Assembly (NCBI GenBank): GCA_963697775.1
Contig: CAVOPH010000003.1
Span: 151,844-215,843 of the forward strand
Reading direction: 5' to 3'
DNA length: 64,000 bases
Source: an uncultured Acidobacteriota bacterium
Lineage (GTDB): Bacteria > Acidobacteriota > Vicinamibacteria > Vicinamibacterales > 2-12-FULL-66-21
Made by a program: the position numbers and the translations under genes. How positions within the stretch are numbered: the stretch's first letter is position 1; each line of letters begins with the position of its first letter. This document shows positions 1-64,000 of the stretch, one piece after another. The notes beneath the pieces are model-generated. The model saw only the letters and a program-made list of their open reading frames with translations. It was not told the DNA's origin and did not search any database.

Positions 1-1
1 T

Positions 2-1522
2 GTGTCTGCCGACGACCGAACCGCCGCGCACATTTCGAGCCCGCAATGGCAGAGCTTCGAGATGCGCATGCGCGCGCGTCGCGCCGAGCGGTGCTTGCAG
101 CGTGCTGCCGGCGCGATTGAGAACGGAACCCCCGCGGATGCCCGCGAAGCGCTCGACGAAGTCCGGATTCTGAATCCGGCCGATCCTCGCGTCCCCGACT
201 TGGAGACGCGTCTCGCCGAACTCGATCGTCGGGTCGCCGCTTCGAGCGGGATCGAACTCCGCAGCCCTGAACGTCCTCTTGCGGATGTCTTGACAGCGTC
301 TGCGATCGTTGAGCCCGCGCTTGTCCCTGAACCTGAACTTCCTCTCCTCTTACGCGAGTCGCAACACGCGTCGAACGAACCGGAACTGGTGAGTCCGACG
401 GCATTTGAACCGGTCTTGGATTTCGATCGGATCGGGGCAACACCACTCGAGGGATGGAGCGGCCTGGCGCTCGCACCGCCATCGCGGCAGTGGAGTCGCG
501 TCACCGGCATTCTCGCGTGTAGCGTTCTGGTGTCGGCGCTCATCGGGTGGCAGGCCTGGGCACACAGAGACTTGATTCCAGCGATGCCGAGCGCACAGCC
601 TGACGTCGATGCCCGCACGGGTCTGGCCGCAGGCCCGCCGCGGCTGGCGGGCATCGCGCCGAGTGTTGCGCGCGAGACCACGCCGTCGCCGGAAATCTCA
701 TCGTCGCAGCCGAATCCGCAGTCGGTTGAGCAACCCGTGTCCACATCATCGCCGACCGACGACAATGAAGTCGCTGCCTCCCCGTCCGCTGCCACGGTGA
801 CCGCGAACACTGGTGCTAGCGGTCCAACCGGAACGAAAGGCACGCCCGCGATCATCCCGTCTCAGTCTGCACAGCCGACTGCGCTGGCCGGACGAGAGAC
901 TGCCCCGCCAGCGAACACGGCGAGCCGCATCCCGGCACGGCAACCTGAATCACTGACGGATGCGCCTGCGTCGGAAAACCGTCCGTCAGCCTCTACGACG
1001 GCGCCGGCGTTACCGGTCACCACTCCTCCGCCGCCGATATCGACGCCCCCTGCAGCCGCGGCGCCATCGCCTGCAGCGCGCGAAGAATCGTCCGTCATTG
1101 CTCCAGTGAACACCGTGCCTCCGCGGCCGGAACCCGCGCCGTCGATTCCGTCACCGCCGCCATCTGCCTCGTCCTCGTCGCTCACGTTTGGGGTTCGCGA
1201 TCAAGCGGCAGGAGTCCGGACCGCCCTCAGTCGGTATGAAACCGCCTACAGCAAACTGGACGTCGAGGCGGTTCGCTCGGTATGGCCGTCGCTCGACCAG
1301 CGAGCGCTCACGCGCGCGTTTGAGGGCCTCAGCTCACAGCGTGTGTCGCTCGGAAGCTGCACGGTGGACGTCAACGGAAACGCCGCGCGGGCCGACTGCG
1401 CGGGAACCGCCGCCTGGACACCGAAAGTGGGCGGCGGCGAGCGCACCACGTCTCGCAAGTGGACGTTCGATCTCACCGAATCGGACGGCACCTGGCGCAT
1501 CGTCCGCGCGCAAGCCCGCTGA
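2..1522 (+). CDS. hypothetical membrane-anchored protein with a Pro/Ser/Ala/Thr-rich linker (N-terminus at or beyond the window edge)
   Basis: 506-aa ORF. It has one hydrophobic helix (VTGILACSVLVSALIGWQAWA), a low-complexity P/S/A/T linker of about 230 aa, and a compact C-terminal domain (RTALSRYETAYSKLDVEAV...DGTWRIVRAQAR). No family recognised. Confidence 0.55.
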   Translation: MSADDRTAAHISSPQWQSFEMRMRARRAERCLQRAAGAIENGTPADAREALDEVRILNPADPRVPDLETRLAELDRRVAASSGIELRSPERPLADVLTASAIVEPALVPEPELPLLLRESQHASNEPELVSPTAFEPVLDFDRIGATPLEGWSGLALAPPSRQWSRVTGILACSVLVSALIGWQAWAHRDLIPAMPSAQPDVDARTGLAAGPPRLAGIAPSVARETTPSPEISSSQPNPQSVEQPVSTSSPTDDNEVAASPSAATVTANTGASGPTGTKGTPAIIPSQSAQPTALAGRETAPPANTASRIPARQPESLTDAPASENRPSASTTAPALPVTTPPPPISTPPAAAAPSPAAREESSVIAPVNTVPPRPEPAPSIPSPPPSASSSSLTFGVRDQAAGVRTALSRYETAYSKLDVEAVRSVWPSLDQRALTRAFEGLSSQRVSLGSCTVDVNGNAARADCAGTAAWTPKVGGGERTTSRKWTFDLTESDGTWRIVRAQAR

Positions 1523-1538
1523 CGCCGCAGAAGGAACC

Positions 1539-1720
1539 GGCCACAGGCCACAGAAGAACACGGACAAACAAGCCACAGAAGAACACAGACAGACACTGCT
1601 GGCGAATCTGAGTCCCGTCCCACCTGACACCTGACAGGCCTTCGTTCCTCGACACCCAGTGGCTTGCTCTTCTATAGCTGTGTTCTTCTGTGTTTTTCTG
1701 TGGCGCGTTTGTCTGTGGCC
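1539..1720. repeat. composite inverted repeat filling a convergent intergenic region (CACAGAAGAACACAG-type units)
   Basis: Left arm: ggccacaggccacagaagaacacggacaaacaagccacagaagaacacagaca. Right arm: tgtgttcttctgtgtttttctgtggcgcgtttgtctgtggcc. The arms are imperfect reverse complements with termini GGCCACAG...CTGTGGCC. The element is AT-richer than its flanks and lies between the stop codons at 1522 and 1720. Confidence 0.6.
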
Positions 1721-2892
1721 TAGAAGGCGTACTCGAAGGTCAGCGTCGGCGTCAGTGGCGCCGTGAGTCCGACGTGCGTCAGCGACCAGTTCAAATGCCC
1801 GCCGATGACGACCGTATGGGCGACGTTCCATTTTGCGCCGGCCACGGCGACGGCGAGCGTTTGAGGTCCCAACCCGGGGGCGAGACGGAAGGTGTCAACT
1901 CCCACGAGCGTCGGGTGCGGCGCCGCGACCAGATCGAGCGCATGCAACTCGGTGATCCGTCGCACCAGCGTTTCCCCGGAGAGCGTCACTCGGGGATGGG
2001 GCGCAACCGACACCGCGCCGCCGAAGTCGAGTTCGGACGAGATCCCGCCCGTCAGCATCGACGCGTTCCCATGAAACGACACGGGACCACTCTCGACCGA
2101 ACCGATCCCCATGATGCGGTAAGAGGTCTTACCCGTGCCCAGCAGATTGCTTGCATCACCGGTCGGCAAACGCACCTCGCCGGCCACCGCCACTCCACCC
2201 GATCGGGTCGCGACCAGGTTGACCTTTCCGCGAATCGCGAAATCCGCGAGCCCGCTCGCGGTCGCGTTGCCCGTCGCCTGGATGAGTGTGGCACTACGGT
2301 AGACGTTGACGCGCTGACCCTCGAGGGTGAGTTTCACGAACGGCATCGCCGCACCGATCTCGATCCGACTGCCGATGCCAACGCTGCCAAATACAGTCAT
2401 GGTGCTGCTGCGGATTTTCAGGATCAGCGATTCGGTATCGAAAGGCGCCGGTTCATCGCGGAACTTGTTGGCAATCGTGACGAGAGCGCCGTCTTCCAGG
2501 CTCCGCCCGTCAAGTTGATCGAACGCGGACGTGGTGGTGGACACGCCAAACGACACATGGCCAGAGCCCGGCGTCAAGGCTCGTTCGATGAAGAACGCGC
2601 CAAAGCTGTCGGTCGCGCGCTCAACCGTGCCGAGTTGAGGATTCAGACGATAGAGAAATCCACTCGAGGCCGTCGCGAGCGGAACCGACGTCAGATCGAT
2701 GAGGAGCGCTCGGGTAATTGTCTCTCGCGCCGCTTGTGCCGCCTGCTGATCCTTCTGAAAGTCTGCAGTCGGCACTGCCTGATTCGTCACGAGGAAGCCC
2801 ACCACGTCGTCCACGGTACCCTGCGCGGCCGCAACGCTCGCGAATGACAGATCGAGGGCGACGATGACAGCCAGGGCGAACGCGCGGATCAT
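1720..2892 (-). CDS. outer-membrane beta-barrel protein (family unknown)
   Basis: The ATG at 2892 overlaps the upstream stop codon (ATGA). Signal peptide MIRAFALAVIVALDLSFASVAAAQG. The protein has alternating beta-strand-like sequence and ends in the OMP-type C-terminus TFEYAF. The listed 594-aa ORF extends further upstream only by overlapping the neighbouring gene. Confidence 0.7.
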   Translation of the reverse strand: MIRAFALAVIVALDLSFASVAAAQGTVDDVVGFLVTNQAVPTADFQKDQQAAQAARETITRALLIDLTSVPLATASSGFLYRLNPQLGTVERATDSFGAFFIERALTPGSGHVSFGVSTTTSAFDQLDGRSLEDGALVTIANKFRDEPAPFDTESLILKIRSSTMTVFGSVGIGSRIEIGAAMPFVKLTLEGQRVNVYRSATLIQATGNATASGLADFAIRGKVNLVATRSGGVAVAGEVRLPTGDASNLLGTGKTSYRIMGIGSVESGPVSFHGNASMLTGGISSELDFGGAVSVAPHPRVTLSGETLVRRITELHALDLVAAPHPTLVGVDTFRLAPGLGPQTLAVAVAGAKWNVAHTVVIGGHLNWSLTHVGLTAPLTPTLTFEYAF

Positions 2893-3893
2893 TTCTTTGT
2901 CACGACGTCGGCGCGTACACGCTGATCCGACATCTCCCAGCCTGAAACTGACACTTCGGTTCCCTTGTCGATTCGATCGCACGACGTCCTCCTGAATTCG
3001 GTCGAAGCCGTGGTGTAGATGTCGCGATCCTTCATCTGGAATGCGATGCTCGGACAACGGCCGGAGATGGCTCCGGCCTTCCCCGAGAGTTCGATTTGCC
3101 TGACCGGTACGGGCGCCGCCGGCGGAGCCGGCGCCGGAGTTGGCGGCGCCGGTGGCGCCGGCGGTGACGGAGCCGGCGGCGCTGGCGCTGGCGGTGACGG
3201 AGCCGGCGGCGCTGGCGCTGGCGGAGTTGGCGTGGGTGCCGGTGGCGGAGCTGACGCGGCACTCTGCGTCGCCGTCACGGTTGAGCCAGCAACTGCCACT
3301 GAAAGCGCGCGCGCTGGACCAGCGTTTGCCGAAACGACGATCCGCAGCGTCGCGTCTCCGCGTCCCGTCTCTGACGAAACCGTCGCCCACGCCACGTCGC
3401 TCTTCGCCGACCACGAGCATGCAGAGTGCGCGTGAACGGTGATCGTCAACTCTCCACCTGCGGATTGAACCGTGTTCGCGCTTTGCGTCACCTCGTACCG
3501 GCATGGCGCGGCTTCCTGCGCGACCGTGACCTGATGGTCGCTGACCATAAGCACGCCGTCACGGTTCACTGGATCCGCATTCGCCGACACACGGAATCCA
3601 ACGGTCCCATCGCCTTGTCCGTTTGCCGCGGACGTGATGGCAATCCATGAGGACTGCGATGTCGCGTTCCAGGTGCAGTCCCGATCCACCGTCACGGAAA
3701 CGCTGCCGACGCCGCCGTTCGAGGCAAACCTCGGAGCCGACGAGGAAACATTCGCCTGACATCGGGCTGGAGTGGTGGTGGAGGGCGCAGCGACGCTGGT
3801 TGATGTCGAACTGCCGCAGCCGAGCATTGACGCGCCGGCGGCAATAAGCGCCAGGGCAAAAGTAACAGGTCGGGGAGCCGCGGCCTTGTTCAC
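2889..3893 (-). CDS. lipoprotein with three BACON/Ig-like repeats, a PAPAPP linker and a small C-terminal beta domain
   Basis: GTG start at 3893 gives VNKAAAPRPVTFALALIAAGASMLGC, a lipobox signal. Three repeats of about 75 aa follow (C.W.A.S...W..V/I......G.G..T..V.V.AN). Then comes a (PAPxPP)n tract and the C-terminal segment VRQIELSGKAG...VVTKK. Confidence 0.65.
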   Translation of the reverse strand: MNKAAAPRPVTFALALIAAGASMLGCGSSTSTSVAAPSTTTPARCQANVSSSAPRFASNGGVGSVSVTVDRDCTWNATSQSSWIAITSAANGQGDGTVGFRVSANADPVNRDGVLMVSDHQVTVAQEAAPCRYEVTQSANTVQSAGGELTITVHAHSACSWSAKSDVAWATVSSETGRGDATLRIVVSANAGPARALSVAVAGSTVTATQSAASAPPPAPTPTPPAPAPPAPSPPAPAPPAPSPPAPPAPPTPAPAPPAAPVPVRQIELSGKAGAISGRCPSIAFQMKDRDIYTTASTEFRRTSCDRIDKGTEVSVSGWEMSDQRVRADVVTKK

Positions 3894-4005
3894 GCCAGGT
3901 GTTCGCGGCAGAGCTACAAGGAACACGCCTCTTCCGTCTTGCAGGAAAGTCGCCACTTTCGCGATCCGCGTCGTGCTATAATCAAGGCACTCCAGCGGAA
4001 CAAGT

Positions 4006-5061
4006 TTGATTAGGTCAATTCTCTCCGGCCGGTTCGGCCGGAGTTTGTATCCCCTTCTCTTCCTCTTATTGGTCGGCGGCGCCTCACCTGCGTGTGTCGC
4101 CAGCACCTCTATCGTCTCTCGCACCACAGCCGAGCTTCTCGTTGCGCCAGAGCCGTCGGTCGCGTGGTTCGGTCCCGACGATCGCGGAGACAGCGTTTCG
4201 CTCACCCGTTGGCGGGGCAGCGTCGGGCCGCCGGTGACGCCGACAACCGAGTTCAATGCCCGGCCTCACGACGCGATCACCATCGTGAGCTGGAACACCG
4301 CCGTGGGCGAAGCGGATGTCGTTGGGTTCGTTCGAAGCCTGCCGGTTACAGATCGCCCCCTCGTGCTTTTGCTTCAGGAGGTCTATCGCGGAGGATCGGC
4401 CGTGCCGGGCCGGCTGGATCACGACGCCGCTTTTGCCGGTCGTCTGGGCGGCGACACCGGCGACGATCCTGGCTCGCGTCAGATTGAGGCGATCGGCCGC
4501 CAGCTCGGCCTGGCAGTGTATTACGTGCCGTCGATGCGCAACGGCGGTTCCACGTCGGACGAGGACCGCGGCAACGCGATCCTGTCGAGCCTTCCCCTCA
4601 CGGATTTGCAGGCGATGGAACTGCCCTTCGAACGACAGCGCCGCGTCGCGATCGCTGCAACCCTGACGGGACAGGCTTCGAATGGTGAGCCCTGGCGCAT
4701 CCGAGTCGTGTCCGCACATCTCGACAACATGGCGGGCATCAAACGCGGCTGGATTGGCGCCGAATACGGGCGCGCCAGGCAGGCTCGCAGCCTCGCGTCG
4801 CTGCTCAAAGACGACGAACCAACGATTCTCGCGGGCGACTTCAATACCTGGTTCGGGTTCTGCGATCAGGCCTACGTCGAAACCGCGCGAGCGTTTCCGG
4901 AAACGCGGGTCACGGATCGCCGTCCCACTTTCCGCGGTCTACTCCGCCTCGATCACGTCTTCTATCGACTGGCCCCCGGTTGGCGGGTCGAATTCCGGCG
5001 CGCGTCATCTCGATATGGCTCAGATCACTATCCGCTCGTCGGCTTGCTCAGCTTCCATTGA
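4006..5061 (+). CDS. endonuclease/exonuclease/phosphatase (EEP) family protein, secreted or lipoprotein
   Basis: EEP motifs are present: ITIVSWNT, LLLQEV, VVSAHLDN, LAGDFNTW and GSDHYPLVGLL. There is a hydrophobic N-terminal signal ending SPAC. Confidence 0.8.
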   Translation: MIRSILSGRFGRSLYPLLFLLLVGGASPACVASTSIVSRTTAELLVAPEPSVAWFGPDDRGDSVSLTRWRGSVGPPVTPTTEFNARPHDAITIVSWNTAVGEADVVGFVRSLPVTDRPLVLLLQEVYRGGSAVPGRLDHDAAFAGRLGGDTGDDPGSRQIEAIGRQLGLAVYYVPSMRNGGSTSDEDRGNAILSSLPLTDLQAMELPFERQRRVAIAATLTGQASNGEPWRIRVVSAHLDNMAGIKRGWIGAEYGRARQARSLASLLKDDEPTILAGDFNTWFGFCDQAYVETARAFPETRVTDRRPTFRGLLRLDHVFYRLAPGWRVEFRRASSRYGSDHYPLVGLLSFH

Positions 5062-5079
5062 TATAATCGCTGTCTTTCC

Positions 5080-8000
5080 ATGACCTTTGCCGAGGGGGCA
5101 CGTGTCGGCCCGTACGAGATCGTCAGCCAGCTCGGTGTCGGCGGCATGGGAGAGGTCTATCGCGCCCAGGACTCTCGTCTCGGACGCGACATCGCACTGA
5201 AAGTCATCCGGCGCGTACTCGTCGCCGATCAGAACTCGCAGGACGACGCCCTCGAGCGACTTCTGCGAGAAGCGACGCTTGCCTCGGCGCTCAACCATCC
5301 AAACATCGTGACGATCTACGAGACCGGCGTCGTCGGAAACGATCGCTACATCGCGATGGAACTGGTCGAAGGCCGAACGCTGCGTGAACTCGCCAGCGAG
5401 GATCTTCCGCTCGAGCGGTCGATGGGCATCGCGCGGCAGATCGCCGAGGCGCTGGCCGTCGCGCACGGGGCGCAAATCGTTCACCGCGACATCAAGCCCG
5501 ACAACGTCATGGTACGGCCCGATGGCTACATCAAGCTGCTCGACTTCGGCCTCGCGCGGCTGCACCACGCCGCCATCACCGCCGGCTCGACGGGGATGGG
5601 GACCGAACCGGGATTCATCATCGGGACCGTCGGCTACATGTCGCCCGAGCAGGCGCGTGGCGAGACGGTCGGCCCTGAGTCCGACGTCTTTGCGTTCGGG
5701 ACGATGCTCTACGAGATGACGACAGGACGGCATCCATTCATGGCGGCCTCGCAGCTCGGCACGCTGCACGCGCTCATGTGGGAAACGCCGGAGCCACCGT
5801 CACTCGTCAACCCGGAAGTTCCGAGGGCGCTCGATCAGCTGATCTGCGAAACGCTGCAGAAAGACTCCCGCCTGCGACCCGGCGCCGGGGAAGTGCTCTA
5901 TCGATTGGGGCTGACGCATGACGCCTCCATCGCCACGGCATTGTCCGCGGTCACGGTCGCACACCGGACGCAGCGATCCGCGCGCGCGGTAGTCGGCCGC
6001 GATCTGGAAATGGACGCGTTGCTCCACGAGTTCGAGCGTGCCGAACGGGGCCAGGGGCGAATGGTGCTGCTGTCGGCGGAAGCTGGCCTCGGGAAAACAA
6101 CGATGCTCGATGCGTTCATCAAGCTGCTCGAGGATCGCGGCGAAGTGGTGCGGGTCGGGCGAGGTCGCTGCTCGGAACGGCTGGCAGGAGCGGAGGCGTA
6201 TCTCCCCGTCCTCGAAGTGCTCGACAGCCTCCAGCACAGCGAAAAACACGGCAGCCTCTCGCGGCTGCTGCGCGCGCTCGCACCCAGCTGGTACGTGCAG
6301 ATTACGCCGCTTCCGGAGAACGACTCATCGGCCGCGCGTCTGGCCGCCGACGTGGCGATCGGCTCGCAGGAGCGTCTCAAACGGGAAATCGGCGCGCTGC
6401 TCGAGGAGATCACGCGCATCCATCCGGTCGTGCTGTGTTTTGACGACGTGCACTGGGCGGACCCCTCGACGACCGATCTCATCGGATATCTTGCGCGGCG
6501 AATCGACACGATGCGGCTGCTGATCATCGCCACGTGCCGGCCGTCCGAGCTCGCGCAGACAAAGCACTCGTTCCTGCCGCTCAAGCTCGACCTCGTTTCG
6601 CGCGGCGCCTGCCGGGAAATCTCGCCCGGATATTTCGACGAGGCCGCGATCAATCGCTATCTCGCGCTGCAGTTCGCGGATCATACGTTCCCGCGCGGAT
6701 TCGCCGGCCTCATCCAACAGCGCACCGAAGGCCACCCGCTCTTCGTCGTCGATCTGCTGCGCGACCTCCGCCGGCGGCAGGTGCTCAAGCAGCAGGATGG
6801 CACGTGGATCGTCAGCGAGGATCTGTCGTCGTTGAGCCGGGAACTGCCGGAGTCGGTTCGAAGTCTCGTGCAGCGCAAGATCGATGCGCTCGACGATAAC
6901 GATCGACGCCTGCTCGGTACGGCAGCCGTCCAGGGCGTCGACTTCGATACGGCGCTCTTGTCGGCGGTGCTCGAGCGGACCGAAGAGGATATCGAGGACG
7001 CGCTCGAACGGCTCGAACGCGAGCACGCGCTGGTGCGTTTCGTTGACGAGCACGAGACCGACAACCGTCAGCTGACGCTGCGCTACCGGTTCGCGCATCA
7101 CATCTATCACAACGCCTTCGATGCGTCGCTGCGCGCGACCCGGCGGGCCGTGCTCAGCCGCGCAATTGCGCAGCAACTCATCGCCCGGCTCGGCGGACAA
7201 CCGTGCGCGTGCGCCGCCCAAGTCGCCCTGCTGTTCGAATCGGCGCGCGACAATGTTCGCGCCGCCGAGTACTGGAATCAGGCCGCGCAGGCGGCGGCCC
7301 GGCTCTACGCGCACGACGAAACCGAGCGCCTGGCGCGCCGCGGCCTCACGCTGCTTGAAAGCGAGCCCGATTCGCCCTCGAAGGCGGCCGCCGAACTCGG
7401 TCTTCAGATGACCTACGGCTTGTGCATCAAGACCAGCCGCGGCTACGCCGTCGCCGAGGTGGGTCAGGCCTACGCGCGTGCCCGCGAGCTGTGCCACCAG
7501 ATCGACGATCCGGCACGAGTCGTCCCCGTGCTGATCGGGATGTCGGCGCATCACGTCGTCGCGGGCGAAATCACGACGGCCCGCGACGTCGCACTGGAGA
7601 TGCTCGACTTGTTCAATCGCCTGGGCGATGCGAACCTGCAGATGATTGGCCAGTGGTCGCTGGGCGCGGCTCTCTTCCACCTCGGCGAGCTCGAGGTCGG
7701 GCATGAACATCTGGCGCGCGCGCTCGAATTGTATCAATCCGTCGTTTCACAAGCCCCGGGTCTGGGAAACGGGAATCGATCCAGGCATCTTCTGTCGTTG
7801 CGAGCTGGCACGCACGCTGACGATGAGAGGGTTTCCGGATCAGGGACTGCAGTACGTGCGGACCGCCGTCAGCGAGGCGAGGGCGCTGGAACATCCGCAG
7901 CCGCTCGCGTTTGCGCTGCTGTTCAGCACGATCATCCATCTCGCCCGCCGCGAGCCGGCGGAAGTCTGTCGCGTGTTCGACGAGCTGGCCGGGCTTTGCC

Positions 8001-8539
8001 GCGCGCACGGTATTGCGCAGGAGCTGCAGTGGGGCGCGCCGCTTCGCGGCCGTGCCCTCATCGAGCTCGGACAGATCGAGCAGGGCATGGAGGAACTGAA
8101 GGCGGGCCTCGCCAATCACACCGTCACCCGCTCGGGCCTCCTGCGTCCCTACTACCTGGTTCTGCTTGCCGGCGGCTTGCTGCGCGCAAACCAGCTGGAG
8201 GAGGCGCTCGCGGCGATCAAGGAGTCCCGCGCATTTGCGGACCGGTCCAGCCAGCATTCGTACGACGCGGAGAACCGTCGTCTCCTGGCAGAAATCCTGC
8301 TGGCAATGGGCGACCACGAGGGCACCGAACGCGCTTATCTCGAGTCATTGGAGATCGCACGCACGCAGGGAGGCCAGTGGTACACGCTTCGGTCATCACG
8401 CGGCTACGCGAGCTTCCTGATCAGGGTCGGCCGCACCGACGAAGCGCGCAAGATCCTCGCGCCCGTTTGCGACTCCGTCGTCGAAGGACGCGACACCTAC
8501 GACTTCGTCTCCGCCGACGCGTTGCTGAAGACCATCTGA
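5080..8539 (+). CDS. Ser/Thr protein kinase fused to an AAA/STAND ATPase and TPR-like repeats; reading frame interrupted near 7725-7745
   Basis: Kinase motifs: GVGGMGEVYRA, HRDIKPDN, DFGLA and MSPEQ. P-loop: SAEAGLGKTT. The C-terminal helical repeats continue in frame 2 (ORF 7646..8539: PSFHKPRVWETGIDPGIFC...ALLKTI). The frame-1 ORF becomes Arg/Pro-rich nonsense after ARALELYQS. Confidence 0.8.
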
Positions 8540-8540
8540 C

Positions 8541-8589
8541 GCGATTCGCGATTCGCAATTCGCAATTCGCAATTCGCGGTTCGCGGTTC
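8541..8589 (+). repeat. heptamer tandem repeat (GCGATTC)2(GCAATTC)3(GCGGTTC)2
   Basis: Seven contiguous 7-nt units start 2 nt after the kinase stop codon (TGA at 8537-8539). Confidence 0.9.
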
Positions 8590-8611
8590 GCCCGCCTTCG
8601 GCTAGGCCGGC

Positions 8612-9791
8612 TTATTTCAGCTGAATGCTTCGCATCTCGCCTGCCTGCAGGTCGAGGGTACCGGACCCCGACTTTGGGACTCGGCTTATAAGCGTCGTCG
8701 AGCGACAGCACGCGGCCGATCTCGACGCGACACCGGCCTGGATTGGACTTCGACGGATAACAGACGAAGCCGATGTCGGTAGCCCGGCGCGAGCCGGGGA
8801 TCGCGATGCGGACCCATCCGTTCCGATCCACCGCGAGGTCCTTGACACCGCGGTCCGACGACCGCCATGTTCCGTCTTCTCCTCGCGCGATCGCGGCGAC
8901 CGCGGCGTCGGTCAGCGTCAGCTTCGCATCGACGTACAGGTACTCACGGACATCGCCGTAAACAGCCGTCTTCCCTTCTTCCTGCAGCTCGTCGGCCATT
9001 CGGCGGTAGACCCAGGGAGCGCCGTCCATGACGGACTCGCGCGTGGCCGACTCCAGGTTGACGGCCGTCGGCACCATCGTCACGCGCACGGCGGTGCGGC
9101 CGCGATCGAGAAACACGTTGTTCAGCGTGGCATCGACCAGAACCGGGTGGTCGTTCTGCCTTGTGCCTGCGTATTCGAGCACGTGATGATCGGGCGCCTG
9201 GTACCGCGCCGCCACCATGCGTCCACCTTTCCACTCTTCTTCGTACGCCATCTCGATGTCGGTCGTGCGCCCCCACCGTGCGAGCAGCGCTGGCGTGGCC
9301 GTGCCGCCGTCCTCGTTCGAGAAGATGAAGCTGTATCGAAGCACGCCGGTCCCGTCCACCCGCAGGTCCTCGGCATAGAGCACCAGCGGGAGGTCCGTCG
9401 AGGTCCCGATCGTATCGGCCCGCAGCCACAGCGCTGGCGCATGGGAGACGACGACTGACTCAGACGCCACCGATGCGGTGAGCGCCGGCGCAGCCGCTCC
9501 CGCCGGCCAGGTCCAGTAGGGTGATGGCTGTGCGCCGATCTCGTGACGGCCTGCGGGCAGCGTGTGCAAGAGCGCGGTGTACGGCGGATGCCCGATCTTG
9601 CCGAAGACGAGCACGGTCGCCTTCACTTCGCCGTCGACGGTGAGGTCGAGCGCCGTCACCGCAGGAAGGCCGGAATCGCTGATCGTGAGAGTCACGACCG
9701 CATCGCCTGCCTTCGGCATCACGATCGAGGTCGAGGCGACGGCGGGCGGGGTTGTTGGGAACAACGCCAGCGCGAGCAGCATGTGCACCAT
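8612..9791 (-). CDS. hypothetical secreted protein; 3' end probably frameshifted near 8660-8690
   Basis: N-terminal signal MVHMLLALALFPTTPPAVAS. The sequence is globular over about 370 aa. The listed ORF (to 8421) then reads through the heptamer repeat and the kinase 3' end as Arg-rich sequence. An adjacent frame instead gives ...SGSGTLDLQAGEMRSIQLK and stops at 8612. Confidence 0.5.
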
Positions 9792-9816
9792 GCGCTCATG
9801 CTACTGCACTGCCTGT

Positions 9817-9865
9817 ACTTTTGACTTTTGACTTTTGACTTTTAACTTTTAACTTTTAACTTTCA
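9817..9865 (-). repeat. heptamer tandem repeat; read on the minus strand (TGAAAGT)(TAAAAGT)3(CAAAAGT)3
   Basis: On the plus strand there are seven contiguous units: ACTTTTG x3, ACTTTTA x3 and ACTTTCA. The array includes the pruA stop codon (9863-9865) and runs toward the next minus-strand start at 9791. Confidence 0.9.
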
Positions 9866-11570
9866 CTTCTCGCCCATGAACGGGTACTTGAAGTCCCGCG
9901 GCGGCACGAACGTCTCTTTCACCGTGCGCGCGCTGACCCAGCGCACCAGATTCAGCATCGAACCAGCCTTGTCGTTCGTGCCTGAACCACGAGCGCCGCC
10001 GAAAGGCTGTTGCCCGACAACGGCACCGGTCGGCTTGTCGTTGACATAGAAGTTGCCGGCGGAATTCCGCAGCGCGCTCATCGCTTCCCTGACCGCCGCG
10101 CGGTCGCGGCTGAACACCGCGCCGGTCAGCGCGTACGGAGAAGTGCGATCGACGACCTCGAGCGTCTCGCGCCACTGGTTGTCCGGATAGACGTGCGCGG
10201 TGACGACCGGGCCGAAGATTTCCTCGCACAACAGCCGATACCCTGGATCCGAGGTTTCGATCAACGTGGGATCGATGAAGTACCCCTCGTCACCCTTCGC
10301 GGTTCCACCCGCCAGAATCTTCGCATTCCGCTTCGCATCATCCAGGTAGCCACTGATCTTGGTGAACGCCTTCTGATCGATGACCGCCCCCATGAAGTTC
10401 CGGAAATCGGTCACGTCGCCGACCTTGATCTCCTTCATCATCGCGATCGCGCAATCGCGAATATCGTTCCACAGCGAGCGGGGGGCATAGACGCGGCTCG
10501 CTGCCGAGCACTTCTGCCCCTGATACTCGAATCCCCCGCGGACGATGGCGACAGCGGCCTCGACCGGGTCGGCGGAGGGATGAATGACGATGAAGTCCTT
10601 GCCGCCGGTTTCGCCGACCAGGCGCGGATAGCCGCGATAGCGGCCGACGTTTTCGCCGATCTTCTTCCACATCCCGTTGAACACGTCCGTGCTGCCGGTG
10701 AAGTGCACGCCGGCAAGCTCCGGCGAGTCGAGCAACTGCGTGCTGATCTCGCGCGCATCGCCGGGGATGAAGTTGATGACGCCCGGCGGCAGGCCTGCGG
10801 CTTCCAGCACCCTGAGGGTGTAATAGCCGCTCAGAATCGCGCTCGAGGCGGGCTTCCACACGACGGTGTTTCCCATCAGCGCCGGCGCGGTGGTCAGGTT
10901 GCCGCCGATGGCGGTGAAATTGAACGGCGAAATCGCGTAGATGAATCCTTCGAGCGGCCGGTACTCCATCTGGTTCCAGACGCCCGGCCCGCTGATCGGC
11001 TGTTCGCTGTACAGTTCCTGCGCGAAGTAGGCGTTGAAGCGCCAGAAGTCGATCATCTCCGACGCCGCATCGATCTCGGCCTGAAATGCCGTCTTCGACT
11101 GCCCCAGCATCGTCGCCGCGTTGACCGTGGAGCGCCATGTCGTCGCCAGCAACTCCGCGGCTCTGAGCAGCACCGCCGCGCGATCCTCCCAGGGCCAGCT
11201 TCCCCACTCGCGCCGCGCCTCGGCTGCCGCGGCAATCGCCTGCTGCACCTGATCCGGTCCGGCGAGGTGGTAATCGCCGAGCACGTGCTTGTGATTGTGC
11301 GGCATCACGGACTGCGCCGTTCGGCCGGTTCGCACTTCCTTGCCGCCAATCACGAGCGGAATATCGAGCTTCTCCGCTGCCATCGCGCTCAACCGCGCCT
11401 TAAGGTCAGCGCGCTCTGGCGTACCGGGGGCGTACCGATCGATTGGGATCGTTTACCGGCTGCGGCACGCGCCTGACGCCGTTGAAGGCCGCCACGGTCG
11501 CGTGGCTCGCGGATGTGGAGCCTGGAGTGCTCGTGACGGGAGATGGAATTGTCGATGTCGGTGTAGACAT
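9863..11570 (-). CDS. pruA: L-glutamate gamma-semialdehyde (1-pyrroline-5-carboxylate) dehydrogenase; frame interrupted near 11430-11440
   Basis: The ALDH fold is present throughout: EKLDIPLVIGGKEVRTG, FTGSTDVF and the catalytic region EYQGQKCSA. The conserved N-terminal segment YAPGTPERADLKARL is in frame but has no start. The preceding MSTPTS...FNGVRRVPQPVNDPNRS lies in another frame and starts with an ATG at 11570 behind GGGGGA. Confidence 0.9.
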
Positions 11571-11660
11571 TCCCCCATTGTATGTCCATGGAAACGCGAT
11601 CGGGGAATGGGGGCAGCAGGCGACAGCCGAACCCGCGCTCAGGGCCTCGGGCCGCGGAGA

Positions 11661-11876
11661 TCAGCGTGCCGTTTCTTTGATTGAGACCGTGGTCCCGTGC
11701 GACCACTTCGAGTAGCAGCCACCGCACATCAGGGCGCTGAACGAGGCCTGCTCAGGCTTGCTCATCGAGAACACGCGCGACCCAGAGTCTTCGGACGGTA
11801 CGAACTGCGCGCCGCACACGGCGCAGGGCTGATCGCGGTCCGACGCCACGTGTTTCACCGAGAGGGTAACCGGCAT
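11661..11876 (-). CDS. small zinc-ribbon-like protein (hypothetical)
   Basis: 71-aa ORF with two CxxC pairs (CAVC and CGGC). It sits upstream of pruA on the same strand. Confidence 0.5.
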   Translation of the reverse strand: MPVTLSVKHVASDRDQPCAVCGAQFVPSEDSGSRVFSMSKPEQASFSALMCGGCYSKWSHGTTVSIKETAR

Positions 11877-11992
11877 GCGAGGATTGTATCGTGTTGCGGT
11901 GCGCTCGTGGCGTCAGCTGGGAGCCGTCGAGCTTTGTGCTAGAATTTCATGTTCGCGCGTGCCGTTCGCACACGACGATCACACGCCTTCGA

Positions 11993-12068
11993 GCCGGCGT
12001 AGCTCAGTTGGTAGAGCAGCTGATTCGTAATCAGCAGGTCCTCGGTTCAAGTCCGAGCGCCGGCTCCA
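11993..12068 (+). tRNA. tRNA-Thr (anticodon CGT)
   Basis: The cloverleaf can be read directly: acceptor GCCGGCG/CGCCGGC, D arm GCTCAGTTGGTAGAGC, anticodon stem-loop GCTGA-TTCGTAA-TCAGC, T arm CTCGG-TTCAAGT-CCGAG, and an encoded CCA. Confidence 0.93.
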
Positions 12069-12337
12069 TAATCTTCAGCAAAAACCCTCGCTACAACCCC
12101 TGCGTCCCCCGGTCTCCGACCGCTGGGCAACCTATGGGTAACATGCACGTTGAGACGAACCGTCTCGATCATCGGGCGATGCGGTCACGTCGTTCTGCGC
12201 TGTCCCTGGTTTGTACCGCGTTCACATTTTTCCCCTCGGGTGGCAGCCTCACGAACGCGGTCTAAGAACCCTGTCGGTGATCGTGGGAATGCCGAACGGA
12301 GTTCGCGCATTCGCGTGGGTGAAAGGCGGTGGTCCGT

Positions 12338-14533
12338 TCACGGCGTGTGACCGACGCGCGTGAGCAGATCGCGGAACCGGTCGTCGCCGCGCAGCGAATC
12401 GAACGTCGGATCGATCTTGAGCCAGAGTGCCAGCCACCCGCTGCGGTCTTCGTAGGCTTTCTCGAGCCAGGCCATCGCCCCGGTGCGGTCACCGAGTCCC
12501 GCGGAGGCGGTGGCCAGGTCATAGGGCGAGACGTACTTGCGCTTCGCGTACTCGAGGAGCAAGGTCATCGTGGCCTGCGCCTCGACGCGGCGACCGGCGG
12601 CGGCCTGCGCGTGCACAAGCGCCGCGACGACCTGCGGCGTGTCGAGCAGCCCCCGGGTCAGTTCGAGCGCCTTGATGGCGTCGTCCACATGGCCCTGACG
12701 TTCGTACGCCCAGCCGAGCGAGAGGTGCGCCCAATACGATCGCGGCTCCACCGCGATGGCCCGGCGATACTGCTCGATGGCTGCTTCGTATTGGCCCGCG
12801 AAATAAAACGAGAGACCCAGGCTCCAGAGGTTGATCTCGCTCGGGACCTCGTCGACGGCGCGCTGCATGTCGGCCTGCGCTTCGGGCAGTCGTCCCTCCG
12901 CCATCCGCAGCCAGCCGCGCAGGACTCGCCCGATGGTCTCGTCCGGCTCGAGCGTCATCGCCCGCGCGAACTCCCGGTCGGCGCCGGCGAAGTCCCAGTC
13001 GTACTGCAACTTGATCACACCCAGCGAAACGTGGGCGTAGGGCCACGCGTCGTCGCGCCGCAACACTTCCTCCGCCGCCGCCCGGGCGCGCGGCATGGCG
13101 TCGCGCGGCGAGGCGTGCAGGTCGGAGAGAGCGATCCACGCCGCTGCCAGGCCGCTGTAGGCGCCGATCGCGTTCGGGTCGAGTGCAATGGCGCGGTTGT
13201 AGTAGTCGATCGCCTTGCGGATCTCGGCCTCGCCCCACTTTGACCGGTTGAAGTCGCCCTTGAGCAGCAGCTCGCGCACCGCTGGGCTGTTGCGCGCGAC
13301 GTAGAGCCAGGGACTGCCCGCGCGTTGCCAGACCCACGTCACGAGGCCGGCTAACGCGACGGCGAGCACTCCCGCGATGAGCCGCCCGCGCCAGGACTGC
13401 GTGAACGCGCGCGCGGCGATCGGTGGGATGCCCTCGTCGAGCTCGATCAGCGCGTCCGCGATGTCGTGCAGCCGCTTGCGTGGATCCTTTCGCAGGCATC
13501 GTGCGATCAGCGTGCGGACAGACGCCGGCGTAGCGGCGGGCAGTGCGGTCCAATCGGGTTCGTGCTCCAGAATGCTGACGAGGGTGTCGGAGATCGTGTC
13601 GCCGTCAAACGCGCGGCGGCCCGACAGCATCTCGTACAGCACGCAGCCGAACGCCCAGATGTCCGTTCGCTTGTCGACCGCCTGCCCCCGCGCCTGCTCG
13701 GGACTCATGTAGGCCGGCGTCCCGAGAATCCGCCCCACAGCCGTGCCGTCGAGCGAGCCCGATGGATGCTGGGTCAGGTCACCCTCCAGACCGACCGCGC
13801 TCGTCTTCGCCAGCCCGAAGTCCAGCACTTTGGCGCGTGCGTCACCGGACGGGACGCCTGCCGCATTCGTCGCGCTCTGCAGCACGATGTTGGCCGGCTT
13901 CAGATCGCGATGGACGATGCCCTTCTCGTGGGCGACGTCGATCGCCCCGGCGATTTGGCGAGCAATCGCGAGCGCCTCACTGACCGGCAGCGGCCCGCGC
14001 GACAGACGATCAGCGAGCGTGGGGCCTTCCACGAGCTCGAGGACCAGCGCGGTGATGCCATCGGTTTCTTCCAGTCCGTAGATGGCGCCGATGTGGGGAT
14101 GGTTGAGCGTGGCCAGCAGGCGGGCTTCCCGGGCGAAGCGGGAACGACGCTCGGAGTCCGACGTGAAGGCCGACGGCAGGATCTTGATGGCGACGTCGCG
14201 CCCGAGCCTGCTGTCGCGCGCGCGATAGACTTCCCCCATGCCGCCGGCGCCAAGAGGTGCCAGGAACGTGTACGGTCCGAGCTGACGGCCCACCATCTGG
14301 GGTCTATCGGGCGCACCGCGGAGGGCGCCCGCGATCCCTTCCACCGCCGGTGTTTCGAGCAACCGTATCGAGGCGGACTCGTAGCCGAGCAGCGACTCGA
14401 TCTCCTGCCGGAGGCCCTCATCGCCACCACACGCCTCCATCAAGAAGGCCGTGCGCTCCCCGGCCGGACGCGCCAGCGCTGCATGATAGAGGTCCGAGAT
14501 CGGGTTGCGCCGGTCAGGCACCACGGGCTTCAT
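12338..14533 (-). CDS. Ser/Thr protein kinase with a transmembrane helix and C-terminal TPR repeats
   Basis: N-terminal region DLYHAALARPAGERTAFLMEACGGDEGLRQEIESLL. Kinase motifs GAGGMGEVYRA, HRDLKPANI, DFGLAK and MSPEQ. Transmembrane helix LIAGVLAVALAGLVTWVW, followed by TPR-like repeats. Confidence 0.88.
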   Translation of the reverse strand: MKPVVPDRRNPISDLYHAALARPAGERTAFLMEACGGDEGLRQEIESLLGYESASIRLLETPAVEGIAGALRGAPDRPQMVGRQLGPYTFLAPLGAGGMGEVYRARDSRLGRDVAIKILPSAFTSDSERRSRFAREARLLATLNHPHIGAIYGLEETDGITALVLELVEGPTLADRLSRGPLPVSEALAIARQIAGAIDVAHEKGIVHRDLKPANIVLQSATNAAGVPSGDARAKVLDFGLAKTSAVGLEGDLTQHPSGSLDGTAVGRILGTPAYMSPEQARGQAVDKRTDIWAFGCVLYEMLSGRRAFDGDTISDTLVSILEHEPDWTALPAATPASVRTLIARCLRKDPRKRLHDIADALIELDEGIPPIAARAFTQSWRGRLIAGVLAVALAGLVTWVWQRAGSPWLYVARNSPAVRELLLKGDFNRSKWGEAEIRKAIDYYNRAIALDPNAIGAYSGLAAAWIALSDLHASPRDAMPRARAAAEEVLRRDDAWPYAHVSLGVIKLQYDWDFAGADREFARAMTLEPDETIGRVLRGWLRMAEGRLPEAQADMQRAVDEVPSEINLWSLGLSFYFAGQYEAAIEQYRRAIAVEPRSYWAHLSLGWAYERQGHVDDAIKALELTRGLLDTPQVVAALVHAQAAAGRRVEAQATMTLLLEYAKRKYVSPYDLATASAGLGDRTGAMAWLEKAYEDRSGWLALWLKIDPTFDSLRGDDRFRDLLTRVGHTP

Positions 14534-14609
14534 CGGGCAACGTTTCTGCTCGCCACGTCAGAAGGGGCACAGATTCCCGCGCAGGTGTCAGCGTCCGCCA
14601 TATGTGCCG

Positions 14610-14735
14610 CTACGCGAGCCGGCGCAGCCCGTGATGCACGAGCGGGAGCTGCTTCTCGATGGCCCCGTGGTCGCCGCCTCCCCATTCGATCAGCAGGGCT
14701 GTCACGCCGTGGGCTCGGACGTCCGGCCCGCCCGC
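14610..14735 (-). pseudogene. remnant of an ECF sigma-70 factor gene (N-terminal ~40 codons only)
   Basis: It translates to [39 protein letters not shown] followed by TAG. This matches the characteristic N-terminus of kinase-associated ECF sigma factors (DVT.LL..W..GD..A...L.PLVY.ELRRLA). No region 2 or region 4 follows in any frame before the kinase start. Confidence 0.45.
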
Positions 14736-15148
14736 TCATTCTACGCCCGTCGCAAGACAGGGCTCGTATCGGTTTGCGCCTCCCCAGCAGTCAGCTTCGG
14801 GCTGCAGGGACGGACGACGTGAGAGTCCGGTTGTCAGCGCTTTCTGTGCTCTTCTACCTGGACCCCGTGCTCGGGGGTCTTAAGGGCACTGCATAACCGG
14901 CGCTGGAGCCGTCGCGCCCAGCGGTCAGGTGCGATTCTGTCGGCGGCGGCGCGCGGCTCAGCGCCGGTCGTTAGGCTGACGAGCAGTATGGTGCCTGTGG
15001 TCGGCGGTGTTCGGCGCGGTGACCGGAGGGTGGCATCTGACTGACTGGTCGAAACGTCGTAGCCGGTCCTGGCAGGACATGACCGGCCACGGTACCGGCA
15101 GATGCCACAACCGACGAAAACACTGAGGAGGATCGATCGTACGATCCC

Positions 15149-15189
15149 GATTCGTAGTCAGCAGGTCGTCGGTTCAAGTCCGAGCGCCG
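15149..15189 (+). repeat. direct repeat of the 3' half of tRNA-Thr (att-like tRNA fragment)
   Basis: GATTCGTAGTCAGCAGGTCGTCGGTTCAAGTCCGAGCGCCG matches tRNA positions 12022-12062 at 39 of 41 nt. There is no D arm and no 5' acceptor strand upstream. Confidence 0.7.
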
Positions 15190-15291
15190 TCGCGGGGCCC
15201 CTTTCGCCCCGCTCCGTTCGCGTGGCTCGCTCGCTTCGCGTCGCTCGCGGCATTGCTTCGATCGGCCTCGGATGCGTGTCCGGCACCCCCG

Positions 15292-17733
15292 CTACTCTGC
15301 TCTCAGCGCGCAGACCACGTCCACCCGCGAGGCGCGCGCCGCCGGCGTCAGCGACGCGACGATCGCGGCGACGACGAGGACCAACGCTGCGCCGGCGATT
15401 GCTGCGATCCCGGGCATCTGCACGTCGGGCACGAAGCTGCCGACGATCCGCGAGAGCAGCACCCCGCCGATCGCGCCCGCGGCGATGCCGCCGATCCCGA
15501 TCGCGGCGCCCTCGCCGAGGACCCGCACCAGCAGGTGCGTCGGCGTCGAGCCGACCGCGAGCCGCACCCCGAACTCGCGCGTCCGCGCGCTGACCGAGAA
15601 CGCCAGCACGCCCGCGACGCCGACGACCGCGATGAGCAGCGCCACCCCGGCAAACCCGCCGAACACCAGCGCGTTGACCCGCGTCGGCGCCAGCACGTCG
15701 GCGCGAATGTCGTCGAGCGTCGCCGCGCGCTCCACCGGCTGATCGTTCGCCAGGTCGCGGATCACCTTCGTCACCGGCGGCACGAGCGCATACGGATCCA
15801 TCTTCGCGTGGATGAAGAGCCGGCCGCCGCTCATCTCCTGCTCGATCGGGTGATACACCGTCATCGTCGGCTCGGGCACCAGGTGCTCGTCGTCCACGTC
15901 GGCGACCACGCCGACGATGCGCCGGGGATCGGTGCTGACGCCGATGAACTTGGTGACCGGATCCGTCCACATCATCCGGCGATTCACGGCGTCCAGGCTC
16001 GGCAGCATCCGCCGCGCGAGGGTCTCGCTGATGATGACGACCTTCTCGCCGTCCGCGCGATCGCCGTCGTTGAAGTCGCGGCCGGCGATGAGCTTCACGC
16101 CGAGCGCGCTGAAGAAGCCCGGCGACACGGTCCGGAACTGCGCGCGTGGATCCTCTTCCCCATTCGCCTTGCGGTAGCCTTCCACCGTGAACTGTGCGGC
16201 GAAGAAGCCCGGATCGCGCCACGGCACGACCGTCCCGAGCGCCACGCGCTCGACGCCAGGCAGCTCCGAGATCCGGCGGATCGCTTCCTGGTAGAACCGC
16301 GCGACGTCCGCGGGCTTCCGCGTGTAGGACACGACCGGAACATTCACCGCCAGCAGGTTCCCGCGGAAACCGGTCTGCTGGCGCTGCAGCGCGAAGAGCG
16401 TCGTGATCAGCATCCCGGCGCCCGCGACGAGCACGAACGACGCGCCGATCTGGGTGACCGCGAACACGCGCAACCGGCGGTTCGTGCCCGACGTCAGCCG
16501 GACACCGCGCCCGGTCAGACCCATGCCGTTGGCGGCGTCCGCCGACGGCAGCCGCGGCACGAACGCCAGCAGCACCGCGGCGGCGATCGCGAGTCCGCCG
16601 CCAACCCAGAGCAAGCTCGAATCGACGGTGACGTCGTGCGCGCGCACCGAGAAGCGTGCCGCATAGAGGGACAGAACCGCGACCATCGGCCGCGCGATCG
16701 CGACCGCCAGCACCGCGCCGGTCGCACAGAGGAGCACGCTTTCGGCGAGCAACGTCCGCCGCAGCGCGCCCGTGCCGGCGCCGAGCGCGGCGCGAATCGC
16801 CAGCTCTCCTTCGCGCCGGACCGACCGTGCGAGGATCAGGTTCGCGACGTTCGAGCACGCGACGATGAAGACGAGCCCGGACGCCGCCAGCAGCACCAGC
16901 AGGATCGTCCGCGCCGGCGAGATGATCTCGTCGCGCAACCCCTTTGCGTCGATGCGGAAGTCGGCCTGCTTCTCGTAGGCCTCGGGGTGTGCTTTCACCA
17001 TCGCCGCATGCGCCACGCGCAGCTCCGCCCGCGCGGCGTCGAGCGTCGCGCCCGGCGCCAGACGGCCGAAGAGCTCCGTCATCCGGTGCACGCGTCCGTC
17101 GACCATCGTGGCGTCGAGGTGATGCGGGCTCGTGACGACGTTGGCGATGATCTCGGTCTCTTGCGGATACGGCACCGACGGCTCGAGCACGCCGACGATC
17201 GTCGCCGGCCGATCGCTCAGCCGCACCTGCCGGCCGATCACGTTCGGATCGCTCTTGAAGGCGCTCGTCCAGAACCGGTAGGTCAGCACCGCCGCGCCGT
17301 CAGCCTTCGGCCCATCGTCGGACGGTCCGAGCAGCCGGCCCATCACCGGCTGCAGGCCCATCACTTCGAAGTACGAGCCGCCGACCACACCCGCGCGAAC
17401 GGTCCGCGGATCGCCGAGGCCGACCATCGTGAACTCGATCGTCGAGAAATCGCCAAACGCGCTGAGCGACTTCACCGACTCCCGCAGATCTTTCAGCTCC
17501 GGCACCGAAAAATTCGCGTTCGCCATGCCGATGCCAGACGCGCTCTGACGGATGTAGATGAGGCGGTCGGCACCGCGGTTGACTAGCGGCCTCAGCAGCA
17601 CACCGCGCACGACACTGAAGATCGCCGCGTTGGCGCCAATCCCCAGCGCCAGCGTGAGGACTACGGTAATGGCCAGGCCCTTGGCTCGGGCGAGCGACCG
17701 AAGGGCGATTCGAAGATCGGTGATCCAGCTCAT
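15292..17733 (-). CDS. ADOP-family duplicated FtsX/MacB-like ABC transporter permease
   Basis: 813 aa. N-terminus: MSWITDLRIALRSLARAKGLAITVVLTLALGIGANAAIFSVVRGVLLRPL. It contains two FtsX-type 4-TM modules, each preceded by a large periplasmic domain. Confidence 0.88.
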   Translation of the reverse strand: MSWITDLRIALRSLARAKGLAITVVLTLALGIGANAAIFSVVRGVLLRPLVNRGADRLIYIRQSASGIGMANANFSVPELKDLRESVKSLSAFGDFSTIEFTMVGLGDPRTVRAGVVGGSYFEVMGLQPVMGRLLGPSDDGPKADGAAVLTYRFWTSAFKSDPNVIGRQVRLSDRPATIVGVLEPSVPYPQETEIIANVVTSPHHLDATMVDGRVHRMTELFGRLAPGATLDAARAELRVAHAAMVKAHPEAYEKQADFRIDAKGLRDEIISPARTILLVLLAASGLVFIVACSNVANLILARSVRREGELAIRAALGAGTGALRRTLLAESVLLCATGAVLAVAIARPMVAVLSLYAARFSVRAHDVTVDSSLLWVGGGLAIAAAVLLAFVPRLPSADAANGMGLTGRGVRLTSGTNRRLRVFAVTQIGASFVLVAGAGMLITTLFALQRQQTGFRGNLLAVNVPVVSYTRKPADVARFYQEAIRRISELPGVERVALGTVVPWRDPGFFAAQFTVEGYRKANGEEDPRAQFRTVSPGFFSALGVKLIAGRDFNDGDRADGEKVVIISETLARRMLPSLDAVNRRMMWTDPVTKFIGVSTDPRRIVGVVADVDDEHLVPEPTMTVYHPIEQEMSGGRLFIHAKMDPYALVPPVTKVIRDLANDQPVERAATLDDIRADVLAPTRVNALVFGGFAGVALLIAVVGVAGVLAFSVSARTREFGVRLAVGSTPTHLLVRVLGEGAAIGIGGIAAGAIGGVLLSRIVGSFVPDVQMPGIAAIAGAALVLVVAAIVASLTPAARASRVDVVCALRAE

Positions 17734-17927
17734 AGCGCTCGTGCCGGGCCCGCAATGGGCCCGCGCATTCCCTTTCAGGCAATAGTCGAAGCAGCCGCCG
17801 GGATTTCGACAGTGCCTCCCGCTGGCCCCGTGCTATCTTTCGATCGGGCGTATCTTACTGAAAAACGAATGGTTCTTCAGTCTTTCGAGCGGTCCGCCGC
17901 ACCGCCAGTGTGAGTAGCCCTTCCCAA

Positions 17928-18389
17928 CTAGCTTTCACAGTCGATCCGGTACGTGACGTGTAGTCTGAATGTTGCGTCGAGTGCCGGGTCACCCGCGACT
18001 TCCACCCTGTAGGTCTTGCCGCGCCAGCCGTCCACTTGCATCTCCCGTACGCCAGGCGGCCACGGCTGGGGCACCGGAGATGGTCCACCTGGCCCGAACG
18101 GTGGTGTGACGGTGCTCTTCGAGCACCCAGTATCGCCGCCGCAGTCGGTGATCGTGGCTCGCAGTCCCAGAGTTGCGGCGGTCTCGGACCATGTGAGTCG
18201 CATCACCAGGTTCGATGATTTGGGCGAGACGACCGAATAGGCCGCGACGCCGCCGGCAGGCACCAGAGCCTCCATCGTGAAGACCTCGCCGGTCTCGTCA
18301 CGGCAACTCGGCCCAACCAGCCCACAGCCGACGTCACCGACGACGCCGAGTACCACGAGGAGCATGCACACGGTCCGGTTCACGACCAC
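17928..18389 (-). CDS. hypothetical small secreted protein or lipoprotein
   Basis: 153-aa ORF with a hydrophobic N-terminus ending in GC (MLLVVLGVVGDVGCG). Several Cys pairs are present. No family recognised. Confidence 0.5.
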   Translation of the reverse strand: MVVNRTVCMLLVVLGVVGDVGCGLVGPSCRDETGEVFTMEALVPAGGVAAYSVVSPKSSNLVMRLTWSETAATLGLRATITDCGGDTGCSKSTVTPPFGPGGPSPVPQPWPPGVREMQVDGWRGKTYRVEVAGDPALDATFRLHVTYRIDCES

Positions 18390-18542
18390 CTCCAGGTGAA
18401 GACACGGTCTGGTCTCCTGGCCGGAAGGCGTCGAACGCGTAGCAAACGGCTCACGACTAGATGGACGCCCACGGTCAGCCCAGGCGCCGCGGCATGCTCG
18501 CGGACTCTTTTGTTTAGGGGGACTTCCCGGGAGAATCTTGGC

Positions 18543-18713
18543 TCAGCTCGATTGCCGGCGTCGAATCGTCGCTGCGAAGATCCCGAACACGACGGCGAGC
18601 GCGAGCGATCCGGCGCGCGTAGTTGGTTGTTGCCAGGCGGCCAACAAGAACAGCAGGCAGGTGATCAGCCACAAACGCCACGCCCATCGGTTATGGCTGG
18701 CTGGCTCAGTCAT
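18543..18713 (-). CDS. small two-TM membrane protein (56 aa), translationally coupled to the upstream gene
   Basis: ATG at 18713 lies inside AATGACTGA, which overlaps the stop codon of the 98-aa gene. The product is MTEPASHNRWAWRLWLITCLLFLLAAWQQPTTRAGSLALAVVFGIFAATIRRRQSS. It is below the ORF-track length cutoff. Confidence 0.45.
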   Translation of the reverse strand: MTEPASHNRWAWRLWLITCLLFLLAAWQQPTTRAGSLALAVVFGIFAATIRRRQSS

Positions 18714-19002
18714 TTTTGGCACGGGCCGCGGACGAGGAACCCTGCCATCCCTTCTCGATCATTTGCGCTTTCCATTCCTCGCCAGTCGTCAACACCTCGT
18801 CCCGTGTGCGGCACACCTTCGTCTGCAGGAAGTCACGATTCAGTCCGACCTGCAGGCACAACTCCCATCCGAATTGATGACTGCGAAGCACACACCGCGC
18901 TTCGACCTGGTTCTTGCGCACCATGAACAGTTCACCGAGATGTACGGGCGAACCATGCCAATCCGGCCGTTGCAGGACGTCCATTGCTTCCGATTTTAGC
19001 AT
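18706..19002 (-). CDS. hypothetical protein (98 aa)
   Basis: The ORF has a plausible globular composition (VEARCVLRSHQFGWELCLQVG...EEWKAQMIEKGW). The long plus-strand ORF opposite it looks like a shadow ORF. Confidence 0.5.
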   Translation of the reverse strand: MLKSEAMDVLQRPDWHGSPVHLGELFMVRKNQVEARCVLRSHQFGWELCLQVGLNRDFLQTKVCRTRDEVLTTGEEWKAQMIEKGWQGSSSAARAKND

Positions 19003-19073
19003 CCTGTCGCAAATGCTTCGCGACCGGACTTAAAATCAGAATCGGTACGGCCAACTGCGGCGCACAGGGCCAG

Positions 19074-19778
19074 CTATAACTCCCTGATTCGGATGTTGCG
19101 GAACTCGACCCGGGCGCCGTGGCCGAGAAACCCGATATGCCCCTTCGTGTTGGCGATGCCGCGTGAGCCCTCCGGTTTGCTGAGATCGCGGTGGGTCTTG
19201 AGCATCTCCTCGTCCTTCACGTCGTCCAGGTTCGCGTCCACGATCGTCGTGCCATTGAGCTTGATCGTGATCTGCCGTCCCTTGGCCGTGATTTCCTCCG
19301 AGTTCCATTCGCCAACCGGTTTCTGAAATCCCCGCTTCGGCGCAACCATGCCGTAGATCGAGCCATGGTACTGGTACGGCCGCAGGCTGGTGTATTGCGA
19401 GCCGCCATCGTCCAGGACCTGGATCTCTATGCCGACGTAGGCGGCGTCGCCTTCGAGCGGCGCGCGGATGCCGATCCCGTTGTTGGCGTTCTCGGTCAGG
19501 CGGACGTCGAAGCGCAGCACGAAATCCGAGTACTCCTTGACGGTGTACAGGTTTCCACCGTCTTCTTTCGTGGAATAGATGGTGCCGTTCTCGACCTGAT
19601 ACCCCTGGCCCGACTTGTTCTCGGCGGTTCCACGCCGCCCGTAGGCCCATCCCGTCAGGTCCTTCCCGTTAAAGAGGGATGTGAATCCCGGTTCCGCGTT
19701 CTGGGTGGTCATCGCGGCGGCCGGAAGCAGGATGAGACTCGCAACGGTCAGACAGGACAGCGCATGGCGTGAGGTCAT
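19074..19778 (-). CDS. DUF1080 (3-keto-disaccharide hydrolase-like) domain protein, secreted
   Basis: Signal peptide MTSRHALSCLTVASLILLPAAA. Family hallmarks: FTSLFNGKDLTGW, NNGIGIRAP, EIQVLDD, HGSIYG, GEWNSEEI and GHIGFLGHGARVEFRNIRIREL. Confidence 0.85.
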   Translation of the reverse strand: MTSRHALSCLTVASLILLPAAAMTTQNAEPGFTSLFNGKDLTGWAYGRRGTAENKSGQGYQVENGTIYSTKEDGGNLYTVKEYSDFVLRFDVRLTENANNGIGIRAPLEGDAAYVGIEIQVLDDGGSQYTSLRPYQYHGSIYGMVAPKRGFQKPVGEWNSEEITAKGRQITIKLNGTTIVDANLDDVKDEEMLKTHRDLSKPEGSRGIANTKGHIGFLGHGARVEFRNIRIREL

Positions 19779-19928
19779 TGCAGTTCCCTCTTTGAATTCA
19801 TGGATGACAGCACCCGGCACTCGTGGCGCAATTCTGCCATGTTATGCGGGCCCCGAGTTCGAGCAATGCGGCGATGGAAATCGAGAGCAGGATGGCGATC
19901 GCGAGCACTTAGATAGTATGGTCCTCAA

Positions 19929-20288
19929 ATGCCCAAGCAGCGGATTGCCTTCGTCCTCGTATCGGAGCCCTGGTGGTCAAGCGTCGCGCCCTTACTGGCG
20001 CCGAGTCCACGCCCTGCCACAGCTCCTCTGGTCAGGTTGCTCGGGCCGCTGGTGAATCAGGATGCGGCTGGCATCTGGCTCGGCGAAGTCCCAGCCAACC
20101 TCACGCGGGCAAAAGGTGGGTCGCACGTGATGATGTCCCTCTTGATTCCGTGGGACCAGATCATCGCTATGGGCGCTCTCGAGGAATCGAGCGGGTTGAA
20201 GCCCGGTTTCGCCGCCATGTCTGTGGAGACTGTCTCGGATCCGCCCTCGGCGGGGCGCGTTGAGCCACGCCCGCCGATCCCGCGATGA
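19929..20288 (+). CDS. hypothetical protein (119 aa)
   Basis: This is the only ORF with high GC3 that fits the 480-bp gap. It is convergent with mreB. No family recognised. Confidence 0.35.
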   Translation: MPKQRIAFVLVSEPWWSSVAPLLAPSPRPATAPLVRLLGPLVNQDAAGIWLGEVPANLTRAKGGSHVMMSLLIPWDQIIAMGALEESSGLKPGFAAMSVETVSDPPSAGRVEPRPPIPR

Positions 20289-20301
20289 ACTTGCGCCTGG
20301 C

Positions 20302-21309
20302 TTAGTTCGCAGACAGCTTCATCAAGAGCTCGCGATCGTTGAGCAGCTTGCCGGCGCCGATGACGACGGTGGCCAGCGGATCGTCGGCGACGATGATGGG
20401 AAGACCGGTCTCGTCGCGCAGGCGCTGACTCACGTTGCGGAGCAGCGCGCCGCCGCCCGTGAGTACGATGCCGCGCTCGTAGATGTCGCCGCACAGTTCC
20501 GGAGGCACGGACTCGAGCGCTTCACGAATCGCCTTGACGATGGCGCGGACTGTCTCCCCCAGCGCCTCTCGTATCTCAGCGTCATTAACCGTAACGGTAC
20601 GCGGAACGCCCTCGGACAGATGGCGGCCCTTCACGTCGGTCCGGAGCGGCGTCTCGAGCGCCATCGCCGATCCGATCTCGCACTTGATCCGCTCGGCCGT
20701 CGGCTCGCCGATGAGCAGGTTGTGCTTGCGCTTCATGTGCTGGATGATGGCATTGTCCATGTCACCGCCCGCGACGCGCAGCGAACGGCCGTAGACGACG
20801 CCCGACAACGACACCACGGCGATGTCTGTGGTTCCTCCTCCGATGTCGACGATCATGTTGCCGGTCGGTTCGGTCACCGGCAGGCCCGCACCGAGTGCCG
20901 CGGCCATCGGCTCGTCGACGAGCCGCACTTCGCTGACCTTCAGCCGCTTCGCGCTTTCTTTCACCGCCCGTCGTTCCACCGGCGTGCTGGCCGGCGGCAC
21001 GCAGATGATCAGCCGCGGCCGCGAGTAGCTGTGTCCCTTCGCCTTCGCGACAAAATACGCGAGCATCTTTTCCACCGCCTCGAAATCGGCGATCACGCCG
21101 TTTCGCATCGGCCACACGGGTTTGATGTTCGCCGGGGTTCGTCCAAGCATGTCGCGGGCATCCGTCCCGATGGCTTCGACGCTGCCACGCAGGACGTTGA
21201 ACGCGACAACCGAGGGTTCGCTCAGCGCGACGGCGCCGCGCGTGTATATCGAGGTGTTGACCGTCCCCAAATCGAGGGCAATGTCAGAGTCGGTCCCGAA
21301 GAGACCCAT
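20302..21309 (-). CDS. mreB: rod-shape-determining actin homologue MreB
   Basis: Start MGLFGTDSDIALDLGTVNTSIY. Further motifs: EPSVVA, MRNGVIADF, LVDEPMAAALGAGLP, MIVDIGGGTTD and IVLTGGGALL. Confidence 0.92.
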   Translation of the reverse strand: MGLFGTDSDIALDLGTVNTSIYTRGAVALSEPSVVAFNVLRGSVEAIGTDARDMLGRTPANIKPVWPMRNGVIADFEAVEKMLAYFVAKAKGHSYSRPRLIICVPPASTPVERRAVKESAKRLKVSEVRLVDEPMAAALGAGLPVTEPTGNMIVDIGGGTTDIAVVSLSGVVYGRSLRVAGGDMDNAIIQHMKRKHNLLIGEPTAERIKCEIGSAMALETPLRTDVKGRHLSEGVPRTVTVNDAEIREALGETVRAIVKAIREALESVPPELCGDIYERGIVLTGGGALLRNVSQRLRDETGLPIIVADDPLATVVIGAGKLLNDRELLMKLSAN

Positions 21310-21570
21310 GCACGAAGCGTGAATCAAGTTCGGTTCCCGCGCTCGGCGCGCCCACCGACGCCAAAAACACACGGATTTTTTGATCGTGACGCAAGCAGCT
21401 CCCCGAAGGCCCGCCCGGGCAGCTACGGATTGGGCCGCTGAATCACCATTCTGAACGTCATGCGTCCTAGCGGCGCTGACTACAGAAGAGCTTCATCGTA
21501 GAGGATAGCCCGCTGACCTCCGCACGTCCCACTTGGGCGTCGCGGCGCACCCGACACGAGGACGACGGCC

Positions 21571-22143
21571 CTACTTACGAGCACCGGGAGGCGTAAATGG
21601 CTTGATGTCGCCGCAATTCGCACCGAGCCACTTCGCGTGCACCATGCGCGTCGACGTGTTCGTCTTGCCCATCACCATCGCCGTCGTCGTCGATTTGACC
21701 CGGTAGCTCTCCGGGCTGTTGAACACGACCTCGCCATCCGTTTCGGACTTGAGTGACGTACAGCTCGAATGCCATTTCCAGGTCGCACCCGACAGCGTGG
21801 AGTATTTGGTCGTGCAGCCCGCTTCGGACGCCATCGCCTGCCACTGGCCCGCTTCGAACGTTTCCTTCGTGAAGCACGCCTTGGTCGCGCCATTGGCATC
21901 AGGCATCGAGAGGCCGCGTGCCTTCATCGCCTCGGCCATTTTTTCTCTGACCTCGGGTGGCATTTTGGATAGTGCCGCCTGTTCCGGAGGGGCTATTTCA
22001 TGGCCGTCGGCGTCAAGCGCAGACATTTTGGTTTCCCAGAGCCCTGCCTTGACGGGTGGCACCGGCACCTGCCCGGCGACGGCGGCGAGCGCGAGGCACG
22101 AAAGAAGGGACGAAGCCGCAAGACGGATCGGGATCAGGCGCAT
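21571..22143 (-). CDS. DUF3617-like secreted protein
   Basis: Signal peptide MRLIPIRLAASSLLSCLALAAVA. GLWE motif (VKAGLWETKMS). Conserved Cys residues (KACFTKE, AGCTTKY, HSSCTS). Confidence 0.65.
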   Translation of the reverse strand: MRLIPIRLAASSLLSCLALAAVAGQVPVPPVKAGLWETKMSALDADGHEIAPPEQAALSKMPPEVREKMAEAMKARGLSMPDANGATKACFTKETFEAGQWQAMASEAGCTTKYSTLSGATWKWHSSCTSLKSETDGEVVFNSPESYRVKSTTTAMVMGKTNTSTRMVHAKWLGANCGDIKPFTPPGARK

Positions 22144-22333
22144 GAAGTGGTCCTCCCTGCTGTTGAGTACAGGCAACGCTTGTGCGGAGCGAACTCAGTA
22201 TACGGTCGGGCGGCGGCCAGCACACTGATTTGAAACCAGACGCAATCGGCGAATGTTGAATGGCACTGGTCGAATGCGATAATCGGCCTTCGCAGCCACC
22301 GACTTCTTGGTTAGTGGCTGATGGTGTCTGCTC

Positions 22334-22810
22334 ATGGACGAGCGTGCACTCGGGGAGCTCGCGCGGATCACGGCGCGGCTTTCGGCGACCCTCTTCGTCG
22401 CTGCGCTCTTTGCCTTTGCCGTACGCCAGCGAGTCTCGACGCAGGTTGCGGTGCGCCTTTTCGCCGCGTTCGTCGGCGCACACGCGATCCACTTCTCGAT
22501 CGTCTTCCTGCTAGCCTACGCGACGGGTGGCGCGAACTTGCGAGCGCGCGGCGGGTATTCTCTGACGATCGCAGTGGGTTTGCTCTTCGCCGCGGCCGCG
22601 GTGGCTGCGATCCTCAGGCTTCGAGCCAGTGACCCGACGCGCCGTCTGCGTCTCGCGGGCGGTCTGGGGATCGGGTTCATCTGGTTTGCGTTCACAGAGG
22701 CCTACGCGAGTCGCACACTCGTCTCGCCGATCTTCGCGATCCCGACCCTCCTTCTGATCGCGGCGTTCCTCGCGTTTCTAACCACGTCACGGCGTAGCGC
22801 GACGGGTTAG
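22334..22810 (+). CDS. hypothetical integral membrane protein
   Basis: 158 aa with 4-5 predicted hydrophobic helices (LSATLFVAALFAFAV, LFAAFVGAHAIHFSIVFLLAY, and others). Confidence 0.55.
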   Translation: MDERALGELARITARLSATLFVAALFAFAVRQRVSTQVAVRLFAAFVGAHAIHFSIVFLLAYATGGANLRARGGYSLTIAVGLLFAAAAVAAILRLRASDPTRRLRLAGGLGIGFIWFAFTEAYASRTLVSPIFAIPTLLLIAAFLAFLTTSRRSATG

Positions 22811-22926
22811 ACCCCGAGGCGGACCACGCAACCAGACTCCCGCTTCGTGTAGCGAGGCAGAAAACGCACTTCAGGCGGCCTGAGTCCACCTCGGACGAGA
22901 TGACAAAATGGCCGTCTGCCAAGAAG

Positions 22927-23253
22927 TCAGAAGGCGCGACGAGTGCGGCTGGATGTTGGAGCGATGAACGACCCAACGAGCCAGCCGACCGCCGCCGCCA
23001 CGGCGAGGTAAGGCGCACACGCGGACAACAGGTAGTGGCCAGCTGGGACGCCGTGTCTCCAGATGTCGTACCACTCAACACGCCAGAGCCAGTAGCCGAT
23101 TGAGACGGCAAACCCTGTGGCAATCAAGCAACGTGAAGCGATCCGGCCCAGACGGTTTCGAGCAAGCCACACGATCACAATCAGCGGAGCGTTGTAGACG
23201 AACCCCGTGAGCAGCAAGAACGAGAAGAACGGCACTGCCGCGAGCCATCGCAT
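22927..23253 (-). CDS. hypothetical integral membrane protein
   Basis: The internal ATG at 23253 gives MRWLAAVPFFSFLLLTGFVYNAPLIVIVWLA... with 3-4 hydrophobic helices. Confidence 0.45.
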   Translation of the reverse strand: MRWLAAVPFFSFLLLTGFVYNAPLIVIVWLARNRLGRIASRCLIATGFAVSIGYWLWRVEWYDIWRHGVPAGHYLLSACAPYLAVAAAVGWLVGSFIAPTSSRTRRAF

Positions 23254-23464
23254 GGCTATCTCAGTGAAAAGCAGCATACACCAAGGCGAGGCGTCGATGG
23301 CGCAGTGGAACGGCCACACCTGCCACAGTCCTCTCCTTGACTTCGTTGGAGACGACGTTGACATAATGACAATGTATTGTCATATTCGAGTATGGAAATA
23401 TGCGGCTCACACTGACGCCTGTGACGAATGATGGGTCGGCCTGGCTGCATCGGAAAGGCGGTCT

Positions 23465-24709
23465 ATGTCGTTGACGCGATCGCACAGAGTTTTGGTCCTG
23501 CCGATCGGCATGCTTCTGCTGACGGCAGTCTCGGGAGCGCACGGAACCGGCGCGGCCGATGCGATCGAAGTGCTGGCGCCGACAGGGCCCTACGCCGTGG
23601 GCCGCCTGACGCTTCGATGGGTGGACGAGGCTCGCGAAGAATCGATCACACCGCAACCTACAGACCATCGGCGGGTCGTTGTCCACGTTTGGTACCCGGC
23701 GGCTGCCGATCGGGCCCGACTGTCCGAGTACGTGCCAGATCTGACTGCCCTTCGACGCGTCATTCGTGGACCCGAGGCTGGCGCGTGGAACCGCGTCCAG
23801 CCGCACGTTATCGACAACGCACCGGTGACGGCCTCGAAGGAACGCTTTCCGGTTGTCCTGTTCTCTCCCGGAAATCAAATGTTGAGCGCGTTGTACAGCT
23901 ATTTGCTGGAGGAGATCGCCAGCCATGGCTACATCGTTATCGGAATCGATCATCCGTTCGATGTTCGCGCCGTCCTGGTCGAGAGTGACTCGGTGGTTTC
24001 GTTCGCCGACCGAGCCTGGCCCAAGTTGGAGATGCCGACTGGTCCTGTGCCGGATCCCGAATCACCCTACGCAAGGTTCTACAAAGACCGGGTTGCGGTC
24101 CGGGTCGCGGACGCGCGCTTCGTCGCTGCGCAACTCGCCAAGCCAGGTGCGCTGGGCGCCTTGAGCGGACATGTCGATGCCTCACGACTGGCGATTGTCG
24201 GACATTCGATTGGCGGCGTCGCCGCCGGCGAAGCGTGCCGCGCCGACAGGATCTTCGCCGCGTGCGTGAACCTGGATGGCGCGACCGGGGAAGGCCCGTT
24301 TTATCTGGATGGTGACGTTCAGCACTTCGACGGAGCATTTGTGATGCTGACCAAGCCCTTCCGTCCCTCTGATGAACGACTGGCATCGTGGAAGCTCTCG
24401 CGTGAGGAGTGGGCACGCCGACGACGTGAGAATGACCGAAGGTATTTCGAAGTTCCCGCAGGCGGAAGTTACCGGTTCGTGATCGATGGCGCGACTCACG
24501 AAACGTTCTCAGACGACCCAATCGTCATCGCCGCTCTGCAAGTCGGTACCGCGACGAGCGAACGGCAACTTGCTGCCACAGTCCGACGACTGACGCTGGC
24601 CGTCGTGGACGCCACTCTTGGAAACGGCAGTATCGAGCGCTTGTCACAAATTCAGCGCGAGCAACCAGGCATCGCCATCGAACGGTGGAATGGCCGTGAG
24701 TCGAGATGA
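23465..24709 (+). CDS. alpha/beta hydrolase, PAF-acetylhydrolase/lipase-like, secreted
   Basis: Signal peptide present. FPVVLFSPGNQ and SHGYIVIGIDHP motifs. Nucleophile elbow IVGHSIGG. Confidence 0.75.
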   Translation: MSLTRSHRVLVLPIGMLLLTAVSGAHGTGAADAIEVLAPTGPYAVGRLTLRWVDEAREESITPQPTDHRRVVVHVWYPAAADRARLSEYVPDLTALRRVIRGPEAGAWNRVQPHVIDNAPVTASKERFPVVLFSPGNQMLSALYSYLLEEIASHGYIVIGIDHPFDVRAVLVESDSVVSFADRAWPKLEMPTGPVPDPESPYARFYKDRVAVRVADARFVAAQLAKPGALGALSGHVDASRLAIVGHSIGGVAAGEACRADRIFAACVNLDGATGEGPFYLDGDVQHFDGAFVMLTKPFRPSDERLASWKLSREEWARRRRENDRRYFEVPAGGSYRFVIDGATHETFSDDPIVIAALQVGTATSERQLAATVRRLTLAVVDATLGNGSIERLSQIQREQPGIAIERWNGRESR

Positions 24710-24730
24710 GTCCGTGGCGTCGTCAATTCG

Positions 24731-25261
24731 TCAGCGACGTGCCCTGGCTTTTGGCGCCGTCTTCTTGTTCTTGAGCAGTGGCAGAACATCCGGATCGTCA
24801 AACATCGCATTGACCCGATGCACGACATCAGATGCCATCGCCAGAGAACGGTTGGAAACTGTGAGCGGCAGCAACGATCGCAATCGGGCTTCGGTTGCCA
24901 CGATGTAGCGCACGGCGGCGTGGCCACGTGTCGTCAAGCCGATCAGATCGGATCGTTGGTGGAAGGGGTTCTTCTTTCGTTCGAGCAACCCCTCCGCAAT
25001 GAGGGCATTGACGAGCAGTTGCAAGCGTTGCCGCGACTGTGCGCGCGAAGACGCGAGTCGAGCCACGGTTTGCGGTTCAGCGCGCGCAAAGGCGAGGAGA
25101 ATCGTTCGACGCGGGCCTGAAAGAGGTCCCCGGCCGTAGATAGCGCTCGCGGCGCGGGTGAGCCGCCAATAGAGACCGACCGTTTCCTCAAAGAGACGGG
25201 CGAGTTCCAACCGTGATTCTGGCTTGCGGCGCGTAGGCTCACGTCGAGGTGACATCCACAT
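24731..25261 (-). CDS. MarR-family transcriptional regulator
   Basis: Winged-helix segment LSGPRRTILLAFARAEPQTVARLASSRAQSRQRLQLLVNALIAEGLLERKKNPFHQRSDLIGLTTRG. Confidence 0.8.
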   Translation of the reverse strand: MWMSPRREPTRRKPESRLELARLFEETVGLYWRLTRAASAIYGRGPLSGPRRTILLAFARAEPQTVARLASSRAQSRQRLQLLVNALIAEGLLERKKNPFHQRSDLIGLTTRGHAAVRYIVATEARLRSLLPLTVSNRSLAMASDVVHRVNAMFDDPDVLPLLKNKKTAPKARARR

Positions 25262-25323
25262 AATTTGCCACGAGCGGCGGCCGGCGCGCGACGAGGGACA
25301 CCGGGATACACTTATGTCTCGAG

Positions 25324-25611
25324 GTGCTGATGAGCAGCGAAGGCGTCGCGTTGGTCTCGCGCGTGGCGCTCGTGGCCGTCCTGATCGTGGTGACGGCCGT
25401 TATGCGCACGGTGGTCGGGCCAAGTAGGCGGCGCGGGTTTTACATGGGTCTTGGAACGCTCGGCGGCATAGCGATGGGTCTCGCTGGGGCTTCTCTGATG
25501 TCCCACTGGACCGGCAGAGACGTTTCGGTGATTCTCGCCTGTCTCGGAGTCTTTGCCGGTTGGGCGGTCGCCTGGATCTTCGCCCGCCGCATTCCTCGCG
25601 AAGCGAACTGA
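25324..25611 (+). CDS. small membrane protein (3 TM), divergent from the MarR gene
   Basis: 95-aa ORF: VALVSRVALVAVLIVVTAV, LGTLGGIAMGLAGASLM, ILACLGVFAGWAVAWIF. Confidence 0.5.
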   Translation: MLMSSEGVALVSRVALVAVLIVVTAVMRTVVGPSRRRGFYMGLGTLGGIAMGLAGASLMSHWTGRDVSVILACLGVFAGWAVAWIFARRIPREAN

Positions 25612-25649
25612 CCCGCGACGGCGGCCCGCACGCAGAAGGCGGTTCCGGT

Positions 25650-26318
25650 CTACTGTTTCAGCGTCTTATTCGGCAACCACTCGACCTTCCCGCTATCGAG
25701 TGAGTACACCGCGCCGGCAACCGTCAGTGCACCGCGATCGACCAGGCCCGCCAAAATCGGTTTGGAGCCGCGGAGCTGGCGCACGACGTTTTCCACATTG
25801 ATCCGAACCGCATTGCCGATCAGATCTCCGGGCTGTTTCCGGGCGCTCTCGACGGCGGGACGGATCATCGCGACCAGTGACGGCAGGTGTCCCTCGGGCT
25901 CCTGGGCCTCCGCCGCGGCGGTCACGGCCCCGCACATCTGGTGGCCCATCACGACGAGCAAAGGGGTGTGCAGGTGAGCGGCCGCATACTCGATGCTCGC
26001 GACCTCGGTGTCTCCGGCGACGTTGCCCGCGACCCGAACGTCGAAGAGATCGCCAAGACCCTGGTCGAAGATGATCTCCGGCGCTACACGGGAATCGGCG
26101 CAGCTCAACACGATCGCGTGGGGATGTTGCCCCGACGCAAGTTCGCGCTGCCGGGCCGCGGTCTGATGGGGATGTTGATAGCGTTTTCCCGCGTGATGGG
26201 CGTTGCCCTGCTTCAGCTCGGTCAGCGCCGTGTCAGCTGACGGGGGCGTCTCCTGCGCAAGAGCGACGACGCTGTAGACCGCAATTCCGCCAAGAACTCG
26301 CATCAGCGCAGACGTCAT
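25650..26318 (-). CDS. beta-class carbonic anhydrase with a signal peptide
   Basis: Zinc ligand motifs SCADSRV and GHQMCGAV. Also LKQGNAHHA and DLFDVRVAGN. Confidence 0.88.
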   Translation of the reverse strand: MTSALMRVLGGIAVYSVVALAQETPPSADTALTELKQGNAHHAGKRYQHPHQTAARQRELASGQHPHAIVLSCADSRVAPEIIFDQGLGDLFDVRVAGNVAGDTEVASIEYAAAHLHTPLLVVMGHQMCGAVTAAAEAQEPEGHLPSLVAMIRPAVESARKQPGDLIGNAVRINVENVVRQLRGSKPILAGLVDRGALTVAGAVYSLDSGKVEWLPNKTLKQ

Positions 26319-26355
26319 GAATCCACCTTCCTGAGCGATTCCATGTTACGTCACG

Positions 26356-28437
26356 CTACGGCTTCACGACGAATCGCATGGCGCGGCCAGTAGCGCGGCT
26401 GCCCATCGTCGTCTCGACTCTGAGCAGGTACTCACCCGGCGCGAGCGTCGTCAGCGGCAGCGTGACGTAGTAGTCGGCAGCTCGCCCCGTCGTGAACTGG
26501 CCCGCGTCCATCGTCTTCGTCTCGCTTGCCACGACCGCGCCCTGGGCATCGACGATGGCCGACCGCACCTGGACGGACGCCAGGGGATCCTGCCTGGCGG
26601 TCCCCTGGTAGATCCGGAAAAACGCGACCAGGCGATCGCTGCGCGCGAACTCGCGCCGCGCCGTTGGCACGATCGGCAGCAGCGGCGCGAGAAAGTCCTT
26701 CGGAGCCGTCAGCGTCCCGGCCGTGGCCCCGGTGACGATGTTGGAGAGCGATAACGGAGCAGAGTCGAATGCGGGAACCGTCAGGTACGAGAAGACGCTC
26801 GCCGTGCGCTCCGCACCGGACACGGCGACGCGGACTTCGTACTCCCCCGGCGTGAGATCGAGTCGCGACAGCGCATCGAAACGACGCTCGCCGGTCGCCG
26901 CGGACGCAGGCCATGAAAGCTCGAGCGACTGGCGCGTCATGGCTGTCGGACGGCCGCCAGGATCGAACGCCGTGGCCACGATCTCGAGCGGGCTGCCGCG
27001 TTGTGCGCCGGACCCGTCCGAACGCACGGCCGCAAACCCGGCCACGCCGACGGTCAGCACGACGGCCACTTTCCTCGTGCCGGCGACCGCAAACGTCGCC
27101 GTGTTGAGATCGACGGACGTTGCGGCTTCTGGCAACAGGCCGGTCAACGCTTCCCTGACCGGCTCCGACAGGGACCCATTCGCTGCCGCCAAGTTGGCGG
27201 GATTGACGGAAGCCGACGCCGTGTAACCGCTCCGTGCTCGCACGTCGAGTCCTCGTCGAGTGGTCTTCACGGTGATTTGATGAAACTTCCCGTTGGCGCT
27301 CGGATCGGAGGAACGAAACCCAATCAAATAGTACGAATCACTCTCGCGAAAGATCTCGGGAACGACGAGATCGGCTCCGTTGGTGTTCATCACGGCGCGC
27401 CCGCCGGTCCGATCCGGCAGGACCTGCAGATTGCCCTGGCGCCGGAGATTCTCGCCGGTCGAGGCGGTCACCGCCGCAGCCCCGAAGGGTCCGCTCCCCG
27501 GCCGCAGTGTGGAGCTGGCCCGGGTTGTCGGACTGACGTTCGCGAGCCCAGACGGATCGAGCGAGTGAATCGTCAAGTTGGCGCGATCCACCGCGGTGAA
27601 CATCGTCGCGCGGGCATCTTTCAGTCGCTTCTGACAGCCGACGTCGTTGGCCGGATCTCCGGGTGCGTCGGCCGCCTGCAGCAGCAGATCGCTCCCAATG
27701 AAAAACAGAACTTTCCGCCGGCGTGACGGTCCCTGGACGGCGTCCGCGACGTGTGTAATCGTCTCGAGCACGCACAGGCCGCACTGGCAGCGTCCGTCGT
27801 TGAGCGTGCTCCAGGTGCGCCCGGTCAGGGCGAAGACCGCGGCCTCGATTTCCCTGGCTTCGTCTGAAATGTCGGTGCTGAGATCGGTCTCGCTGATCGC
27901 ACGCAGCAGCCGCGTCCGATCCGACGTCAGGTTCTGCACGGCGCCATTGCTGGTGGACACGACCGCGGCAAGATCGCCGGGACCGATCTGGTTGATTGCG
28001 GCGGCGGCAATCCGCCTGGCAGCTATCGTCGGTTCACCGACTGGGATGGTGCGGTCGAGCAGAATGATTACGAGGCGGCCCTCATGCTCGACAGCCTGGT
28101 TCGTCGCCACATCGCTCGGCACGTCGCGCGTCCACGATGCATCGCGAGATTGCAGGCGATCGGGAAGGTCAACCTCGCTGAAGGCCTGGATCTCACGCGG
28201 CTGGCCGTCCTCGAAGATCGTGAAGTCCCCGGCCGTCAATCCCCGGACCGGATGGCGTTTTCCGTCGAGTACCGAAACGTCAACCTGCACGAGATCGGTC
28301 CCGCCCCGGAACGTTGCTTGCGGCGCCGGCGTCTGCGCGCCTGCCCTGAGCGGACCAACCTGCAGTCGAGTCGAAGGGTCGGGATGCAGCGCGACCGACA
28401 CGATCGCGAGGAGAAGAACGCCGGCGACTCGAGTCAT
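26356..28437 (-). CDS. VWA-domain protein of the acidobacterial VWFA-related type
   Basis: Signal peptide present. Characteristic N-terminal beta domain: FRGGTDLVQVDVSVLDGKRHPVRGLTAGDFTIFEDGQPREIQAFSEV. A VWA-like core follows (IILLDRT...FFIGSD). Confidence 0.8.
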   Translation of the reverse strand: MTRVAGVLLLAIVSVALHPDPSTRLQVGPLRAGAQTPAPQATFRGGTDLVQVDVSVLDGKRHPVRGLTAGDFTIFEDGQPREIQAFSEVDLPDRLQSRDASWTRDVPSDVATNQAVEHEGRLVIILLDRTIPVGEPTIAARRIAAAAINQIGPGDLAAVVSTSNGAVQNLTSDRTRLLRAISETDLSTDISDEAREIEAAVFALTGRTWSTLNDGRCQCGLCVLETITHVADAVQGPSRRRKVLFFIGSDLLLQAADAPGDPANDVGCQKRLKDARATMFTAVDRANLTIHSLDPSGLANVSPTTRASSTLRPGSGPFGAAAVTASTGENLRRQGNLQVLPDRTGGRAVMNTNGADLVVPEIFRESDSYYLIGFRSSDPSANGKFHQITVKTTRRGLDVRARSGYTASASVNPANLAAANGSLSEPVREALTGLLPEAATSVDLNTATFAVAGTRKVAVVLTVGVAGFAAVRSDGSGAQRGSPLEIVATAFDPGGRPTAMTRQSLELSWPASAATGERRFDALSRLDLTPGEYEVRVAVSGAERTASVFSYLTVPAFDSAPLSLSNIVTGATAGTLTAPKDFLAPLLPIVPTARREFARSDRLVAFFRIYQGTARQDPLASVQVRSAIVDAQGAVVASETKTMDAGQFTTGRAADYYVTLPLTTLAPGEYLLRVETTMGSRATGRAMRFVVKP

Positions 28438-28500
28438 CTGGTTATCCGCAACTGGGGCAGCGTCAGTGCATTTTACTCTCCGTCATCGTTTGAGACACCT

Positions 28501-28550
28501 GCACCCGGCCGTTCACGCGAAGTGAACAGCCGGGTGCTTTTTCCCTTTTC
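28501..28550. terminator. strong hairpin with a T-tract between amt and the VWA gene
   Basis: GCACCCGGCcGTTCACgcgaaGTGAACaGCCGGGTGC is followed by TTTTTCCCTTTTC on the plus strand. On the minus strand, downstream of the amt stop at 28563, the same hairpin is preceded by an A-tract. Orientation and function are uncertain. Confidence 0.4.
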
Positions 28551-28562
28551 GCTTTCCCTTGC

Positions 28563-29855
28563 CTAGGACGCCGGGGAGACGACCGGCGACTTACGCGGCG
28601 CCGGTGCGAACACGTCCGCTTCGACCGGCGTGAGCGTATCCATGCCGCCAATGTGCATGTATGCCTCTTCGCCGTGGAGCGGGATGTCCAGACCAGTCGA
28701 TTCTTCCTCGCTGGTCGCGCGAAGCTCCATGACCAGGCCGATCGCCTTCAGGAGAACAAAGCTCATGACGCCGCTGTAGACAATCGCCGCGAGCACCGCC
28801 GTCCCCTGAATCAGGAACTGCTTTGGGTTGCCGAAGAGCACGCCGTCAGCGACGCCGTTGAGCGCCTTCTGCGCAAAAACGCCGGTCAGAAGCGCCCCTA
28901 CGGTGCCGCCCACGCCGTGCGCCGCAATGACGTCGAGCGAGTCGTCCAGCGACGTCTTGGCGCGAATCTGGATAGCGAAGTAGCTGGGGAACGCGGCGAT
29001 CGCTCCGAGCGCGATCGCGCTCATCGGACCGATGAAGCCGGCGGCCGGGGTCACGGCGACCAGGCCGACGACGATGGCGGTGGCGGCGCCAACGCTGGTG
29101 GGCTTGCCGGTCCGCGCCACGTCAATCAACGTCCACGCCACCAGTGTCGCCGCCGGCGCCAGCATCGTCGTGACGAACGCGAGGCTGGCGATCGGGCCCG
29201 CCGCCAAGGCGCTGCCCGCGTTGAACCCGAACCAGCCGAACCACAGGAGCCCGGCGCCCAGCAGCACGAACGGCACGTTGTGCGGCAGGATCGACGCCTT
29301 CTTATAGTCGGAGCGCTGGCCGACGACGACAGCTGCCGCGAGCGCGGCGACGGCGGCATTCACGTGCACGACCGTGCCGCCCGCGAAGTCGAGCGCACCC
29401 ATCTTGGCGAGCCACCCGCCGCCCCAGACCCAGTGCGCAATCGGGCTGTAGACGAGAACGGCCCACAGCGAGATGAAGGTGACGTAGGCCGAGAAGCGCA
29501 TCCGCTCGACAATCGCGCCCGAGATCAGCGCCGCGGTGATGATCGCAAACGTTCCCTGGTAGGACATGAACAGCGCGTGGGGGATGGTCGTGGCCGGACG
29601 GATGTCCAGGCCGACGCCTCTCAGGAACGCGTTGGACAGGTCGCCGATCCAGTCGTTGCCGGTCGAAAATGCCAGGGAATAGCCGACGAACGCCCAGAGC
29701 ACCCCGACGAACCCCAACGAGATGAAACTCATCATCATCGTGTTGAGCGCGTTCTTCGAACGGACCAGTCCTCCGTAGAAGAACGCCAGCGCCGGGGTCA
29801 TCAGGAGCACGAGGGCCGTCGAGACCAACATCCATGCGGTGTCAGCTTGATTCAT
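28563..29855 (-). CDS. amt: ammonium transporter (Amt family)
   Basis: The ATG at 29855 gives MNQADTAWMLVSTALVLLMTPALAFFYGGLVRSKN. Also DFAGGTVVHVNAAVAAL and VIAAHGVGGTVGALLTG. There is an acidic C-terminal tail of about 50 aa. Confidence 0.92.
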   Translation of the reverse strand: MNQADTAWMLVSTALVLLMTPALAFFYGGLVRSKNALNTMMMSFISLGFVGVLWAFVGYSLAFSTGNDWIGDLSNAFLRGVGLDIRPATTIPHALFMSYQGTFAIITAALISGAIVERMRFSAYVTFISLWAVLVYSPIAHWVWGGGWLAKMGALDFAGGTVVHVNAAVAALAAAVVVGQRSDYKKASILPHNVPFVLLGAGLLWFGWFGFNAGSALAAGPIASLAFVTTMLAPAATLVAWTLIDVARTGKPTSVGAATAIVVGLVAVTPAAGFIGPMSAIALGAIAAFPSYFAIQIRAKTSLDDSLDVIAAHGVGGTVGALLTGVFAQKALNGVADGVLFGNPKQFLIQGTAVLAAIVYSGVMSFVLLKAIGLVMELRATSEEESTGLDIPLHGEEAYMHIGGMDTLTPVEADVFAPAPRKSPVVSPAS

Positions 29856-30197
29856 GTGTGAGACCTCAGTTGAAGGTGTGCCGTGACCATCGCGAACGAT
29901 GGAACCTCGTTTCGACGGAACACCAAGAACCGCGCCAACGGCGGCCAAGGCTCGTGCGCATGATTTCTTAGCAAAAACGACAATTTTGGCCGGATTGGCA
30001 GACTACTTTGCGGAGTTTTTTCGACAATCTTGCGTTCACTGGTTTTGTGAAGCGCCAAAAATGTCGGCTTCAGGCAGATGCCCTTCTTACGAATGCCAAG
30101 GGGGTCGGCACCCGGAGTTGCGTCGAGGGGGACACTGCGCCACAAGAATGTCGGGAGGGCGGTGAAGCCGACATATTTGTGTCCATCACCGCCGCTG

Positions 30198-30992
30198 TCA
30201 CCTCACCACGAGCGCCCGCAGCGAACGAACGTAGATGTTGCGAAAGGCCACCGGGCCGTGATCGCCTTGAAGCATCAGTGGAAGTTGGCCCGATTCGGAG
30301 ACCTCTCTGGCCGCGCGTGTGGGGCCGGCAACATCGACATCCTTCTGCACCAGTTGACCGTTGAAAAGTACGCGCAGAAAGCGGGCCGGCTCGGTCTTCT
30401 TGCCGGAGCCATCGAAACGCGGCGCGCGGAACCAGATCTGGTACGACTGCCACTCGCCCGGCCGACGGGACGCGTTGACGAGCGGGGCGGAACCGCCGAC
30501 GCCGCGCTCGTCGATCCACTGGTGATACACGGCGCCGGCATCCGAGGTACTCATCGCGTCGGTCGAGCCCCAACTATCGAAAATCTGAATCTCGTACAAG
30601 CCCTGGAGATAGACACCCGAGTTCGAACCTTTGGCCAACATGAACTCGAGGTACAGTTCGGCGTCGCCGAACGCGCGGTCGGTGCACAGGTTCGCCGTGC
30701 GGCCGGTCGAACCATTCACGATCGTGCCGCCGGGGCCCGATCGACCGTGCAACTGGGTTGGTCCGAGAATACGCTCGAAGCGCACGGCAGTCGCGGTGAA
30801 CCATTCACTCTTCGCGGTGGCATCGCACGCCTTCCACCCCGACACGTCTTTGCCATTCAAGAGGGGGTCCCAGCCGTCCTCGAGCAGATACGGCGGGTCA
30901 CCATGGGGGTCGCCGTCCTGAATCGCTGAGTAGCCGCGCTGCGGCTGCGGCAGGAGCGAAATCACTGCGACCAGAGACAGGAACACTCGCAT
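30198..30992 (-). CDS. DUF1080 (3-keto-disaccharide hydrolase-like) domain protein, secreted
   Basis: Signal peptide MRVFLSLVAVISLLP. Motifs GWDPLLNGKDVSGW, SNSGVYLQGLYEIQIFDS, GEWQSYQIWF and LMLQGDHGPVAFRNIYVRSL. Confidence 0.85.
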   Translation of the reverse strand: MRVFLSLVAVISLLPQPQRGYSAIQDGDPHGDPPYLLEDGWDPLLNGKDVSGWKACDATAKSEWFTATAVRFERILGPTQLHGRSGPGGTIVNGSTGRTANLCTDRAFGDAELYLEFMLAKGSNSGVYLQGLYEIQIFDSWGSTDAMSTSDAGAVYHQWIDERGVGGSAPLVNASRRPGEWQSYQIWFRAPRFDGSGKKTEPARFLRVLFNGQLVQKDVDVAGPTRAAREVSESGQLPLMLQGDHGPVAFRNIYVRSLRALVVR

Positions 30993-31090
30993 CGCGCGTA
31001 ACTATACTTCCAGGGACGACCTGGGAATAACTCAGTCCATCGGGCGTGGATTGTCGTCTAACATCGGGTACACCAGGAAGGAGATAGCCA

Positions 31091-31441
31091 ATGAACGCAC
31101 TGGTCGGACTGTTTGTGGGCCTTCTGGCCGCGGATATCTCTGGCGCGTGGAAGTTGACGCTCGAGAAAGACCTCAGTGGCCATCCGGCCAGCCATGAATG
31201 CACATTTCAGCAGCAGGGGGAAAAGCTCACCGTGACGTGCGACGGCGGCGGAAAGCTCACCGGCAGCGTGAAGGACACCAAGGTCACGCTCGAGAACACC
31301 ACCGGCAAAAACAACGACATCGTCGTCCGCTACACCGGCGCCGTAAACCGGGAAGGCACGTTCATGAAAGGCGTGTGGCAATACGTCGATCCGGGCACGA
31401 AGCAGGAGAAGACGGGCAGGTTCTCTTTTGAGAAGCACTAG
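31091..31441 (+). CDS. hypothetical small secreted protein
   Basis: 116-aa ORF preceded by AGGAGA. It has an N-terminal hydrophobic segment and beta-rich sequence. It overlaps the convergent uvrA-like stop codon by 4 nt. Confidence 0.6.
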
Positions 31442-34411
31442 CCCGCGGCCAAATGCGCCTTGAGGAACCGTCCCGTGTGCGATGCCTTGCAGCGCGCGAT
31501 GGCTTCCGGGGTGCCCGTGGCGACCACTTCTCCGCCGGCGTGGCCACCCTCCGGCCCGAGATCGATCACGTAGTCGGCCGTCTTGATGACGTCGAGGTGG
31601 TGCTCGATGAGCAACACCGTATGACCTGCATCGACGAGGCGGTTGAGCGACTCGAGCAGGCGCTCGACGTCGGCCAGGTGCAGGCCCGTCGTCGGCTCAT
31701 CCAGGATGTAGACGGTGTGCTTCGACCGCTGCAGCGTGGACAACTCGGTCGCGATCTTGATCCGCTGCGCCTCGCCACCTGAAAGGGTCGTTGCCGACTG
31801 GCCCAGCGTCAGATAACCGAGACCGAGATCCGCGAGCACCTGGACCTTTCTGCCGATCGCCGGCTCCGAGGCGAAAAAGCCGACCCCCTCCTCCACCGAC
31901 ATGTTCAGCACATCGTCGATCGTCTTGCCCCGGAGGGTCACCTCGAGCGTCTCGCTGTTGAATCGTGCGCCCTTGCACGTCGCGCAGGTCACTTCGACGT
32001 CAGGCATGAAGTAGAGCTGCGTCGTGATCACCCCTTCGCCCTGACATTCCTCGCAACGGCCACCCTTCACGTTGAAGCTGAAGCGTCCCGGTTTGTAATC
32101 GCGTTCGACTGACAGGGGTGCCTGCGTGAAGAGATCGCGGATATTGTCGTAAAAGCCGATGTAGGTCGCAGGATTCGATCGGCTGTTCCGTCCGATCGGC
32201 GCCTGATCGATGTTTACGACTTTCTGCACGTGCTCGATTCCGTCCACGCCGCCGTGCGCGCCTGGAAGCGTGCGCGTGTCGACCAGCCGCTTCCACAGCG
32301 CCTTGTAGAGGATCTCGCTGACGAGCGTGCTCTTGCCCGACCCCGACGCGCCGGTGATCGCCACGAGCAGGCCAAGAGGGAACGTGACATCCACGGCCTT
32401 GAGGTTGTTTTCCCGCGCGCCGCGGACGACGAGCGCCCGGCCGCTACCCGCGCGCCGCTTTCGAGGCGTCGGGATGCTGCGCGTGCCCGACAGGTACTGC
32501 CCCGTCGGTGACGCCTTGCACTTGAGCACATGGTCAATCGTCCCCTGCACGACCACCTGCCCTCCGTGGACGCCAGGGCCGGGGCCCATCTCGACGATGT
32601 GATCGGCGGCGCGAATGGTGTCCTCGTCGTGCTCGACGACCAGGACGGTGTTGCCGATGTCGCGGAGCCGTTCCATGGTCGCGATCATCTTGACGTTGTC
32701 CTTCGGATGCAGGCCGATGCTCGGTTCGTCCAGCACGTAGAGCATGCCCATCAGCCCGGAGCCGATTTGGGTGGAGAGACGGATCCGTTGCGATTCGCCG
32801 CCAGACAATGTCCCTGAGCGACGGTTGAAGCTCAGATAATCGAGGCCGATCCCCAGCAGCAGTTCGAGCCGTCCGCGGATCTCCTTCAAGACCTGGCGCC
32901 CCGCGTCGGCGCCACGGCCGGACGGTTTGACGGTGCCGAGAAACTCGTGCAGCTCGTCGAAGTGCAGCTGGCCGAGGTCGTAGATGCTGCGGCCGTGAAT
33001 CGTGAACAGCAGCCTGGTCGGACGAACTCGCGCACCGTTGCAGTCCGGGCACGTGCGTTCGACCATGACTTTGTCGAGCCACGCCTCCATGCGCGAGTTC
33101 GCTTCACCACGCTGTCGATAGTGCCGGTACCATCGCTCGATCCGACGGGCAATGCCGTGGAAACCGATTTCCCGTCCCTCCTGATCGGCGCGCCGTACCT
33201 TCGCATCGGGCGGGCGTCATGATCGGGATCTTGTTCGTGCCGATGCCGTAGAGAATGGCCTGACGAGCCTCGTCCGGAAGGTCTTTCCACGCCGAGTCGA
33301 GCGGAAATTTCAGCGCGTTTGCCAGACTGAACATCATCCGGCCATTCCAGGTGTCCGGGTTGTAGTTGAACGCCTCTCGGACGAAACAACCACCGAGAAT
33401 GCTGCGCTGCGGATCGGGCACGAGCAGCTCGGGATGCGTGAGCTTGTCAACCCCAAGCCCGCCGCACGTGCGGCATGCGCTTTCCGGGTTGTTGAACATG
33501 AAGTATTCGGGCCCGATATCTCCGTAGATGAAGTGATGGGTGGCGCTGGACGACTCCTTGTAGAAGCGTTGCGCGTCCGCCTTGCTCGCGCCTTTGACAA
33601 TGTGCACCTGCATCAGGCCGTCGCCGACGAGGAGTGTCGCCGCAATCCCTGCCTTGATCGCTTTCTCGTGCTTCCGGCCGACGATGAAGCGGTCGACGAC
33701 CGCCTCCATCTGCGCGTTGACGGGCGCCGCATCGCTACTGTCCGGGCTGCGCGCACCATCTTCCGCAGGCTCGGGCTCGGCGCGATCCGCAAGGTCGAGC
33801 GGTTTCCCGTCGATGAACATGCGGCGACAGCCCTTTTTCCGCACCTCGGCGAAGAGCACCTCGATATCCTCGCCGTAAATTGGAAAGACAGGGGCTCTCA
33901 GTTCAATCTCGGTGCCTTCCGGCAGCGACAGGATGGATTCGAGAATCTGGCTCGACGACCGGCTTGGCGTCGGTTCACCGGTGCGCGGGCAGTGCGGCTG
34001 CCCGATCGTCGCAAAGAGGAGATTCAGGTAACTCGCGATGTCGGTCATCGTTCCGACCGTCGACCGCGGGTTGTTGGTCAGCGTCTTCTGCTCGATCGAG
34101 ATCACCGGCGACAGGCCGAACACGTAATCGACGTCCGGCTTGGTCACCTGCGCGATGAAGCGCTTGGCAAAACTCGACAGCGATTCCATGTAACGACGCT
34201 GTCCTTCGGCGTAGATCGTGTCGAAAGCGAGGCTGGATTTTCCGGAACCGGAGAGACCGGTGACGACCGTCATCCGATCGCGCGGAATCTCGACAGAGAT
34301 GTTCTTCAGATTGTGGACGCGCGCCCCCTGCACGGCAATTGTCGTGCGCGCTGGAGCGGCGGCTTTCTTGGGGGCCGCTCGCCGGTTGGCCTGGCGGAGA
34401 GGTGACGTCAT
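31438..34411 (-). CDS. UvrA-like excinuclease ABC subunit A paralog; frame interrupted near 33205-33216
   Basis: N-terminal half from the ATG at 34411: [44 protein letters not shown]-terminal half (ORF 31438..33090): [44 protein letters not shown] and [10 protein letters not shown]. The halves join through IPIMTPP / [30 protein letters not shown] in adjacent frames. The first zinc module looks degenerate (QPHCPRTG). Confidence 0.85.
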
Positions 34412-35335
34412 CGGCGGATTGGCTCGCTCAGATAGAAGAAGGCCAGTTCCTGGACCTCGACCGTACTCTTCTTCGTCAGGCGGACCGGCAGCGACGCCTT
34501 GCCAATCATCTGTTGATCGGCGAGGTACTCGCATGCCGTCGTCACGTGGCTGACGTTCATGTGCCTGGAGAAGTAGTCGTCGATTTCTCTCGACGAACGT
34601 GCTTCGCCTACCTCCCGCAGGTGTTCGATGATCAATGCAAACAGCGCTGGCGCGCGATCGGCGATGTAGCGATCGATGGCCTCGAGCGCGTCCTGAACGG
34701 TCTTGCGCGTTTTCCTGGTATTGAGCAGCTCGGTATAGATCGTCTTGAAGAAATCCGGGTTCAGCTTCATTGCCTGCGGGATCACCTCGCGGTCGGCGAT
34801 GAGCCGATGGGACACGACCTCGATCTGGGCCAGCCCGGTCGCGGCATAGAGAATCCACAGCGCCGTGTAGTCGAGATCGCCGCGCGTAATGAACCACTTG
34901 TGCGCCTTGTAGATTGAGGGCAGCGCATGGGTCGCGGCACGAAGGAGCTGTAGCTGGGTGTCGCGTGCACCGACCTTCTGAGCCTGAACGCACAGATCGC
35001 CGATCGTTTCGTCGTGGGTGTACAGGAGCCGGCGCCTTCGCCAGAAGGGCACGAACGAAAGAATTGTCGAATGAGCCCTCGATGACCCGTCGAAACTCTC
35101 CTCGCGGGATCAGGTTGACATGAACGTTCACGCCGTCGGCATACAACGGCAGGTCCGAGCTCTCGACCTTCTTGTCGTCGATGGTCACCAGCATCAAGTC
35201 GATGTCGGACTTCTCCCAGACGACGTCGTGCGACAGGCTGCCGCACAGAATGGCGGCGAGGATCGACCGATCCTTCTTGATTTGTTCGACGAGCGCGTCG
35301 AGCGCAACCGTAAACCGCTGCTGGACGGCATCCAT
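34408..35335 (-). CDS. nucleotidyltransferase-domain protein with helical and winged-helix-like C-terminal regions; frame interrupted near 35025-35045
   Basis: Start MDAVQQRF. The NTase core is [22 protein letters not shown]. It continues in ORF 34408..35052 ([13 protein letters not shown]...[10 protein letters not shown]). Its stop codon overlaps the uvrA-like ATG (ATGA). Confidence 0.65.
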
Positions 35336-35623
35336 GGGGTGATGTTCCCCAAACACTATATCCACGGCGGGGCCTCCGGTCATCACCTCCAGTCGTGTCG
35401 CCTGCTCGTGACATCGGGAACACGAGGAGAGGACACGCTTCCTCGAAATCGCTCACAAATTCGCCACACTTCTGTCGCAGACAGGCAGTCTCCGCGAACG
35501 CGCGCCGATCGCGTTCGCGCTTGCCCATGTTCGAGTTTGCGAGCTCGATGCCTTCTCGCCCCGTTGTCACACATTTCGCTGGCGAACAATTTGCTCCGCC
35601 GTCGTTCGACAAAGGAGAGCCAT

Positions 35624-36028
35624 TTGAAAACGAAACGGCGCTGGGCGCTGCTCCTCGGACTCGTACTGTTGCCTGCGGCGTTGGAACTCTGGGGGTGTGG
35701 CGGCAGCGCATCGTCTCCAACCGCACCGTCGAGCTCGATTACGGTGTCGGATCCAGCATCGGCAACCTCGCTGACCTACGCCGCGAACATCGCACCAATC
35801 CTCGCCAGCGATTGCACCTACTGCCACAACTCGTCCAACCGCAATGGCAATGTCGATCTCACGTCATACGCGGGCGTGCTGCGGACGCTGACGCCTGGGA
35901 ATGCCAACTCCTTGATCATTCAGGTCACCCGGCCTGGTGGATTGATGTATTCCAACTTCCGATCGACGCCGGCCGAGAAGGCCGCGACCATCCGGAAATG
36001 GATTGTCGACTTCGACGCTACCCAATAG
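35624..36028 (+). CDS. lipoprotein with a c-type cytochrome (planctomycete cytochrome c-like) domain
   Basis: TTG start 7 nt after AAAGGAGAG. Signal and lipobox WALLLGLVLLPAALELWGC. Haem motif in IAPILASDCTYCHNSSNRNGNVDLTSYAG. Confidence 0.65.
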   Translation: MKTKRRWALLLGLVLLPAALELWGCGGSASSPTAPSSSITVSDPASATSLTYAANIAPILASDCTYCHNSSNRNGNVDLTSYAGVLRTLTPGNANSLIIQVTRPGGLMYSNFRSTPAEKAATIRKWIVDFDATQ

Positions 36029-36047
36029 GGCCTTCAGAGGATCGCCA

Positions 36048-36695
36048 ATGATCAGACCGCAACTCATGGTGCCTGTGCTTCTTCTCATGGCGTCAGCAAC
36101 CGCGTCCGCTTCACCGGCTGGCGCCGACGAACTGTTCGGTGACCGGCCGTCCCGGGCGTGGCGGATCGACTGGACCGCACCGGCTGTCGCCCCCACACCC
36201 TTTCACGATGCCGTCGTCACTGCCTTCGACGTGCGTGACGATCAGTCGTCGCCGCCGCCGGTCGTCGCCACCGAGTACAGCCACGCCTATCAGGTCAGGG
36301 CGAAGATTCACAAATACGCGAGTTTTGCGACACTGCCGCTGTTCGCAACCGAAATCGCGCTCGGGCAGTCGCTGTACAACGAACCCGGCGGCAGCAAGAA
36401 AACCGCGCATGCCGTCGTCGGCGCCGGCATCGGCAGCCTCTTCGCCGTCAACAGCGTTACCGGCGCGATGAACCTCTGGGAAGCGCGAAAGGATTCCGTC
36501 GGCCGCACGCGCCGACTGACGCACGGGCTCCTGATGATGGCAGCCGACGCTGGTTTCTTCGCGACCTTTCTTGCAGCGCCTGACGGCGAACACGGCGATT
36601 TCACGGACGGGCGAAGCACCCATCGGAACATCGCGATCACGTCGATTGGGCTCGCGACGGCAGGGTACCTGACGATGCTTTTCGGAGGCAAGTAG
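36048..36695 (+). CDS. hypothetical membrane protein (signal peptide plus C-terminal TM helices)
   Basis: MIRPQLMVPVLLLMASATASA. The C-terminal half has 3-4 hydrophobic helices. It is in the same operon as the cytochrome c and Rieske genes. Confidence 0.55.
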   Translation: MIRPQLMVPVLLLMASATASASPAGADELFGDRPSRAWRIDWTAPAVAPTPFHDAVVTAFDVRDDQSSPPPVVATEYSHAYQVRAKIHKYASFATLPLFATEIALGQSLYNEPGGSKKTAHAVVGAGIGSLFAVNSVTGAMNLWEARKDSVGRTRRLTHGLLMMAADAGFFATFLAAPDGEHGDFTDGRSTHRNIAITSIGLATAGYLTMLFGGK

Positions 36696-36698
36696 GAC

Positions 36699-37175
36699 AT
36701 GTGGGGATCACACATCATTGAGACGTGGACGTCGGTCTATGCCAACTCGAGCACGATTCGCACGCTGCTCGGATTCGCTCACGTGGCCGGATTGATTATC
36801 GGCGGAGGCTCGGCCATCGCCGCCGACCGCGGCGTGCTCCGCGCCGTTCGCCGCGCCCCATCAGAGCTCTCCGCTCATTTGACCACGATCCGCAACGCGC
36901 ACTCGATCGTCATCGCGAGCCTCGCGGTTGTAATGACGAGCGGCCTGCTGCTCGCGGCCGCCGACACCGAGACCTTTCTTCACTCGACGCTGTTCTGGCT
37001 GAAGATGGGACTCGTGGCGCTGCTCATCGTCAACGGCGCGTTCATGCGCCACGCCGAACGGGCCGCGAGCGGCGCACGACCGCTATGGACGCCGCTCGCG
37101 ATTGCCTCGGGTGCGAGCCTCGCGTTGTGGCTGCTGACGACGCTGGCGGGGGCGGCGCTGCCCAATGTCCACTGA
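36699..37175 (+). CDS. hypothetical 4-TM membrane protein
   Basis: 158 aa. The ATG lies 3 nt after the upstream stop codon and behind AGGA. Helices: LLGFAHVAGLIIGGGSAIAA, IVIASLAVVMTSGLLLAAA, LKMGLVALLIVNGAF, LAIASGASLALWLLTTLAGAAL. Confidence 0.55.
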   Translation: MWGSHIIETWTSVYANSSTIRTLLGFAHVAGLIIGGGSAIAADRGVLRAVRRAPSELSAHLTTIRNAHSIVIASLAVVMTSGLLLAAADTETFLHSTLFWLKMGLVALLIVNGAFMRHAERAASGARPLWTPLAIASGASLALWLLTTLAGAALPNVH

Positions 37176-37641
37176 CGACTGCCATCGCTGCCCGCTCCAC
37201 GACGGCACGAGCCGCCGGGTCTTCCTGCAGGAAGCCGGCGGCGGTCTGGTTGCGGCGTTTCTGGTCGCGATCACGGCGACGAACGCGACCGCGGGATCGG
37301 CCGAGAAACGCTATCCGATTCCTGCGAGCGATGGCGCCACGGTTGATCGAGACTCGCAAGTGATTCTCGTCCGCTACCAGAATCGCGTCGTCGCGCTGGC
37401 CCTGGCGTGCCCTCACCAGAACGCCGCCGTCAAGTGGCTGCCGAGCGACGGGCGGTTCCAGTGCTCCAAGCATGATTCGCGCTACACGCCTGACGGCGTG
37501 CACACGGCTGGCCGCGCCACGCGCAACATGGATCGGTTTCCGATTTCTCGCGACGGCGCGTCGGTGGTCGTCGACGTCAGCCGTGTCTTCCGATCGGATC
37601 AGGATGCCCCCGGATGGGTGGGGGCGGCCATCACAGTCTAG
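37165..37641 (+). CDS. Tat-exported Rieske [2Fe-2S] domain protein
   Basis: Twin-arginine signal TSRRVFLQEAGGGLVAAFLVAI. Rieske ligands CPHQ and CSKHDSRY. It overlaps the upstream gene by 11 nt. Confidence 0.8.
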   Translation: MSTDDCHRCPLHDGTSRRVFLQEAGGGLVAAFLVAITATNATAGSAEKRYPIPASDGATVDRDSQVILVRYQNRVVALALACPHQNAAVKWLPSDGRFQCSKHDSRYTPDGVHTAGRATRNMDRFPISRDGASVVVDVSRVFRSDQDAPGWVGAAITV

Positions 37642-37750
37642 GTTCTGCTGGGTTCTGCCACGTTCTACGGGGTTCGTTCTGGTTCTGCCAGGTTCTACGG
37701 GTTCGTGCGGCTTCGAACCTTGTAGAACCCAGCAGAACCCAGTAGAACCT
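37641..37750. repeat. 10-bp-phased GGTTCTRC repeat array with an inverted distal arm
   Basis: Forward copies start at 37641, 37651, 37661, 37671, 37681, 37691 and 37700. The centre is CTTCGAAC. Inverted copies GTAGAACC, GCAGAACC and GTAGAACC follow. The array begins inside the Rieske stop codon (TAGGTTCTGC). Confidence 0.9.
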
Positions 37751-37755
37751 AATTC

Positions 37756-38634
37756 GTGCAGACCTTCGTCATCGTCATCCGGATCCTCGCCAACCCGATC
37801 TCCAATCTCTTTCAGAAGCAACTCGCCGAACGATCGGCCCGTCCAATTTTCATCATCGGCGTGGTGCACCTGTGCCTGGCCCTGGTGTGCGCGCCGGTGC
37901 TGCTGATTCTTAGCGTCCCCGCAATCTCGGCCGATGTCTGGATCAATATGGTTGTCGCGGCGATGCTCGCCGTCGCCGGTAATACGGTCCTCGTTCATGC
38001 GCTCCGTTCAAGCGATCTGTCGATCCTCGGACCGGTCAATGCGTACAAGTCAGTGATCGGCCTCGTGCTGGCAATCTTCCTGATTGGGGAGTATCCGTCG
38101 GTGGTTGGGATGACCGGCGTGGTGCTGATCGTGGCGGGCAGCTATCTCGTCGTCGATCGAGAGGCCGGGCAACCCCGCCGCAATGCGTTCATCCTGTTCT
38201 TCCGCGAGCGCGGAGTCCAGTTGCGATTCGCTGCACTCATTCTGGCGGCTGCGGAGGCGGTCTTCCTGAAGCGGGCGATTCTCGTGTCGTCGCCATGGAT
38301 CGTGTTCGCTCTCTGGTCAATCCTCGGAGTTCCGGTAGCTGGAGCTGCGTTTGTGCTCGATGCTGCCAGTCTGAACGAGCAAGCGTTGAACCTTCGTCAC
38401 CTCTGGCGCACGTATCTGGCTCTGGTAGTTGCAACGGGCCTGATGCAACTGGCCACCGTCCTCACCTTCGGCCGGATGCAGGTGGGATACTCGCTGGCGC
38501 TCTTTCAGCTTTCCACCATCGTCAGCGTCCTGCTCGGACATCGCTATTTCCAGGAGAAGAACATTCGAAAGCGTCTCGCCGGATCGATCGTGATGACCGC
38601 GGGTGCGATCATGGTTGTCGCGTTCGGATCCTGA
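37756..38634 (+). CDS. EamA/DMT-superfamily transporter
   Basis: 292 aa, about 10 TM helices in two halves (NTVLVHALRSSDLSILGPVNAYKSVIGLVLAIFLIGE). Confidence 0.7.
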   Translation: MQTFVIVIRILANPISNLFQKQLAERSARPIFIIGVVHLCLALVCAPVLLILSVPAISADVWINMVVAAMLAVAGNTVLVHALRSSDLSILGPVNAYKSVIGLVLAIFLIGEYPSVVGMTGVVLIVAGSYLVVDREAGQPRRNAFILFFRERGVQLRFAALILAAAEAVFLKRAILVSSPWIVFALWSILGVPVAGAAFVLDAASLNEQALNLRHLWRTYLALVVATGLMQLATVLTFGRMQVGYSLALFQLSTIVSVLLGHRYFQEKNIRKRLAGSIVMTAGAIMVVAFGS

Positions 38635-38942
38635 TCGTCGAGCGGCGTTCTGCCCCTCGATGTGTTCAAAGTGTGGCGGGATGGAACACGCCCTTGTGCT
38701 GTTTCGGATCACGTCGCCGGATTAACGTTGGGAATTCCTCGAAATTTCACCGATATAAGCTCGGCACTACTCTTGTAACCCCTCCTCCACGAAAAGCGCT
38801 GCAGGACACTTGGCCGGTTACGGTTGCCCGCGGGGGAGTCTGGGGACACCACACAACGTACGGTTCTGCGAGAGCGCGCGTTATGACCGGTATGGATGTC
38901 ATCAGATTCGACAGCCCGCGAGCTTCTCAGAGGACGCTCTTT

Positions 38943-39182
38943 ATGGCAGATGACTGTTCGCATTGTCGTGAGGAACTCGCACGGTTGACCGAAGAGAACG
39001 CTGCGCTTCGGCGTGCGGCGCAGGCCTTTGGCAGCCTTGCGGAGCGCCTGAACCTTGCGCTCCAGGAAGAGCGGCGAGCGCGCCAGCGCTCAGCCAATGC
39101 ACCGCGCGAGACGACGGAGGCCGTCAGCCATGCGCCGACTACGGTCAGGCGCATTCGATCGCAGCACGGAGCTCAGGGATAG
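38943..39182 (+). CDS. hypothetical small coiled-coil protein
   Basis: MADDCSHCREELARLTEENAALRRAAQAFGSLAERLNLALQEERRARQ.... The upstream 300 bp are noticeably AT-richer. The start is uncertain; the ORF is open from 38295. Confidence 0.35.
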   Translation: MADDCSHCREELARLTEENAALRRAAQAFGSLAERLNLALQEERRARQRSANAPRETTEAVSHAPTTVRRIRSQHGAQG

Positions 39183-39272
39183 CGAAGGCATCCGCTTGAT
39201 GTCAGGACCCATGACCCGGAGGATTTGAGGCGACCAGCAGTACGATCCCGCGGATACGATAGACGCCAGCAG

Positions 39273-40274
39273 ATGGCGATCCGCACAATTCTCAGCGACC
39301 GCGGCGACGCGGGCCAGCGGTTGGATCTCGTGCTCCGTAGACATCTTGCGGATCTCGAATCGGCAACCCGCACTCGCGTGCAGACGTGGATCGATGGAGG
39401 AACCGTCAGCATCAATGGTCAAGCCGTTCGCCGCGTCGCGACGCGAGTCGCGAGCGGCGACGTGCTAACGGTAGACATTCCCGACGCCGCTCTCCCGCCC
39501 CCTCGACCCGTCGAGCCAGACTCCTCTCCCCTCGACATTCTTTTCGAAGACAACGACCTTCTGGCGGTCAACAAGCCGGCCGGCATGGTTGTTCATCCGA
39601 CTCACGCGCACCCCGACGGAACGCTGTTTAACCTTCTCGTGGGCCACGCCCGACCGTGGCCGGCCGCGACGAGACCGTCGCTCGTCGGCCGCCTGGACAA
39701 GCTGACGTCTGGCATCGTCCTCGTCGCCAAGACGCCTGCCGTTCACGCAGCCCTGCAACGGACGATGGCCCGTGGTGAAACTGAGAAGGACTATCTCGCG
39801 CTCGTTTACGGCCGAGTTCCCGCCGCTGCGACGGACATCGCGTTGCGGCTCAGACGCGACGATATCGATCGACGTCGAATGGCGACGTCACCTTCGATTG
39901 GCGCCCCCAGCCTCACGCGTGTCGCCCGCCTGGCGCAGATCGCTGCGCCAGGGGTCGGCCTCGCACTGCTTCGTTGCCGCCTCGTCACCGGCCGCACCCA
40001 TCAGATCCGCGCGCACCTTTCGGCGCGTGGATGGCCGATTGTCGGGGATCCCACTTACGGTGAACCGCGCTGGATGGGAGTGGCCAATGTGGATCTCGCT
40101 GATGCGCTTCGCGCGTTTCCTCGGCAGGCGCTGCACGCGTGGCAGCTGTCGTTCAGACATCCCGTCACGTCGGCGCTCGTGAACGTGGAAGCGCCGATAC
40201 CCGAGGACATACGCGACTTACTGAACAGAACTGGGTTCTGCAAGGTTCTTCAAGGTTCGGCAGGGTTCTACTAG
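39273..40274 (+). CDS. RluA-family 23S rRNA pseudouridine synthase (RluD-like)
   Basis: S4-like N-terminus (RLDLVLRRHL...VSINGQAV). Motifs LAVNKPAGMVVHP, GRLDKLTSGIVLVAKT and TGRTHQIRAHL. The last ~13 codons are encoded by the GGTTCTRC repeat array. Confidence 0.88.
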   Translation: MAIRTILSDRGDAGQRLDLVLRRHLADLESATRTRVQTWIDGGTVSINGQAVRRVATRVASGDVLTVDIPDAALPPPRPVEPDSSPLDILFEDNDLLAVNKPAGMVVHPTHAHPDGTLFNLLVGHARPWPAATRPSLVGRLDKLTSGIVLVAKTPAVHAALQRTMARGETEKDYLALVYGRVPAAATDIALRLRRDDIDRRRMATSPSIGAPSLTRVARLAQIAAPGVGLALLRCRLVTGRTHQIRAHLSARGWPIVGDPTYGEPRWMGVANVDLADALRAFPRQALHAWQLSFRHPVTSALVNVEAPIPEDIRDLLNRTGFCKVLQGSAGFY

Positions 40275-40360
40275 GTTCGTTCACGTTCTGCGAGGTTCCA
40301 CCAGGTTCGCTGAACGAACCCAGCAGAACCCAGTAGAACCCAGCCGAACCCTGTAGAACC
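40234..40360. repeat. 10-bp-phased GGTTCTRC repeat array: 8 forward and 5 inverted copies
   Basis: GGTTC or CGTTC cores occur at 40234, 40244, 40254, 40264, 40274, 40284, 40294 and 40304. Inverted GAACC cores end at 40320, 40330, 40340, 40350 and 40360. The array spans the whole gap between the convergent stop codons at 40274 and 40364. Confidence 0.9.
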
Positions 40361-40363
40361 TGA

Positions 40364-41425
40364 TCAGCGTATTCGGACCCGAACCGAGTACTGGTCCGGC
40401 ACCGTCGCGGAACTGTTCGGCACCCGGATCGGCGGCAACTCGAACGACAGCACATCGTCCGGCCCCGGCATTGGATTTCGAGTTGTGCTGCTCCCGCTGG
40501 CACCGCTCGTCGCATCGCGATTCGGGCCGGTTGAGGAGTACCAGACCCTGCGTATTGTTGTGAAAACCAACTGCGGAGAGCCCTCGTCGGCCGTCAGCCG
40601 CAACAATCCTCTAATTTGAACATTGAGAGGTCCCGCTGCGGTGTCGACCGTGAAGGGCGAAAAGGCAAAGCCGGCGGTGTCAACCTCCCGCAATATGAGA
40701 CCTTGCAGGTTGTACTCAGGATTTTCTGGATGAGCCTTGTCGGTCCTCACCAGAAAGAGCTCGAATGTTCTCGAACTCACACCAACCATGCTGTCTGTCT
40801 TTGGCATGTGAACCAGTCGACCACCACCGCCGCCACTGCTCGCGCCTGCTCCGACGCCCGATCCTGAGCCTGAGCTTGCGCCGCCGCCAGAGGTGCCGCT
40901 CCGCATGATCGTGACCGCCGGTGATTCAGTCAGTGGTCCGGCGGGTCCGACCATCCACCCGGGTCGAGGCTCGTACCTGGCCTCGAAGCTCACTGTCCTG
41001 GCGCCGCAACCAGCGGTTGGATCCGGTGTCGCAGAATCGAGCGGTACTCGATCGCCGGGATGAAGCGTCAGTTGAATCGACGCGCCCGGTGCCGTTGTGG
41101 CCACCCCCGCACTTCGAATGCGCTGCCAGTCGACTCGGACCACCGCCTCATCGCCGGTCATCCTCTCGACCTTGCCTGAAATTCGCCAGGCATCGGTCGC
41201 TGAATCAGGAACGGGCCGGTTTCCTCCACCGATCATGCAGCCTGCAATGTACTGACGTGATTCGGTCGCAAGTGTCGTCTCGTAGGCGGCAGCTTGTGAC
41301 TTGCCATCCGGTCCATACGAAAAGACGCCGACCTGCAGCACCGGAGTGTCCGGCGATTTCGACGGGGCACCACCGGTCGCCTGCGCCGCAAGAATGAGCA
41401 GAGCGATTGAAATCGTCATTGTCAT
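40364..41425 (-). CDS. hypothetical secreted protein with a Gly/Ser-rich linker (third gene of the ECF operon)
   Basis: Signal peptide MTMTISIALLILAAQA. There are two globular halves separated by SGTSGGGASSGSGSGVGAGASSGGGGG. The start overlaps the anti-sigma stop codon (ATGA). Confidence 0.6.
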   Translation of the reverse strand: MTMTISIALLILAAQATGGAPSKSPDTPVLQVGVFSYGPDGKSQAAAYETTLATESRQYIAGCMIGGGNRPVPDSATDAWRISGKVERMTGDEAVVRVDWQRIRSAGVATTAPGASIQLTLHPGDRVPLDSATPDPTAGCGARTVSFEARYEPRPGWMVGPAGPLTESPAVTIMRSGTSGGGASSGSGSGVGAGASSGGGGGRLVHMPKTDSMVGVSSRTFELFLVRTDKAHPENPEYNLQGLILREVDTAGFAFSPFTVDTAAGPLNVQIRGLLRLTADEGSPQLVFTTIRRVWYSSTGPNRDATSGASGSSTTRNPMPGPDDVLSFELPPIRVPNSSATVPDQYSVRVRIR

Positions 41426-41859
41426 TGCCCTTCAACTTTCTCCGTCCAATTCACGCCAGGGCGAAGCGGCACTATGCGCGTTGGTCTTGGCGCCGCGCCA
41501 CTTCCGCTGAAGTCCAAAACTGTTTCCACGCTCGGCGCTGGCGCCGCCTGCACCGTTCGCTGCCCCGCCACGTATCCAGCCGTGAGGCTGACGATGATGG
41601 CCGCAGCGGCGGCCATCCACCCGAAACGGGATAGAACCGAGCGGCGCTCGCACCACTGCACCGGCGTCAGCTCTGAGAGCGTGCCTACGGACTGCCTCAG
41701 GCCGATCAGGTCGACGAGATACTCGCGCACCGCCGGGTCATCGAGGGCAGCCTTCAAAGTCGCAGGATCGACTGGCTCGCCGTCGGCGAGTGCCGCCACG
41801 GCGAGGTACGAGTACTGGTTCGGCTCGGCGCTGTCCCGCTCGCCACCATTGGTCATCAC
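41422..41859 (-). CDS. putative anti-sigma factor (single-pass membrane protein)
   Basis: 145 aa with a central TM helix (FGWMAAAAAIIVSLTAGYVAG). Its start overlaps the ECF sigma stop codon by 4 nt. The call rests on position only. Confidence 0.55.
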   Translation of the reverse strand: MMTNGGERDSAEPNQYSYLAVAALADGEPVDPATLKAALDDPAVREYLVDLIGLRQSVGTLSELTPVQWCERRSVLSRFGWMAAAAAIIVSLTAGYVAGQRTVQAAPAPSVETVLDFSGSGAAPRPTRIVPLRPGVNWTEKVEGQ

Positions 41860-42377
41860 ATCTCTCCAGGGCGGATTGGCCGCCCGTCCGATCTCCCTCT
41901 GAGCACGGATCGCAGCTGCAATCGCGCGCGGTGCAGACGCGATCTCACGGCGTCAGGCGTCAGCTGACAGGCAAATGAAATTTCTTCGTAGCTGAGGCCG
42001 CCGGCTTCGCGCATCAGGAACACATCGCGATCGACGGGGCTCAACTGATCGAGCGCCTCACGAAGCGCCATTGCCAGCGGTTGTGTGGGCGGTACCGCCG
42101 GGTCAACGGCCATCTCGACCGTCTCGCCCCGTCGTCGATCGTCTCGCACGTGGTTCAGCGCGAGATTGCGTGCGATGCGAAAGAGCCACGCGCGACGGCC
42201 CCCTTCATCGGTCTCGGGAGTCCCCGAGCGCGTGACGCGGAGAAACACTTCCTGCGTCAGCTCGCGCGCATCCTCGCTGCCGACGATGCGGCACAGATAG
42301 CGGAATATGCCGTCTCGATGCGCGATGAAGAGAACGTCGGCGTCGGCCACCAAAGGGACTCTACTCAATAAGGACAC
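41856..42377 (-). CDS. ECF-subfamily RNA polymerase sigma-70 factor
   Basis: Region 2: ARELTQEVFLRV...WLFRIARNLALNHVRD. Region 4: LSPVDRDVFLMREAGGLSYEEISFACQLTPDAVRSRLHRARLQLR. Confidence 0.88.
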   Translation of the reverse strand: MSLLSRVPLVADADVLFIAHRDGIFRYLCRIVGSEDARELTQEVFLRVTRSGTPETDEGGRRAWLFRIARNLALNHVRDDRRRGETVEMAVDPAVPPTQPLAMALREALDQLSPVDRDVFLMREAGGLSYEEISFACQLTPDAVRSRLHRARLQLRSVLRGRSDGRPIRPGEM

Positions 42378-42461
42378 CGGGCAGGGGGGATCCTCTCACG
42401 GACGTCGCGCGCTGCCTTAGCAGCGCGTCACAGTCGCTGGCCGCGGGGCTGAAGCGCCGCG

Positions 42462-44426
42462 CTACGGGCGTCCCGCGGCGAGCGCCCATGTCGGAAAGTA
42501 GGCGTGATAGAGCCGGTAGTCGAGCATGGCCGTCCCGAAGAACACGCCGTTGACGGCTCCAGCCGGCCAGGATCCATCAGGGGCCTGGAGGGATTCGAGA
42601 AGAATTCGGCCGCGGCGCATAGCGTCGCAGTCAGGGTCCCCGTACGCGAGCGCCAGGACGGCCCAGCTGGTCATCACGGGCTGTGGCTGCGTGTGCGGAA
42701 CATACCTGCCGGTGAGACAGCTGGAGTAATGCTCACCCCACCCACCGTCCTCTCGTTGCAGCGCCTTGAGCCAATTCAGCGCTCGACGAATCGCCGGATC
42801 CTGACGATCGACGCCGGCAGCACGCAGTGCCTTGACGACGTGAAAGAGGCTGTAGGTGAAACAGACACCCCACGCCGCAGGAAAACGTCCGTCTGGCAGT
42901 TGACTGCGCCGAAGGAAGGCGACCGCGGAGTTCAGAGCCGCGGCGACGCGCTGATCTCGCACGTCCGGATGCGTCCGGCGCACGGTGGCAAGGGCTTCGA
43001 TCGCTGACGCCGTGCACTCGACGTACGAATGCTCCGTCATGCAGTCGCGAAACATTTCGGACGGGTTCAGGCGATCGAGCCAGGCAGGACCGCGGCTCCG
43101 TTCGTAGGTGCTGAAGCCACCGTCGTCATTCTGTCGGGCAAGCAGAAACTCGATCGCCTGGGTCACGCGCTCGACACTCAAGTGGTCGGTATCCGGGATG
43201 AGCCCCGGTACGCGTTGCATGTCGAGGATGGCCGTCAACGCTTCGGCAGTGCAGTCGCTGACCGGCCATTGATGACGACCGTCCGAGAAGCACCACCCGC
43301 CCAGAATGGGCTCGCGGTCGTGCGCCACCTCCGCCGGCAACTCGTCACGCATCTGAGCACCTGCCAGATACGAGTGCGCGCGGCGGAGACTCGCGCACGC
43401 TGCATTCAGCGTCGGCGTCGATGTGGCGTCGGCGGGCGCAACGGTCACATCTTCGAGCAAGGCGCGCGCGGCGAACGCCGTATCCCACACCTGTGACCGC
43501 GCGCCGGCGTACCGAACACCGGCTGCGGCGTCACGCCATTGCCAGTTTTCGATTCCCTCGAGGCTGGGACCGAGATCCCGGTGCGATCGATCGCGGGACA
43601 GAATGGCCAGGCAGTTCAACAAGGCATTGACCGGCGAGAGACCTTGATATCGCGACGCATGCTGTTCGTGCAGAACTTGCTCGAAGCAAGCAGCGAGCGC
43701 CCGCTGACGCAGCCTCCGCGGCATCCACGTCAACACGACGGTCAGCGCACCGCGGAAGATCGGGAGGAGAGGAGACGGCCGGGCGTATAAATCGACGTCC
43801 GACACCTCGTCGCGATGGGCGGCAAAATCGATGCGGTCGAATTGCTCCTCGTACAACTCCGTGCGAAGCGCATCCCGCAGCGCGCCGAGGTCGGCGGTGA
43901 ATTGGCAACCATACAGATATGCCATTCCCAGATAGATGTAGCGCGTGTGGCAGTACCAGTGCCTGGGGTGAAACGGCAGCCACCGCGGCAGAAGAAACAA
44001 CTCCGGCGGCACACTTCCAACACCCTTGAAGTCATACAAGCCGACGAGTGCGAGCCAGAACTTGCCCCATGTCGGAATCGCGAGGACGCCGCCGGGCTGA
44101 CGACGGAGCCACTGCCGCGCGGGCGCGGCCAACTGATCCTCCGGCGCCACACCGAGGAGCCGCAGTGCGACGTATGCCAGCGTCGTCGTGAAGATCTGTG
44201 GCGGTCCTTCGGGATGAAGTCCCCACCCACCCTCAGCGGTCTGCGTCACCGTATAGTGCTGGCGGATCTGCGCGCGATCTCTTTCATCCAGCTCTCGTCC
44301 GGTTGCATGCCGAACGATGACGTACTGCGAGAGGATCATCGTGCACCACACGACTTCTCCTTCCCACGAGCCGTCCTCGCGCTGCAGCGAACGAAGATGC
44401 TCAATCGCGAGCTCGCCCGGATTCAA
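42462..44426 (-). CDS. oxidosqualene cyclase (lanosterol/cycloartenol synthase-type triterpene cyclase)
   Basis: Multiple QW repeats: QREDGSWEG, AEGGWGL, QNDDGGFS, QLPDGRFP, QREDGGWGE, QAPDGSWP. The catalytic motif HQWPVSDCTAEAL (Asp codon 43254-43256) is the OSC type, not the SHC DxDD type. SQVWDTAF is present. The start is uncertain: the TTG at 44426 overlaps the upstream stop codon, and the ORF is open to 44654. Confidence 0.85.
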   Translation of the reverse strand: MNPGELAIEHLRSLQREDGSWEGEVVWCTMILSQYVIVRHATGRELDERDRAQIRQHYTVTQTAEGGWGLHPEGPPQIFTTTLAYVALRLLGVAPEDQLAAPARQWLRRQPGGVLAIPTWGKFWLALVGLYDFKGVGSVPPELFLLPRWLPFHPRHWYCHTRYIYLGMAYLYGCQFTADLGALRDALRTELYEEQFDRIDFAAHRDEVSDVDLYARPSPLLPIFRGALTVVLTWMPRRLRQRALAACFEQVLHEQHASRYQGLSPVNALLNCLAILSRDRSHRDLGPSLEGIENWQWRDAAAGVRYAGARSQVWDTAFAARALLEDVTVAPADATSTPTLNAACASLRRAHSYLAGAQMRDELPAEVAHDREPILGGWCFSDGRHQWPVSDCTAEALTAILDMQRVPGLIPDTDHLSVERVTQAIEFLLARQNDDGGFSTYERSRGPAWLDRLNPSEMFRDCMTEHSYVECTASAIEALATVRRTHPDVRDQRVAAALNSAVAFLRRSQLPDGRFPAAWGVCFTYSLFHVVKALRAAGVDRQDPAIRRALNWLKALQREDGGWGEHYSSCLTGRYVPHTQPQPVMTSWAVLALAYGDPDCDAMRRGRILLESLQAPDGSWPAGAVNGVFFGTAMLDYRLYHAYFPTWALAAGRP

Positions 44427-45655
44427 TAGAGTCCCGGCACGATGCGCCAGCGGACCTTCTGGCAATACGCCTCCCAATCCTGACCGTACTTGTCCAGGCA
44501 CATCCGATGGTCGCGACGTTCGCGATGGAGCAGCAGGATCAGGAAGTAGACGATATAGAAATAGGTCAACGGATGTGAGAACCCGGTCGGCAGGCACCAC
44601 GCCAGGCCCATCAGCAGGTCGCCGAAGTAGTTCAAGTGCCTCGAGACGCCCCACCAGCCCGACGTCAGCAGGAGCGCGCCGCTTCCCGTGCGAATGTAAA
44701 CCGGCGGCCGGCCCCAGACCGGACGCGTCGGGTCGCGCCGGAACCGGTGCTTCTGAATGTTCGCGCCGCGAAAGATCAGGTACCCGGCCATGTTCAAGAG
44801 GACGATTCCAGTTGTCGCGATGAAGGACAGTTCATGCGGGTGGGTCACGAGATAGTAGGCCTGCACGGTATACATGAACGGAACCCACACCAGATCGCCC
44901 CAGCACAACATCCATCCAAACCGCTCGTGCTTGATGTCCCAGGCGGTGACGATGGCTTCCTCGTGAAAGAAGTAATCAGCGACGTACAGAAACTGAAAGG
45001 CATTCACGAGAATCATCGGCGTCGTGACGAAGCCTTGGAGCTCATACTGCTTCGCCGCACAGGAAGCATCGAGAAGCACCCAGAGCATCAGGCCGGGGCG
45101 CGCCTCACAGAAGAATTTCAGATCGAGGTGTCCAATCCGCGGGTTGAGCGACACCCCAAACACATAGCCGACGATTCCACCTTTCGCCCGCGCGGCAGTC
45201 GATCGCTCCCTCTGTGACCAGAAAACGGCCGCCGCGATCGCGAATGCGGCAATGTTTGCGGTGACCAGGAGCGGACCGAATTCGTCGTATGCGATCGAGC
45301 CGCGCACCCTGCCAGACCACACGGCCACCAGCACGATCCCGATCGTGCAGACGAACGACAGCAGCCCATTCATTCGATACTCGAGCCGCGATCCGTCGGA
45401 TAGGGGCATCCCGGTCGCGGATCGGCCGGGGACGACGAAATAGAGCGCGACCTGCAGGATCAGCCACGACACGTAAAGAAGAGTCGCCGCGACGGTGGGC
45501 CGCGGCAGGTACTGATGGAGGCCGTCGCGGATCTGCGGCGCAAGCGGAGAAACCAGCGCTCCATCGAAAAACGTCAGACACAGCCAGGAGTACCAGGCAA
45601 AGACGGGAAGACCAATCAGCATCGCCGCAGCGGACAGGCGACGATCTGCAGTCAT
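44423..45655 (-). CDS. ERG4/ERG24-family sterol reductase (C-14 / C-7 / C-24(28) type; specificity not assignable)
   Basis: About 9 TM helices. The C-terminal signature LNYFGDLLMGLAWCL...LLLHRERRDHRMCLDKYGQDWEAYC matches the sterol reductase family signature (LLHRxxRDxxxCxxKYG). ATG at 45655 (MTADRRLSAAAMLIGLPVF). Confidence 0.85.
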   Translation of the reverse strand: MTADRRLSAAAMLIGLPVFAWYSWLCLTFFDGALVSPLAPQIRDGLHQYLPRPTVAATLLYVSWLILQVALYFVVPGRSATGMPLSDGSRLEYRMNGLLSFVCTIGIVLVAVWSGRVRGSIAYDEFGPLLVTANIAAFAIAAAVFWSQRERSTAARAKGGIVGYVFGVSLNPRIGHLDLKFFCEARPGLMLWVLLDASCAAKQYELQGFVTTPMILVNAFQFLYVADYFFHEEAIVTAWDIKHERFGWMLCWGDLVWVPFMYTVQAYYLVTHPHELSFIATTGIVLLNMAGYLIFRGANIQKHRFRRDPTRPVWGRPPVYIRTGSGALLLTSGWWGVSRHLNYFGDLLMGLAWCLPTGFSHPLTYFYIVYFLILLLHRERRDHRMCLDKYGQDWEAYCQKVRWRIVPGLY

Positions 45656-45713
45656 CGGCGTCGAGATTAGCGAAGTCGTGTTTCGGTGTAAACTGCGGGC
45701 TCTCCGAGGCCCG

Positions 45714-46754
45714 ATGGCTCCCTCCGCTACCCTCGTTACCGGCGCGACCGGACACCTGGGCGCAAACCTCGTCCGGCGGCTACTGCACGAAGGCGTACGC
45801 GTCCGGGTCCTGCTGCGGCCGACGCACGACCCGCGCGCGGTTGAGGGACTCGATGTCGAGCGCGCGCCTGGCGACATCTGCGACCGCGCCTCGATCGAAG
45901 CGGCGATGGAGGGCTGCGCACGGGTTTTTCACTGCGCCGCGAAGATCTCAATCACCGCCGGCGGTGAGCGCGAGATCTACGACACTAATGTGCTCGGCAC
46001 GCGCAACGTCCTCGCGGCGGCGGCACGCGCCGGCGTCGTGCGCACGGTGGTCACCGGATCGTTCAGCGCGGTGGGCCATCATCCCGATCGCCCGAGCGAC
46101 GAGCGGGATCCGTTCAACCCGTTCGCGAAAGCACTGCCGTACGAGCGGTCCAAGGCCGCCGTTGAACACGAGTGCCTGAAGGCGGCGGTGGAAGGACAGG
46201 ATGTCGTGATCGCGATCTCGTGTGCGATCGTCGGCCCTCACGACTTCAAGCCATCGCGGATGGGCCGGGTCGTGTGCGACTTCGCGAACGCCCGAATGCC
46301 CGCGTACATTCCTGGAGGGTTCGAGTTCGTTGCCGCCCGCGACATCGTGACCGGCCATCTGCTGGCGATGGAGCGTGGACGTTCGGGTCAGCGCTACATC
46401 TTCAGCACCGAATTCGTCACCGTCGATACCTTGATGCAGTGGCTGGAAGAGATCACCGGCCAACCGCGGCCGCGGCTGCGCCTGCCGCCTGCCGTGATGG
46501 CCGCGATCGCTGAAGTGGCGAGTCCGCTGCTCACGATCCTTGCGCCACATCGTCCGCAGCGCCTGACACCTGCCGCCGTTCACCTGCTCCGAATGGGCCG
46601 GCGCGCGGACTGCTCGAAGGCGAAACAGGAACTTGGCTATCAGCCCACGTCGGTCAAGGATGCCGTGCGCGACGCGTATGAATGGTTCGTCGCCAACGGA
46701 GACATCCGAAAGGTGGCGAATCCAGCGTCAGTCACCGAGACACGGAGAGTCTGA
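45714..46754 (+). CDS. extended-SDR NAD(P)-dependent 3-beta-hydroxysteroid dehydrogenase/reductase-like enzyme (SdmB/ERG26-type candidate)
   Basis: Rossmann motif VTGATGHLGANLVRRLL. Catalytic YxxxK in PYERSKAAVE. It is the first gene of the operon that includes CYP51 and the Rieske oxygenase. Confidence 0.7.
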   Translation: MAPSATLVTGATGHLGANLVRRLLHEGVRVRVLLRPTHDPRAVEGLDVERAPGDICDRASIEAAMEGCARVFHCAAKISITAGGEREIYDTNVLGTRNVLAAAARAGVVRTVVTGSFSAVGHHPDRPSDERDPFNPFAKALPYERSKAAVEHECLKAAVEGQDVVIAISCAIVGPHDFKPSRMGRVVCDFANARMPAYIPGGFEFVAARDIVTGHLLAMERGRSGQRYIFSTEFVTVDTLMQWLEEITGQPRPRLRLPPAVMAAIAEVASPLLTILAPHRPQRLTPAAVHLLRMGRRADCSKAKQELGYQPTSVKDAVRDAYEWFVANGDIRKVANPASVTETRRV

Positions 46755-48106
46755 TGACCGATTCCCCGTCGGCGACGCTGCCTCCTCTCTTGCCCGGCGG
46801 CCTTCCCTACCTTGGACACGCGTTCGAGTTCTGGAGCCGGCCAGTCGATCTGCTTCAGGCAGGTCAACGCAGGTTCGGCAGCGTCTGGAGCTTCGTGCTG
46901 GCAGGCCAGCGTGCCACCGTGCTGACAGGGCCGGAAGGGAACGAGGCCTTTTTCCGCGCGCCGGACGATGTACTCAGCGCGCGCGACTGCTACAAGTTCA
47001 CCATTCCCGTGTTCGGACCGGGTGTGGCGTACGACGTGCCGCCCGCGGAGATGGATCGCCAGCTCGCGTTCGTCCACCCGGCGCTCAGCGACAAGCGGCT
47101 GCGCAAGTACGTCGAGGTGATGGTCGAGGAGGCTGAACAATATCTGACCACCTGGGGCGACGCCGGCGAGCGGGATCTGTTCTCGACGACGCAGGACATC
47201 ACGCTCTTCATTGCCACTCGCTGCCTCCTCGGCGACGAGGTCCGCCGCCATTGCAGCACGCGGTTCGCTCAGCTCTACCACGATCTCGACGGCGGAATGT
47301 CGATCCTCGCCTACTTCTTTCCGCATGCGCCGCTGCCAGCGTTCCGGCGCCGCGATCGCGCGCGTGATGCGGTCTATGCGCTGCTGTCGGACATCATGGC
47401 GCAGAGACGACGGAATGGAGCCGCGGCGCACGAGGATTTCCTCAGCACGCTGATGGCGTTTCGCGACGAGCATGGTGCACCCCTGTCCGACAACGTCGTT
47501 GTCGGTCTGTTGCTGACGCTCATCTTTGCCGGGCAGCATACGAGCGCGGTGCTGGCGGCGTGGACCGGCATCCTGCTGCATCAGCATCCGCACTATCTGC
47601 CGCCGATTCTGGAAGAGCAGGTTCGTGAGCTTGCCGGCAACGATCTCACCACCGAGTCGCTGAAACGGCTGGTCGTGCTCGAGCGCGCGATCAAGGAAGC
47701 CGAACGGTTACGGCCGCCGCTGGTCATGCTGATGCGATCGGTTCAGCAGCCGCTTCGCGTCAACGGCTACGAGCTGCCGGTCGGTTCGCTCGCGCTTGCC
47801 TCGCCGGCGGTCTCTCACCGCCTGCCGGCGATCTACACCGAACCCGATCGTTTCGATCCCGAGCGATTCGGCCCGGGCCGGGAGGAGGATCGCCGAGCCT
47901 CGTACTCGCTGATAGGCTTCGGCGGCGGCAAGCATCGCTGTATCGGAATGGTGTTCGCCTACCAGCAGATCAAGATCATCTGGACCAGCATCCTGCGACG
48001 ATATGACATCGAGCTCGTCGAGCGCGAGTATCGGCCCGACTACCGTACGCTCGTGGTCGGCCCCTGCCAGCCGTGCCGCATCAGATACAGAAGGAGAGCT
48101 GCGTGA
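46754..48106 (+). CDS. cyp51: sterol 14-alpha-demethylase, cytochrome P450 family 51
   Basis: CYP51 signatures: YKFTIPVFGPGVAYD (B' helix and B-C loop), LTLIFAGQHTSAV (helix I) and the haem loop FGGGKHRCIGMVFAYQQIKIIW. The overall order resembles mycobacterial CYP51. The ATG overlaps the upstream TGA (TGATG). Confidence 0.9.
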   Translation: MTDSPSATLPPLLPGGLPYLGHAFEFWSRPVDLLQAGQRRFGSVWSFVLAGQRATVLTGPEGNEAFFRAPDDVLSARDCYKFTIPVFGPGVAYDVPPAEMDRQLAFVHPALSDKRLRKYVEVMVEEAEQYLTTWGDAGERDLFSTTQDITLFIATRCLLGDEVRRHCSTRFAQLYHDLDGGMSILAYFFPHAPLPAFRRRDRARDAVYALLSDIMAQRRRNGAAAHEDFLSTLMAFRDEHGAPLSDNVVVGLLLTLIFAGQHTSAVLAAWTGILLHQHPHYLPPILEEQVRELAGNDLTTESLKRLVVLERAIKEAERLRPPLVMLMRSVQQPLRVNGYELPVGSLALASPAVSHRLPAIYTEPDRFDPERFGPGREEDRRASYSLIGFGGGKHRCIGMVFAYQQIKIIWTSILRRYDIELVEREYRPDYRTLVVGPCQPCRIRYRRRAA

Positions 48107-49209
48107 CGCCCCCGACGTTCGAACAGGCACACAATCATCGCCAGCGAGTACGCGCCGCCGGCCTCAGCCCGGACCACTGGTACCCGGTCGAATGGGAGCG
48201 GAACGTCAAGCCCGGGCAGGTCATCGACACGACGTTCTGGAACCAATCAATCGCGGTCTTCCGCGGAAAGAATGGATCGCTCTATGCGGTTGAAAACCGC
48301 TGCGCGCATCGCCAGCTGAAACTCTCGCTGGGTGAGGTCGGCGACTGCACGATCACGTGCGGATACCACGGGTGGATGTACGACGGCGAGGGGCGATGCA
48401 CGCAGATGTTCCACGATCTCTTCGGTCACACGTTTCCGCGGCTGAAGATCGCGTCGTTTCCGGTCCAGGCGCGGCACGGGCTCGTCTGGATCTTTCCCGG
48501 GAACCCGGCGCTGAAAGACGAGCGGCGTATCCCGGACATTCCTGAACTGGAACAGGCTCGACCGTGGGGATCCATCGCGATCGATTTCACGTGGCGCGCG
48601 CACCACTCGATGATCATCGACAACGTCAGCGACTTCACCCACGCCTACCTGCATCGCAAGAGCAAGCCGTTCACCGATGCGAAGCTCACGATGATGGAGC
48701 CGCAGGCCGACCGCGTGCTGCTCGCGTACGACACGAAAGTCGGCCAGGGACGAATCTCAGGATTGTTCGTCGATCGAAAGCGGACGAACACGAATGCGAT
48801 GACGCTCGCCTACGAGTATCCGTATCAGTGGTCCAACACCGACGACAAGATCAAGCACTGGTGCTTCGTGCTGCCGATCGACGGCGAGACCACGCGGGTG
48901 TTCTTCATCTTCTATTTCAGCCATGAAATGCTGAAGGTGCCGCTGATTCCGCTGCGAATGCCGCGGCCGCTCATCCGCGCAATCATGGCCGCGTCAAAAC
49001 GGCTGCTGGTCAAACCGCTGCTCGAAGAGGACGGCGTCGCGGTCGAAGCCGAACAGGAAGCGTGGCGAAAGCATTACGAACAGCCGATCGCAGAACTGAA
49101 CCCTGCAGTCCATCAATTTCAGCAGCTGACCATCCGCAAGTGGGAGGAGCACCTGGCGCGATCGGTGAAGCCGAGGGCCGCTACTTCCGCTCCAGCTCTC
49201 TCCGGCTGA
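48103..49209 (+). CDS. Rieske non-haem iron oxygenase, SdmA-like (candidate sterol C-4 methyl oxidase)
   Basis: GTG start overlaps the CYP51 stop codon (GTGA), 6 nt after AAGGAGAG. Rieske motif CAHRQLKLSLGEVGDCTITCGYHGW. Mononuclear iron motif DNVSDFTHAYLH. Confidence 0.75.
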   Translation: MTPPTFEQAHNHRQRVRAAGLSPDHWYPVEWERNVKPGQVIDTTFWNQSIAVFRGKNGSLYAVENRCAHRQLKLSLGEVGDCTITCGYHGWMYDGEGRCTQMFHDLFGHTFPRLKIASFPVQARHGLVWIFPGNPALKDERRIPDIPELEQARPWGSIAIDFTWRAHHSMIIDNVSDFTHAYLHRKSKPFTDAKLTMMEPQADRVLLAYDTKVGQGRISGLFVDRKRTNTNAMTLAYEYPYQWSNTDDKIKHWCFVLPIDGETTRVFFIFYFSHEMLKVPLIPLRMPRPLIRAIMAASKRLLVKPLLEEDGVAVEAEQEAWRKHYEQPIAELNPAVHQFQQLTIRKWEEHLARSVKPRAATSAPALSG

Positions 49210-50018
49210 AGTCCTCCTCCTTCAAGCCAATGTTGTAGTGGACGTTGGTCATCGACAGCTCGGTGTGCGTCCGGGCACTCACGTCGGTCATGACGATCTC
49301 TGACAGCGTCCAGATCGATTGCACCAGATCCAGCCGCTTCACCTCGTAGACCTTTTCCTTCTCGTTGCGCCGATTGTAGATGTCCGCGTGCACGACGACG
49401 AAAGTGTCCTTCCGCACCGTCGAGACGACGCGTGGAAATCGCGCCTGCACATTTTTTGCGCGGGATTCGATTCGGTACACCGGTACCGTCTTGCCGTCAG
49501 GCCCGGCCCACGTGCCGTTCGGTTCAACCATGGTGTAGGTGTAGTCGTCGAGTTCGCGACCGCTGATGTCTTCGTAGGTAAAGTCGCTGCCGACGAAATT
49601 ATCCTGAGCTTCCGCGCCGGTAATCCTCCGCACCCGTCCCAGCGCCGGGCAGATAGAGGAACCGCTCGTCCTCCGAATCGGGGTGCTCCCACACCAGGAA
49701 CGCGGTGCCCTTGATGTCGTTCGGGTAGGTGAAACGAATCAGGATTCGATCGCCGGCATCGGTACCTTTGGCGGCTCCTCTGGCCTGCGGTCTCATCGTC
49801 TGAATCGACAATTCTCGTTCGCGGACCCGCTGCTGCCGATCGAACAGTCGCATCTTCAACTCGAAGCGGCCGTCTTTCCCGATGTCGCGATTGTCGGCCT
49901 GCCGGGCCACCCATTCCGCCGTTTCCGGTTGTGGCACCCTGGACACGGCATCTACGTAATACAACGGCAGCAGGCATGGAATCATCGCCAGGGCGAAACG
50001 TGCGCGGCACGTGACCAT
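49181..50018 (-). CDS. LolA-like outer-membrane lipoprotein-sorting family protein; frame interrupted near 49640-49650
   Basis: ILIRFTYPNDIKGTAFLVWEHPDSEDERFLYLP is followed in the adjacent frame by LGRVRRITGAEAQDNFVGSDFTYEDI...VKRLDLVQSIWTLSEIVMTD. This is the family's YLPalkrvrRI core. N-terminal signal MVTCRARFALAMIPCLLPL. Confidence 0.75.
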
Positions 50019-50094
50019 GGCCGGCGATCTTCGCCTCCCGCAAGGGAAAAGGCAAAGGGCAAAATTAAAAATCAGGCCGAAGGATATTGGCGTT

Positions 50095-51462
50095 ATGCTC
50101 AAAGCCAGTCCCGCCGTGGATGTCGAGTACGACATCGCAATCGTCGGTGCCGGCTTTACCGGCGCATTTGCCGCCGCCGCGCTTGCCGACGGCTATCGCC
50201 GCATCCTCGTACTGGACGCGCATCCCGAAGGCCGACCGCAGTTCGGCGGTGAACTGATCCACGCCGCCGGCGTGGACATCCTGATCAACCTCAAACTCTG
50301 GCCGATTCTTCAGCACGCGTCCGGCGAGCGCATTGACGGGTTCCACGTCAGCTCCGACGCCGGCGACCCGCCGGTCAGGCTTCCCTACCGCGACGTGCCG
50401 GCGCTGCGTCCCGGCGGCCTCGCGATCGAGCACCGTCAGATCGTCTCACGCGCTCGCGAGCATCTCGGGAGCCGACCGGGCGTGGACGTTCGCACGGGGC
50501 AGCGAGTCATCGACGTCATCTGGCGTAACGGTCGCGTCGCCGGCATAAAGACGGCGTCCGGCGAGCAGATCGGCGCCACGTTGACGCTGATCGCGGACGG
50601 AAGACACTCTCGCACGAGACGGGCGATCGGGATTCGGGCCCGGAAGCGCACCGTGTCGCTGAGCGCGATCATCACTGCCGAACACCAGTCCCTGCCGGAA
50701 CCGCGCTACGCCTGTATCTGTCTGGGCGCACCCGGCCCCAGCCTGGCCTACGGACTGCGCAATCGGGATGTCCGGTTCTGCATCGACGTGCCGATCACCG
50801 ACAATGTCACACGCGAGCACGTCGCCTCGCGACTTCGCAAGGAATATGCACCGCGACTCCCCAATCCGCTCCGGGCGCAGCTGCTGAGCGCGCTCGATGC
50901 GGGGCCGGTGGAGCTCTGCGGCAACGACATCGTCCAGACAGATCGGTGTACCGTCCCCGGCGCAGCCCTCATCGGCGACTCCGCCGGCTGTTCCCATCCG
51001 CTGACGGCGAGCGGGATGACCAACAGCCTCAATGACATTCGCATTCTGTCCGACGAGTTGCGCGCCGGTTCCACGCTCGATGAAGCGCTGGCCCGATACG
51101 AGGTGCGACGCTATCGATTCGTTCGGATCCGCGAGATTCTTGCGGAGGAGCTGTACCAAGCGTTCAGGGCAGAAGGCGCCGGCGAGCGCGCAATCCGCAC
51201 GGGGATCTTCCGCTACTGGCGCACGAGCGCGCATGGCCGCGCGGCGACCGTCGCGCTGCTCTCGGGCGACGATGCGCGTCTCAGTACCTTCGTCGGCGAG
51301 TACCTGCGCGTGATGCGCGAGTCGATCCACGGTACAGTGCTGCGTCCGAAGAGCGATTCGTCCCTGCGTGGTCGCGCACACTCGCTGGCAGGGCTGCTCA
51401 AGGAGTCGCTGGATCTGCTGAATCGCGTCAGCGCCGGCGTCTACACCGGCACCGTGAGATAA
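50095..51462 (+). CDS. squalene monooxygenase (squalene epoxidase)
   Basis: FAD fingerprint DIAIVGAGFTGAFAA. Motifs FGGELIHAAG and LIGDSAGCSHPLTASGMTNSLNDI, the latter corresponding to the epoxidase motif hPLTGGGMTV. Confidence 0.8.
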   Translation: MLKASPAVDVEYDIAIVGAGFTGAFAAAALADGYRRILVLDAHPEGRPQFGGELIHAAGVDILINLKLWPILQHASGERIDGFHVSSDAGDPPVRLPYRDVPALRPGGLAIEHRQIVSRAREHLGSRPGVDVRTGQRVIDVIWRNGRVAGIKTASGEQIGATLTLIADGRHSRTRRAIGIRARKRTVSLSAIITAEHQSLPEPRYACICLGAPGPSLAYGLRNRDVRFCIDVPITDNVTREHVASRLRKEYAPRLPNPLRAQLLSALDAGPVELCGNDIVQTDRCTVPGAALIGDSAGCSHPLTASGMTNSLNDIRILSDELRAGSTLDEALARYEVRRYRFVRIREILAEELYQAFRAEGAGERAIRTGIFRYWRTSAHGRAATVALLSGDDARLSTFVGEYLRVMRESIHGTVLRPKSDSSLRGRAHSLAGLLKESLDLLNRVSAGVYTGTVR

Positions 51463-51497
51463 ACAAAAGTTAAAAGTTAAAAGTTAGAAGTTAAAAG
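51463..51497 (+). repeat. heptamer tandem repeat (AAAGTTA)n immediately after a stop codon
   Basis: aaacaAAAGTTAAAAGTTAAAAGTTAGAAGTTAAAAGACC begins directly after the squalene epoxidase TAA (51460-51462). The unit is the same as in the 9817-9865 array read on its gene's sense strand. Confidence 0.9.
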
Positions 51498-51517
51498 ACC
51501 TGCGGGGTCTTCACCTA

Positions 51518-52672
51518 TCACTTCCCCCGGGCCCTACCTTCTCCCGATACAGACGACGTGGTCAGCGCCGACCCTATTGCCCAGGTTGCAATGCGGCGAA
51601 GGCGCGGGCGCTCGTAGATGCGACCGATCGCGTCGAGCACCCCGACTCTCACGGCACCGCGAAACGCATGTCCCATCAGGAACCCCGGGACAAATGCGCC
51701 CCGGCAGCGCTTGGAATACCCCTGCCATGCGTTCGACTCATCCACTCCGCCCTGAACGACTTGCGCGAGCGTCTCGGCGGCGAGCACTCCGCAGCGCATC
51801 GCCTGATAAATCCCTTCACCCGTCGCGGCGTTGGTGAGCCGCGCGGATTCGCCGACATACAGAATCCCCGGAGCCGCCACCGCCTGTGGCCAAACCGAGT
51901 GCGCAATCGGGTGTCCGGACCATCGGCCAATCGTTCGCGCCGGCCGGAGGCGATCACTGTAGTGGCGCTGAAGAAACGATTCGAAGACGGGACGCAGGCT
52001 TCCCAAATCACCGCCGCTTCCTGCGCGCCTCCCGTCCACGACGATGCCGATGTTGACGCGTGACGGAGTCTCGGGAAACATCCAGCCGTACAGCGGGCAC
52101 AGCGCTCGATCGAAGATCATCTCGAGCGTGCCTGGCTCGAATTCGAACCCCTCCCACCAGCCCATGATCGTGGCCAGCGCCTGTTTCGGCCGCGAGTCTT
52201 GCGAAAATCGCGAATGGGCGCCGTCTGCGCAGATGACGTAGTCGGCCGCGATGACTTCATCGCCGGCGCGTACGCCCGCAACCCGGCCGCGGTCATGAAC
52301 CAGCGCGGTGACCTGTACGCCATCACGAAACTGGACACCGAGCGTCCGCGCGCGATCGACGAGAAGTTGATCGAAGTCTCTGCGCAGCAGCACAACCGCC
52401 GCCTCGCCGCCAGAGAGACGCAACGTGCGCCCGCCTGGAGTCGTCAGGAGCAACGAGTGGATGGTGTAGGCCCGTGCCCGGATCGCGTCCTCGACAGCCA
52501 GGTCGGCGAGGACCCGCAATCCGAGCGGGGAGATCGCCGAGCCGCAGGTTTTCTCTCTCGGGAAACGCGCGCGATCAAGAAGGATGACGTGCTGAAACCC
52601 GCGTCGGGCAAGCGCGATTGCGGCGGCACACCCGCCAGGTCCGGCGCCGACGATGACAATCCGGTCAGCCAC
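51518..52672 (-). CDS. geranylgeranyl-reductase-family FAD-dependent oxidoreductase
   Basis: GTG start. Dinucleotide fold IVIVGAGPGGCAAAIALARRG...LLDRARFPREKTCGSAISP. The ~380 aa length is typical of the family. Confidence 0.75.
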   Translation of the reverse strand: MADRIVIVGAGPGGCAAAIALARRGFQHVILLDRARFPREKTCGSAISPLGLRVLADLAVEDAIRARAYTIHSLLLTTPGGRTLRLSGGEAAVVLLRRDFDQLLVDRARTLGVQFRDGVQVTALVHDRGRVAGVRAGDEVIAADYVICADGAHSRFSQDSRPKQALATIMGWWEGFEFEPGTLEMIFDRALCPLYGWMFPETPSRVNIGIVVDGRRAGSGGDLGSLRPVFESFLQRHYSDRLRPARTIGRWSGHPIAHSVWPQAVAAPGILYVGESARLTNAATGEGIYQAMRCGVLAAETLAQVVQGGVDESNAWQGYSKRCRGAFVPGFLMGHAFRGAVRVGVLDAIGRIYERPRLRRIATWAIGSALTTSSVSGEGRARGK

Positions 52673-52733
52673 GATGTTGGCGCTCGCGAGTCCGCGGTCT
52701 CCAGGATCCAGAGCGGAGCGCTATAGTATCGCC

Positions 52734-55517
52734 GTGCAGGGCCTCGTCCAACGACTTCTCCTCTGGAGCGTCAGGCGTCCAGCCGCCGGGGCGCTGCTCT
52801 ACATCGCCCTGACCGTGGGGTTGACGTCAGCGATCCCGCGACTCCAGATCGACGCCTCCAACGAAGGCTTCATGCTCGAGCGCGACCCTGCCCGTCAGTA
52901 CTACGAGCAGGTCAAGGGTACGTTCGGCAGCGACGAGCTCACGGTCGTCATGATCACGGCAGGCGATGTCTTTACGCCTGCGGCGCTGAAGACGATCGAG
53001 CGGCTATCCGACGCATTGCAGCGTGTCGAAGGGGTCGCTCGCGTAGACAGTCTCGCCACCGTGGACAACATCGGCGCCACCGACGAAGGAGTTGAAATCG
53101 CGCCGCTGCTCCGCGGCGGCATCCCGGAGGATCCGGCCGGACTGGCGGTGCTCAAGCGGAAAGCGCTCGCCAATGACATCTTCACGGGCAATCTCGTCTC
53201 GCCGGATGCCCGCGCGGCAGGCATCTTCGTCTACACCCAGGCGAGCGACGGCGACAAGACATTCAACGCGAGATTCTCGTCGCGGGTCGAAGATCTCATC
53301 CGCGAGAACCAATCCGCCGGTGTCGTGGTCGAGCAGATTGGCGGGCCGCTCATCAAGGCGACGGTGGCGGACTTCGTCCGCCGCGATCAGCTCACGTTGA
53401 TCCCGTTCTCGGTGGCCACGCTGTTCGTCGTGCTCATGCTCGGGTTCCGGACGCCGCAGGGCGTGATCGCGCCGCTCTTCACCGGGTTGTCGAGCGCGCT
53501 CTGGGGCGTGGGCCTGATGGCGCTTTTCCACATTCCCTTGAATGTGGTCACCGTGGCGGTTCCCTCGCTGGTGCTCGTGGTCGGATTCGCCGAAGCGGTG
53601 CACATCATCTCGGCGTATCACGCGTGCCTGCGCGCCGGCCGCGACAAGATACACGCGCTGACCGAAGCGGTTGAAGAGGCCGCGCTGCCGGTGCTCGTCA
53701 CCACGGCCACGACGATTCTTGGATTCGCGACGCTGATCTTTTCCGACATCACGATCCTCATCCAGTTCGGGTACGCCGCAACGCTGGCGTTGACGGCGAA
53801 TTTCATCGCCACGCTGCTCGGGATCCCGTTGCTGCTGCGGCTGTGGCCGCAGCCGAAGAGATTTGCGGCCACCGTGCTGGCAGAGTCGACGCCGGGTAAC
53901 GCCGTCGATCGGCGAATCGCCTCGGGCTGCGCGTTCGTGCTCCGGTATCGTGTGCCGATCGCGGCGCTCTTCATCGTGCTGGCGATTGCCTCCCTGTGGG
54001 GCTGGTACACGCTCAAGGTGGACACCGATTTCGTCAGCTACTTTCCGCGGAATTCGCCCGTCCGTCAGCGCATGCACGACGTCGATCAGGCCCTGAACGG
54101 CGCCTCGGCCTTCTTCGTCGTCGTCGAAACCGGCCGCGAGAACGGCGCCACCGATCCCGGCGTCCTGAGACAGGTGGCGGAGCTGCAGACGTTTCTGGAA
54201 GGCGTCCCCGGCATCGGGAAGACGGTGTCGATCGTGGACTACATCTCGCAGCTGAATACGACGCTCAGCGGAGTTCGCGTCGGCGCCCGCGCGGTGCCCG
54301 ACTCTTCGGAGCTGATTGCGCAGGATCTGCTGCTGATGGATCGCACGCAGATCGCACGGTTCATCGATCTGCCCGCGACCTCAGCGAACATTCTCGTCCG
54401 TCACAGCCTGACCGGTTCGTGGGAGCTGTCACAGGCGCTCCGTCAACTCGATGCCTACGTGGCGGGGCACGTTCGCGGCGTCGCGGTGCAGGCGTCGGGG
54501 CAGTCGGTGCTGACCAACCGCGCCGCCGACTACATGGCCGTCAACGAGGTCACGAGCTTCGTCTACACGCTGGCGATCATCGGGCTGATTCACTCGGCGC
54601 TGTTCCTGTCGGTGAAAGCCGGACTGCTGTCGCTCGTGCCGAACGTCATTCCCGTGATCTACAGCTTCGGCCTCATGGGGCTGCTCGACATTCCGCTGAG
54701 CACGGGCACGGCCATGGTGGCGACGATTGCGATAGGCATCGCGGTGGATGACACGGTCCACAACATGGTGACCTACAGCCGTCAGCTGAACCAACACGCT
54801 GACGAGCGGACCGCGGTGGTCCGGACCATGGCGATTCAGTTCAGGCCGATCGTGTTCGTTTCGATGGCATTGGCGAGCGGCTTTGCCGTGCTTGCATTCT
54901 CCCGTTTTGTCCCAACCGTCCATCTCGGCCTGCTGTCCGCTTTCGTGATGGTCGCGGCGATGATCTCGGAGCTCGTGCTGTCGCCGATCCTGATGGCATC
55001 GACGCGGCTGGTGACGGTCTGGGACATGCTGCTCGTGCGCATGAATCCAGACCTCGTGCGCCGGGCGCCGCTCTTCGAAGGCCTGTCGCGCTGGGAAGCG
55101 CGAAAGGTTGTCCTCACAGGAATGCTCCAATCGCTGGCGGCTGGACAGTACGCGATTCAGCGCGGCGACCAGGGACGGCATCTCTACATGGTCGTCGCCG
55201 GCCGTCTGATCGTGGTCGATTCGGATCTCGACGGCCGCGAACGCACGTTGTCTGTCGTCGGCCCAGGCGGCGTGTTCGGTGAAACGGGATTGTTGACCGA
55301 TGGCTATCGAATGTTTTCGGCCCGGGCCGAGACGGCAGCGGAGGTCCTGCGGATGGATTTCGACACACTCGATCGGTTGCGACGCCGGTTCCCCTTCACC
55401 GCGGCCAAAGTCTTCAGGAACCTCGCGCGCATCCTCGGCGAGCGGCTTCAGGACACCACGTCAGCGATGCTGTATCTCACGAGCGACACCGCACCGCGCG
55501 TCGAGCAGCAAAAGTAA
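52734..55517 (+). CDS. COG1033/MMPL (HpnN-like) RND-superfamily exporter fused to a C-terminal cyclic-nucleotide-binding domain
   Basis: There are two 6-TM bundles with periplasmic loops (IDASNEGFML...DSLATVDNI; second half VDTDFVSYFP...). The C-terminal ~125 aa (about 55060-55450) carry FEGLS...LYMVVAGRLIVV...GPGGVFGETGLL...ARAETAAEVL. The start is uncertain: GTG at 52734 or ATG at 52674. Confidence 0.8.
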   Translation: MQGLVQRLLLWSVRRPAAGALLYIALTVGLTSAIPRLQIDASNEGFMLERDPARQYYEQVKGTFGSDELTVVMITAGDVFTPAALKTIERLSDALQRVEGVARVDSLATVDNIGATDEGVEIAPLLRGGIPEDPAGLAVLKRKALANDIFTGNLVSPDARAAGIFVYTQASDGDKTFNARFSSRVEDLIRENQSAGVVVEQIGGPLIKATVADFVRRDQLTLIPFSVATLFVVLMLGFRTPQGVIAPLFTGLSSALWGVGLMALFHIPLNVVTVAVPSLVLVVGFAEAVHIISAYHACLRAGRDKIHALTEAVEEAALPVLVTTATTILGFATLIFSDITILIQFGYAATLALTANFIATLLGIPLLLRLWPQPKRFAATVLAESTPGNAVDRRIASGCAFVLRYRVPIAALFIVLAIASLWGWYTLKVDTDFVSYFPRNSPVRQRMHDVDQALNGASAFFVVVETGRENGATDPGVLRQVAELQTFLEGVPGIGKTVSIVDYISQLNTTLSGVRVGARAVPDSSELIAQDLLLMDRTQIARFIDLPATSANILVRHSLTGSWELSQALRQLDAYVAGHVRGVAVQASGQSVLTNRAADYMAVNEVTSFVYTLAIIGLIHSALFLSVKAGLLSLVPNVIPVIYSFGLMGLLDIPLSTGTAMVATIAIGIAVDDTVHNMVTYSRQLNQHADERTAVVRTMAIQFRPIVFVSMALASGFAVLAFSRFVPTVHLGLLSAFVMVAAMISELVLSPILMASTRLVTVWDMLLVRMNPDLVRRAPLFEGLSRWEARKVVLTGMLQSLAAGQYAIQRGDQGRHLYMVVAGRLIVVDSDLDGRERTLSVVGPGGVFGETGLLTDGYRMFSARAETAAEVLRMDFDTLDRLRRRFPFTAAKVFRNLARILGERLQDTTSAMLYLTSDTAPRVEQQK

Positions 55518-55518
55518 G

Positions 55519-55540
55519 AAGTTCAAAGTTCAAAGATTCA
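55519..55540 (+). repeat. short heptamer repeat AAGTTCA AAGTTCA AAGATTCA after a stop codon
   Basis: It starts 2 nt after the exporter TAA (55515-55517) and overlaps the convergent stop codon at 55538. Confidence 0.7.
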
Positions 55541-55924
55541 TCGAGTCCCTTTATCGTTCGCGCGAATGGCGTAACGGATGCCCTCGATGAGCGCATCGGG
55601 ACTCGCGCGCATGTCGCCGTTCATTTCGACCACCGGCACGTGCTCGGGTGCCTCGAGCCGAATCCGGGAGGCGGCTTCGGGCTCGGCGACGACGACATCC
55701 GGACGAAGGCCGGACATCACGCGCAGCGCTTCGTCTACCGTCGCGCTCGTCGTCACGGCAAACTTCAGACGCGCCAGCACGGCCTCGGACTGCGCCATCG
55801 CCGTTTCGCCGTGTCCCACCACCAGCACGAGCGGGGCAAAACCCGGCACATCGCCAGCACGACGGCCGCCGCGCGGCAACCTTCTCCGATCTGGTCCCTG
55901 TCGATTCTCGGACGCGTCCGTCAT
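55538..55924 (-). CDS. receiver-like (pseudo-receiver) domain protein
   Basis: REC-like layout with a degenerate acidic pocket. Beta-1 is LVLVVGHGE instead of DD. Beta-3 is PDVVVAE, so Glu sits at the phospho-acceptor position. An Arg-rich N-terminal tail is present. Confidence 0.5.
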   Translation of the reverse strand: MTDASENRQGPDRRRLPRGGRRAGDVPGFAPLVLVVGHGETAMAQSEAVLARLKFAVTTSATVDEALRVMSGLRPDVVVAEPEAASRIRLEAPEHVPVVEMNGDMRASPDALIEGIRYAIRANDKGTR

Positions 55925-56260
55925 TCTGACTCCCTTGGGTTCTTCAACCCTGCAGAACTGAGCGCGAGCTGAGCTGTGCGCGGCACGCGGAATGCAGCTT
56001 ACACACTCGTGACATTTGTCGAACGTAGAAAGGGCGACGGCTACCGTACCTTGGATCGCCGCCGCACTTACATCGACGTTCTCGAGCGTGTGCTGGGCAC
56101 TTCGCTTCCGTCTGAAGCCACCAGGTCGGCGAGGCGGTTCGTGCGTTTCGCCGTCGGCCAGCTCGTGATCGGCTCGACCGTATCCGAAGTTCAGGTCTGT
56201 CTCTTCGGCGATTTCGTCAACTACACTCCCGGAAACTGAACCTCCCGGATCACCTCTGCC

Positions 56261-57865
56261 TTACTTCCGCGCCGGCTGCCCGTTCATCACGAACGCCCAC
56301 AACGTATCTCCCGCGCCGACGATCACGTACTGATTCCCATCGAGCTCGTACGTGATCGGCCCGTTGCTGACTGAGGCGTTGAGTCCCGCGTGCCACAGCG
56401 CTTCGCCGGTCGCCGCATTCAGGGCGACGAGATCGCCCGAGGCGCCGCCGCTGAAGAGCAGATTGCCGGCGGTGCTGAGCAGACCGGCGCGCGTCCCCCA
56501 CCTTCCCACGGGTGGCTCCATTTCACCTTGCCGGTCTTGTAGTCGATCGCCTGAAGCATCGATTCACCCCAGCCGCCGCGATCGGTGCCGCCCCAGCCCT
56601 GCGGATTGTCTCCGGGGTCGTAGATGTAATACACGCTGAACGCGCGCGTGGCGTTGACGTAGAAGAGACCAGTCTGCGGACTGAACGTCGGCGGCGGCCA
56701 GTTGGCGGCGCCTCCCTGGTTCGGGGTCACGAGCGCGCCGTCGATCTGCGGATGCTTCTTCGGATCGGGCACCGGCTGACCCTTTTCGTCGTAGCCCGAC
56801 GCCCAGTTCGTCTTCACGTATTCCGACGAGATGATCGCGGTACCGTTGGTGCGATCGAGCACGAAGAAGTGGCCGTTGCGCGCCGCCTGTGCGACGAGCT
56901 TGCGCGTCTGACCGTTGACCTGACCGTCGAACAGGACCGCCGTCTGCGTGGAATCCCAGTCGTGCGTGTCGTGCGGCGATGACTGGAAATACCAGTTCAT
57001 CTTGCCGGTGTCCGGATTGAGCGAGACGATTGACGCCGTGAACAGATTTGCGCCGGTACGATTGACGTGTGCGATCACCGGCTGCGGATTGCCGGTGGTG
57101 ACATACATCTGATTCAGCTCGGGATCGTAAGTGAACGGCTGCCAGGTCATGCCGCCACCGTGCTTCATCGCGTCTTCGTTCGGCCACGTGTCGGACCCGG
57201 GCTCTCCCTTTTTTTGCGGTACCACATACCACCGCCAGATCATTTCGCCGGTCTCCAGGTTGTGCGCCTGGGCGTACCCGGGAACGTCCAGGTCGTCACC
57301 GCTCACGCCGACCATGACTTTGTCCTTCACGATAATCGGCGCGACCGAACCGTAGTAGAACTGGTCGAGATCGCAGATCTGTTTGTGCCAGCGTTCGCGT
57401 TCCGTCCTTGATGTTCAGCGAGACGAGATTGCAGTCCGGGGTTTCGAAATACAGCCAGTCGCGATAGATTGCCGGGCCGCGATTGCCGATGTGAATCCCG
57501 CCTTTCGACTGCCAGATGTGGTGCCAGATCTCGCGCCCGGTCCGCGCGTCGAGCGCCCACACGTGATCCGGTGCGGTGAGATAGATCACGCCGTTGACCT
57601 GGAGCGGCGTCCCCTTGATCGCGCCAGGATTGCCGCCCCCGCCAGGATTCATTCGGTAGACCCAGCCGAGGCTCAGCGCGCCGATGTTGCCGTCGTTGAT
57701 CTTCGTCAGCGTGCTGAACCGGCGGCCGGTGTAGTCGCCGTTGTAGCTCGGCCACGAGTCCGTGCCGGGATTGAGAAGCTTCGCGGGATCGAGGCCCGTC
57801 TGCGCCGTCGTCAACATGACCGCGGCACAGACAAAACTGGACGCAGCGAATATGGCGCGTTTCAT
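56261..57865 (-). CDS. PQQ-dependent (quinoprotein) dehydrogenase; two frame interruptions (56495-56499 and about 57398-57408)
   Basis: Signal peptide MKRAIFAASSFVCAAVMLTTAQ. Beta-propeller repeats: LSLGWVYRM, PLQVNGVIYLTAPDHVWALDARTGREIW, VSLNPDTGKMNWYFQ, LQAIDYKTGKVKW, LVALNAATGEALW. Three ORFs (57296.., 56419..57330, 56261..56521) join colinearly. One junction lies in a C5/G5 homopolymer. Confidence 0.85.
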
Positions 57866-58783
57866 TTCAGCGTCTCCAGATAGGCAACCACGTCGTGAAT
57901 GTTCTTGTCGGTGATCGTTTCGAGCAACGCGTGATGGGCAGCAAGCGGATCGTCCTTGACGACCTTGACGCCGGGCCCGCGCTTGAACGTCCGGTAGACG
58001 CCGGAGCTGTCGCGCAGCGACACGTTGAAATCGTCCATCTGCAGCAGGACGCCGGTGACCGCCTCTCCATTCGACGGGGTCACGGTGACTTTCACTGAGC
58101 TCGTCGGCGGAGGACCGCCTCGACCGCGACCGCCGCGCGCCGCCTCCGGGAAAGAGAAAGCGCTGCTGCAAATCAATCGGCTCATACCGGCCGCCAATCC
58201 CCGCGAGGTTCAGGGTGGTCGCCGTATGACACGTCGCGCACTTCCCGGCCCCGTTGAAATACTCGGTTCCGGCCTTCGCGTCCCCGGTCAGCACGTTCTG
58301 CGGCTGGAAGAGCGGCGAGCCGCGGAACGAGTCATTGACGCGCTGCCGCAGAAAGTGGGCAAGGTTGACGATCTGATCGTCGGTCAGCGTCGATGCCGAC
58401 CCGCCGCTCTGCATCTTGTGTCCGCGCTTCAGAAAGGGCCCGAGCTCGTTGCCATATCGATCGCGCAGGACGACGAGCGAGCGCGTCAGGTTCGGTCCAT
58501 TGTCGGTGCCGCGCGCCTGGGTGCCGTGACAATTGATGCACTCGGCCGCCCACACGGTGCGTCCCCGGTCCGCCAGCGCGGCTTCGACAAACGGCGCATC
58601 CGCCGGCCCCGCGCCCATGACGCCGCCGCGGGCACGTCCGCCTCCCGCCGGGGGCGGCGTCTGCTGGCCGCCGCGTCCTCCGGCCGGAGGCTGCGGCGCC
58701 TGAGCGCTGATGATGGTCACCGTTGCCGACAAGCCGAACACGGCCATTCCAATCCAGACTCGAGAAGTACAGGCGCTGCGCAT
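57862..58783 (-). CDS. dihaem c-type cytochrome (partner of the PQQ dehydrogenase); frame interrupted about 58105-58150
   Basis: Haem motifs CINCH and CATCH. The C-terminal domain continues in ORF 57862..58197 (VKVTVTPSNGEAVTGVLLQMDDFNVSL...VAYLETLK). Its stop codon overlaps the dehydrogenase ATG (ATGA). Confidence 0.8.
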
Positions 58784-58822
58784 GGGTATCGTCTCCGGTC
58801 GCGCCATCATACCTTCAATAAA

Positions 58823-58903
58823 GGTTCTACTGGGTTCTGCAGGGTTCTACCAGGTTCTGCTGGGTTCGTTCAGGGTTCTGCAGGGCTCGTTCAGGGTTCT
58901 ACG
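58823..58903 (+). repeat. 10/11-bp-phased GGTTCTRC repeat array (8 forward copies)
   Basis: Cores occur at 58823, 58833, 58843, 58853, 58863, 58874, 58884 (GGCTC) and 58895. The array lies between the cytochrome c start and the HAD stop codon (58899-58901). Confidence 0.9.
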
Positions 58904-59577
58904 AAGTTTTTGCGAGAGCCTGCGGGCTGAGATCGATGTCGAGCAGATCGCCGATGCGATCGACGGTGATGTCGGCGGGCGGATAGCGGTGGAGCACGTC
59001 GGGGTCGCGTGCGTAGTGGCCCTGACGCGGAAAGACGGTGGTGACGTGGCTTCCCCACACGGTTTTGATCGCGTCGAGCAGTCGAAGCTTGTCGTCCACG
59101 ATCACGTAGTGTTCGGCTGGAAACCGCCGCTCCACGTCTTCAAGCTCCAGCTTCCTTGTGCACGTAAATCAGCACGTTGCCGTCAACGGCTTCATAGAGC
59201 CCGGATCGCTCGATCTTTCGCGGCTGAAAGACCACGTCGCCGTCGGTGAGAATCACGGCCGGCCCCCACGCTTTCACGCGATCGATCACGTCAAGCGAGT
59301 TCGGAAACAGCCGGTTCGCAAATGGGTAATTAATGAGATACGACGACGCTTTGAGGACGTTCAGATCGTGCGGGCATTCGGTGCGGTATTGCTGCAGCGC
59401 GCCAAGGTAATCGGCATACCCCAGTTCCGAGCGAAGACGCTCGAAGATCACCCAGTATCGCCGCGCCGGCTCCTCCCCGACGGACCTCTCGAGGTGCCGC
59501 ATCAAATCGGCAACAACACGGTCGTTGTCGAGCAGGGTGTTGTCGACATCGAGCAAGTAGACAATCGACGAACGCAT
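58899..59577 (-). CDS. HAD-superfamily hydrolase; frame interrupted about 59140-59160
   Basis: Motif I is YLLDVDNTLLDN. ORFs 59140..59577 and 58899..59135 join as ...VLIYVHKE / LELEDVERRFPAEHYVIVDDKLRLL (motif IV, DD). Confidence 0.75.
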
Positions 59578-59586
59578 GGAGATGGA

Positions 59587-61173
59587 TCAGTCGAAACGAA
59601 CCAGATTGCGGACCACCGCGGCCAGTGTGCTCGGAGACAGCGGCCGGCCCACCTGCGCGTGAAACCCGGCCGCCAGTACTCGTCGTTTCACCTGCGGGCT
59701 GTCGTAGGCGGTCACGGCGACCACGGGAATGGCGCCGCCGCGCGCGGCCGTCCGCCTGCCGAGCGCCGAGCCGAGCGCCAGTGCAGCATCATCGGCTTCC
59801 GGGACGTCGGCGACGATCGCGTGAGGAAGATCCAATCGCGACGTCGCGTCCAGCATGGCCAGGGCTTCCGAGGCGGTCGCGACGGCCGTCACCGTTGCCC
59901 CGTGCTGTTCCAGCGCCACGGTGAGCATCTCGCGCCCGTCGGCGCCCTCGTCAACCACGAGGATGCGCAAACCGGCAAGCTCGATCGACGAGGTGTCGAC
60001 GATCCCCTCTGCCGGGAACTCCGGGCGAGCGGGCAGCGTCACGGTAAAAACCGAACCGCCGCCGAGCTCGCTGTTCACGACGATGCGCCCACCGTGCAGT
60101 TCGACCAGCTGGCGCACCAGAGAGAGACCGATGCCGAGCCCACCGTGGCGGCGCGTCGCTGACGGATCGGCCTGTCGAAAACGCTCAAACACCACGGGCA
60201 GGAATTCCGGCGCAATGCCTTCGCCGGTGTCGGCCACCGTCAAGACCAGGTTGCCGTCGCTCGCCGTAACCGTGACCGTCACCTGGCCGCCGGGCGGCGT
60301 GAACTTCACGGCATTCGCCAGGAGATTCCAGACAATCTGCTGCAGGCGATCGGGATCGCCGCGCATCATCCACGGCTCGGTGCCGATCTCGGACCGCATC
60401 GTCACGCTCTTCGCGGCGGCGGTGGGCTGCACCACATCAATTGCGGCCAGAACCGCGCGGGACAAATCGACGGGTTGAGCGTCCAGCCGCAGCTTTCCGC
60501 TCATGATCCGCGCGGTATCGAGCAGGTCGTCGATGAGCCGAACCTGCGCCAGCGCATTTCGATCGATGATCTCGAGCGCCCGGGCGAGCATCTCGGGTGT
60601 CGCTGGACGCGCGAGAAGAATCCTCGTCCACCCGAGAACCGCATTGAGCGGCGTGCGGATCTCGTGCGACAGGGTCGTCAGGAATTCGTCCCTGGCGCGC
60701 ACCGCCTCCTCCGCCAGCGCCCGCGCCCGATCGGACGCTTCGATCTGCGCCCGCAGTTCGCGCTCGCTGCGGAGGCGCTCGGTCACATCCTCGATGACGC
60801 AGATGGTGCCGACGATCGTATCGCCGACGGTGAGCGGCCCGATGCGGCCACTCTGTCGAATACTTCGTCCGTCCGCGCCCGCCACGGGAATAACGTATCG
60901 ATGGAGTCCGTGCGCCAGCACCGTCGTCTGGCCGAGGAGCGCCGCGTCGAAATACTCACGAAACCCGCGGCTCTCGAGATCCGGGAGCGCATCGAAGACG
61001 GAGTGGCCGATCACCTCGCCGGCGTCGTAACCGGTATTCAGTTCGAGCCAAAGATTCCAGCTGCGGATGGTGTGATCGCGATCCGTCGTGAAGACGCCCT
61101 GCATCGACAGCGTGTCGAGCCACTGCAACAGGGCGGCGCCGAGAACGTCATCGTACGCGGAGGATGCGCACAT
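59587..61173 (-). CDS. PAS-sensor hybrid histidine kinase (PAS-HisKA-HATPase-REC)
   Basis: PAS domain: FTTDRDHTIRSWNLWLELNTGYDAGEVIG. H-box: LSHEIRTPLNAVLGW. Also N box LLANAVKFT, G box DTGEGI and GGLGIGLSLV. C-terminal receiver: ILVVDEG...AIVADV. The ATG overlaps the CheC-like stop codon. Confidence 0.88.
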   Translation of the reverse strand: MCASSAYDDVLGAALLQWLDTLSMQGVFTTDRDHTIRSWNLWLELNTGYDAGEVIGHSVFDALPDLESRGFREYFDAALLGQTTVLAHGLHRYVIPVAGADGRSIRQSGRIGPLTVGDTIVGTICVIEDVTERLRSERELRAQIEASDRARALAEEAVRARDEFLTTLSHEIRTPLNAVLGWTRILLARPATPEMLARALEIIDRNALAQVRLIDDLLDTARIMSGKLRLDAQPVDLSRAVLAAIDVVQPTAAAKSVTMRSEIGTEPWMMRGDPDRLQQIVWNLLANAVKFTPPGGQVTVTVTASDGNLVLTVADTGEGIAPEFLPVVFERFRQADPSATRRHGGLGIGLSLVRQLVELHGGRIVVNSELGGGSVFTVTLPARPEFPAEGIVDTSSIELAGLRILVVDEGADGREMLTVALEQHGATVTAVATASEALAMLDATSRLDLPHAIVADVPEADDAALALGSALGRRTAARGGAIPVVAVTAYDSPQVKRRVLAAGFHAQVGRPLSPSTLAAVVRNLVRFD

Positions 61174-61788
61174 CAACTCTGCCCGTGTTCCCACGCTTCG
61201 ACGCTTCGGATCAACCGGTCCAGGGACGCGACACTCAGCACGATGACGAGATAGCCGGTGACTTCCGCGTCTCGCAGGCGGAAGCCGGCATGAACGACAA
61301 GCCCATACCGGAGTCCTTCGCGGTTGACCATCAACGATCGGAGAATCTCACTGAGGGAGTCCAGGTTGAGTTGCGGAACGGAGAACGAGACTTGCACCTG
61401 CAACAGATTGCCAAACGTGCCCAGGCAGGCGTTCAACAGGATGTTCCCGACCTCGGTGAGCACTTCACGGGCGGAGGCGTCGAGCGGTAGCGGAAGCGGA
61501 GCCTCGTCGGTGAGCAACTCCTTCAGCATCCCGGCGGCTTTGTAGTCGAGGATCAACAGGGCGTCGCCGGCGACCGGCCCGGAGAAAATCTGGTGGACGC
61601 TGGCGACCTCATCGCTCACCACCGCCCGCAACGCCGAATCAAGAGCCGAAATGGGATGCACCGATACCTGCGGCACCTCCAGACACGACTCGGTGCCCCG
61701 TCAGCTGCGAGAGTGAGGCCGCCGCGCGGCCGAAGCCAATACTCAGCAGCTCGATGAGCGCATCCTGCTGAAGCTCGGTCAGCTCCAC
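61173..61788 (-). CDS. CheC/CheX-family CheY-P phosphatase-like protein; frame interrupted about 61677-61690
   Basis: The N-terminus from the GTG at 61788 is VELTELQQDALIELLSIGFGRAAASLSQLTGHRVV, and the protein then continues as LEVPQVSVHPIS.... One intact active-site motif ExxN-x22-P is present (EVGNILLNACLGTFGNLLQVQVSFSVP). Confidence 0.7.
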
Positions 61789-62156
61789 GAGTCACCTCGC
61801 TCGACGGCCCGCGCCACGACGTCGAGCATCTGCTGTTCATCCGCAGGCTTGTTCAGAAAGCCCGAGGCGCCCGCCGCCTGGACCATCTCTCGCGATGACG
61901 TCTGAATGTCCGCCGACAGCACGACGACGCGGGCGTCAGGATCCATTTCTCGAAGCTTGGCCAGAACCTCCAGACCGTACATACCCTTCATGACGAGGTC
62001 GAGCAACACGACGTCAGGCTTCTCGACAAAATATTGCTCGATCGCCGCCATCCCATCTTCGGCTTCCACGACCACGTACCCGGCTCGTTCGAGTATTCTC
62101 CGGGCACTCCGCCGCGCGAGACCCGAGTCGTCCACGAGCAGGACCTTGGGCGTCAT
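61779..62156 (-). CDS. cheY: CheY-like single-domain response regulator
   Basis: MTPKVLLVDDSGLARR...PDVVLLDLVMKGMYG...VVVLSAD...FLNKP. The ATG overlaps the cheB stop codon (ATGA). Confidence 0.88.
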   Translation of the reverse strand: MTPKVLLVDDSGLARRSARRILERAGYVVVEAEDGMAAIEQYFVEKPDVVLLDLVMKGMYGLEVLAKLREMDPDARVVVLSADIQTSSREMVQAAGASGFLNKPADEQQMLDVVARAVERGDSWS

Positions 62157-63220
62157 ATGCGTTCCATTATCGCCTTCGCCATCAGTTCCAAGGGAAAAAC
62201 TCCATCGCTCAATCCCGCTTCCACGACCGACCGCGGCATGCCGTACACCACGCAACTCTCTTCGGATTCGGTGAGAATCTCTCCACCTCGGGCTTTGATC
62301 CACGCCGACCCTTCGCGGCCGTCGTTGCCCATCCCGGTCATGACCACCCCCAGGACGCGTTTGTCGAAGACCTCAGCGGCTGATTGAAACAGGACATCAA
62401 CCGACGGACGATGCGGCGTGTTCAGGGGCTGAACGTTGAGGCGACTCTCGACGGAACTGCCGCGACGATGAAAGGTGAGGTGTCTCCCCGCGGGTGCCAA
62501 ATAAACGACGCCGGCCCTTAGCTCTTCGGTCCTTTGCACCTCTATGACGGAAAGTGGGGAAAGCTGATCGAGGGTCTTAGCATACATCTCGGTGTACCCG
62601 AGCGGCATATGCATCACGATGGCAACGGGGACCGGAAAATCCGACGGAAACTGTGGAATCACGACCTTCAGGCCTTGCGGCCCTCCCGTCGAGATACCCA
62701 TGACCACAATGTCGACGCGGCCGGCAGCCTTCGCTGCGATCGGCGGCATGGGTTCCGTCACGTGAGCGAGCGCGGGCCGGCGCATCGGGGCACGGGCGGC
62801 GACCTTGACCTTCTCGATGAGCTCGTCGGACATCTCCAGCAGCTTGTCGGTCGCCAGGGTCGTCGGCTTCTGCACGAAATCGATCGCTCCGGCCTCGAGC
62901 GCGCTGAGCACCTGCGCCCCGGCGCCGGCGGCGATGCTGATAATGATGATCGGCAGAGGACGCCGGGCCATCTGGGCCGAGACAAATCCGACGCCGTCCA
63001 TTAACGGCATGTTGAGATCGCAGGTGACGACGTCTGGCTGCAGCTCCTCGACCAGCTCGAGTGCTTCGACCCCGTTTCGTGCGATCCCGACCACGTCGAT
63101 GAACGGGCTTCGAGACAGCATCTGACCGACAACCTTGCGAACGTACGCCGAGTCGTCCACCACCAGGACACGTACTAACTCAGACAAAGAGTTCCTTTCA
63201 CTGCGGCCGGCGTTTGACAT
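62153..63220 (-). CDS. cheB: chemotaxis response regulator protein-glutamate methylesterase
   Basis: Receiver domain: VRVLVVDDSAYVRK...PDVVTCDLNMPLMDG. Esterase domain: VVMGISTGGPQGL, HMPLGYT and VMTGMGNDGREG. Start is the ATG at 63220 or the TTG at 63187. Confidence 0.9.
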   Translation of the reverse strand: MSNAGRSERNSLSELVRVLVVDDSAYVRKVVGQMLSRSPFIDVVGIARNGVEALELVEELQPDVVTCDLNMPLMDGVGFVSAQMARRPLPIIIISIAAGAGAQVLSALEAGAIDFVQKPTTLATDKLLEMSDELIEKVKVAARAPMRRPALAHVTEPMPPIAAKAAGRVDIVVMGISTGGPQGLKVVIPQFPSDFPVPVAIVMHMPLGYTEMYAKTLDQLSPLSVIEVQRTEELRAGVVYLAPAGRHLTFHRRGSSVESRLNVQPLNTPHRPSVDVLFQSAAEVFDKRVLGVVMTGMGNDGREGSAWIKARGGEILTESEESCVVYGMPRSVVEAGLSDGVFPLELMAKAIMERI

Positions 63221-64000
63221 AGATGAACGCGCCGTTGATCTCCTCGAGGGAGAAGCGCGAGTTGAACCGCAACAGCGACTCCGACGCGCCGACACACAAG
63301 TACCCGGGTGACGGCATCCAGTCGCCAAGCCGATCGACGACGGTACCGAATGCCAGCTTCCGTGAAATAGATGAACAGGTTTCGACAGAACACGACGTCC
63401 GCGCACGCCAGAGGTGCGGCCTGTTCCGGGGTCATCAGGTTGACCACCGACCACGACGTCACGCGTGACCACAGTCGGCGGTCGAGTTTCCAGGTGTCTC
63501 CGTCGCGGTGGAAGTATCGTTCGCGCAGCGCGGCGGGAAGACTGCGCAGGGCACGCTCGCGGTAGCGCGCCTCCTGCGCCCGCGCGATCGCCGCCGGGCT
63601 CGCATCGCTCGCGTGAATCTCGATCGGGACACGTTCGAACCAGCCTGCCTGATCGAGCATCATCGCGATCGTCAGCGGCTCCTCCCCTCCCGCGCAGGGG
63701 ATGCTCCAAATCCGCAAGCGGCCGGCCGGCGAGGGTTCCGACAAGGGAAGGCACGATGACGTCCACGAGTGCACGAATCTGATCGATTTCGCGCCAGAAA
63801 TAGCTCTCGGGCACCGCCAGTGCATCCATCACCCGTGGCCATTCCTCGACCGCGGCCTCGTCGTATTTCAACAGGTAGTAATAGTCGAGGAACGACTCGA
63901 AGCCACGATCGATGACCAGAGGGGCCAGCCGGTCCGCCAGCATATCGATGTGAGACTCTTCGAAATAGATTCCGGTCCGTTCGTGGACCAGATTGCGCAG
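63198..64000 (-). CDS. cheR: chemotaxis protein methyltransferase (5' end outside the window); two frame interruptions (about 63350-63365 and 63745-63752)
   Basis: N-terminal domain: LRNLVHERTGIYFEESHIDMLADRLAPLV...ESYFWRE. SAM-binding core in ORF 63175..63825: RLRIWSIPCAGGEEPLTIAMML...VVFCRNLFIYF. C-terminal part in a third frame: KLAFGTVVDRLGDWMPSPGYLCVGASESLL...FIYVKRRPQ. Confidence 0.85.

Follow-up and report, generated by a model that had tools for sequence, protein, structure and literature searches.

In E. coli, SdmAB of Calothrix sp. NIES-4105 removes both C-4 methyl groups (Lee et al. 2023, Nat Commun, PMC10202945). The Calothrix cluster (L051) has the order sdmB ... cyp51-sdmA with an oxidosqualene cyclase (OSC) gene nearby; its genes are spaced, by 24 nt between cyp51 and sdmA and by about 600 nt after sdmB, and additional methyltransferase and FAD-oxidase genes are present. 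The same two-enzyme logic at C-4, a Rieske oxygenase and an SDR decarboxylase/ketoreductase, is found in Methylococcus capsulatus according to the accounts given in PMC10202945 and PMC6385002 (Lee et al. 2018 PNAS), but only one C-4 methyl group is removed there. In that organism sdmA and sdmB form a putative operon with the bstABC transporter genes, not with cyp51, and the soluble CYP51 (PDB 6mcw), with a chain of 551 aa, is described as a fused demethylase-ferredoxin. Methanotrophs mostly use an NTF2-family 8,14-reductase and not ERG24. Enhygromyxa salina has homologous SdmA and SdmB in a pathway that also includes CYP51 and a C-14 reductase; its genes are dispersed and a second reductase, SdmC, is required, which is reportedly restricted to Nannocystaceae (PMC10202945). 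The combination of a Rieske domain with a VanA_C-type catalytic domain and no beta subunit is common to SdmA and the class IA alpha-3 Rieske oxygenases (DdmC/DdmAB, KshA/KshB, carbazole dioxygenase). In class IA alpha-3 systems a reductase or ferredoxin gene normally adjoins the oxygenase gene.

The window analysed here, a DNA stretch of 64 kb from a probable soil Acidobacteriota bacterium, carries a complete cluster for de novo sterol biosynthesis in which sdmB, cyp51 and sdmA very probably form an operon of three genes. The genes lie on the plus strand at 45714-46754, 46754-48106 and 48103-49209, with stop and start codons overlapping. As read from its sequence this is an ordinary operon for C-14 and C-4 sterol methyl removal, and its gene order is already known from many public bacterial genomes. 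Of 80 genome loci, about 30 share this order; they represent at least seven lineages, among them Acidobacteriota, Rokubacteria, cyanobacteria, Streptomyces and Gemmataceae, and the junctions in related loci overlap or are short. The common strand, the lack of intergenic gaps and the conservation of gene order across phyla bear out the operon proposed in the initial annotation, and predictions showed no surplus of promoters or terminators inside it. The layout of the window is closest to that of L001, an Acidobacteriota metagenome-assembled genome whose SdmA is 83% identical to that of the window, and of L081, L082 and L083. Compared with Calothrix, which belongs to a different phylum and has a low GC content, the SdmA, SdmB and CYP51 proteins are 60, 60 and 57% identical, but the window genes overlap, and their neighbours are the divergent ERG24 and OSC genes, a LolA-like gene and one for an MMPL-cNMP transporter.

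The assignments of the initial annotation to SdmB, CYP51 and SdmA all hold in profile and structure searches. The 346-aa product of sdmB is an extended-SDR, NAD(P)-dependent sterol C-4 decarboxylase/3-ketoreductase homologue that contains the motifs TGATGHLG and YERSK (YxxxK), is 79-85% identical to its orthologues in L001, L081 and L082, and has the SdmB model NF052578 as its best NCBIfam family (368 bits, E 8e-110; 348 bits for Calothrix SdmB). The sdmA product, a Rieske-type 4-methylsterol monooxygenase homologue of 368 aa, reaches 388 bits with the SdmA model NF052579 (E 3.6e-116; Calothrix SdmA 392 bits). These models are Methylococcales-based with an equivalog cut-off of 600 bits, and the window and Calothrix proteins alike fall below it. 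The Rieske motif CAHR-x16-CGYH is encoded at 48301-48369, and DNVSDFTHAYLH aligns with the iron-site helix of DdmC. DdmC (69 bits) and KshA (44 bits) are the closest solved structures, at very distant similarity, and the next NCBIfam family, the best aromatic dioxygenase model, reaches 39 bits, so that by score the protein goes with SdmA and not with aromatic-ring or other dioxygenases. In CYP51 (450 aa) only the heme domain is present, without the fused ferredoxin of the Methylococcus enzyme. Its first 56 PDB matches are all CYP51, led by the M. capsulatus structures 7jj1/6mcw (379 bits, E 4e-112), whereas non-CYP51 P450s score at most 145 bits; the translation contains YKFTIPVFGPGVAYD, AGQHTS and FGGGKHRCIG.

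A reaction sequence can be proposed from the functions of these families. Squalene epoxidase and OSC would produce a lanosterol- or cycloartenol-type protosterol, from which CYP51 would oxidatively remove the 14-alpha-methyl group. The resulting delta-14 bond could then be saturated by the divergently encoded ERG24-type reductase. At C-4, the non-heme-iron monooxygenase SdmA would convert a methyl group stepwise to a carboxylate, after which SdmB would catalyze NAD(P)-dependent decarboxylation and re-reduction of the 3-ketone. A Bsr-like flavoprotein would probably saturate C-24. The window encodes a single SdmB-type SDR, in contrast to the SdmB and SdmC of E. salina.

The junctions were read directly from the sequence, and the positions given for them earlier, as well as the size of the divergent gap, are correct. 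At the sdmB/cyp51 junction (46744-46756) a Shine-Dalgarno sequence GGAGAG (46744-46749) precedes TGATG (46752-46756), in which the sdmB TGA (46752-46754) shares one nucleotide with the cyp51 ATG (46754-46756). At the cyp51/sdmA junction (48090-48106) the Shine-Dalgarno sequence GAAGGAGAG (48090-48098) is followed by GTGA (48103-48106), made up of the sdmA GTG (48103-48105) and the cyp51 TGA (48104-48106). The start codons agree with those of homologues: alignments to CYP51 chains in the PDB begin at residue 5 of the window protein, and in relatives the gene calls put CYP51 at 445-449 aa, SdmA at 368 aa, SdmB at 347 aa and ERG24 at 409 aa. Overlaps of 1 and 4 nt are the commonest junction type in compact bacterial operons, and they often support termination-reinitiation. 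Translation of the three genes would be coupled or coordinated by way of these overlaps of 1 and 4 nt, both of which have a Shine-Dalgarno sequence of their own.

It is also possible, though we consider it the less probable reading, that the genes are co-transcribed while the overlaps merely reflect genome compaction, with no coupling, fixed stoichiometry or CYP51-SdmAB complex. The canonical GGAG (46744-46747) and AGGAG (48092-48096), each 6 nt upstream of an internal start codon, would allow independent translation of the cistrons, and overlaps of 4 nt occur at other ORF pairs of the window (41422-41425 and 41856-41859). In gammaproteobacterial and many myxobacterial loci cyp51 lies outside the sdmB/sdmA interval. 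The cyp51/sdmA junction varies as well: L081 has the 4-nt overlap, as do several loci of Rokubacteria, Bryobacteraceae, Gemmataceae and Streptomyces, but the two genes are 46 nt apart in L001, 22 nt in L082, 49 nt in L083 and 5-50 nt in cyanobacteria. Against this, most high-GC relatives, and nearly all high-GC lineages, keep an overlap of 1 or 4 nt between sdmB and cyp51. The stoichiometric co-expression suggested earlier is overstated, because close relatives have anything from -4 to +49 nt at the second junction and both internal starts have strong Shine-Dalgarno sequences of their own; the overlaps themselves are real.

The first gene of the divergent unit encodes an ERG4/ERG24-family sterol C-14 reductase of 410 aa (44423-45655, minus strand; Pfam ERG4_ERG24, E 1e-123, residues 8-410), 62-66% identical to its orthologues in L001 and L082, which align from residue 5. 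Since its ATG is at 45655, the intergenic region spans 45656-45713 (58 bp) and includes the sdmB Shine-Dalgarno sequence GAGG (45706-45709) upstream of the ATG at 45714. Divergence from a reductase-cyclase pair, as described before, is also found in L001, L081 and L082. The region contains a bipartite footprint, ATTAGC-N15-GGTGTAAACT (45666-45694), which in the form ATTA-N14/15-GGTGTAAA(C/A)T recurs at this position in L001, L081 and L082 and is absent elsewhere in the 83 loci and the window. On the minus strand it reads TTTACA-N15-GCTAAT, with TATAAT instead in L081 and L082; as a promoter this would have a short spacer of 14-15 nt. In the plus-strand reading, TAAACT is 19 nt upstream of the sdmB ATG. 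A consensus promoter scan detected no sigma-70 consensus promoter in the 58 bp. The earlier proposal of a shared promoter region thus gains a footprint kept in four related loci but no consensus sigma-70 promoter. It is plausible that this region serves as promoter region for both divergent units, and sdmB, cyp51 and sdmA would be co-transcribed from it.

The cyclase gene of the divergent pair (42462-44465, minus strand), which probably starts at TTG 44465 after GGGAGG, overlaps the 3' end of the reductase gene by 43 nt, as it does in the L082 gene calls. Its product scores 825 bits on the 2,3-oxidosqualene cyclase model TIGR03463 (cut-off 851) and 496 bits on TIGR01787 (cut-off 322.7). Downstream, a convergent LolA_like/TP_0789-like gene (PF17131; 49181-50018, minus strand) marks the 3' boundary of the operon and shares 29 nt (49181-49209) with the 3' end of sdmA, an overlap of the same length as in L082 and L083. 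No terminator was predicted at this boundary, where folding is not significant (z = -1.1). Beyond it lies the squalene epoxidase gene (50095-51462, plus strand; start ATG 50095 or GTG 50116), outside the operon, with a Pfam SE match of E 5e-31 and orthologues in L082 and L083 that are 67-69% identical. The geranylgeranyl-reductase-family flavoprotein gene at 51518-52672 (minus strand; TIGR02032, 164.9 bits, cut-off 158.8), recurrent in sterol clusters, carries the YxWxFP motif as YGWMFP and probably encodes a Bsr-like bacterial sterol C-24 reductase, with the function of the family taken from PMC12004948. It is followed by a HAE3/MMPL RND transporter gene (52653-55517, plus strand) conserved in L082, L083 and Rokubacteria loci; the Pfam matches of the protein (MMPL, Sterol-sensing, Patched and cNMP_binding) include a sterol-sensing-like domain and, at the C-terminus, a domain of the type that binds cyclic nucleotides. 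It scores 175 bits on NCBIfam HAE3, but on BstA, whose cut-off is 1400, no more than 32 bits.

The LolA-like gene is frameshifted near 49647, where its Pfam matches split over two frames, and the intact orthologues of L082 and L083 (284-289 aa) span the frame switch (...FLYLP|ALGRVRR). Either sequencing errors in the window or decay of the cluster could account for this. That the cluster is an inactive remnant, its operon yielding no demethylated sterol, is improbable. A PQQ-dehydrogenase-like gene (56419-58810) also appears split into two ORFs, and an ERG2-type isomerase gene present in L082 is absent from the window cluster. However, sdmB, cyp51, sdmA, ERG24, OSC, squalene epoxidase and the geranylgeranyl-reductase-like gene are all full length, and motifs are intact where checked (catalytic motifs in sdmB, cyp51, sdmA and the geranylgeranyl-reductase-like gene, DCTAE in OSC). 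Single-base indels fit assembly error equally well; the L081 sequence, from the same clade, is full of them.

The earlier observation that the window encodes no redox partner stands: about 50 of its ORFs were scanned with Pfam and all six frames were searched for Fe-S motifs, and neither a ferredoxin gene nor one for a ferredoxin reductase was present, the sole other Fe-S candidate being a small Rieske protein (37165-37641) with a twin-arginine export signal. Such absence is the norm among related loci; unlike the class IA systems, the window and 83 related loci have no reductase or ferredoxin gene nearby, and the Calothrix cluster likewise has none. Activity would therefore depend on unlinked genes, and the electrons for CYP51 and SdmA would have to be delivered by ferredoxins and reductases with genes in other parts of the genome. 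Published SdmA homologues were active in E. coli, in a report (PMC10202945) whose text contains none of the terms ferredoxin, 'redox partner' and 'electron'.

The least probable alternative, an HpnA-like hopanoid-associated sugar epimerase/reductase beside a Rieske protein with a non-sterol substrate, draws on the 288 bits of the SDR on the HpnA model, with neither the HpnA nor the SdmB cut-off reached, and on the label 'phenylpropionate dioxygenase-like' often given to Rieske homologues in source annotations, but it is largely refuted by the 80-bit lead of the SdmB model over HpnA (Calothrix SdmB shows the same pattern, with 246 bits on HpnA), by the far higher score of the Rieske protein on the SdmA model than on any aromatic dioxygenase model, by the lack of squalene-hopene cyclase or other hopanoid genes adjoining the locus in Pfam scans, and by the dozens of loci in which the sdmA/sdmB pair keeps company with OSC, CYP51, ERG24 and squalene epoxidase. 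The assignment of the window to Acidobacteriota is supported by two matches above cut-off, 675 bits for ADOP (TIGR03434) and 166 bits for acidobact_VWFA (TIGR03436).

The ORF table and the sequence place three consecutive genes on the plus strand exactly as described in the initial annotation: sdmB (SDR; ATG 45714 to TGA 46752-46754), cyp51 (P450; ATG 46754 to TGA 48104-48106) and sdmA (Rieske oxygenase; GTG 48103 to a stop at 49207-49209), joined through TGATG at 46752-46756 and GTGA at 48103-48106. Shine-Dalgarno sequences within the upstream gene precede the second and third starts by 6 nt (GGAG at 46744-46747 for cyp51, AGGAG at 48092-48096 for sdmA), and GAGG is present at 45706-45709 ahead of the sdmB ATG. 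In-frame starts further upstream are available at 46682 and 48073; these are disfavoured because they do not fit the homologues in alignment start or protein length. The alignment of PDB CYP51 chains begins at residue 5 of the 450-residue cyp51 product, the nearest SdmA homologues have a length of 368 aa, and gene calls in related contigs give 347 aa for sdmB, 445-449 aa for CYP51 and 368 aa for SdmA. The hallmarks of an operon, i.e. location on one strand, overlapping stop and start codons and a Shine-Dalgarno sequence inside the upstream gene, are found at both internal junctions. Gene overlaps of 1 and 4 nt are ordinary. The window itself offers a parallel on the minus strand (40364-42377), where the coordinates of an ECF sigma factor gene (41856-42377) and two downstream ORFs of 145 and 353 aa reveal successive 4-nt overlaps.

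Comparison with other genomes distinguishes what is conserved in this arrangement from what is variable. A scan of species representatives gave 462 loci with SdmA relatives, 80 of which were examined for gene order. An sdmB gene occurs within 10 kb of sdmA in 69 of these 80 loci, mostly immediately upstream or separated by cyp51 alone, and in most of them a gene for oxidosqualene cyclase (OSC), CYP51, ERG24 or squalene epoxidase (SQE) is found within the same distance. The order sdmB-cyp51-sdmA is present in Acidobacteriota (L001, L004, L040), Gemmataceae (L010), many Rokubacteria/Methylomirabilota, cyanobacteria including Calothrix sp. NIES-4105, Streptomyces (L062, L066), a Polyangia MAG and an alphaproteobacterial MAG. 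In Gammaproteobacteria the order is instead sdmB-sdmA-ERG24-cyp51-SQE-OSC, and Nannocystis has cyp51-sdmA without a neighbouring sdmB. Junction analysis and gene calls indicate that sdmB and cyp51 have kept an overlap of 1 or 4 nt in nearly all high-GC lineages. The 4-nt overlap of cyp51 and sdmA recurs in the related metagenome contig L081 and in several other lineages, whereas the genes are spaced by 46 nt in the Acidobacteriota MAG L001, by 22 and 49 nt in the metagenome contigs L082 and L083, and by 5-50 nt in cyanobacteria. Within the closest clade this junction thus spans -4 to +49 nt, with the gene order widely kept. On the basis of these junction comparisons the predicted sdmB-cyp51-sdmA operon is well supported, but the exact overlap at cyp51/sdmA is without visible selection. 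Of the earlier proposal of stoichiometric co-expression, the operon is retained, whereas a fixed stoichiometry does not follow from the overlaps. Transcript structure and translational coupling are what we infer from the sequence.

The assignment of the Rieske protein is decided by its match to the NCBIfam SdmA model NF052579 (E 3.6e-116, 388 bits), compared to only 39 bits for the runner-up family, an aromatic dioxygenase subunit. Among Rieske oxygenases of solved structure, the nearest ones (DdmC, SxtT, carbazole dioxygenase, NdmA/B and KshA) give 69 bits or less. The protein matches the Pfam Rieske and VanA_C families, and its Rieske motif CAHR...CGYH, encoded at 48301-48369, fits CxH-x(15-17)-CxxH. 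The segment DNVSDFTHAYLH aligns with the iron-binding helix of DdmC, with residues that are invariant in 20 homologues. An exact search with the window SdmA retrieved no identical record. The nearest proteins, 98% and 94% identical, are both metagenomic; among genomes an Acidobacteriota MAG matches best (83%), and identity to Calothrix SdmA is 60% over residues 2-356. For the sdmB product the SdmB model NF052578 is the top family (368 bits; HpnA 288 bits). Pfam Epimerase and 3Beta_HSD matches were found, and the extended-SDR motifs TGATGHLG (TGxxGxxG) and YERSK (YxxxK) are present in the translation. Both window proteins remain under the equivalog cut-offs of 600 bits each. The proteins encoded at the cluster locus of Calothrix sp. 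NIES-4105, used as control, are also below them with 392 bits for SdmA and 348 bits for SdmB; judged by this control, the cut-off reflects lineage and not function. We read the ending 'Mthl' in the NCBIfam model name as Methylococcales. The window proteins are as SdmA- and SdmB-like as the Calothrix homologues, to which they are about 60% identical, and since they match the models as the Calothrix pair does, a placement of the Rieske protein among aromatic-ring dioxygenases, considered earlier as the outcome that would speak against SdmA, is not what was found.

A phmmer search of the PDB gave CYP51 structures for all 56 best matches to the cyp51 product (214-379 bits), from bacteria, protists, fungi and human. 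The enzyme of Methylococcus capsulatus reaches 379 bits, that of Mycobacterium tuberculosis 318 bits, and the human and protist ones about 250-310 bits; the first non-CYP51 match is CYP120 with 145 bits. Signatures of CYP51 are YxxF/LxxPxFGxxVxF/YD in the B'-helix/B'-C loop, GQHTS in helix I and FxxGxHxCxG around the heme cysteine. The translation contains YKFTIPVFGPGVAYD, AGQHTS and FGGGKHRCIG, and by these criteria the P450 is a CYP51. With scores of 368, 379 and 388 bits for SdmB, CYP51 and SdmA, the three gene identities proposed initially are upheld.

With 450 aa, the cyp51 product consists of the heme domain alone, unlike the M. capsulatus CYP51 chain, a reported demethylase-ferredoxin fusion of 551 aa. 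Pfam analysis of about 50 ORFs, together with a search of all six frames for Fe-S motifs, detected neither a ferredoxin nor a ferredoxin reductase in the 64-kb window. The absence noted at first inspection is correct and is also the norm for related loci, since no linked ferredoxin or reductase was found in the 83 that were compared except for an extension of CYP51 in Minicystis rosea (L015). There, the CYP51 match at 13494-14777 is prolonged at its downstream end by 84 C-terminal residues with a cysteine pattern of the 3Fe-4S ferredoxin-like type (CQGHAAC...CP). The extended protein resembles the Methylococcus CYP51-ferredoxin fusion and carries the sole linked redox domain seen in the 83 loci. 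Scans of the 83 loci for Fe-S and FNR motifs otherwise returned only off-frame, arginine-rich junk ORFs. SdmA homologues are active in E. coli, and the text reporting this does not contain the terms 'ferredoxin', 'redox partner' or 'electron' (PMC10202945). Two encoded proteins were considered as redox partners. A small Rieske-domain protein (158 aa; 37165-37641, plus strand) could be proposed as the SdmA ferredoxin, but it has a twin-arginine signal (SRRVFL), weak PetC/AioB-like matches, the latter pointing to similarity with the arsenite oxidase small subunit, and it is absent from related loci. Its gene overlaps that of a DUF6644 membrane protein by 11 nt (36699-37641, plus strand). It is most likely an exported, unrelated protein, was rejected as a partner of SdmA, and shows no linkage to sterol clusters elsewhere. 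The geranylgeranyl-reductase (GGR)-like flavoprotein of the cluster was rejected as the missing ferredoxin reductase because it belongs to TIGR02032 and has YxWxFP, a motif known from sterol C-24 reductases.

The divergent gap of 58 bp (45656-45713) between sdmB and the ERG4/ERG24-family C-14 reductase gene is confirmed. The latter is located at 44423-45655 on the minus strand, and its start at 45655 is in agreement with homologues that align from residue 1-5. The suggestion that one short region serves both directions agrees with a conserved bipartite block, whereas a sigma-70 consensus promoter was not detected: a sigma-70 scan of 44300-50300 gave no promoter-like site. Alignment of this gap with its counterparts in L001, L081 and L082 reveals ATTA(G/T)(C/A)-N14/15-GGTGTAAA(C/A)T, at 45666-45694 in the window. 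The block is restricted to that position in the four loci, and the flanking sequence has otherwise diverged. Read on the minus strand, it gives TTTACA-N15-TATAAT in L081 (N14 in L082), with GATAAT in L001 and GCTAAT in the window, and it lies 10-18 nt ahead of the start codon of the reductase or ERG2 gene. At this distance the leader on the minus strand would be very short or absent. In the plus-strand reading, the box TAAACT (L081: TAAAAT) is 17-24 nt ahead of the sdmB ATG. From this pattern we infer promoters of opposite orientation that overlap, use the same two boxes and have a short spacer. The element GGTGTAAACT was rejected as a regulon signal, as it occurs 15 times in the window with two or fewer mismatches against 14.6 expected and not upstream of other sterol genes. 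Terminator-like sites are not enriched in 44300-50300 (6 versus 3.8 ± 2.0 expected), with none at an operon gene boundary; in the region 3' of sdmA no terminator was predicted and folding is not significant (z = -1.1). In the close relative L082, the C-14 reductase gene is separated from the divergent promoter region by an ERG2/sigma-1-receptor-family gene (3942-4499, minus strand) that encodes a putative sterol C-8 isomerase. An ERG2-type gene is missing at this position in the window.

Judged by its gene content, the window holds a whole sterol cluster. The oxidosqualene cyclase gene (42462-44465, minus strand) has a probable TTG start after GGGAGG and overlaps the 3' end of the reductase gene by 43 nt, as also seen in L082. 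The ECF sigma factor unit lies 84 nt downstream of the cyclase gene on the same strand, and includes a 145-aa ORF and a 353-aa ORF with no family matches. The idea that the sigma factor and a putative anti-sigma factor (41422-42377) form a conserved regulator was rejected because they are absent from related loci. On the other side, a LolA_like/TP_0789-like gene (PF17131; 49181-50018, minus strand) converges on sdmA, followed by genes for squalene epoxidase (about 50095-51462), the GGR-family flavoprotein (51518-52672, minus strand; YGWMFP) and a 954-aa HAE3/MMPL RND transporter (52653-55517, plus strand), whose sterol-sensing-like domain is joined by a cyclic-nucleotide-binding domain at the C-terminus. 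The GGR-like protein is a repeated member of sterol clusters across several phyla. The YxWxFP motif is that of the bacterial sterol C-24 reductase (Bsr), and a GGR-type C-24 reductase was described in 2025 (PMC12004948). Three metagenome contigs with SdmA proteins of 77-79% identity match the layout of the window gene for gene where they overlap. The LolA-like, epoxidase, GGR-like and MMPL-cNMP transporter genes are all part of this match.

At their 3' ends, sdmA and the LolA-like gene share 29 nt, and the length of this overlap is identical in the window (49181-49209), L082 (8050-8078) and L083 (2664-2692). The terminal parts of the sdmA-unit and LolA-like transcripts would thus be mutually antisense. 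In the window the LolA-like gene is split over two frames with a switch near 49647, whereas intact orthologues of 284-289 aa are present in L082 (8050-8919) and L083 (2664-3518). These align across the break (...FLYLP|ALGRVRR), where ctgcccGgcgctggg apparently contains one extra G. The switch is either an assembly indel or reflects a pseudogene. A PQQ-dependent dehydrogenase gene (56419-58810, minus strand), whose product includes a cytochrome c domain, likewise appears split, into two overlapping ORFs that cover PQQ profile positions 1-136 and 187-343. This could be another frameshift in the window and is suggestive of assembly indel errors. The transporter is 67% identical to its counterparts in the acidobacterial clusters L082 and L083 and about 50% to those in Rokubacteria clusters. 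It may be a cyclic-nucleotide-regulated sterol exporter partnering the LolA-like protein. The set differs from BstABC of Methylococcus: the MMPL protein was rejected as BstA (32 bits with the BstA model), and the LolA-like protein as BstC, which is all-helical and TPR-like.

Taking the gene identities, junctions and synteny as observed, a pathway with its enzyme activities can be proposed from family functions. The epoxidase and cyclase would produce a protosterol. The cyclase motif RHQWPVSDCTAE has mixed diagnostic residues, H and V, of which we take the His to be the cycloartenol-synthase position and the Val the lanosterol-synthase position; because of this mixture the product, lanosterol, cycloartenol or parkeol, is not predictable. 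CYP51 would remove the 14-alpha-methyl group, after which the ERG24-type enzyme would reduce the delta-14 bond. SdmA would then oxidise a C-4 methyl group to the acid, SdmB would be responsible for decarboxylation and reduction of the 3-ketone, and the Bsr-like enzyme would saturate C-24. The pathway may take off one C-4 methyl group or both, as characterised homologues differ: one is removed in M. capsulatus, SdmAB from the 21-kb cluster of Calothrix sp. NIES-4105 strips both from lanosterol in E. coli, and E. salina requires SdmC (PMC10202945). Rokubacteria/Methylomirabilota clusters encode, between cyp51 and sdmA, a further SdmA paralogue that has diverged to 38-47% identity with window SdmA (L017 8934-9980, L020 9087-9995, L028 9087-9968, L029 8892-9953, L061 8853-9926). 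The two paralogues may act separately on the two C-4 methyl groups.

The observations can be combined in a joint reading that we consider rather unlikely. The acidobacterial cluster would make fully processed sterols, demethylated at C-14 and C-4 and saturated at C-24, with cyp51 between sdmB and sdmA forming a demethylation module. One unlinked electron-transfer chain would serve both the P450 and the Rieske oxygenase, and the module and the cyclase-reductase pair would be under one compact bidirectional promoter (ATTA-N15-GGTGTAAACT). The enzyme family, gene order and acidobacterial occurrence are already reported or visible in public genomes. SdmAB was described in 2018, as cited in PMC10202945 and PMC6385002. 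The Calothrix cluster, with the order sdmB ... cyp51-sdmA at its locus, was published in 2023 in a study that lists acidobacteria among carriers of C-14 and C-4 demethylation genes (PMC10202945). In view of these reports and the C-24 reductase, the window adds nothing new in kind. Modestly new, though peripheral to the operon itself, are the conserved footprint of a putative bidirectional promoter, the likewise conserved convergent LolA-like overlap and the MMPL-cNMP transporter replacing BstABC. Bacterial sterol synthesis bears on the reading of sterane biomarkers and on the origin of eukaryotic sterol synthesis, and the window provides a well-preserved acidobacterial case combining bacterial SdmAB with eukaryote-like CYP51/ERG24 and a Bsr-type C-24 reductase. 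For the phylum Acidobacteriota, no experimental sterol production was found in the literature searched. The overall picture is unchanged, and the practical worth of the cluster is as a heterologous-expression candidate for the question of one versus both C-4 methyl groups.

Elsewhere in the window, an ADOP-family duplicated permease (15292-17733, minus strand) and an acidobacterial-type VWA protein (acidobact_VWFA; 26356-28437, minus strand) both score above NCBIfam cut-offs and, together with the Acidobacteriota MAG as top genome hit, indicate that the window derives from this phylum; a tRNA gene at 11993-12065 on the plus strand is the sole Rfam match.

Follow-up and report, generated by a model that had tools for sequence, protein, structure and literature searches.

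To our knowledge, BstABC of Methylococcus is the only system known for the movement of sterols or polycyclic lipids to the outer membrane in bacteria, and we know of no description of how such traffic is regulated. BstA of Methylococcus capsulatus is an inner-membrane RND/MMPL protein that is encoded with sterol genes, and its proposed role is sterol movement toward the outer membrane; its partners are a PhnD-like periplasmic binding protein (BstB) and a TPR protein (BstC) (PMC10942540). In Castellaniella defragrans, AmeABCD combines a HAE3-type pump (AmeD, 787 aa, with a monoterpene cargo) with a LolA-superfamily DUF1329 protein and a DUF1302 outer-membrane protein, and thus provides a precedent for the pairing of a HAE3 pump with a LolA-like carrier (PMC6394551). 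HpnN of Rhodopseudomonas and Burkholderia (5khn, 6wu0), which is built of 12 TM helices and a pair of periplasmic domains, transports a polycyclic triterpenoid, and no LolA-like partner has been reported for it. MmpL3/4/5, NPC1, NPC1L1 and Patched (PTCH1) use cation gradients to move lipids or sterols.

The only post-translational control of RND pumps known to us is exerted by small accessory proteins. In the channels SthK and MloK1, a cyclic-nucleotide-binding (CNB) domain is attached to the final TM helix and gates the pore. Transporters of other classes carry 'plug-and-play' cytoplasmic sensor domains (CNBD-MFS, CBS and UspA fusions), whereas for RND pumps the same source gives only small-protein modulators (AcrZ, WatS1) and mentions CNBD fusions for MFS alone (PMC10710835).

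The window (the whole stretch of DNA analyzed here, 64,000 nucleotides) encodes a protein that follows this 'plug-and-play' logic, with an RND core joined to a C-terminal CNB domain (RND-CNB; Table 1). It shares the MMPL/HAE3 branch and the general architecture of HpnN, and the cargo proposed here, a sterol, is likewise polycyclic, but its genomic context is sterol rather than hopanoid. Its partner is LolA-like instead of the PhnD-like and TPR proteins of BstABC, and neither BstA, HpnN nor AmeD has a CNB domain. The same is true of the MmpL, NPC1, NPC1L1 and Patched proteins, which have a fold like that of the core but only 12-16% identity to it. The three-part AmeABCD set recurs with a CNB-bearing member in a distant relative (L086), where DUF1302, LolA-like and RND-CNB genes occur together; tblastn found the DUF1302 partner only there, and no AmeC-like/DUF1302 gene was seen in the window cluster. 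The CNB domain shares its fold (rmsd 1.4-2 Å), G-E...R cassette and long C-helix with Thermus CAP (4ev0), GlxR, MtbCRP, SthK and MloK1; however, its output would be an RND pump rather than a DNA-binding domain or an ion pore, and its cassette reads R-M-F in place of the R-[ST/A]-A of CRP-type and channel-type domains. SthK and MloK1 are its closest functional analogy.

Table 1. Features of the RND-CNB gene, its product and the adjoining sterol cluster (positions in the window; residues counted from GTG 52734).
Feature	Coordinates	Strand	Residues, motif or length	Basis or remark
RND-CNB gene	52734-55517	+	927 aa from GTG 52734	ORF; Pfam MMPL, SSD, cNMP_binding
RND core	52734-55001	+	1-756	12 TM helices, two periplasmic domains (about residues 32-203, 426-589); AF2 secondary structure
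TM4 motif	53583-53603	+	284-290, GFAEAVH	putative proton-relay acidic residue
TM10 motif	54735-54761	+	668-676, GIAVDDTVH	putative proton-relay pair D672/D673
Juxtamembrane linker after TM12	55002-55064	+	TRLVTVWDMLLVRMNPDLVRR	carries conserved RLVTxWD motif
CNB domain	55065-55484	+	778-917	8-stranded beta-roll and long C-helix
Phosphate-binding cassette	55278-55328	+	GETGLLTDGYRMFSARA	alignments to 4ev0, PKA-R, SthK
Oxidosqualene/squalene cyclase	42462-44654	-		Pfam
ERG4/ERG24 reductase	44423-45877	-		Pfam
3beta-HSD/epimerase	45678-46754	+		Pfam
P450	46682-48106	+		Pfam
Rieske/VanA_C oxygenase	48073-49209	+		Pfam
LolA-like periplasmic carrier (PF17131 TP_0789-like / DUF1329)	49184-50018	-		tblastn, Pfam fragment
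Squalene epoxidase	50095-51462	+		Pfam
FAD GGR-like oxidoreductase	51518-52672	-		Pfam

Gene model and transporter core

The longest ORF at the locus (52653-55517, forward strand) is stop-free throughout and would encode 954 aa from ATG 52653, and the public call (P0121) starts at ATG 52674 and gives 947 aa, all identical to the window product. The best-supported start is the one given in an earlier note on this DNA, GTG 52734, since homologues of 921-935 aa cover 99-100% of the product counted from that position and the divergent FAD gene starts at 52672, just before it. Consensus scans for promoters and terminators around the gene found none.

The same note had described an RND/MMPL exporter with a C-terminal cytoplasmic CNB domain, an architecture borne out by the Pfam MMPL, SSD and cNMP_binding matches, and had raised a hidden frameshift that merges two genes. 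Frame-broken genes do occur elsewhere in the window, in the LolA-like gene and in a PQQ dehydrogenase/cytochrome c region at 56260-58810 (a tblastn search of the window with the PQQ dehydrogenase of locus L002, for mapping of the frame breaks, gave no match). The RND-CNB frame, however, is continuous, its domain border lies 20 residues past TM12 with a conserved linker, and MMPL and cNMP domains are joined in a single polypeptide in ∼60 homologues with identities down to 28%. The fusion is likewise present in 42 of the 85 fetched loci, which include independent assemblies from many phyla and an isolate genome. Because an identical protein stands in the public record and the architecture is kept in relatives of many phyla, we regard an assembly or frameshift artefact as having practically no chance of being the explanation.

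Within the 954-aa ORF, Pfam MMPL (PF03176) matched residues 85-397 (E 6e-22; 78.4 bits against a cut-off of 20.5) and the Sterol-sensing/Patched SSD family matched residues 265-388. The full protein was modelled by AF2 as a monomer (pLDDT 83.5, pTM 0.75), and Foldseek placed the core nearest to MmpL4/5 among solved folds (TM 0.75-0.80), with HpnN at 0.64 and NPC1L1, NPC1 and Patched also matched; by sequence, the only solved structures recovered were HpnN (E 1e-4) and Patched. The top NCBIfam match was HAE3 (TIGR00921), at 175.2 bits below its curated cut-off of 351.9, and the protein is probably a divergent sister or sub-branch of HAE3, the nearest family. Its earlier description as HpnN-like holds at the superfamily level but not in the sense of an HpnN equivalog, as scores fell far under the cut-offs of both models (TIGR03480, 85 against 751.85; NF052374, 19.6 against 1100) and the context consists of sterol rather than hpn genes. 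A BstA equivalog was similarly rejected (NF045600, 32 bits against 1400), the partner being LolA-like rather than a PhnD-like BstB.

Conserved charged residues in TM4 and TM10, the mark of a proton-driven RND pump, were found in a comparison of 51 family members. In TM4, G284 was invariant and E287 and H290 were at least 90% conserved; in TM10, V671, D672 and H676 were invariant and D673 and T674 at least 90% conserved, and the motif aligned with GIGVEFTVH in TM10 of Patched. By analogy with known pumps, we infer that these acidic motifs form a proton relay.

The CNB domain and its phosphate-binding cassette

The C-terminal region, which the earlier note had put at about 55060-55450, matched Pfam cNMP_binding (PF00027) at residues 826-911 of the 954-aa ORF (E 6e-18; 65 bits against a cut-off of 27.5), and its sequence matches in the PDB were PKA-R, Thermus CRP and the SthK CNBD (E 1e-12 to 3e-16). 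An AF2 model of the isolated domain (pLDDT 90.5) had 4ev0, Thermus CAP, as its top Foldseek match (34% identity, rmsd 1.4 Å over 135 columns), with cAMP-bound GlxR and MtbCRP next. Both the profile score and the modelled beta-roll agree with a CNB fold at nearly the position first proposed. Also among the Foldseek matches were 3iwz and 6h4g, the c-di-GMP-responsive Clp of Xanthomonas and the cAMP-independent trypanosome PKA-R, respectively.

The domain is connected to TM12 by a linker of ∼20 residues, in which V760 (0.90), T761 (0.97) and W763 (0.97) were conserved among 31 CNB-bearing members with identities down to 27%; the RLVTxWD motif was missing from CNB-less relatives. Since the model is a monomer and the linker has lower confidence (pLDDT 61-75), any path of coupling from the CNB domain to the pump is conjectural. 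In pairwise comparisons with the window protein, the CNB domain is conserved at least as well as the transporter core, with identities of 82% vs 72% (L001), 59% vs 48% (L004) and 40% vs 27% (Solimonas).

The cassette retains G849, E850 and R859 and contains the 'RM' that had been read there before, but it departs from the pattern G-E-x-[AG]-L...R-[STA]-A at two positions, with M860 for Ser, Thr or Ala and, as a feature absent from the earlier note, F861 for the Ala that is normally invariant after R[ST]. The loss of Ser/Thr alone need not be disabling, given that cAMP is bound through R-A-A in PKA and Epac; Ala, however, follows R[ST] in every characterized cNMP binder known to us. By column frequencies, the G-E and Arg are invariant or nearly so across the family, and most members outside the window clade have a canonical GE...R[ST]A cassette, whereas the window clade has a derived R[T/A/M][F/S/I/C] that varies among proteins otherwise 67-97% identical. 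The family-wide ligand is most likely cAMP or cGMP. In the window clade, affinity or specificity may have shifted with R-M-F in place of R-[ST]-A, and loss of the cassette Ala may mean weak cNMP binding or a different ligand; the ligand is thus less certain there than in the rest of the family.

Drift at the exact ligand-contact positions resembles relaxed constraint, and the domain in this clade might be a ligand-independent relic, for example a CRP-like dimerization or autoinhibitory module that has kept its fold and its contacts with the pump. A structural role of this sort would be in keeping with the long C-helix and with the dimeric CRP proteins that match the domain best, and no nucleotide cyclase gene was found in the window among the ORFs tested or by tblastn/HMM. 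Against this stand the invariance of G849, E850 and R859 within the clade, the better conservation of the domain than of the core and the tolerance of R-A-A, and we consider a relic unlikely. CRP/FNR-type CNB folds also accept non-cNMP ligands, and in trypanosome PKA-R the ligand is switched by substitutions of the cassette Arg and Ala. The domain of this clade could bind another small molecule (for example, a nucleoside, a different nucleotide or an intermediate of the pathway), so that a metabolite would control the pump; the pocket would take a different shape with a bulky Phe in place of Ala, and the matches to 3iwz and 6h4g fit this view. Yet the Arg that clamps the phosphate and the Gly-Glu that contacts the ribose are kept and the remaining family is canonical and sometimes cyclase-linked, which makes a non-cNMP ligand more improbable still than a relic.

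Sterol gene neighborhood and the LolA-like partner

The RND-CNB gene closes a sterol biosynthesis cluster assigned by Pfam (42462-52672), in which the LolA-like gene is embedded, flanked by the Rieske and squalene-epoxidase genes. Orthologues P0009, P0017 and P0020 have the same genes beside them in the same order. Altogether, RND-CNB genes had sterol neighbors in the window and six further loci, which fall into two clades: the window clade (L001, L084 and L085), in which the RND gene stands at the end of the cluster in four loci including the window, and Methylomirabilota (L005-L007), at about 50% identity and with a different gene order. The window copy of the LolA-like gene has a 1-nt frame break near 49640-49650, and the L001 orthologue matched it by tblastn in two frames at 74-75% identity; the orthologues in L001, L084 and L085 are intact. 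Across the family, a LolA-like gene lies immediately upstream of RND-CNB in 23 of the 42 fusion loci, and its product is the usual partner of the family, as judged from gene order.

The SSD match was considered as a mark of sterol specificity and rejected, since Solimonas and other members without sterol neighbors score more strongly. The sterol link made in the earlier note rests on conserved gene context, a better footing than the one argued there, and draws nothing from the SSD. Within 10 kb, sterol genes are lacking at about 35 of the 42 fusion loci, and most of these loci have neither cyclase nor sterol genes over that distance; sterol is thus at best a lineage-specific cargo.

These numbers also suit a general exporter of hydrophobes or other lipids, of the AmeD/HAE3 kind, that only adjoins sterol genes. 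The one characterized HAE3 and LolA-like system exports monoterpenes (PMC6394551), the SSD match is generic to this RND branch, and scores lie below the BstA and HpnN models. The LolA-like gene nevertheless sits inside the sterol cluster that the RND gene closes in the window clade, the association recurs in rearranged form in Methylomirabilota, and the CNB-less paralogues of Rokubacteria (L008, L011) have no sterol neighbors. A non-sterol cargo is therefore, in our judgment, a serious alternative, although a rather unlikely one.

Proposed mechanism and distribution of the fusion

In the mechanism favored here, the inner-membrane pump would use the proton gradient to draw a hydrophobic lipid from the inner membrane, in the window's lineage a sterol made by the neighboring enzymes, and would pass it through the periplasmic domains to the LolA-like carrier and on to the outer membrane. 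Ligand in the CNB domain would shift the B/C helices and the RLVTxWD linker, and this movement would switch or tune the proton-relay cycle of TM10-12, much as CNB domains gate SthK and MloK1. Gating of the pump by cyclic nucleotide is our inference, and for the whole reading, a proton-driven lipid (here sterol) exporter with LolA-like hand-over under allosteric cyclic-nucleotide control, we hold belief and doubt to be about equal. More tentatively, and with doubt outweighing belief, these may be the first RND pumps gated directly by a second messenger, in which cAMP or cGMP switches proton-driven lipid export to a LolA-like carrier, with sterols as cargo in Acidobacteriota-like and Methylomirabilota lineages and along a route evolutionarily separate from BstABC.

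If true, such a pump, carrying its own cyclic-nucleotide sensor, would tie signaling directly to envelope lipid composition and represent a new output class for bacterial cAMP/cGMP signaling; it would also place outer-membrane lipid or sterol content under acute cyclic-nucleotide control and add a second bacterial sterol-trafficking route. The LolA-like/RND pairs that soil Acidobacteriota-like and Methylomirabilota genomes carry inside sterol clusters are concrete candidate transport genes in this respect. No description of an RND/MMPL/HAE3-CNB fusion was found in the literature searched (open-access papers and bioRxiv), and existing annotation reads merely 'MMPL family transporter'. The arrangement, proposed earlier as new, is thus new as far as published description goes, but the family itself is old, widespread and already sequenced and is not peculiar to this genome.

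This is a large family with members in many phyla. For the window itself, an MreB search gave one named relative, from Vicinamibacterales at 80% identity, and its assignment to Acidobacteriota is tentative. Taxonomic counts from the genome contig scan are lower bounds, and the lack of the window clade among the contigs listed there carries no weight. The fusion was kept in 42 of the 85 fetched loci, and the top 150 clusters at 50% identity contributed at least 53 RND+CNB representatives of full length and 35 partial ones; on these counts the fusion is widespread in uncultured bacteria. In a neighbor-joining tree, all CNB-bearing cores fell into one clade with CNB-less forms nested within it, suggesting an old gain of the CNB domain followed by later losses.

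Nucleotide cyclase genes occurred near several of the fusions and near CNB-less relatives at 1 of 43 loci. In four Nevskiales genomes the LolA-like/RND-CNB pair has a class III cyclase gene as its immediate upstream neighbor; because these include the cultured Solimonas sp. SE-A11 (locus L044, with the cyclase at 5806-9048 and RND-CNB at 10001-12715), the proposed control is accessible to genetics and biochemistry without growing the window organism. In an Elusimicrobia MAG the pair is flanked by two cyclase genes, and in a Rokubacteria MAG a weak cyclase match lies 7 kb from it.

A single-chain transporter with a nucleotide-binding domain

The RND-CNB gene lies in a single open reading frame, and its 927-aa product matched the Pfam profile MMPL (E 6e-22) and, at the C-terminus, cNMP_binding (E 6e-18; 65 bits, gathering score 27.5), with TM2-6 also matching Sterol-sensing and Patched, two SSD-type profiles; this confirms, at the coordinates given, the fusion of an RND exporter to a cyclic-nucleotide-binding (CNB) domain proposed in an earlier note on this DNA. 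The GTG start proposed there is likely correct, because alignments to homologues of 921-935 aa cover 99-100% of the product read from that codon and because a divergent FAD-oxidoreductase gene begins at 52672; the public record (P0121, 947 aa, on a contig of 567,657 bp, identical to the window translation) uses an alternative ATG. An undetected frameshift joining two genes was not borne out: about 60 database proteins keep MMPL and cNMP_binding in one chain, at 97% down to 28% identity, and the gene is intact, unlike the frame-broken genes in the window.

Positions of features in the window and in related loci
Feature	Sequence	Position	Strand
Open reading frame containing RND-CNB	window	52653-55517	+
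RND-CNB gene, from GTG 52734	window	52734-55517	+
Alternative start (ATG)	window	52674	
Phosphate-binding cassette	window	55278-55328	
Sterol biosynthesis cluster	window	42462-52672	
LolA-like gene	window	49184-50018	-
1-nt indel in LolA-like gene	window	near 49640-49650	
FAD-dependent geranylgeranyl-reductase-like gene	window	51518-52672	-
128-aa open reading frame	window	55538-55924	-
PQQ-dependent dehydrogenase and cytochrome c genes	window	56261-58810	-
Pieces of these two genes	window	57296-58810, 57862-58197, 56419-57330, 56261-56521	-
Large Ser/Thr kinases	window	5062-8688, 12341-14557	
Ser/Thr kinase with Tricorn-like beta-propeller	L001	5995-8736	-
Cyclase, LolA-like and RND-CNB genes	L044	5806-12715	
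Cyclase genes flanking LolA-like/RND-CNB pair	L022	5245-14973	

An RND core followed directly by a CNB domain was found in at least 42 loci, obtained by a one-genome-per-species scan and from loci fetched via contig look-ups. The hosts include Methylomirabilota/Rokubacteria, Nitrospira, Planctomycetia, Omnitrophota, Acidobacteriota, several Desulfobacterota and Thermodesulfobacteriota, Elusimicrobia, Limisphaerales, Myxococcota, and Gammaproteobacteria, among them an isolate, Solimonas sp. SE-A11. When the linker and CNB segment were searched against 1.84 billion cluster representatives, the best 150 matches held at least 53 full-length RND+CNB proteins and at least 35 RND-containing fragments. 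In a neighbour-joining tree of the RND core, built without support values, all CNB-bearing proteins formed one clade, within which a CNB-less group (42-49% identical to the window protein) was nested, suggesting a single old acquisition of the domain followed by losses.

Family sequences are labelled "MMPL family transporter" in public databases, and none of the open-access papers and bioRxiv preprints searched was found to describe a CNB domain on an RND or MMPL pump. For RND pumps, a 2023 review of how transporters are regulated names small-protein modulators only, and it brings up CNBD fusions solely for MFS transporters (PMC10710835). The HAE3-type pump with a CNB sensor is a set of known parts in an undescribed combination and context, not a new category.

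Pump core, CNB domain and linker

An AlphaFold model of RND-CNB built from 51 family sequences (pLDDT 83.5, pTM 0.75) predicts a core of 12 TM helices and two periplasmic domains. The nearest folds by Foldseek were MmpL4/MmpL5 (TM 0.75-0.80), followed by HpnN (TM 0.64) and then NPC1L1, NPC1, and Patched; by sequence, HpnN (E 1e-4) and Patched were the only solved structures matched. The original designation "HpnN-like" is therefore right only as far as membership of the RND branch goes and does not extend to equivalence with HpnN, for which the protein scored far below the cut-offs of curated models (85 vs 752, 19.6 vs 1100). Equivalence to BstA was likewise rejected (32 vs 1400), and the best-scoring curated model was HAE3, yet again below cut-off (175 vs 352). 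The TM4 motif GFAEAVH and the TM10 motif GIAVDDTVH vary little or not at all among family members, which would fit a functional proton relay.

The CNB domain with its linker (176 aa) was modelled at pLDDT 90.5 and superposed on Thermus thermophilus CAP (34% identity, rmsd 1.4 Å over 135 columns) and on cAMP-bound GlxR, M. tuberculosis CRP, and the SthK channel CNBD. The phosphate-binding cassette reads GETGLLTDGYRMFSARA, in which R859 aligns with the cassette arginine, M860 with the S/T/A position, and F861 with the following alanine. Nearly all family members have the canonical cassette, G-E-[MIV]-[AG]-L...R-[ST]-A-x-V; in the window's clade (≥67% identity) it reads GET-G...DGYR[T/A/M][F/S/I/C]SARA. 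The "RM" singled out in the earlier note is present, and is one state of a variable position, since the clade reads R[T/A/M]. Cassettes of PKA and Epac read R-A-A and those of CAP, HCN, PKG, and MloK1 R-[ST]-A, so the Ser/Thr is dispensable; the alanine is common to all six, and its loss in the window's clade is more unusual than M860.

This loss bears on two rival readings, that the CNB domain is a ligand-independent relic or that it binds a ligand other than a cNMP. G849, E850, and R859 remain fixed, and the pump core is no better conserved than the domain, identities to the window protein (domain vs core) being 82% vs 72% in L001, a related soil-metagenome locus, 59% vs 48% in locus L004, and 40% vs 27% in Solimonas. 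For the family, cAMP or cGMP is the most probable ligand; this assignment is less sure for the window's clade. The segment of ~20 residues between TM12 and the CNB domain bears the motif RLVTxWD (V 0.90, T 0.97, W 0.97), kept in all CNB-bearing members and missing from CNB-less relatives, a distribution to be expected if it is a coupling element. If RND-CNB works as SthK and MloK1 do, ligand binding in the cytoplasm would move the B/C helices and, through this linker, TM12 and the adjacent TM10 relay, switching or tuning the pump cycle; two protomers may be joined through the long, CRP-like C-helix.

Sterol cluster, LolA-like partner and cargo

RND-CNB is the last gene of a near-complete sterol biosynthesis cluster, ordered squalene-hopene/oxidosqualene-family cyclase, ERG4/ERG24 reductase, 3beta-HSD-type dehydrogenase, P450, Rieske/VanA_C oxygenase, LolA-like carrier (PF17131/DUF1329), squalene epoxidase, FAD GGR-like oxidoreductase, and RND-CNB. 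Three independent soil-metagenome contigs (L001, L084, L085) carry the same genes in the same order, with RND-CNB orthologues (68-74% identity) at the end; L085 has an extra ERG2-like gene, and in L001 a 913-aa Ser/Thr kinase lies between the squalene epoxidase and FAD-reductase genes. The FAD-dependent gene forms a divergent or tandem pair with RND-CNB in the window, L001, and L085, and is a candidate for an uncharacterised step of sterol or isoprenoid reduction. In three Methylomirabilota/Rokubacteria MAGs (~50% identity), the LolA-like/RND-CNB pair adjoins squalene epoxidase and cyclase genes in another arrangement; Rokubacteria sterol genes were reported previously without mention of this transporter (PMC7306690).

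The LolA-like gene is the constant companion of the fusion: of the 42 fusion loci, 27 contain one as far as tblastn could detect, and in 23 it immediately precedes RND-CNB on the same strand. The architecture and its conservation, the LolA-like partner, and the gene context are observed; the proposed mechanism is that a proton-driven pump would take lipid out of the inner membrane and pass it to the LolA-like protein, which would carry it to the outer membrane, the cargo in the window being, on this proposal, the sterol made by the neighbouring genes. The rival reading is a non-sterol cargo. Sterol neighbours were absent from the other family loci fetched, so sterol is at most a lineage-specific cargo; one distant member combines DUF1302, LolA-like, and RND-CNB genes, the part list of AmeABCD monoterpene efflux, the one HAE3 system characterised with partners of this kind (PMC6394551).

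Cyclase genes and neighbouring features

In Solimonas sp. SE-A11 (L044), the gene immediately preceding the LolA-like and RND-CNB genes encodes a protein of 1080 aa that includes a class III cyclase domain (PF00211, E 4e-26), AAA_16, and TPR, and all three genes lie on one strand in an operon-like row. The same row occurs in three further Nevskiales genomes (L034, L038, L043), with cyclases 46-95% identical to that of Solimonas. In an Elusimicrobia MAG (L022), the pair lies between two cyclase genes, and a sterol-linked Rokubacteria locus has a weak cyclase match 7 kb from the pair. A cyclase was found near one of the 43 CNB-less loci; three lineages versus one is suggestive of a link to cyclic-nucleotide synthesis, not proof. 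No nucleotidyl cyclase was detected in the window, either among the ORFs tested or by tblastn and HMM searches. Solimonas sp. SE-A11 offers a cultured system for testing the link. The L022 cyclases carry unusual sensor modules (RyR and TPR-S in one, FHA in the other).

The window LolA-like gene falls into two reading frames; apart from this break it shares 74-75% identity with an intact orthologue, and the break may reflect a sequencing error or very recent conversion to a pseudogene. The PQQ-dependent dehydrogenase gene and the preceding cytochrome c gene appear to be interrupted, their pieces lying in at least three or four frames. Together these breaks suggest indel errors in the assembly; they may be sequencing errors or mark pseudogenes.

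Directly downstream of RND-CNB, the 128-aa open reading frame had no match in the Pfam search; by eye it is receiver-domain-like, without the acidic pocket and phospho-acceptor Asp, and it is not conserved beside orthologues, where a PfkB kinase gene is found instead. The window also holds an ADOP-like MacB/FtsX permease, DUF1080 proteins, Ser/Thr kinases, two of them large, and an MreB with one named relative (Vicinamibacterales, 80% identity); taken together, these give a tentative assignment to Acidobacteriota. Four distant members of the RND branch (P0072, P0075, P0076, P0079; ~25% identity, ~1545 aa) carry C-terminal GAF and histidine-kinase ATPase domains and no CNB; their RND module may be a lipid sensor feeding the kinase.
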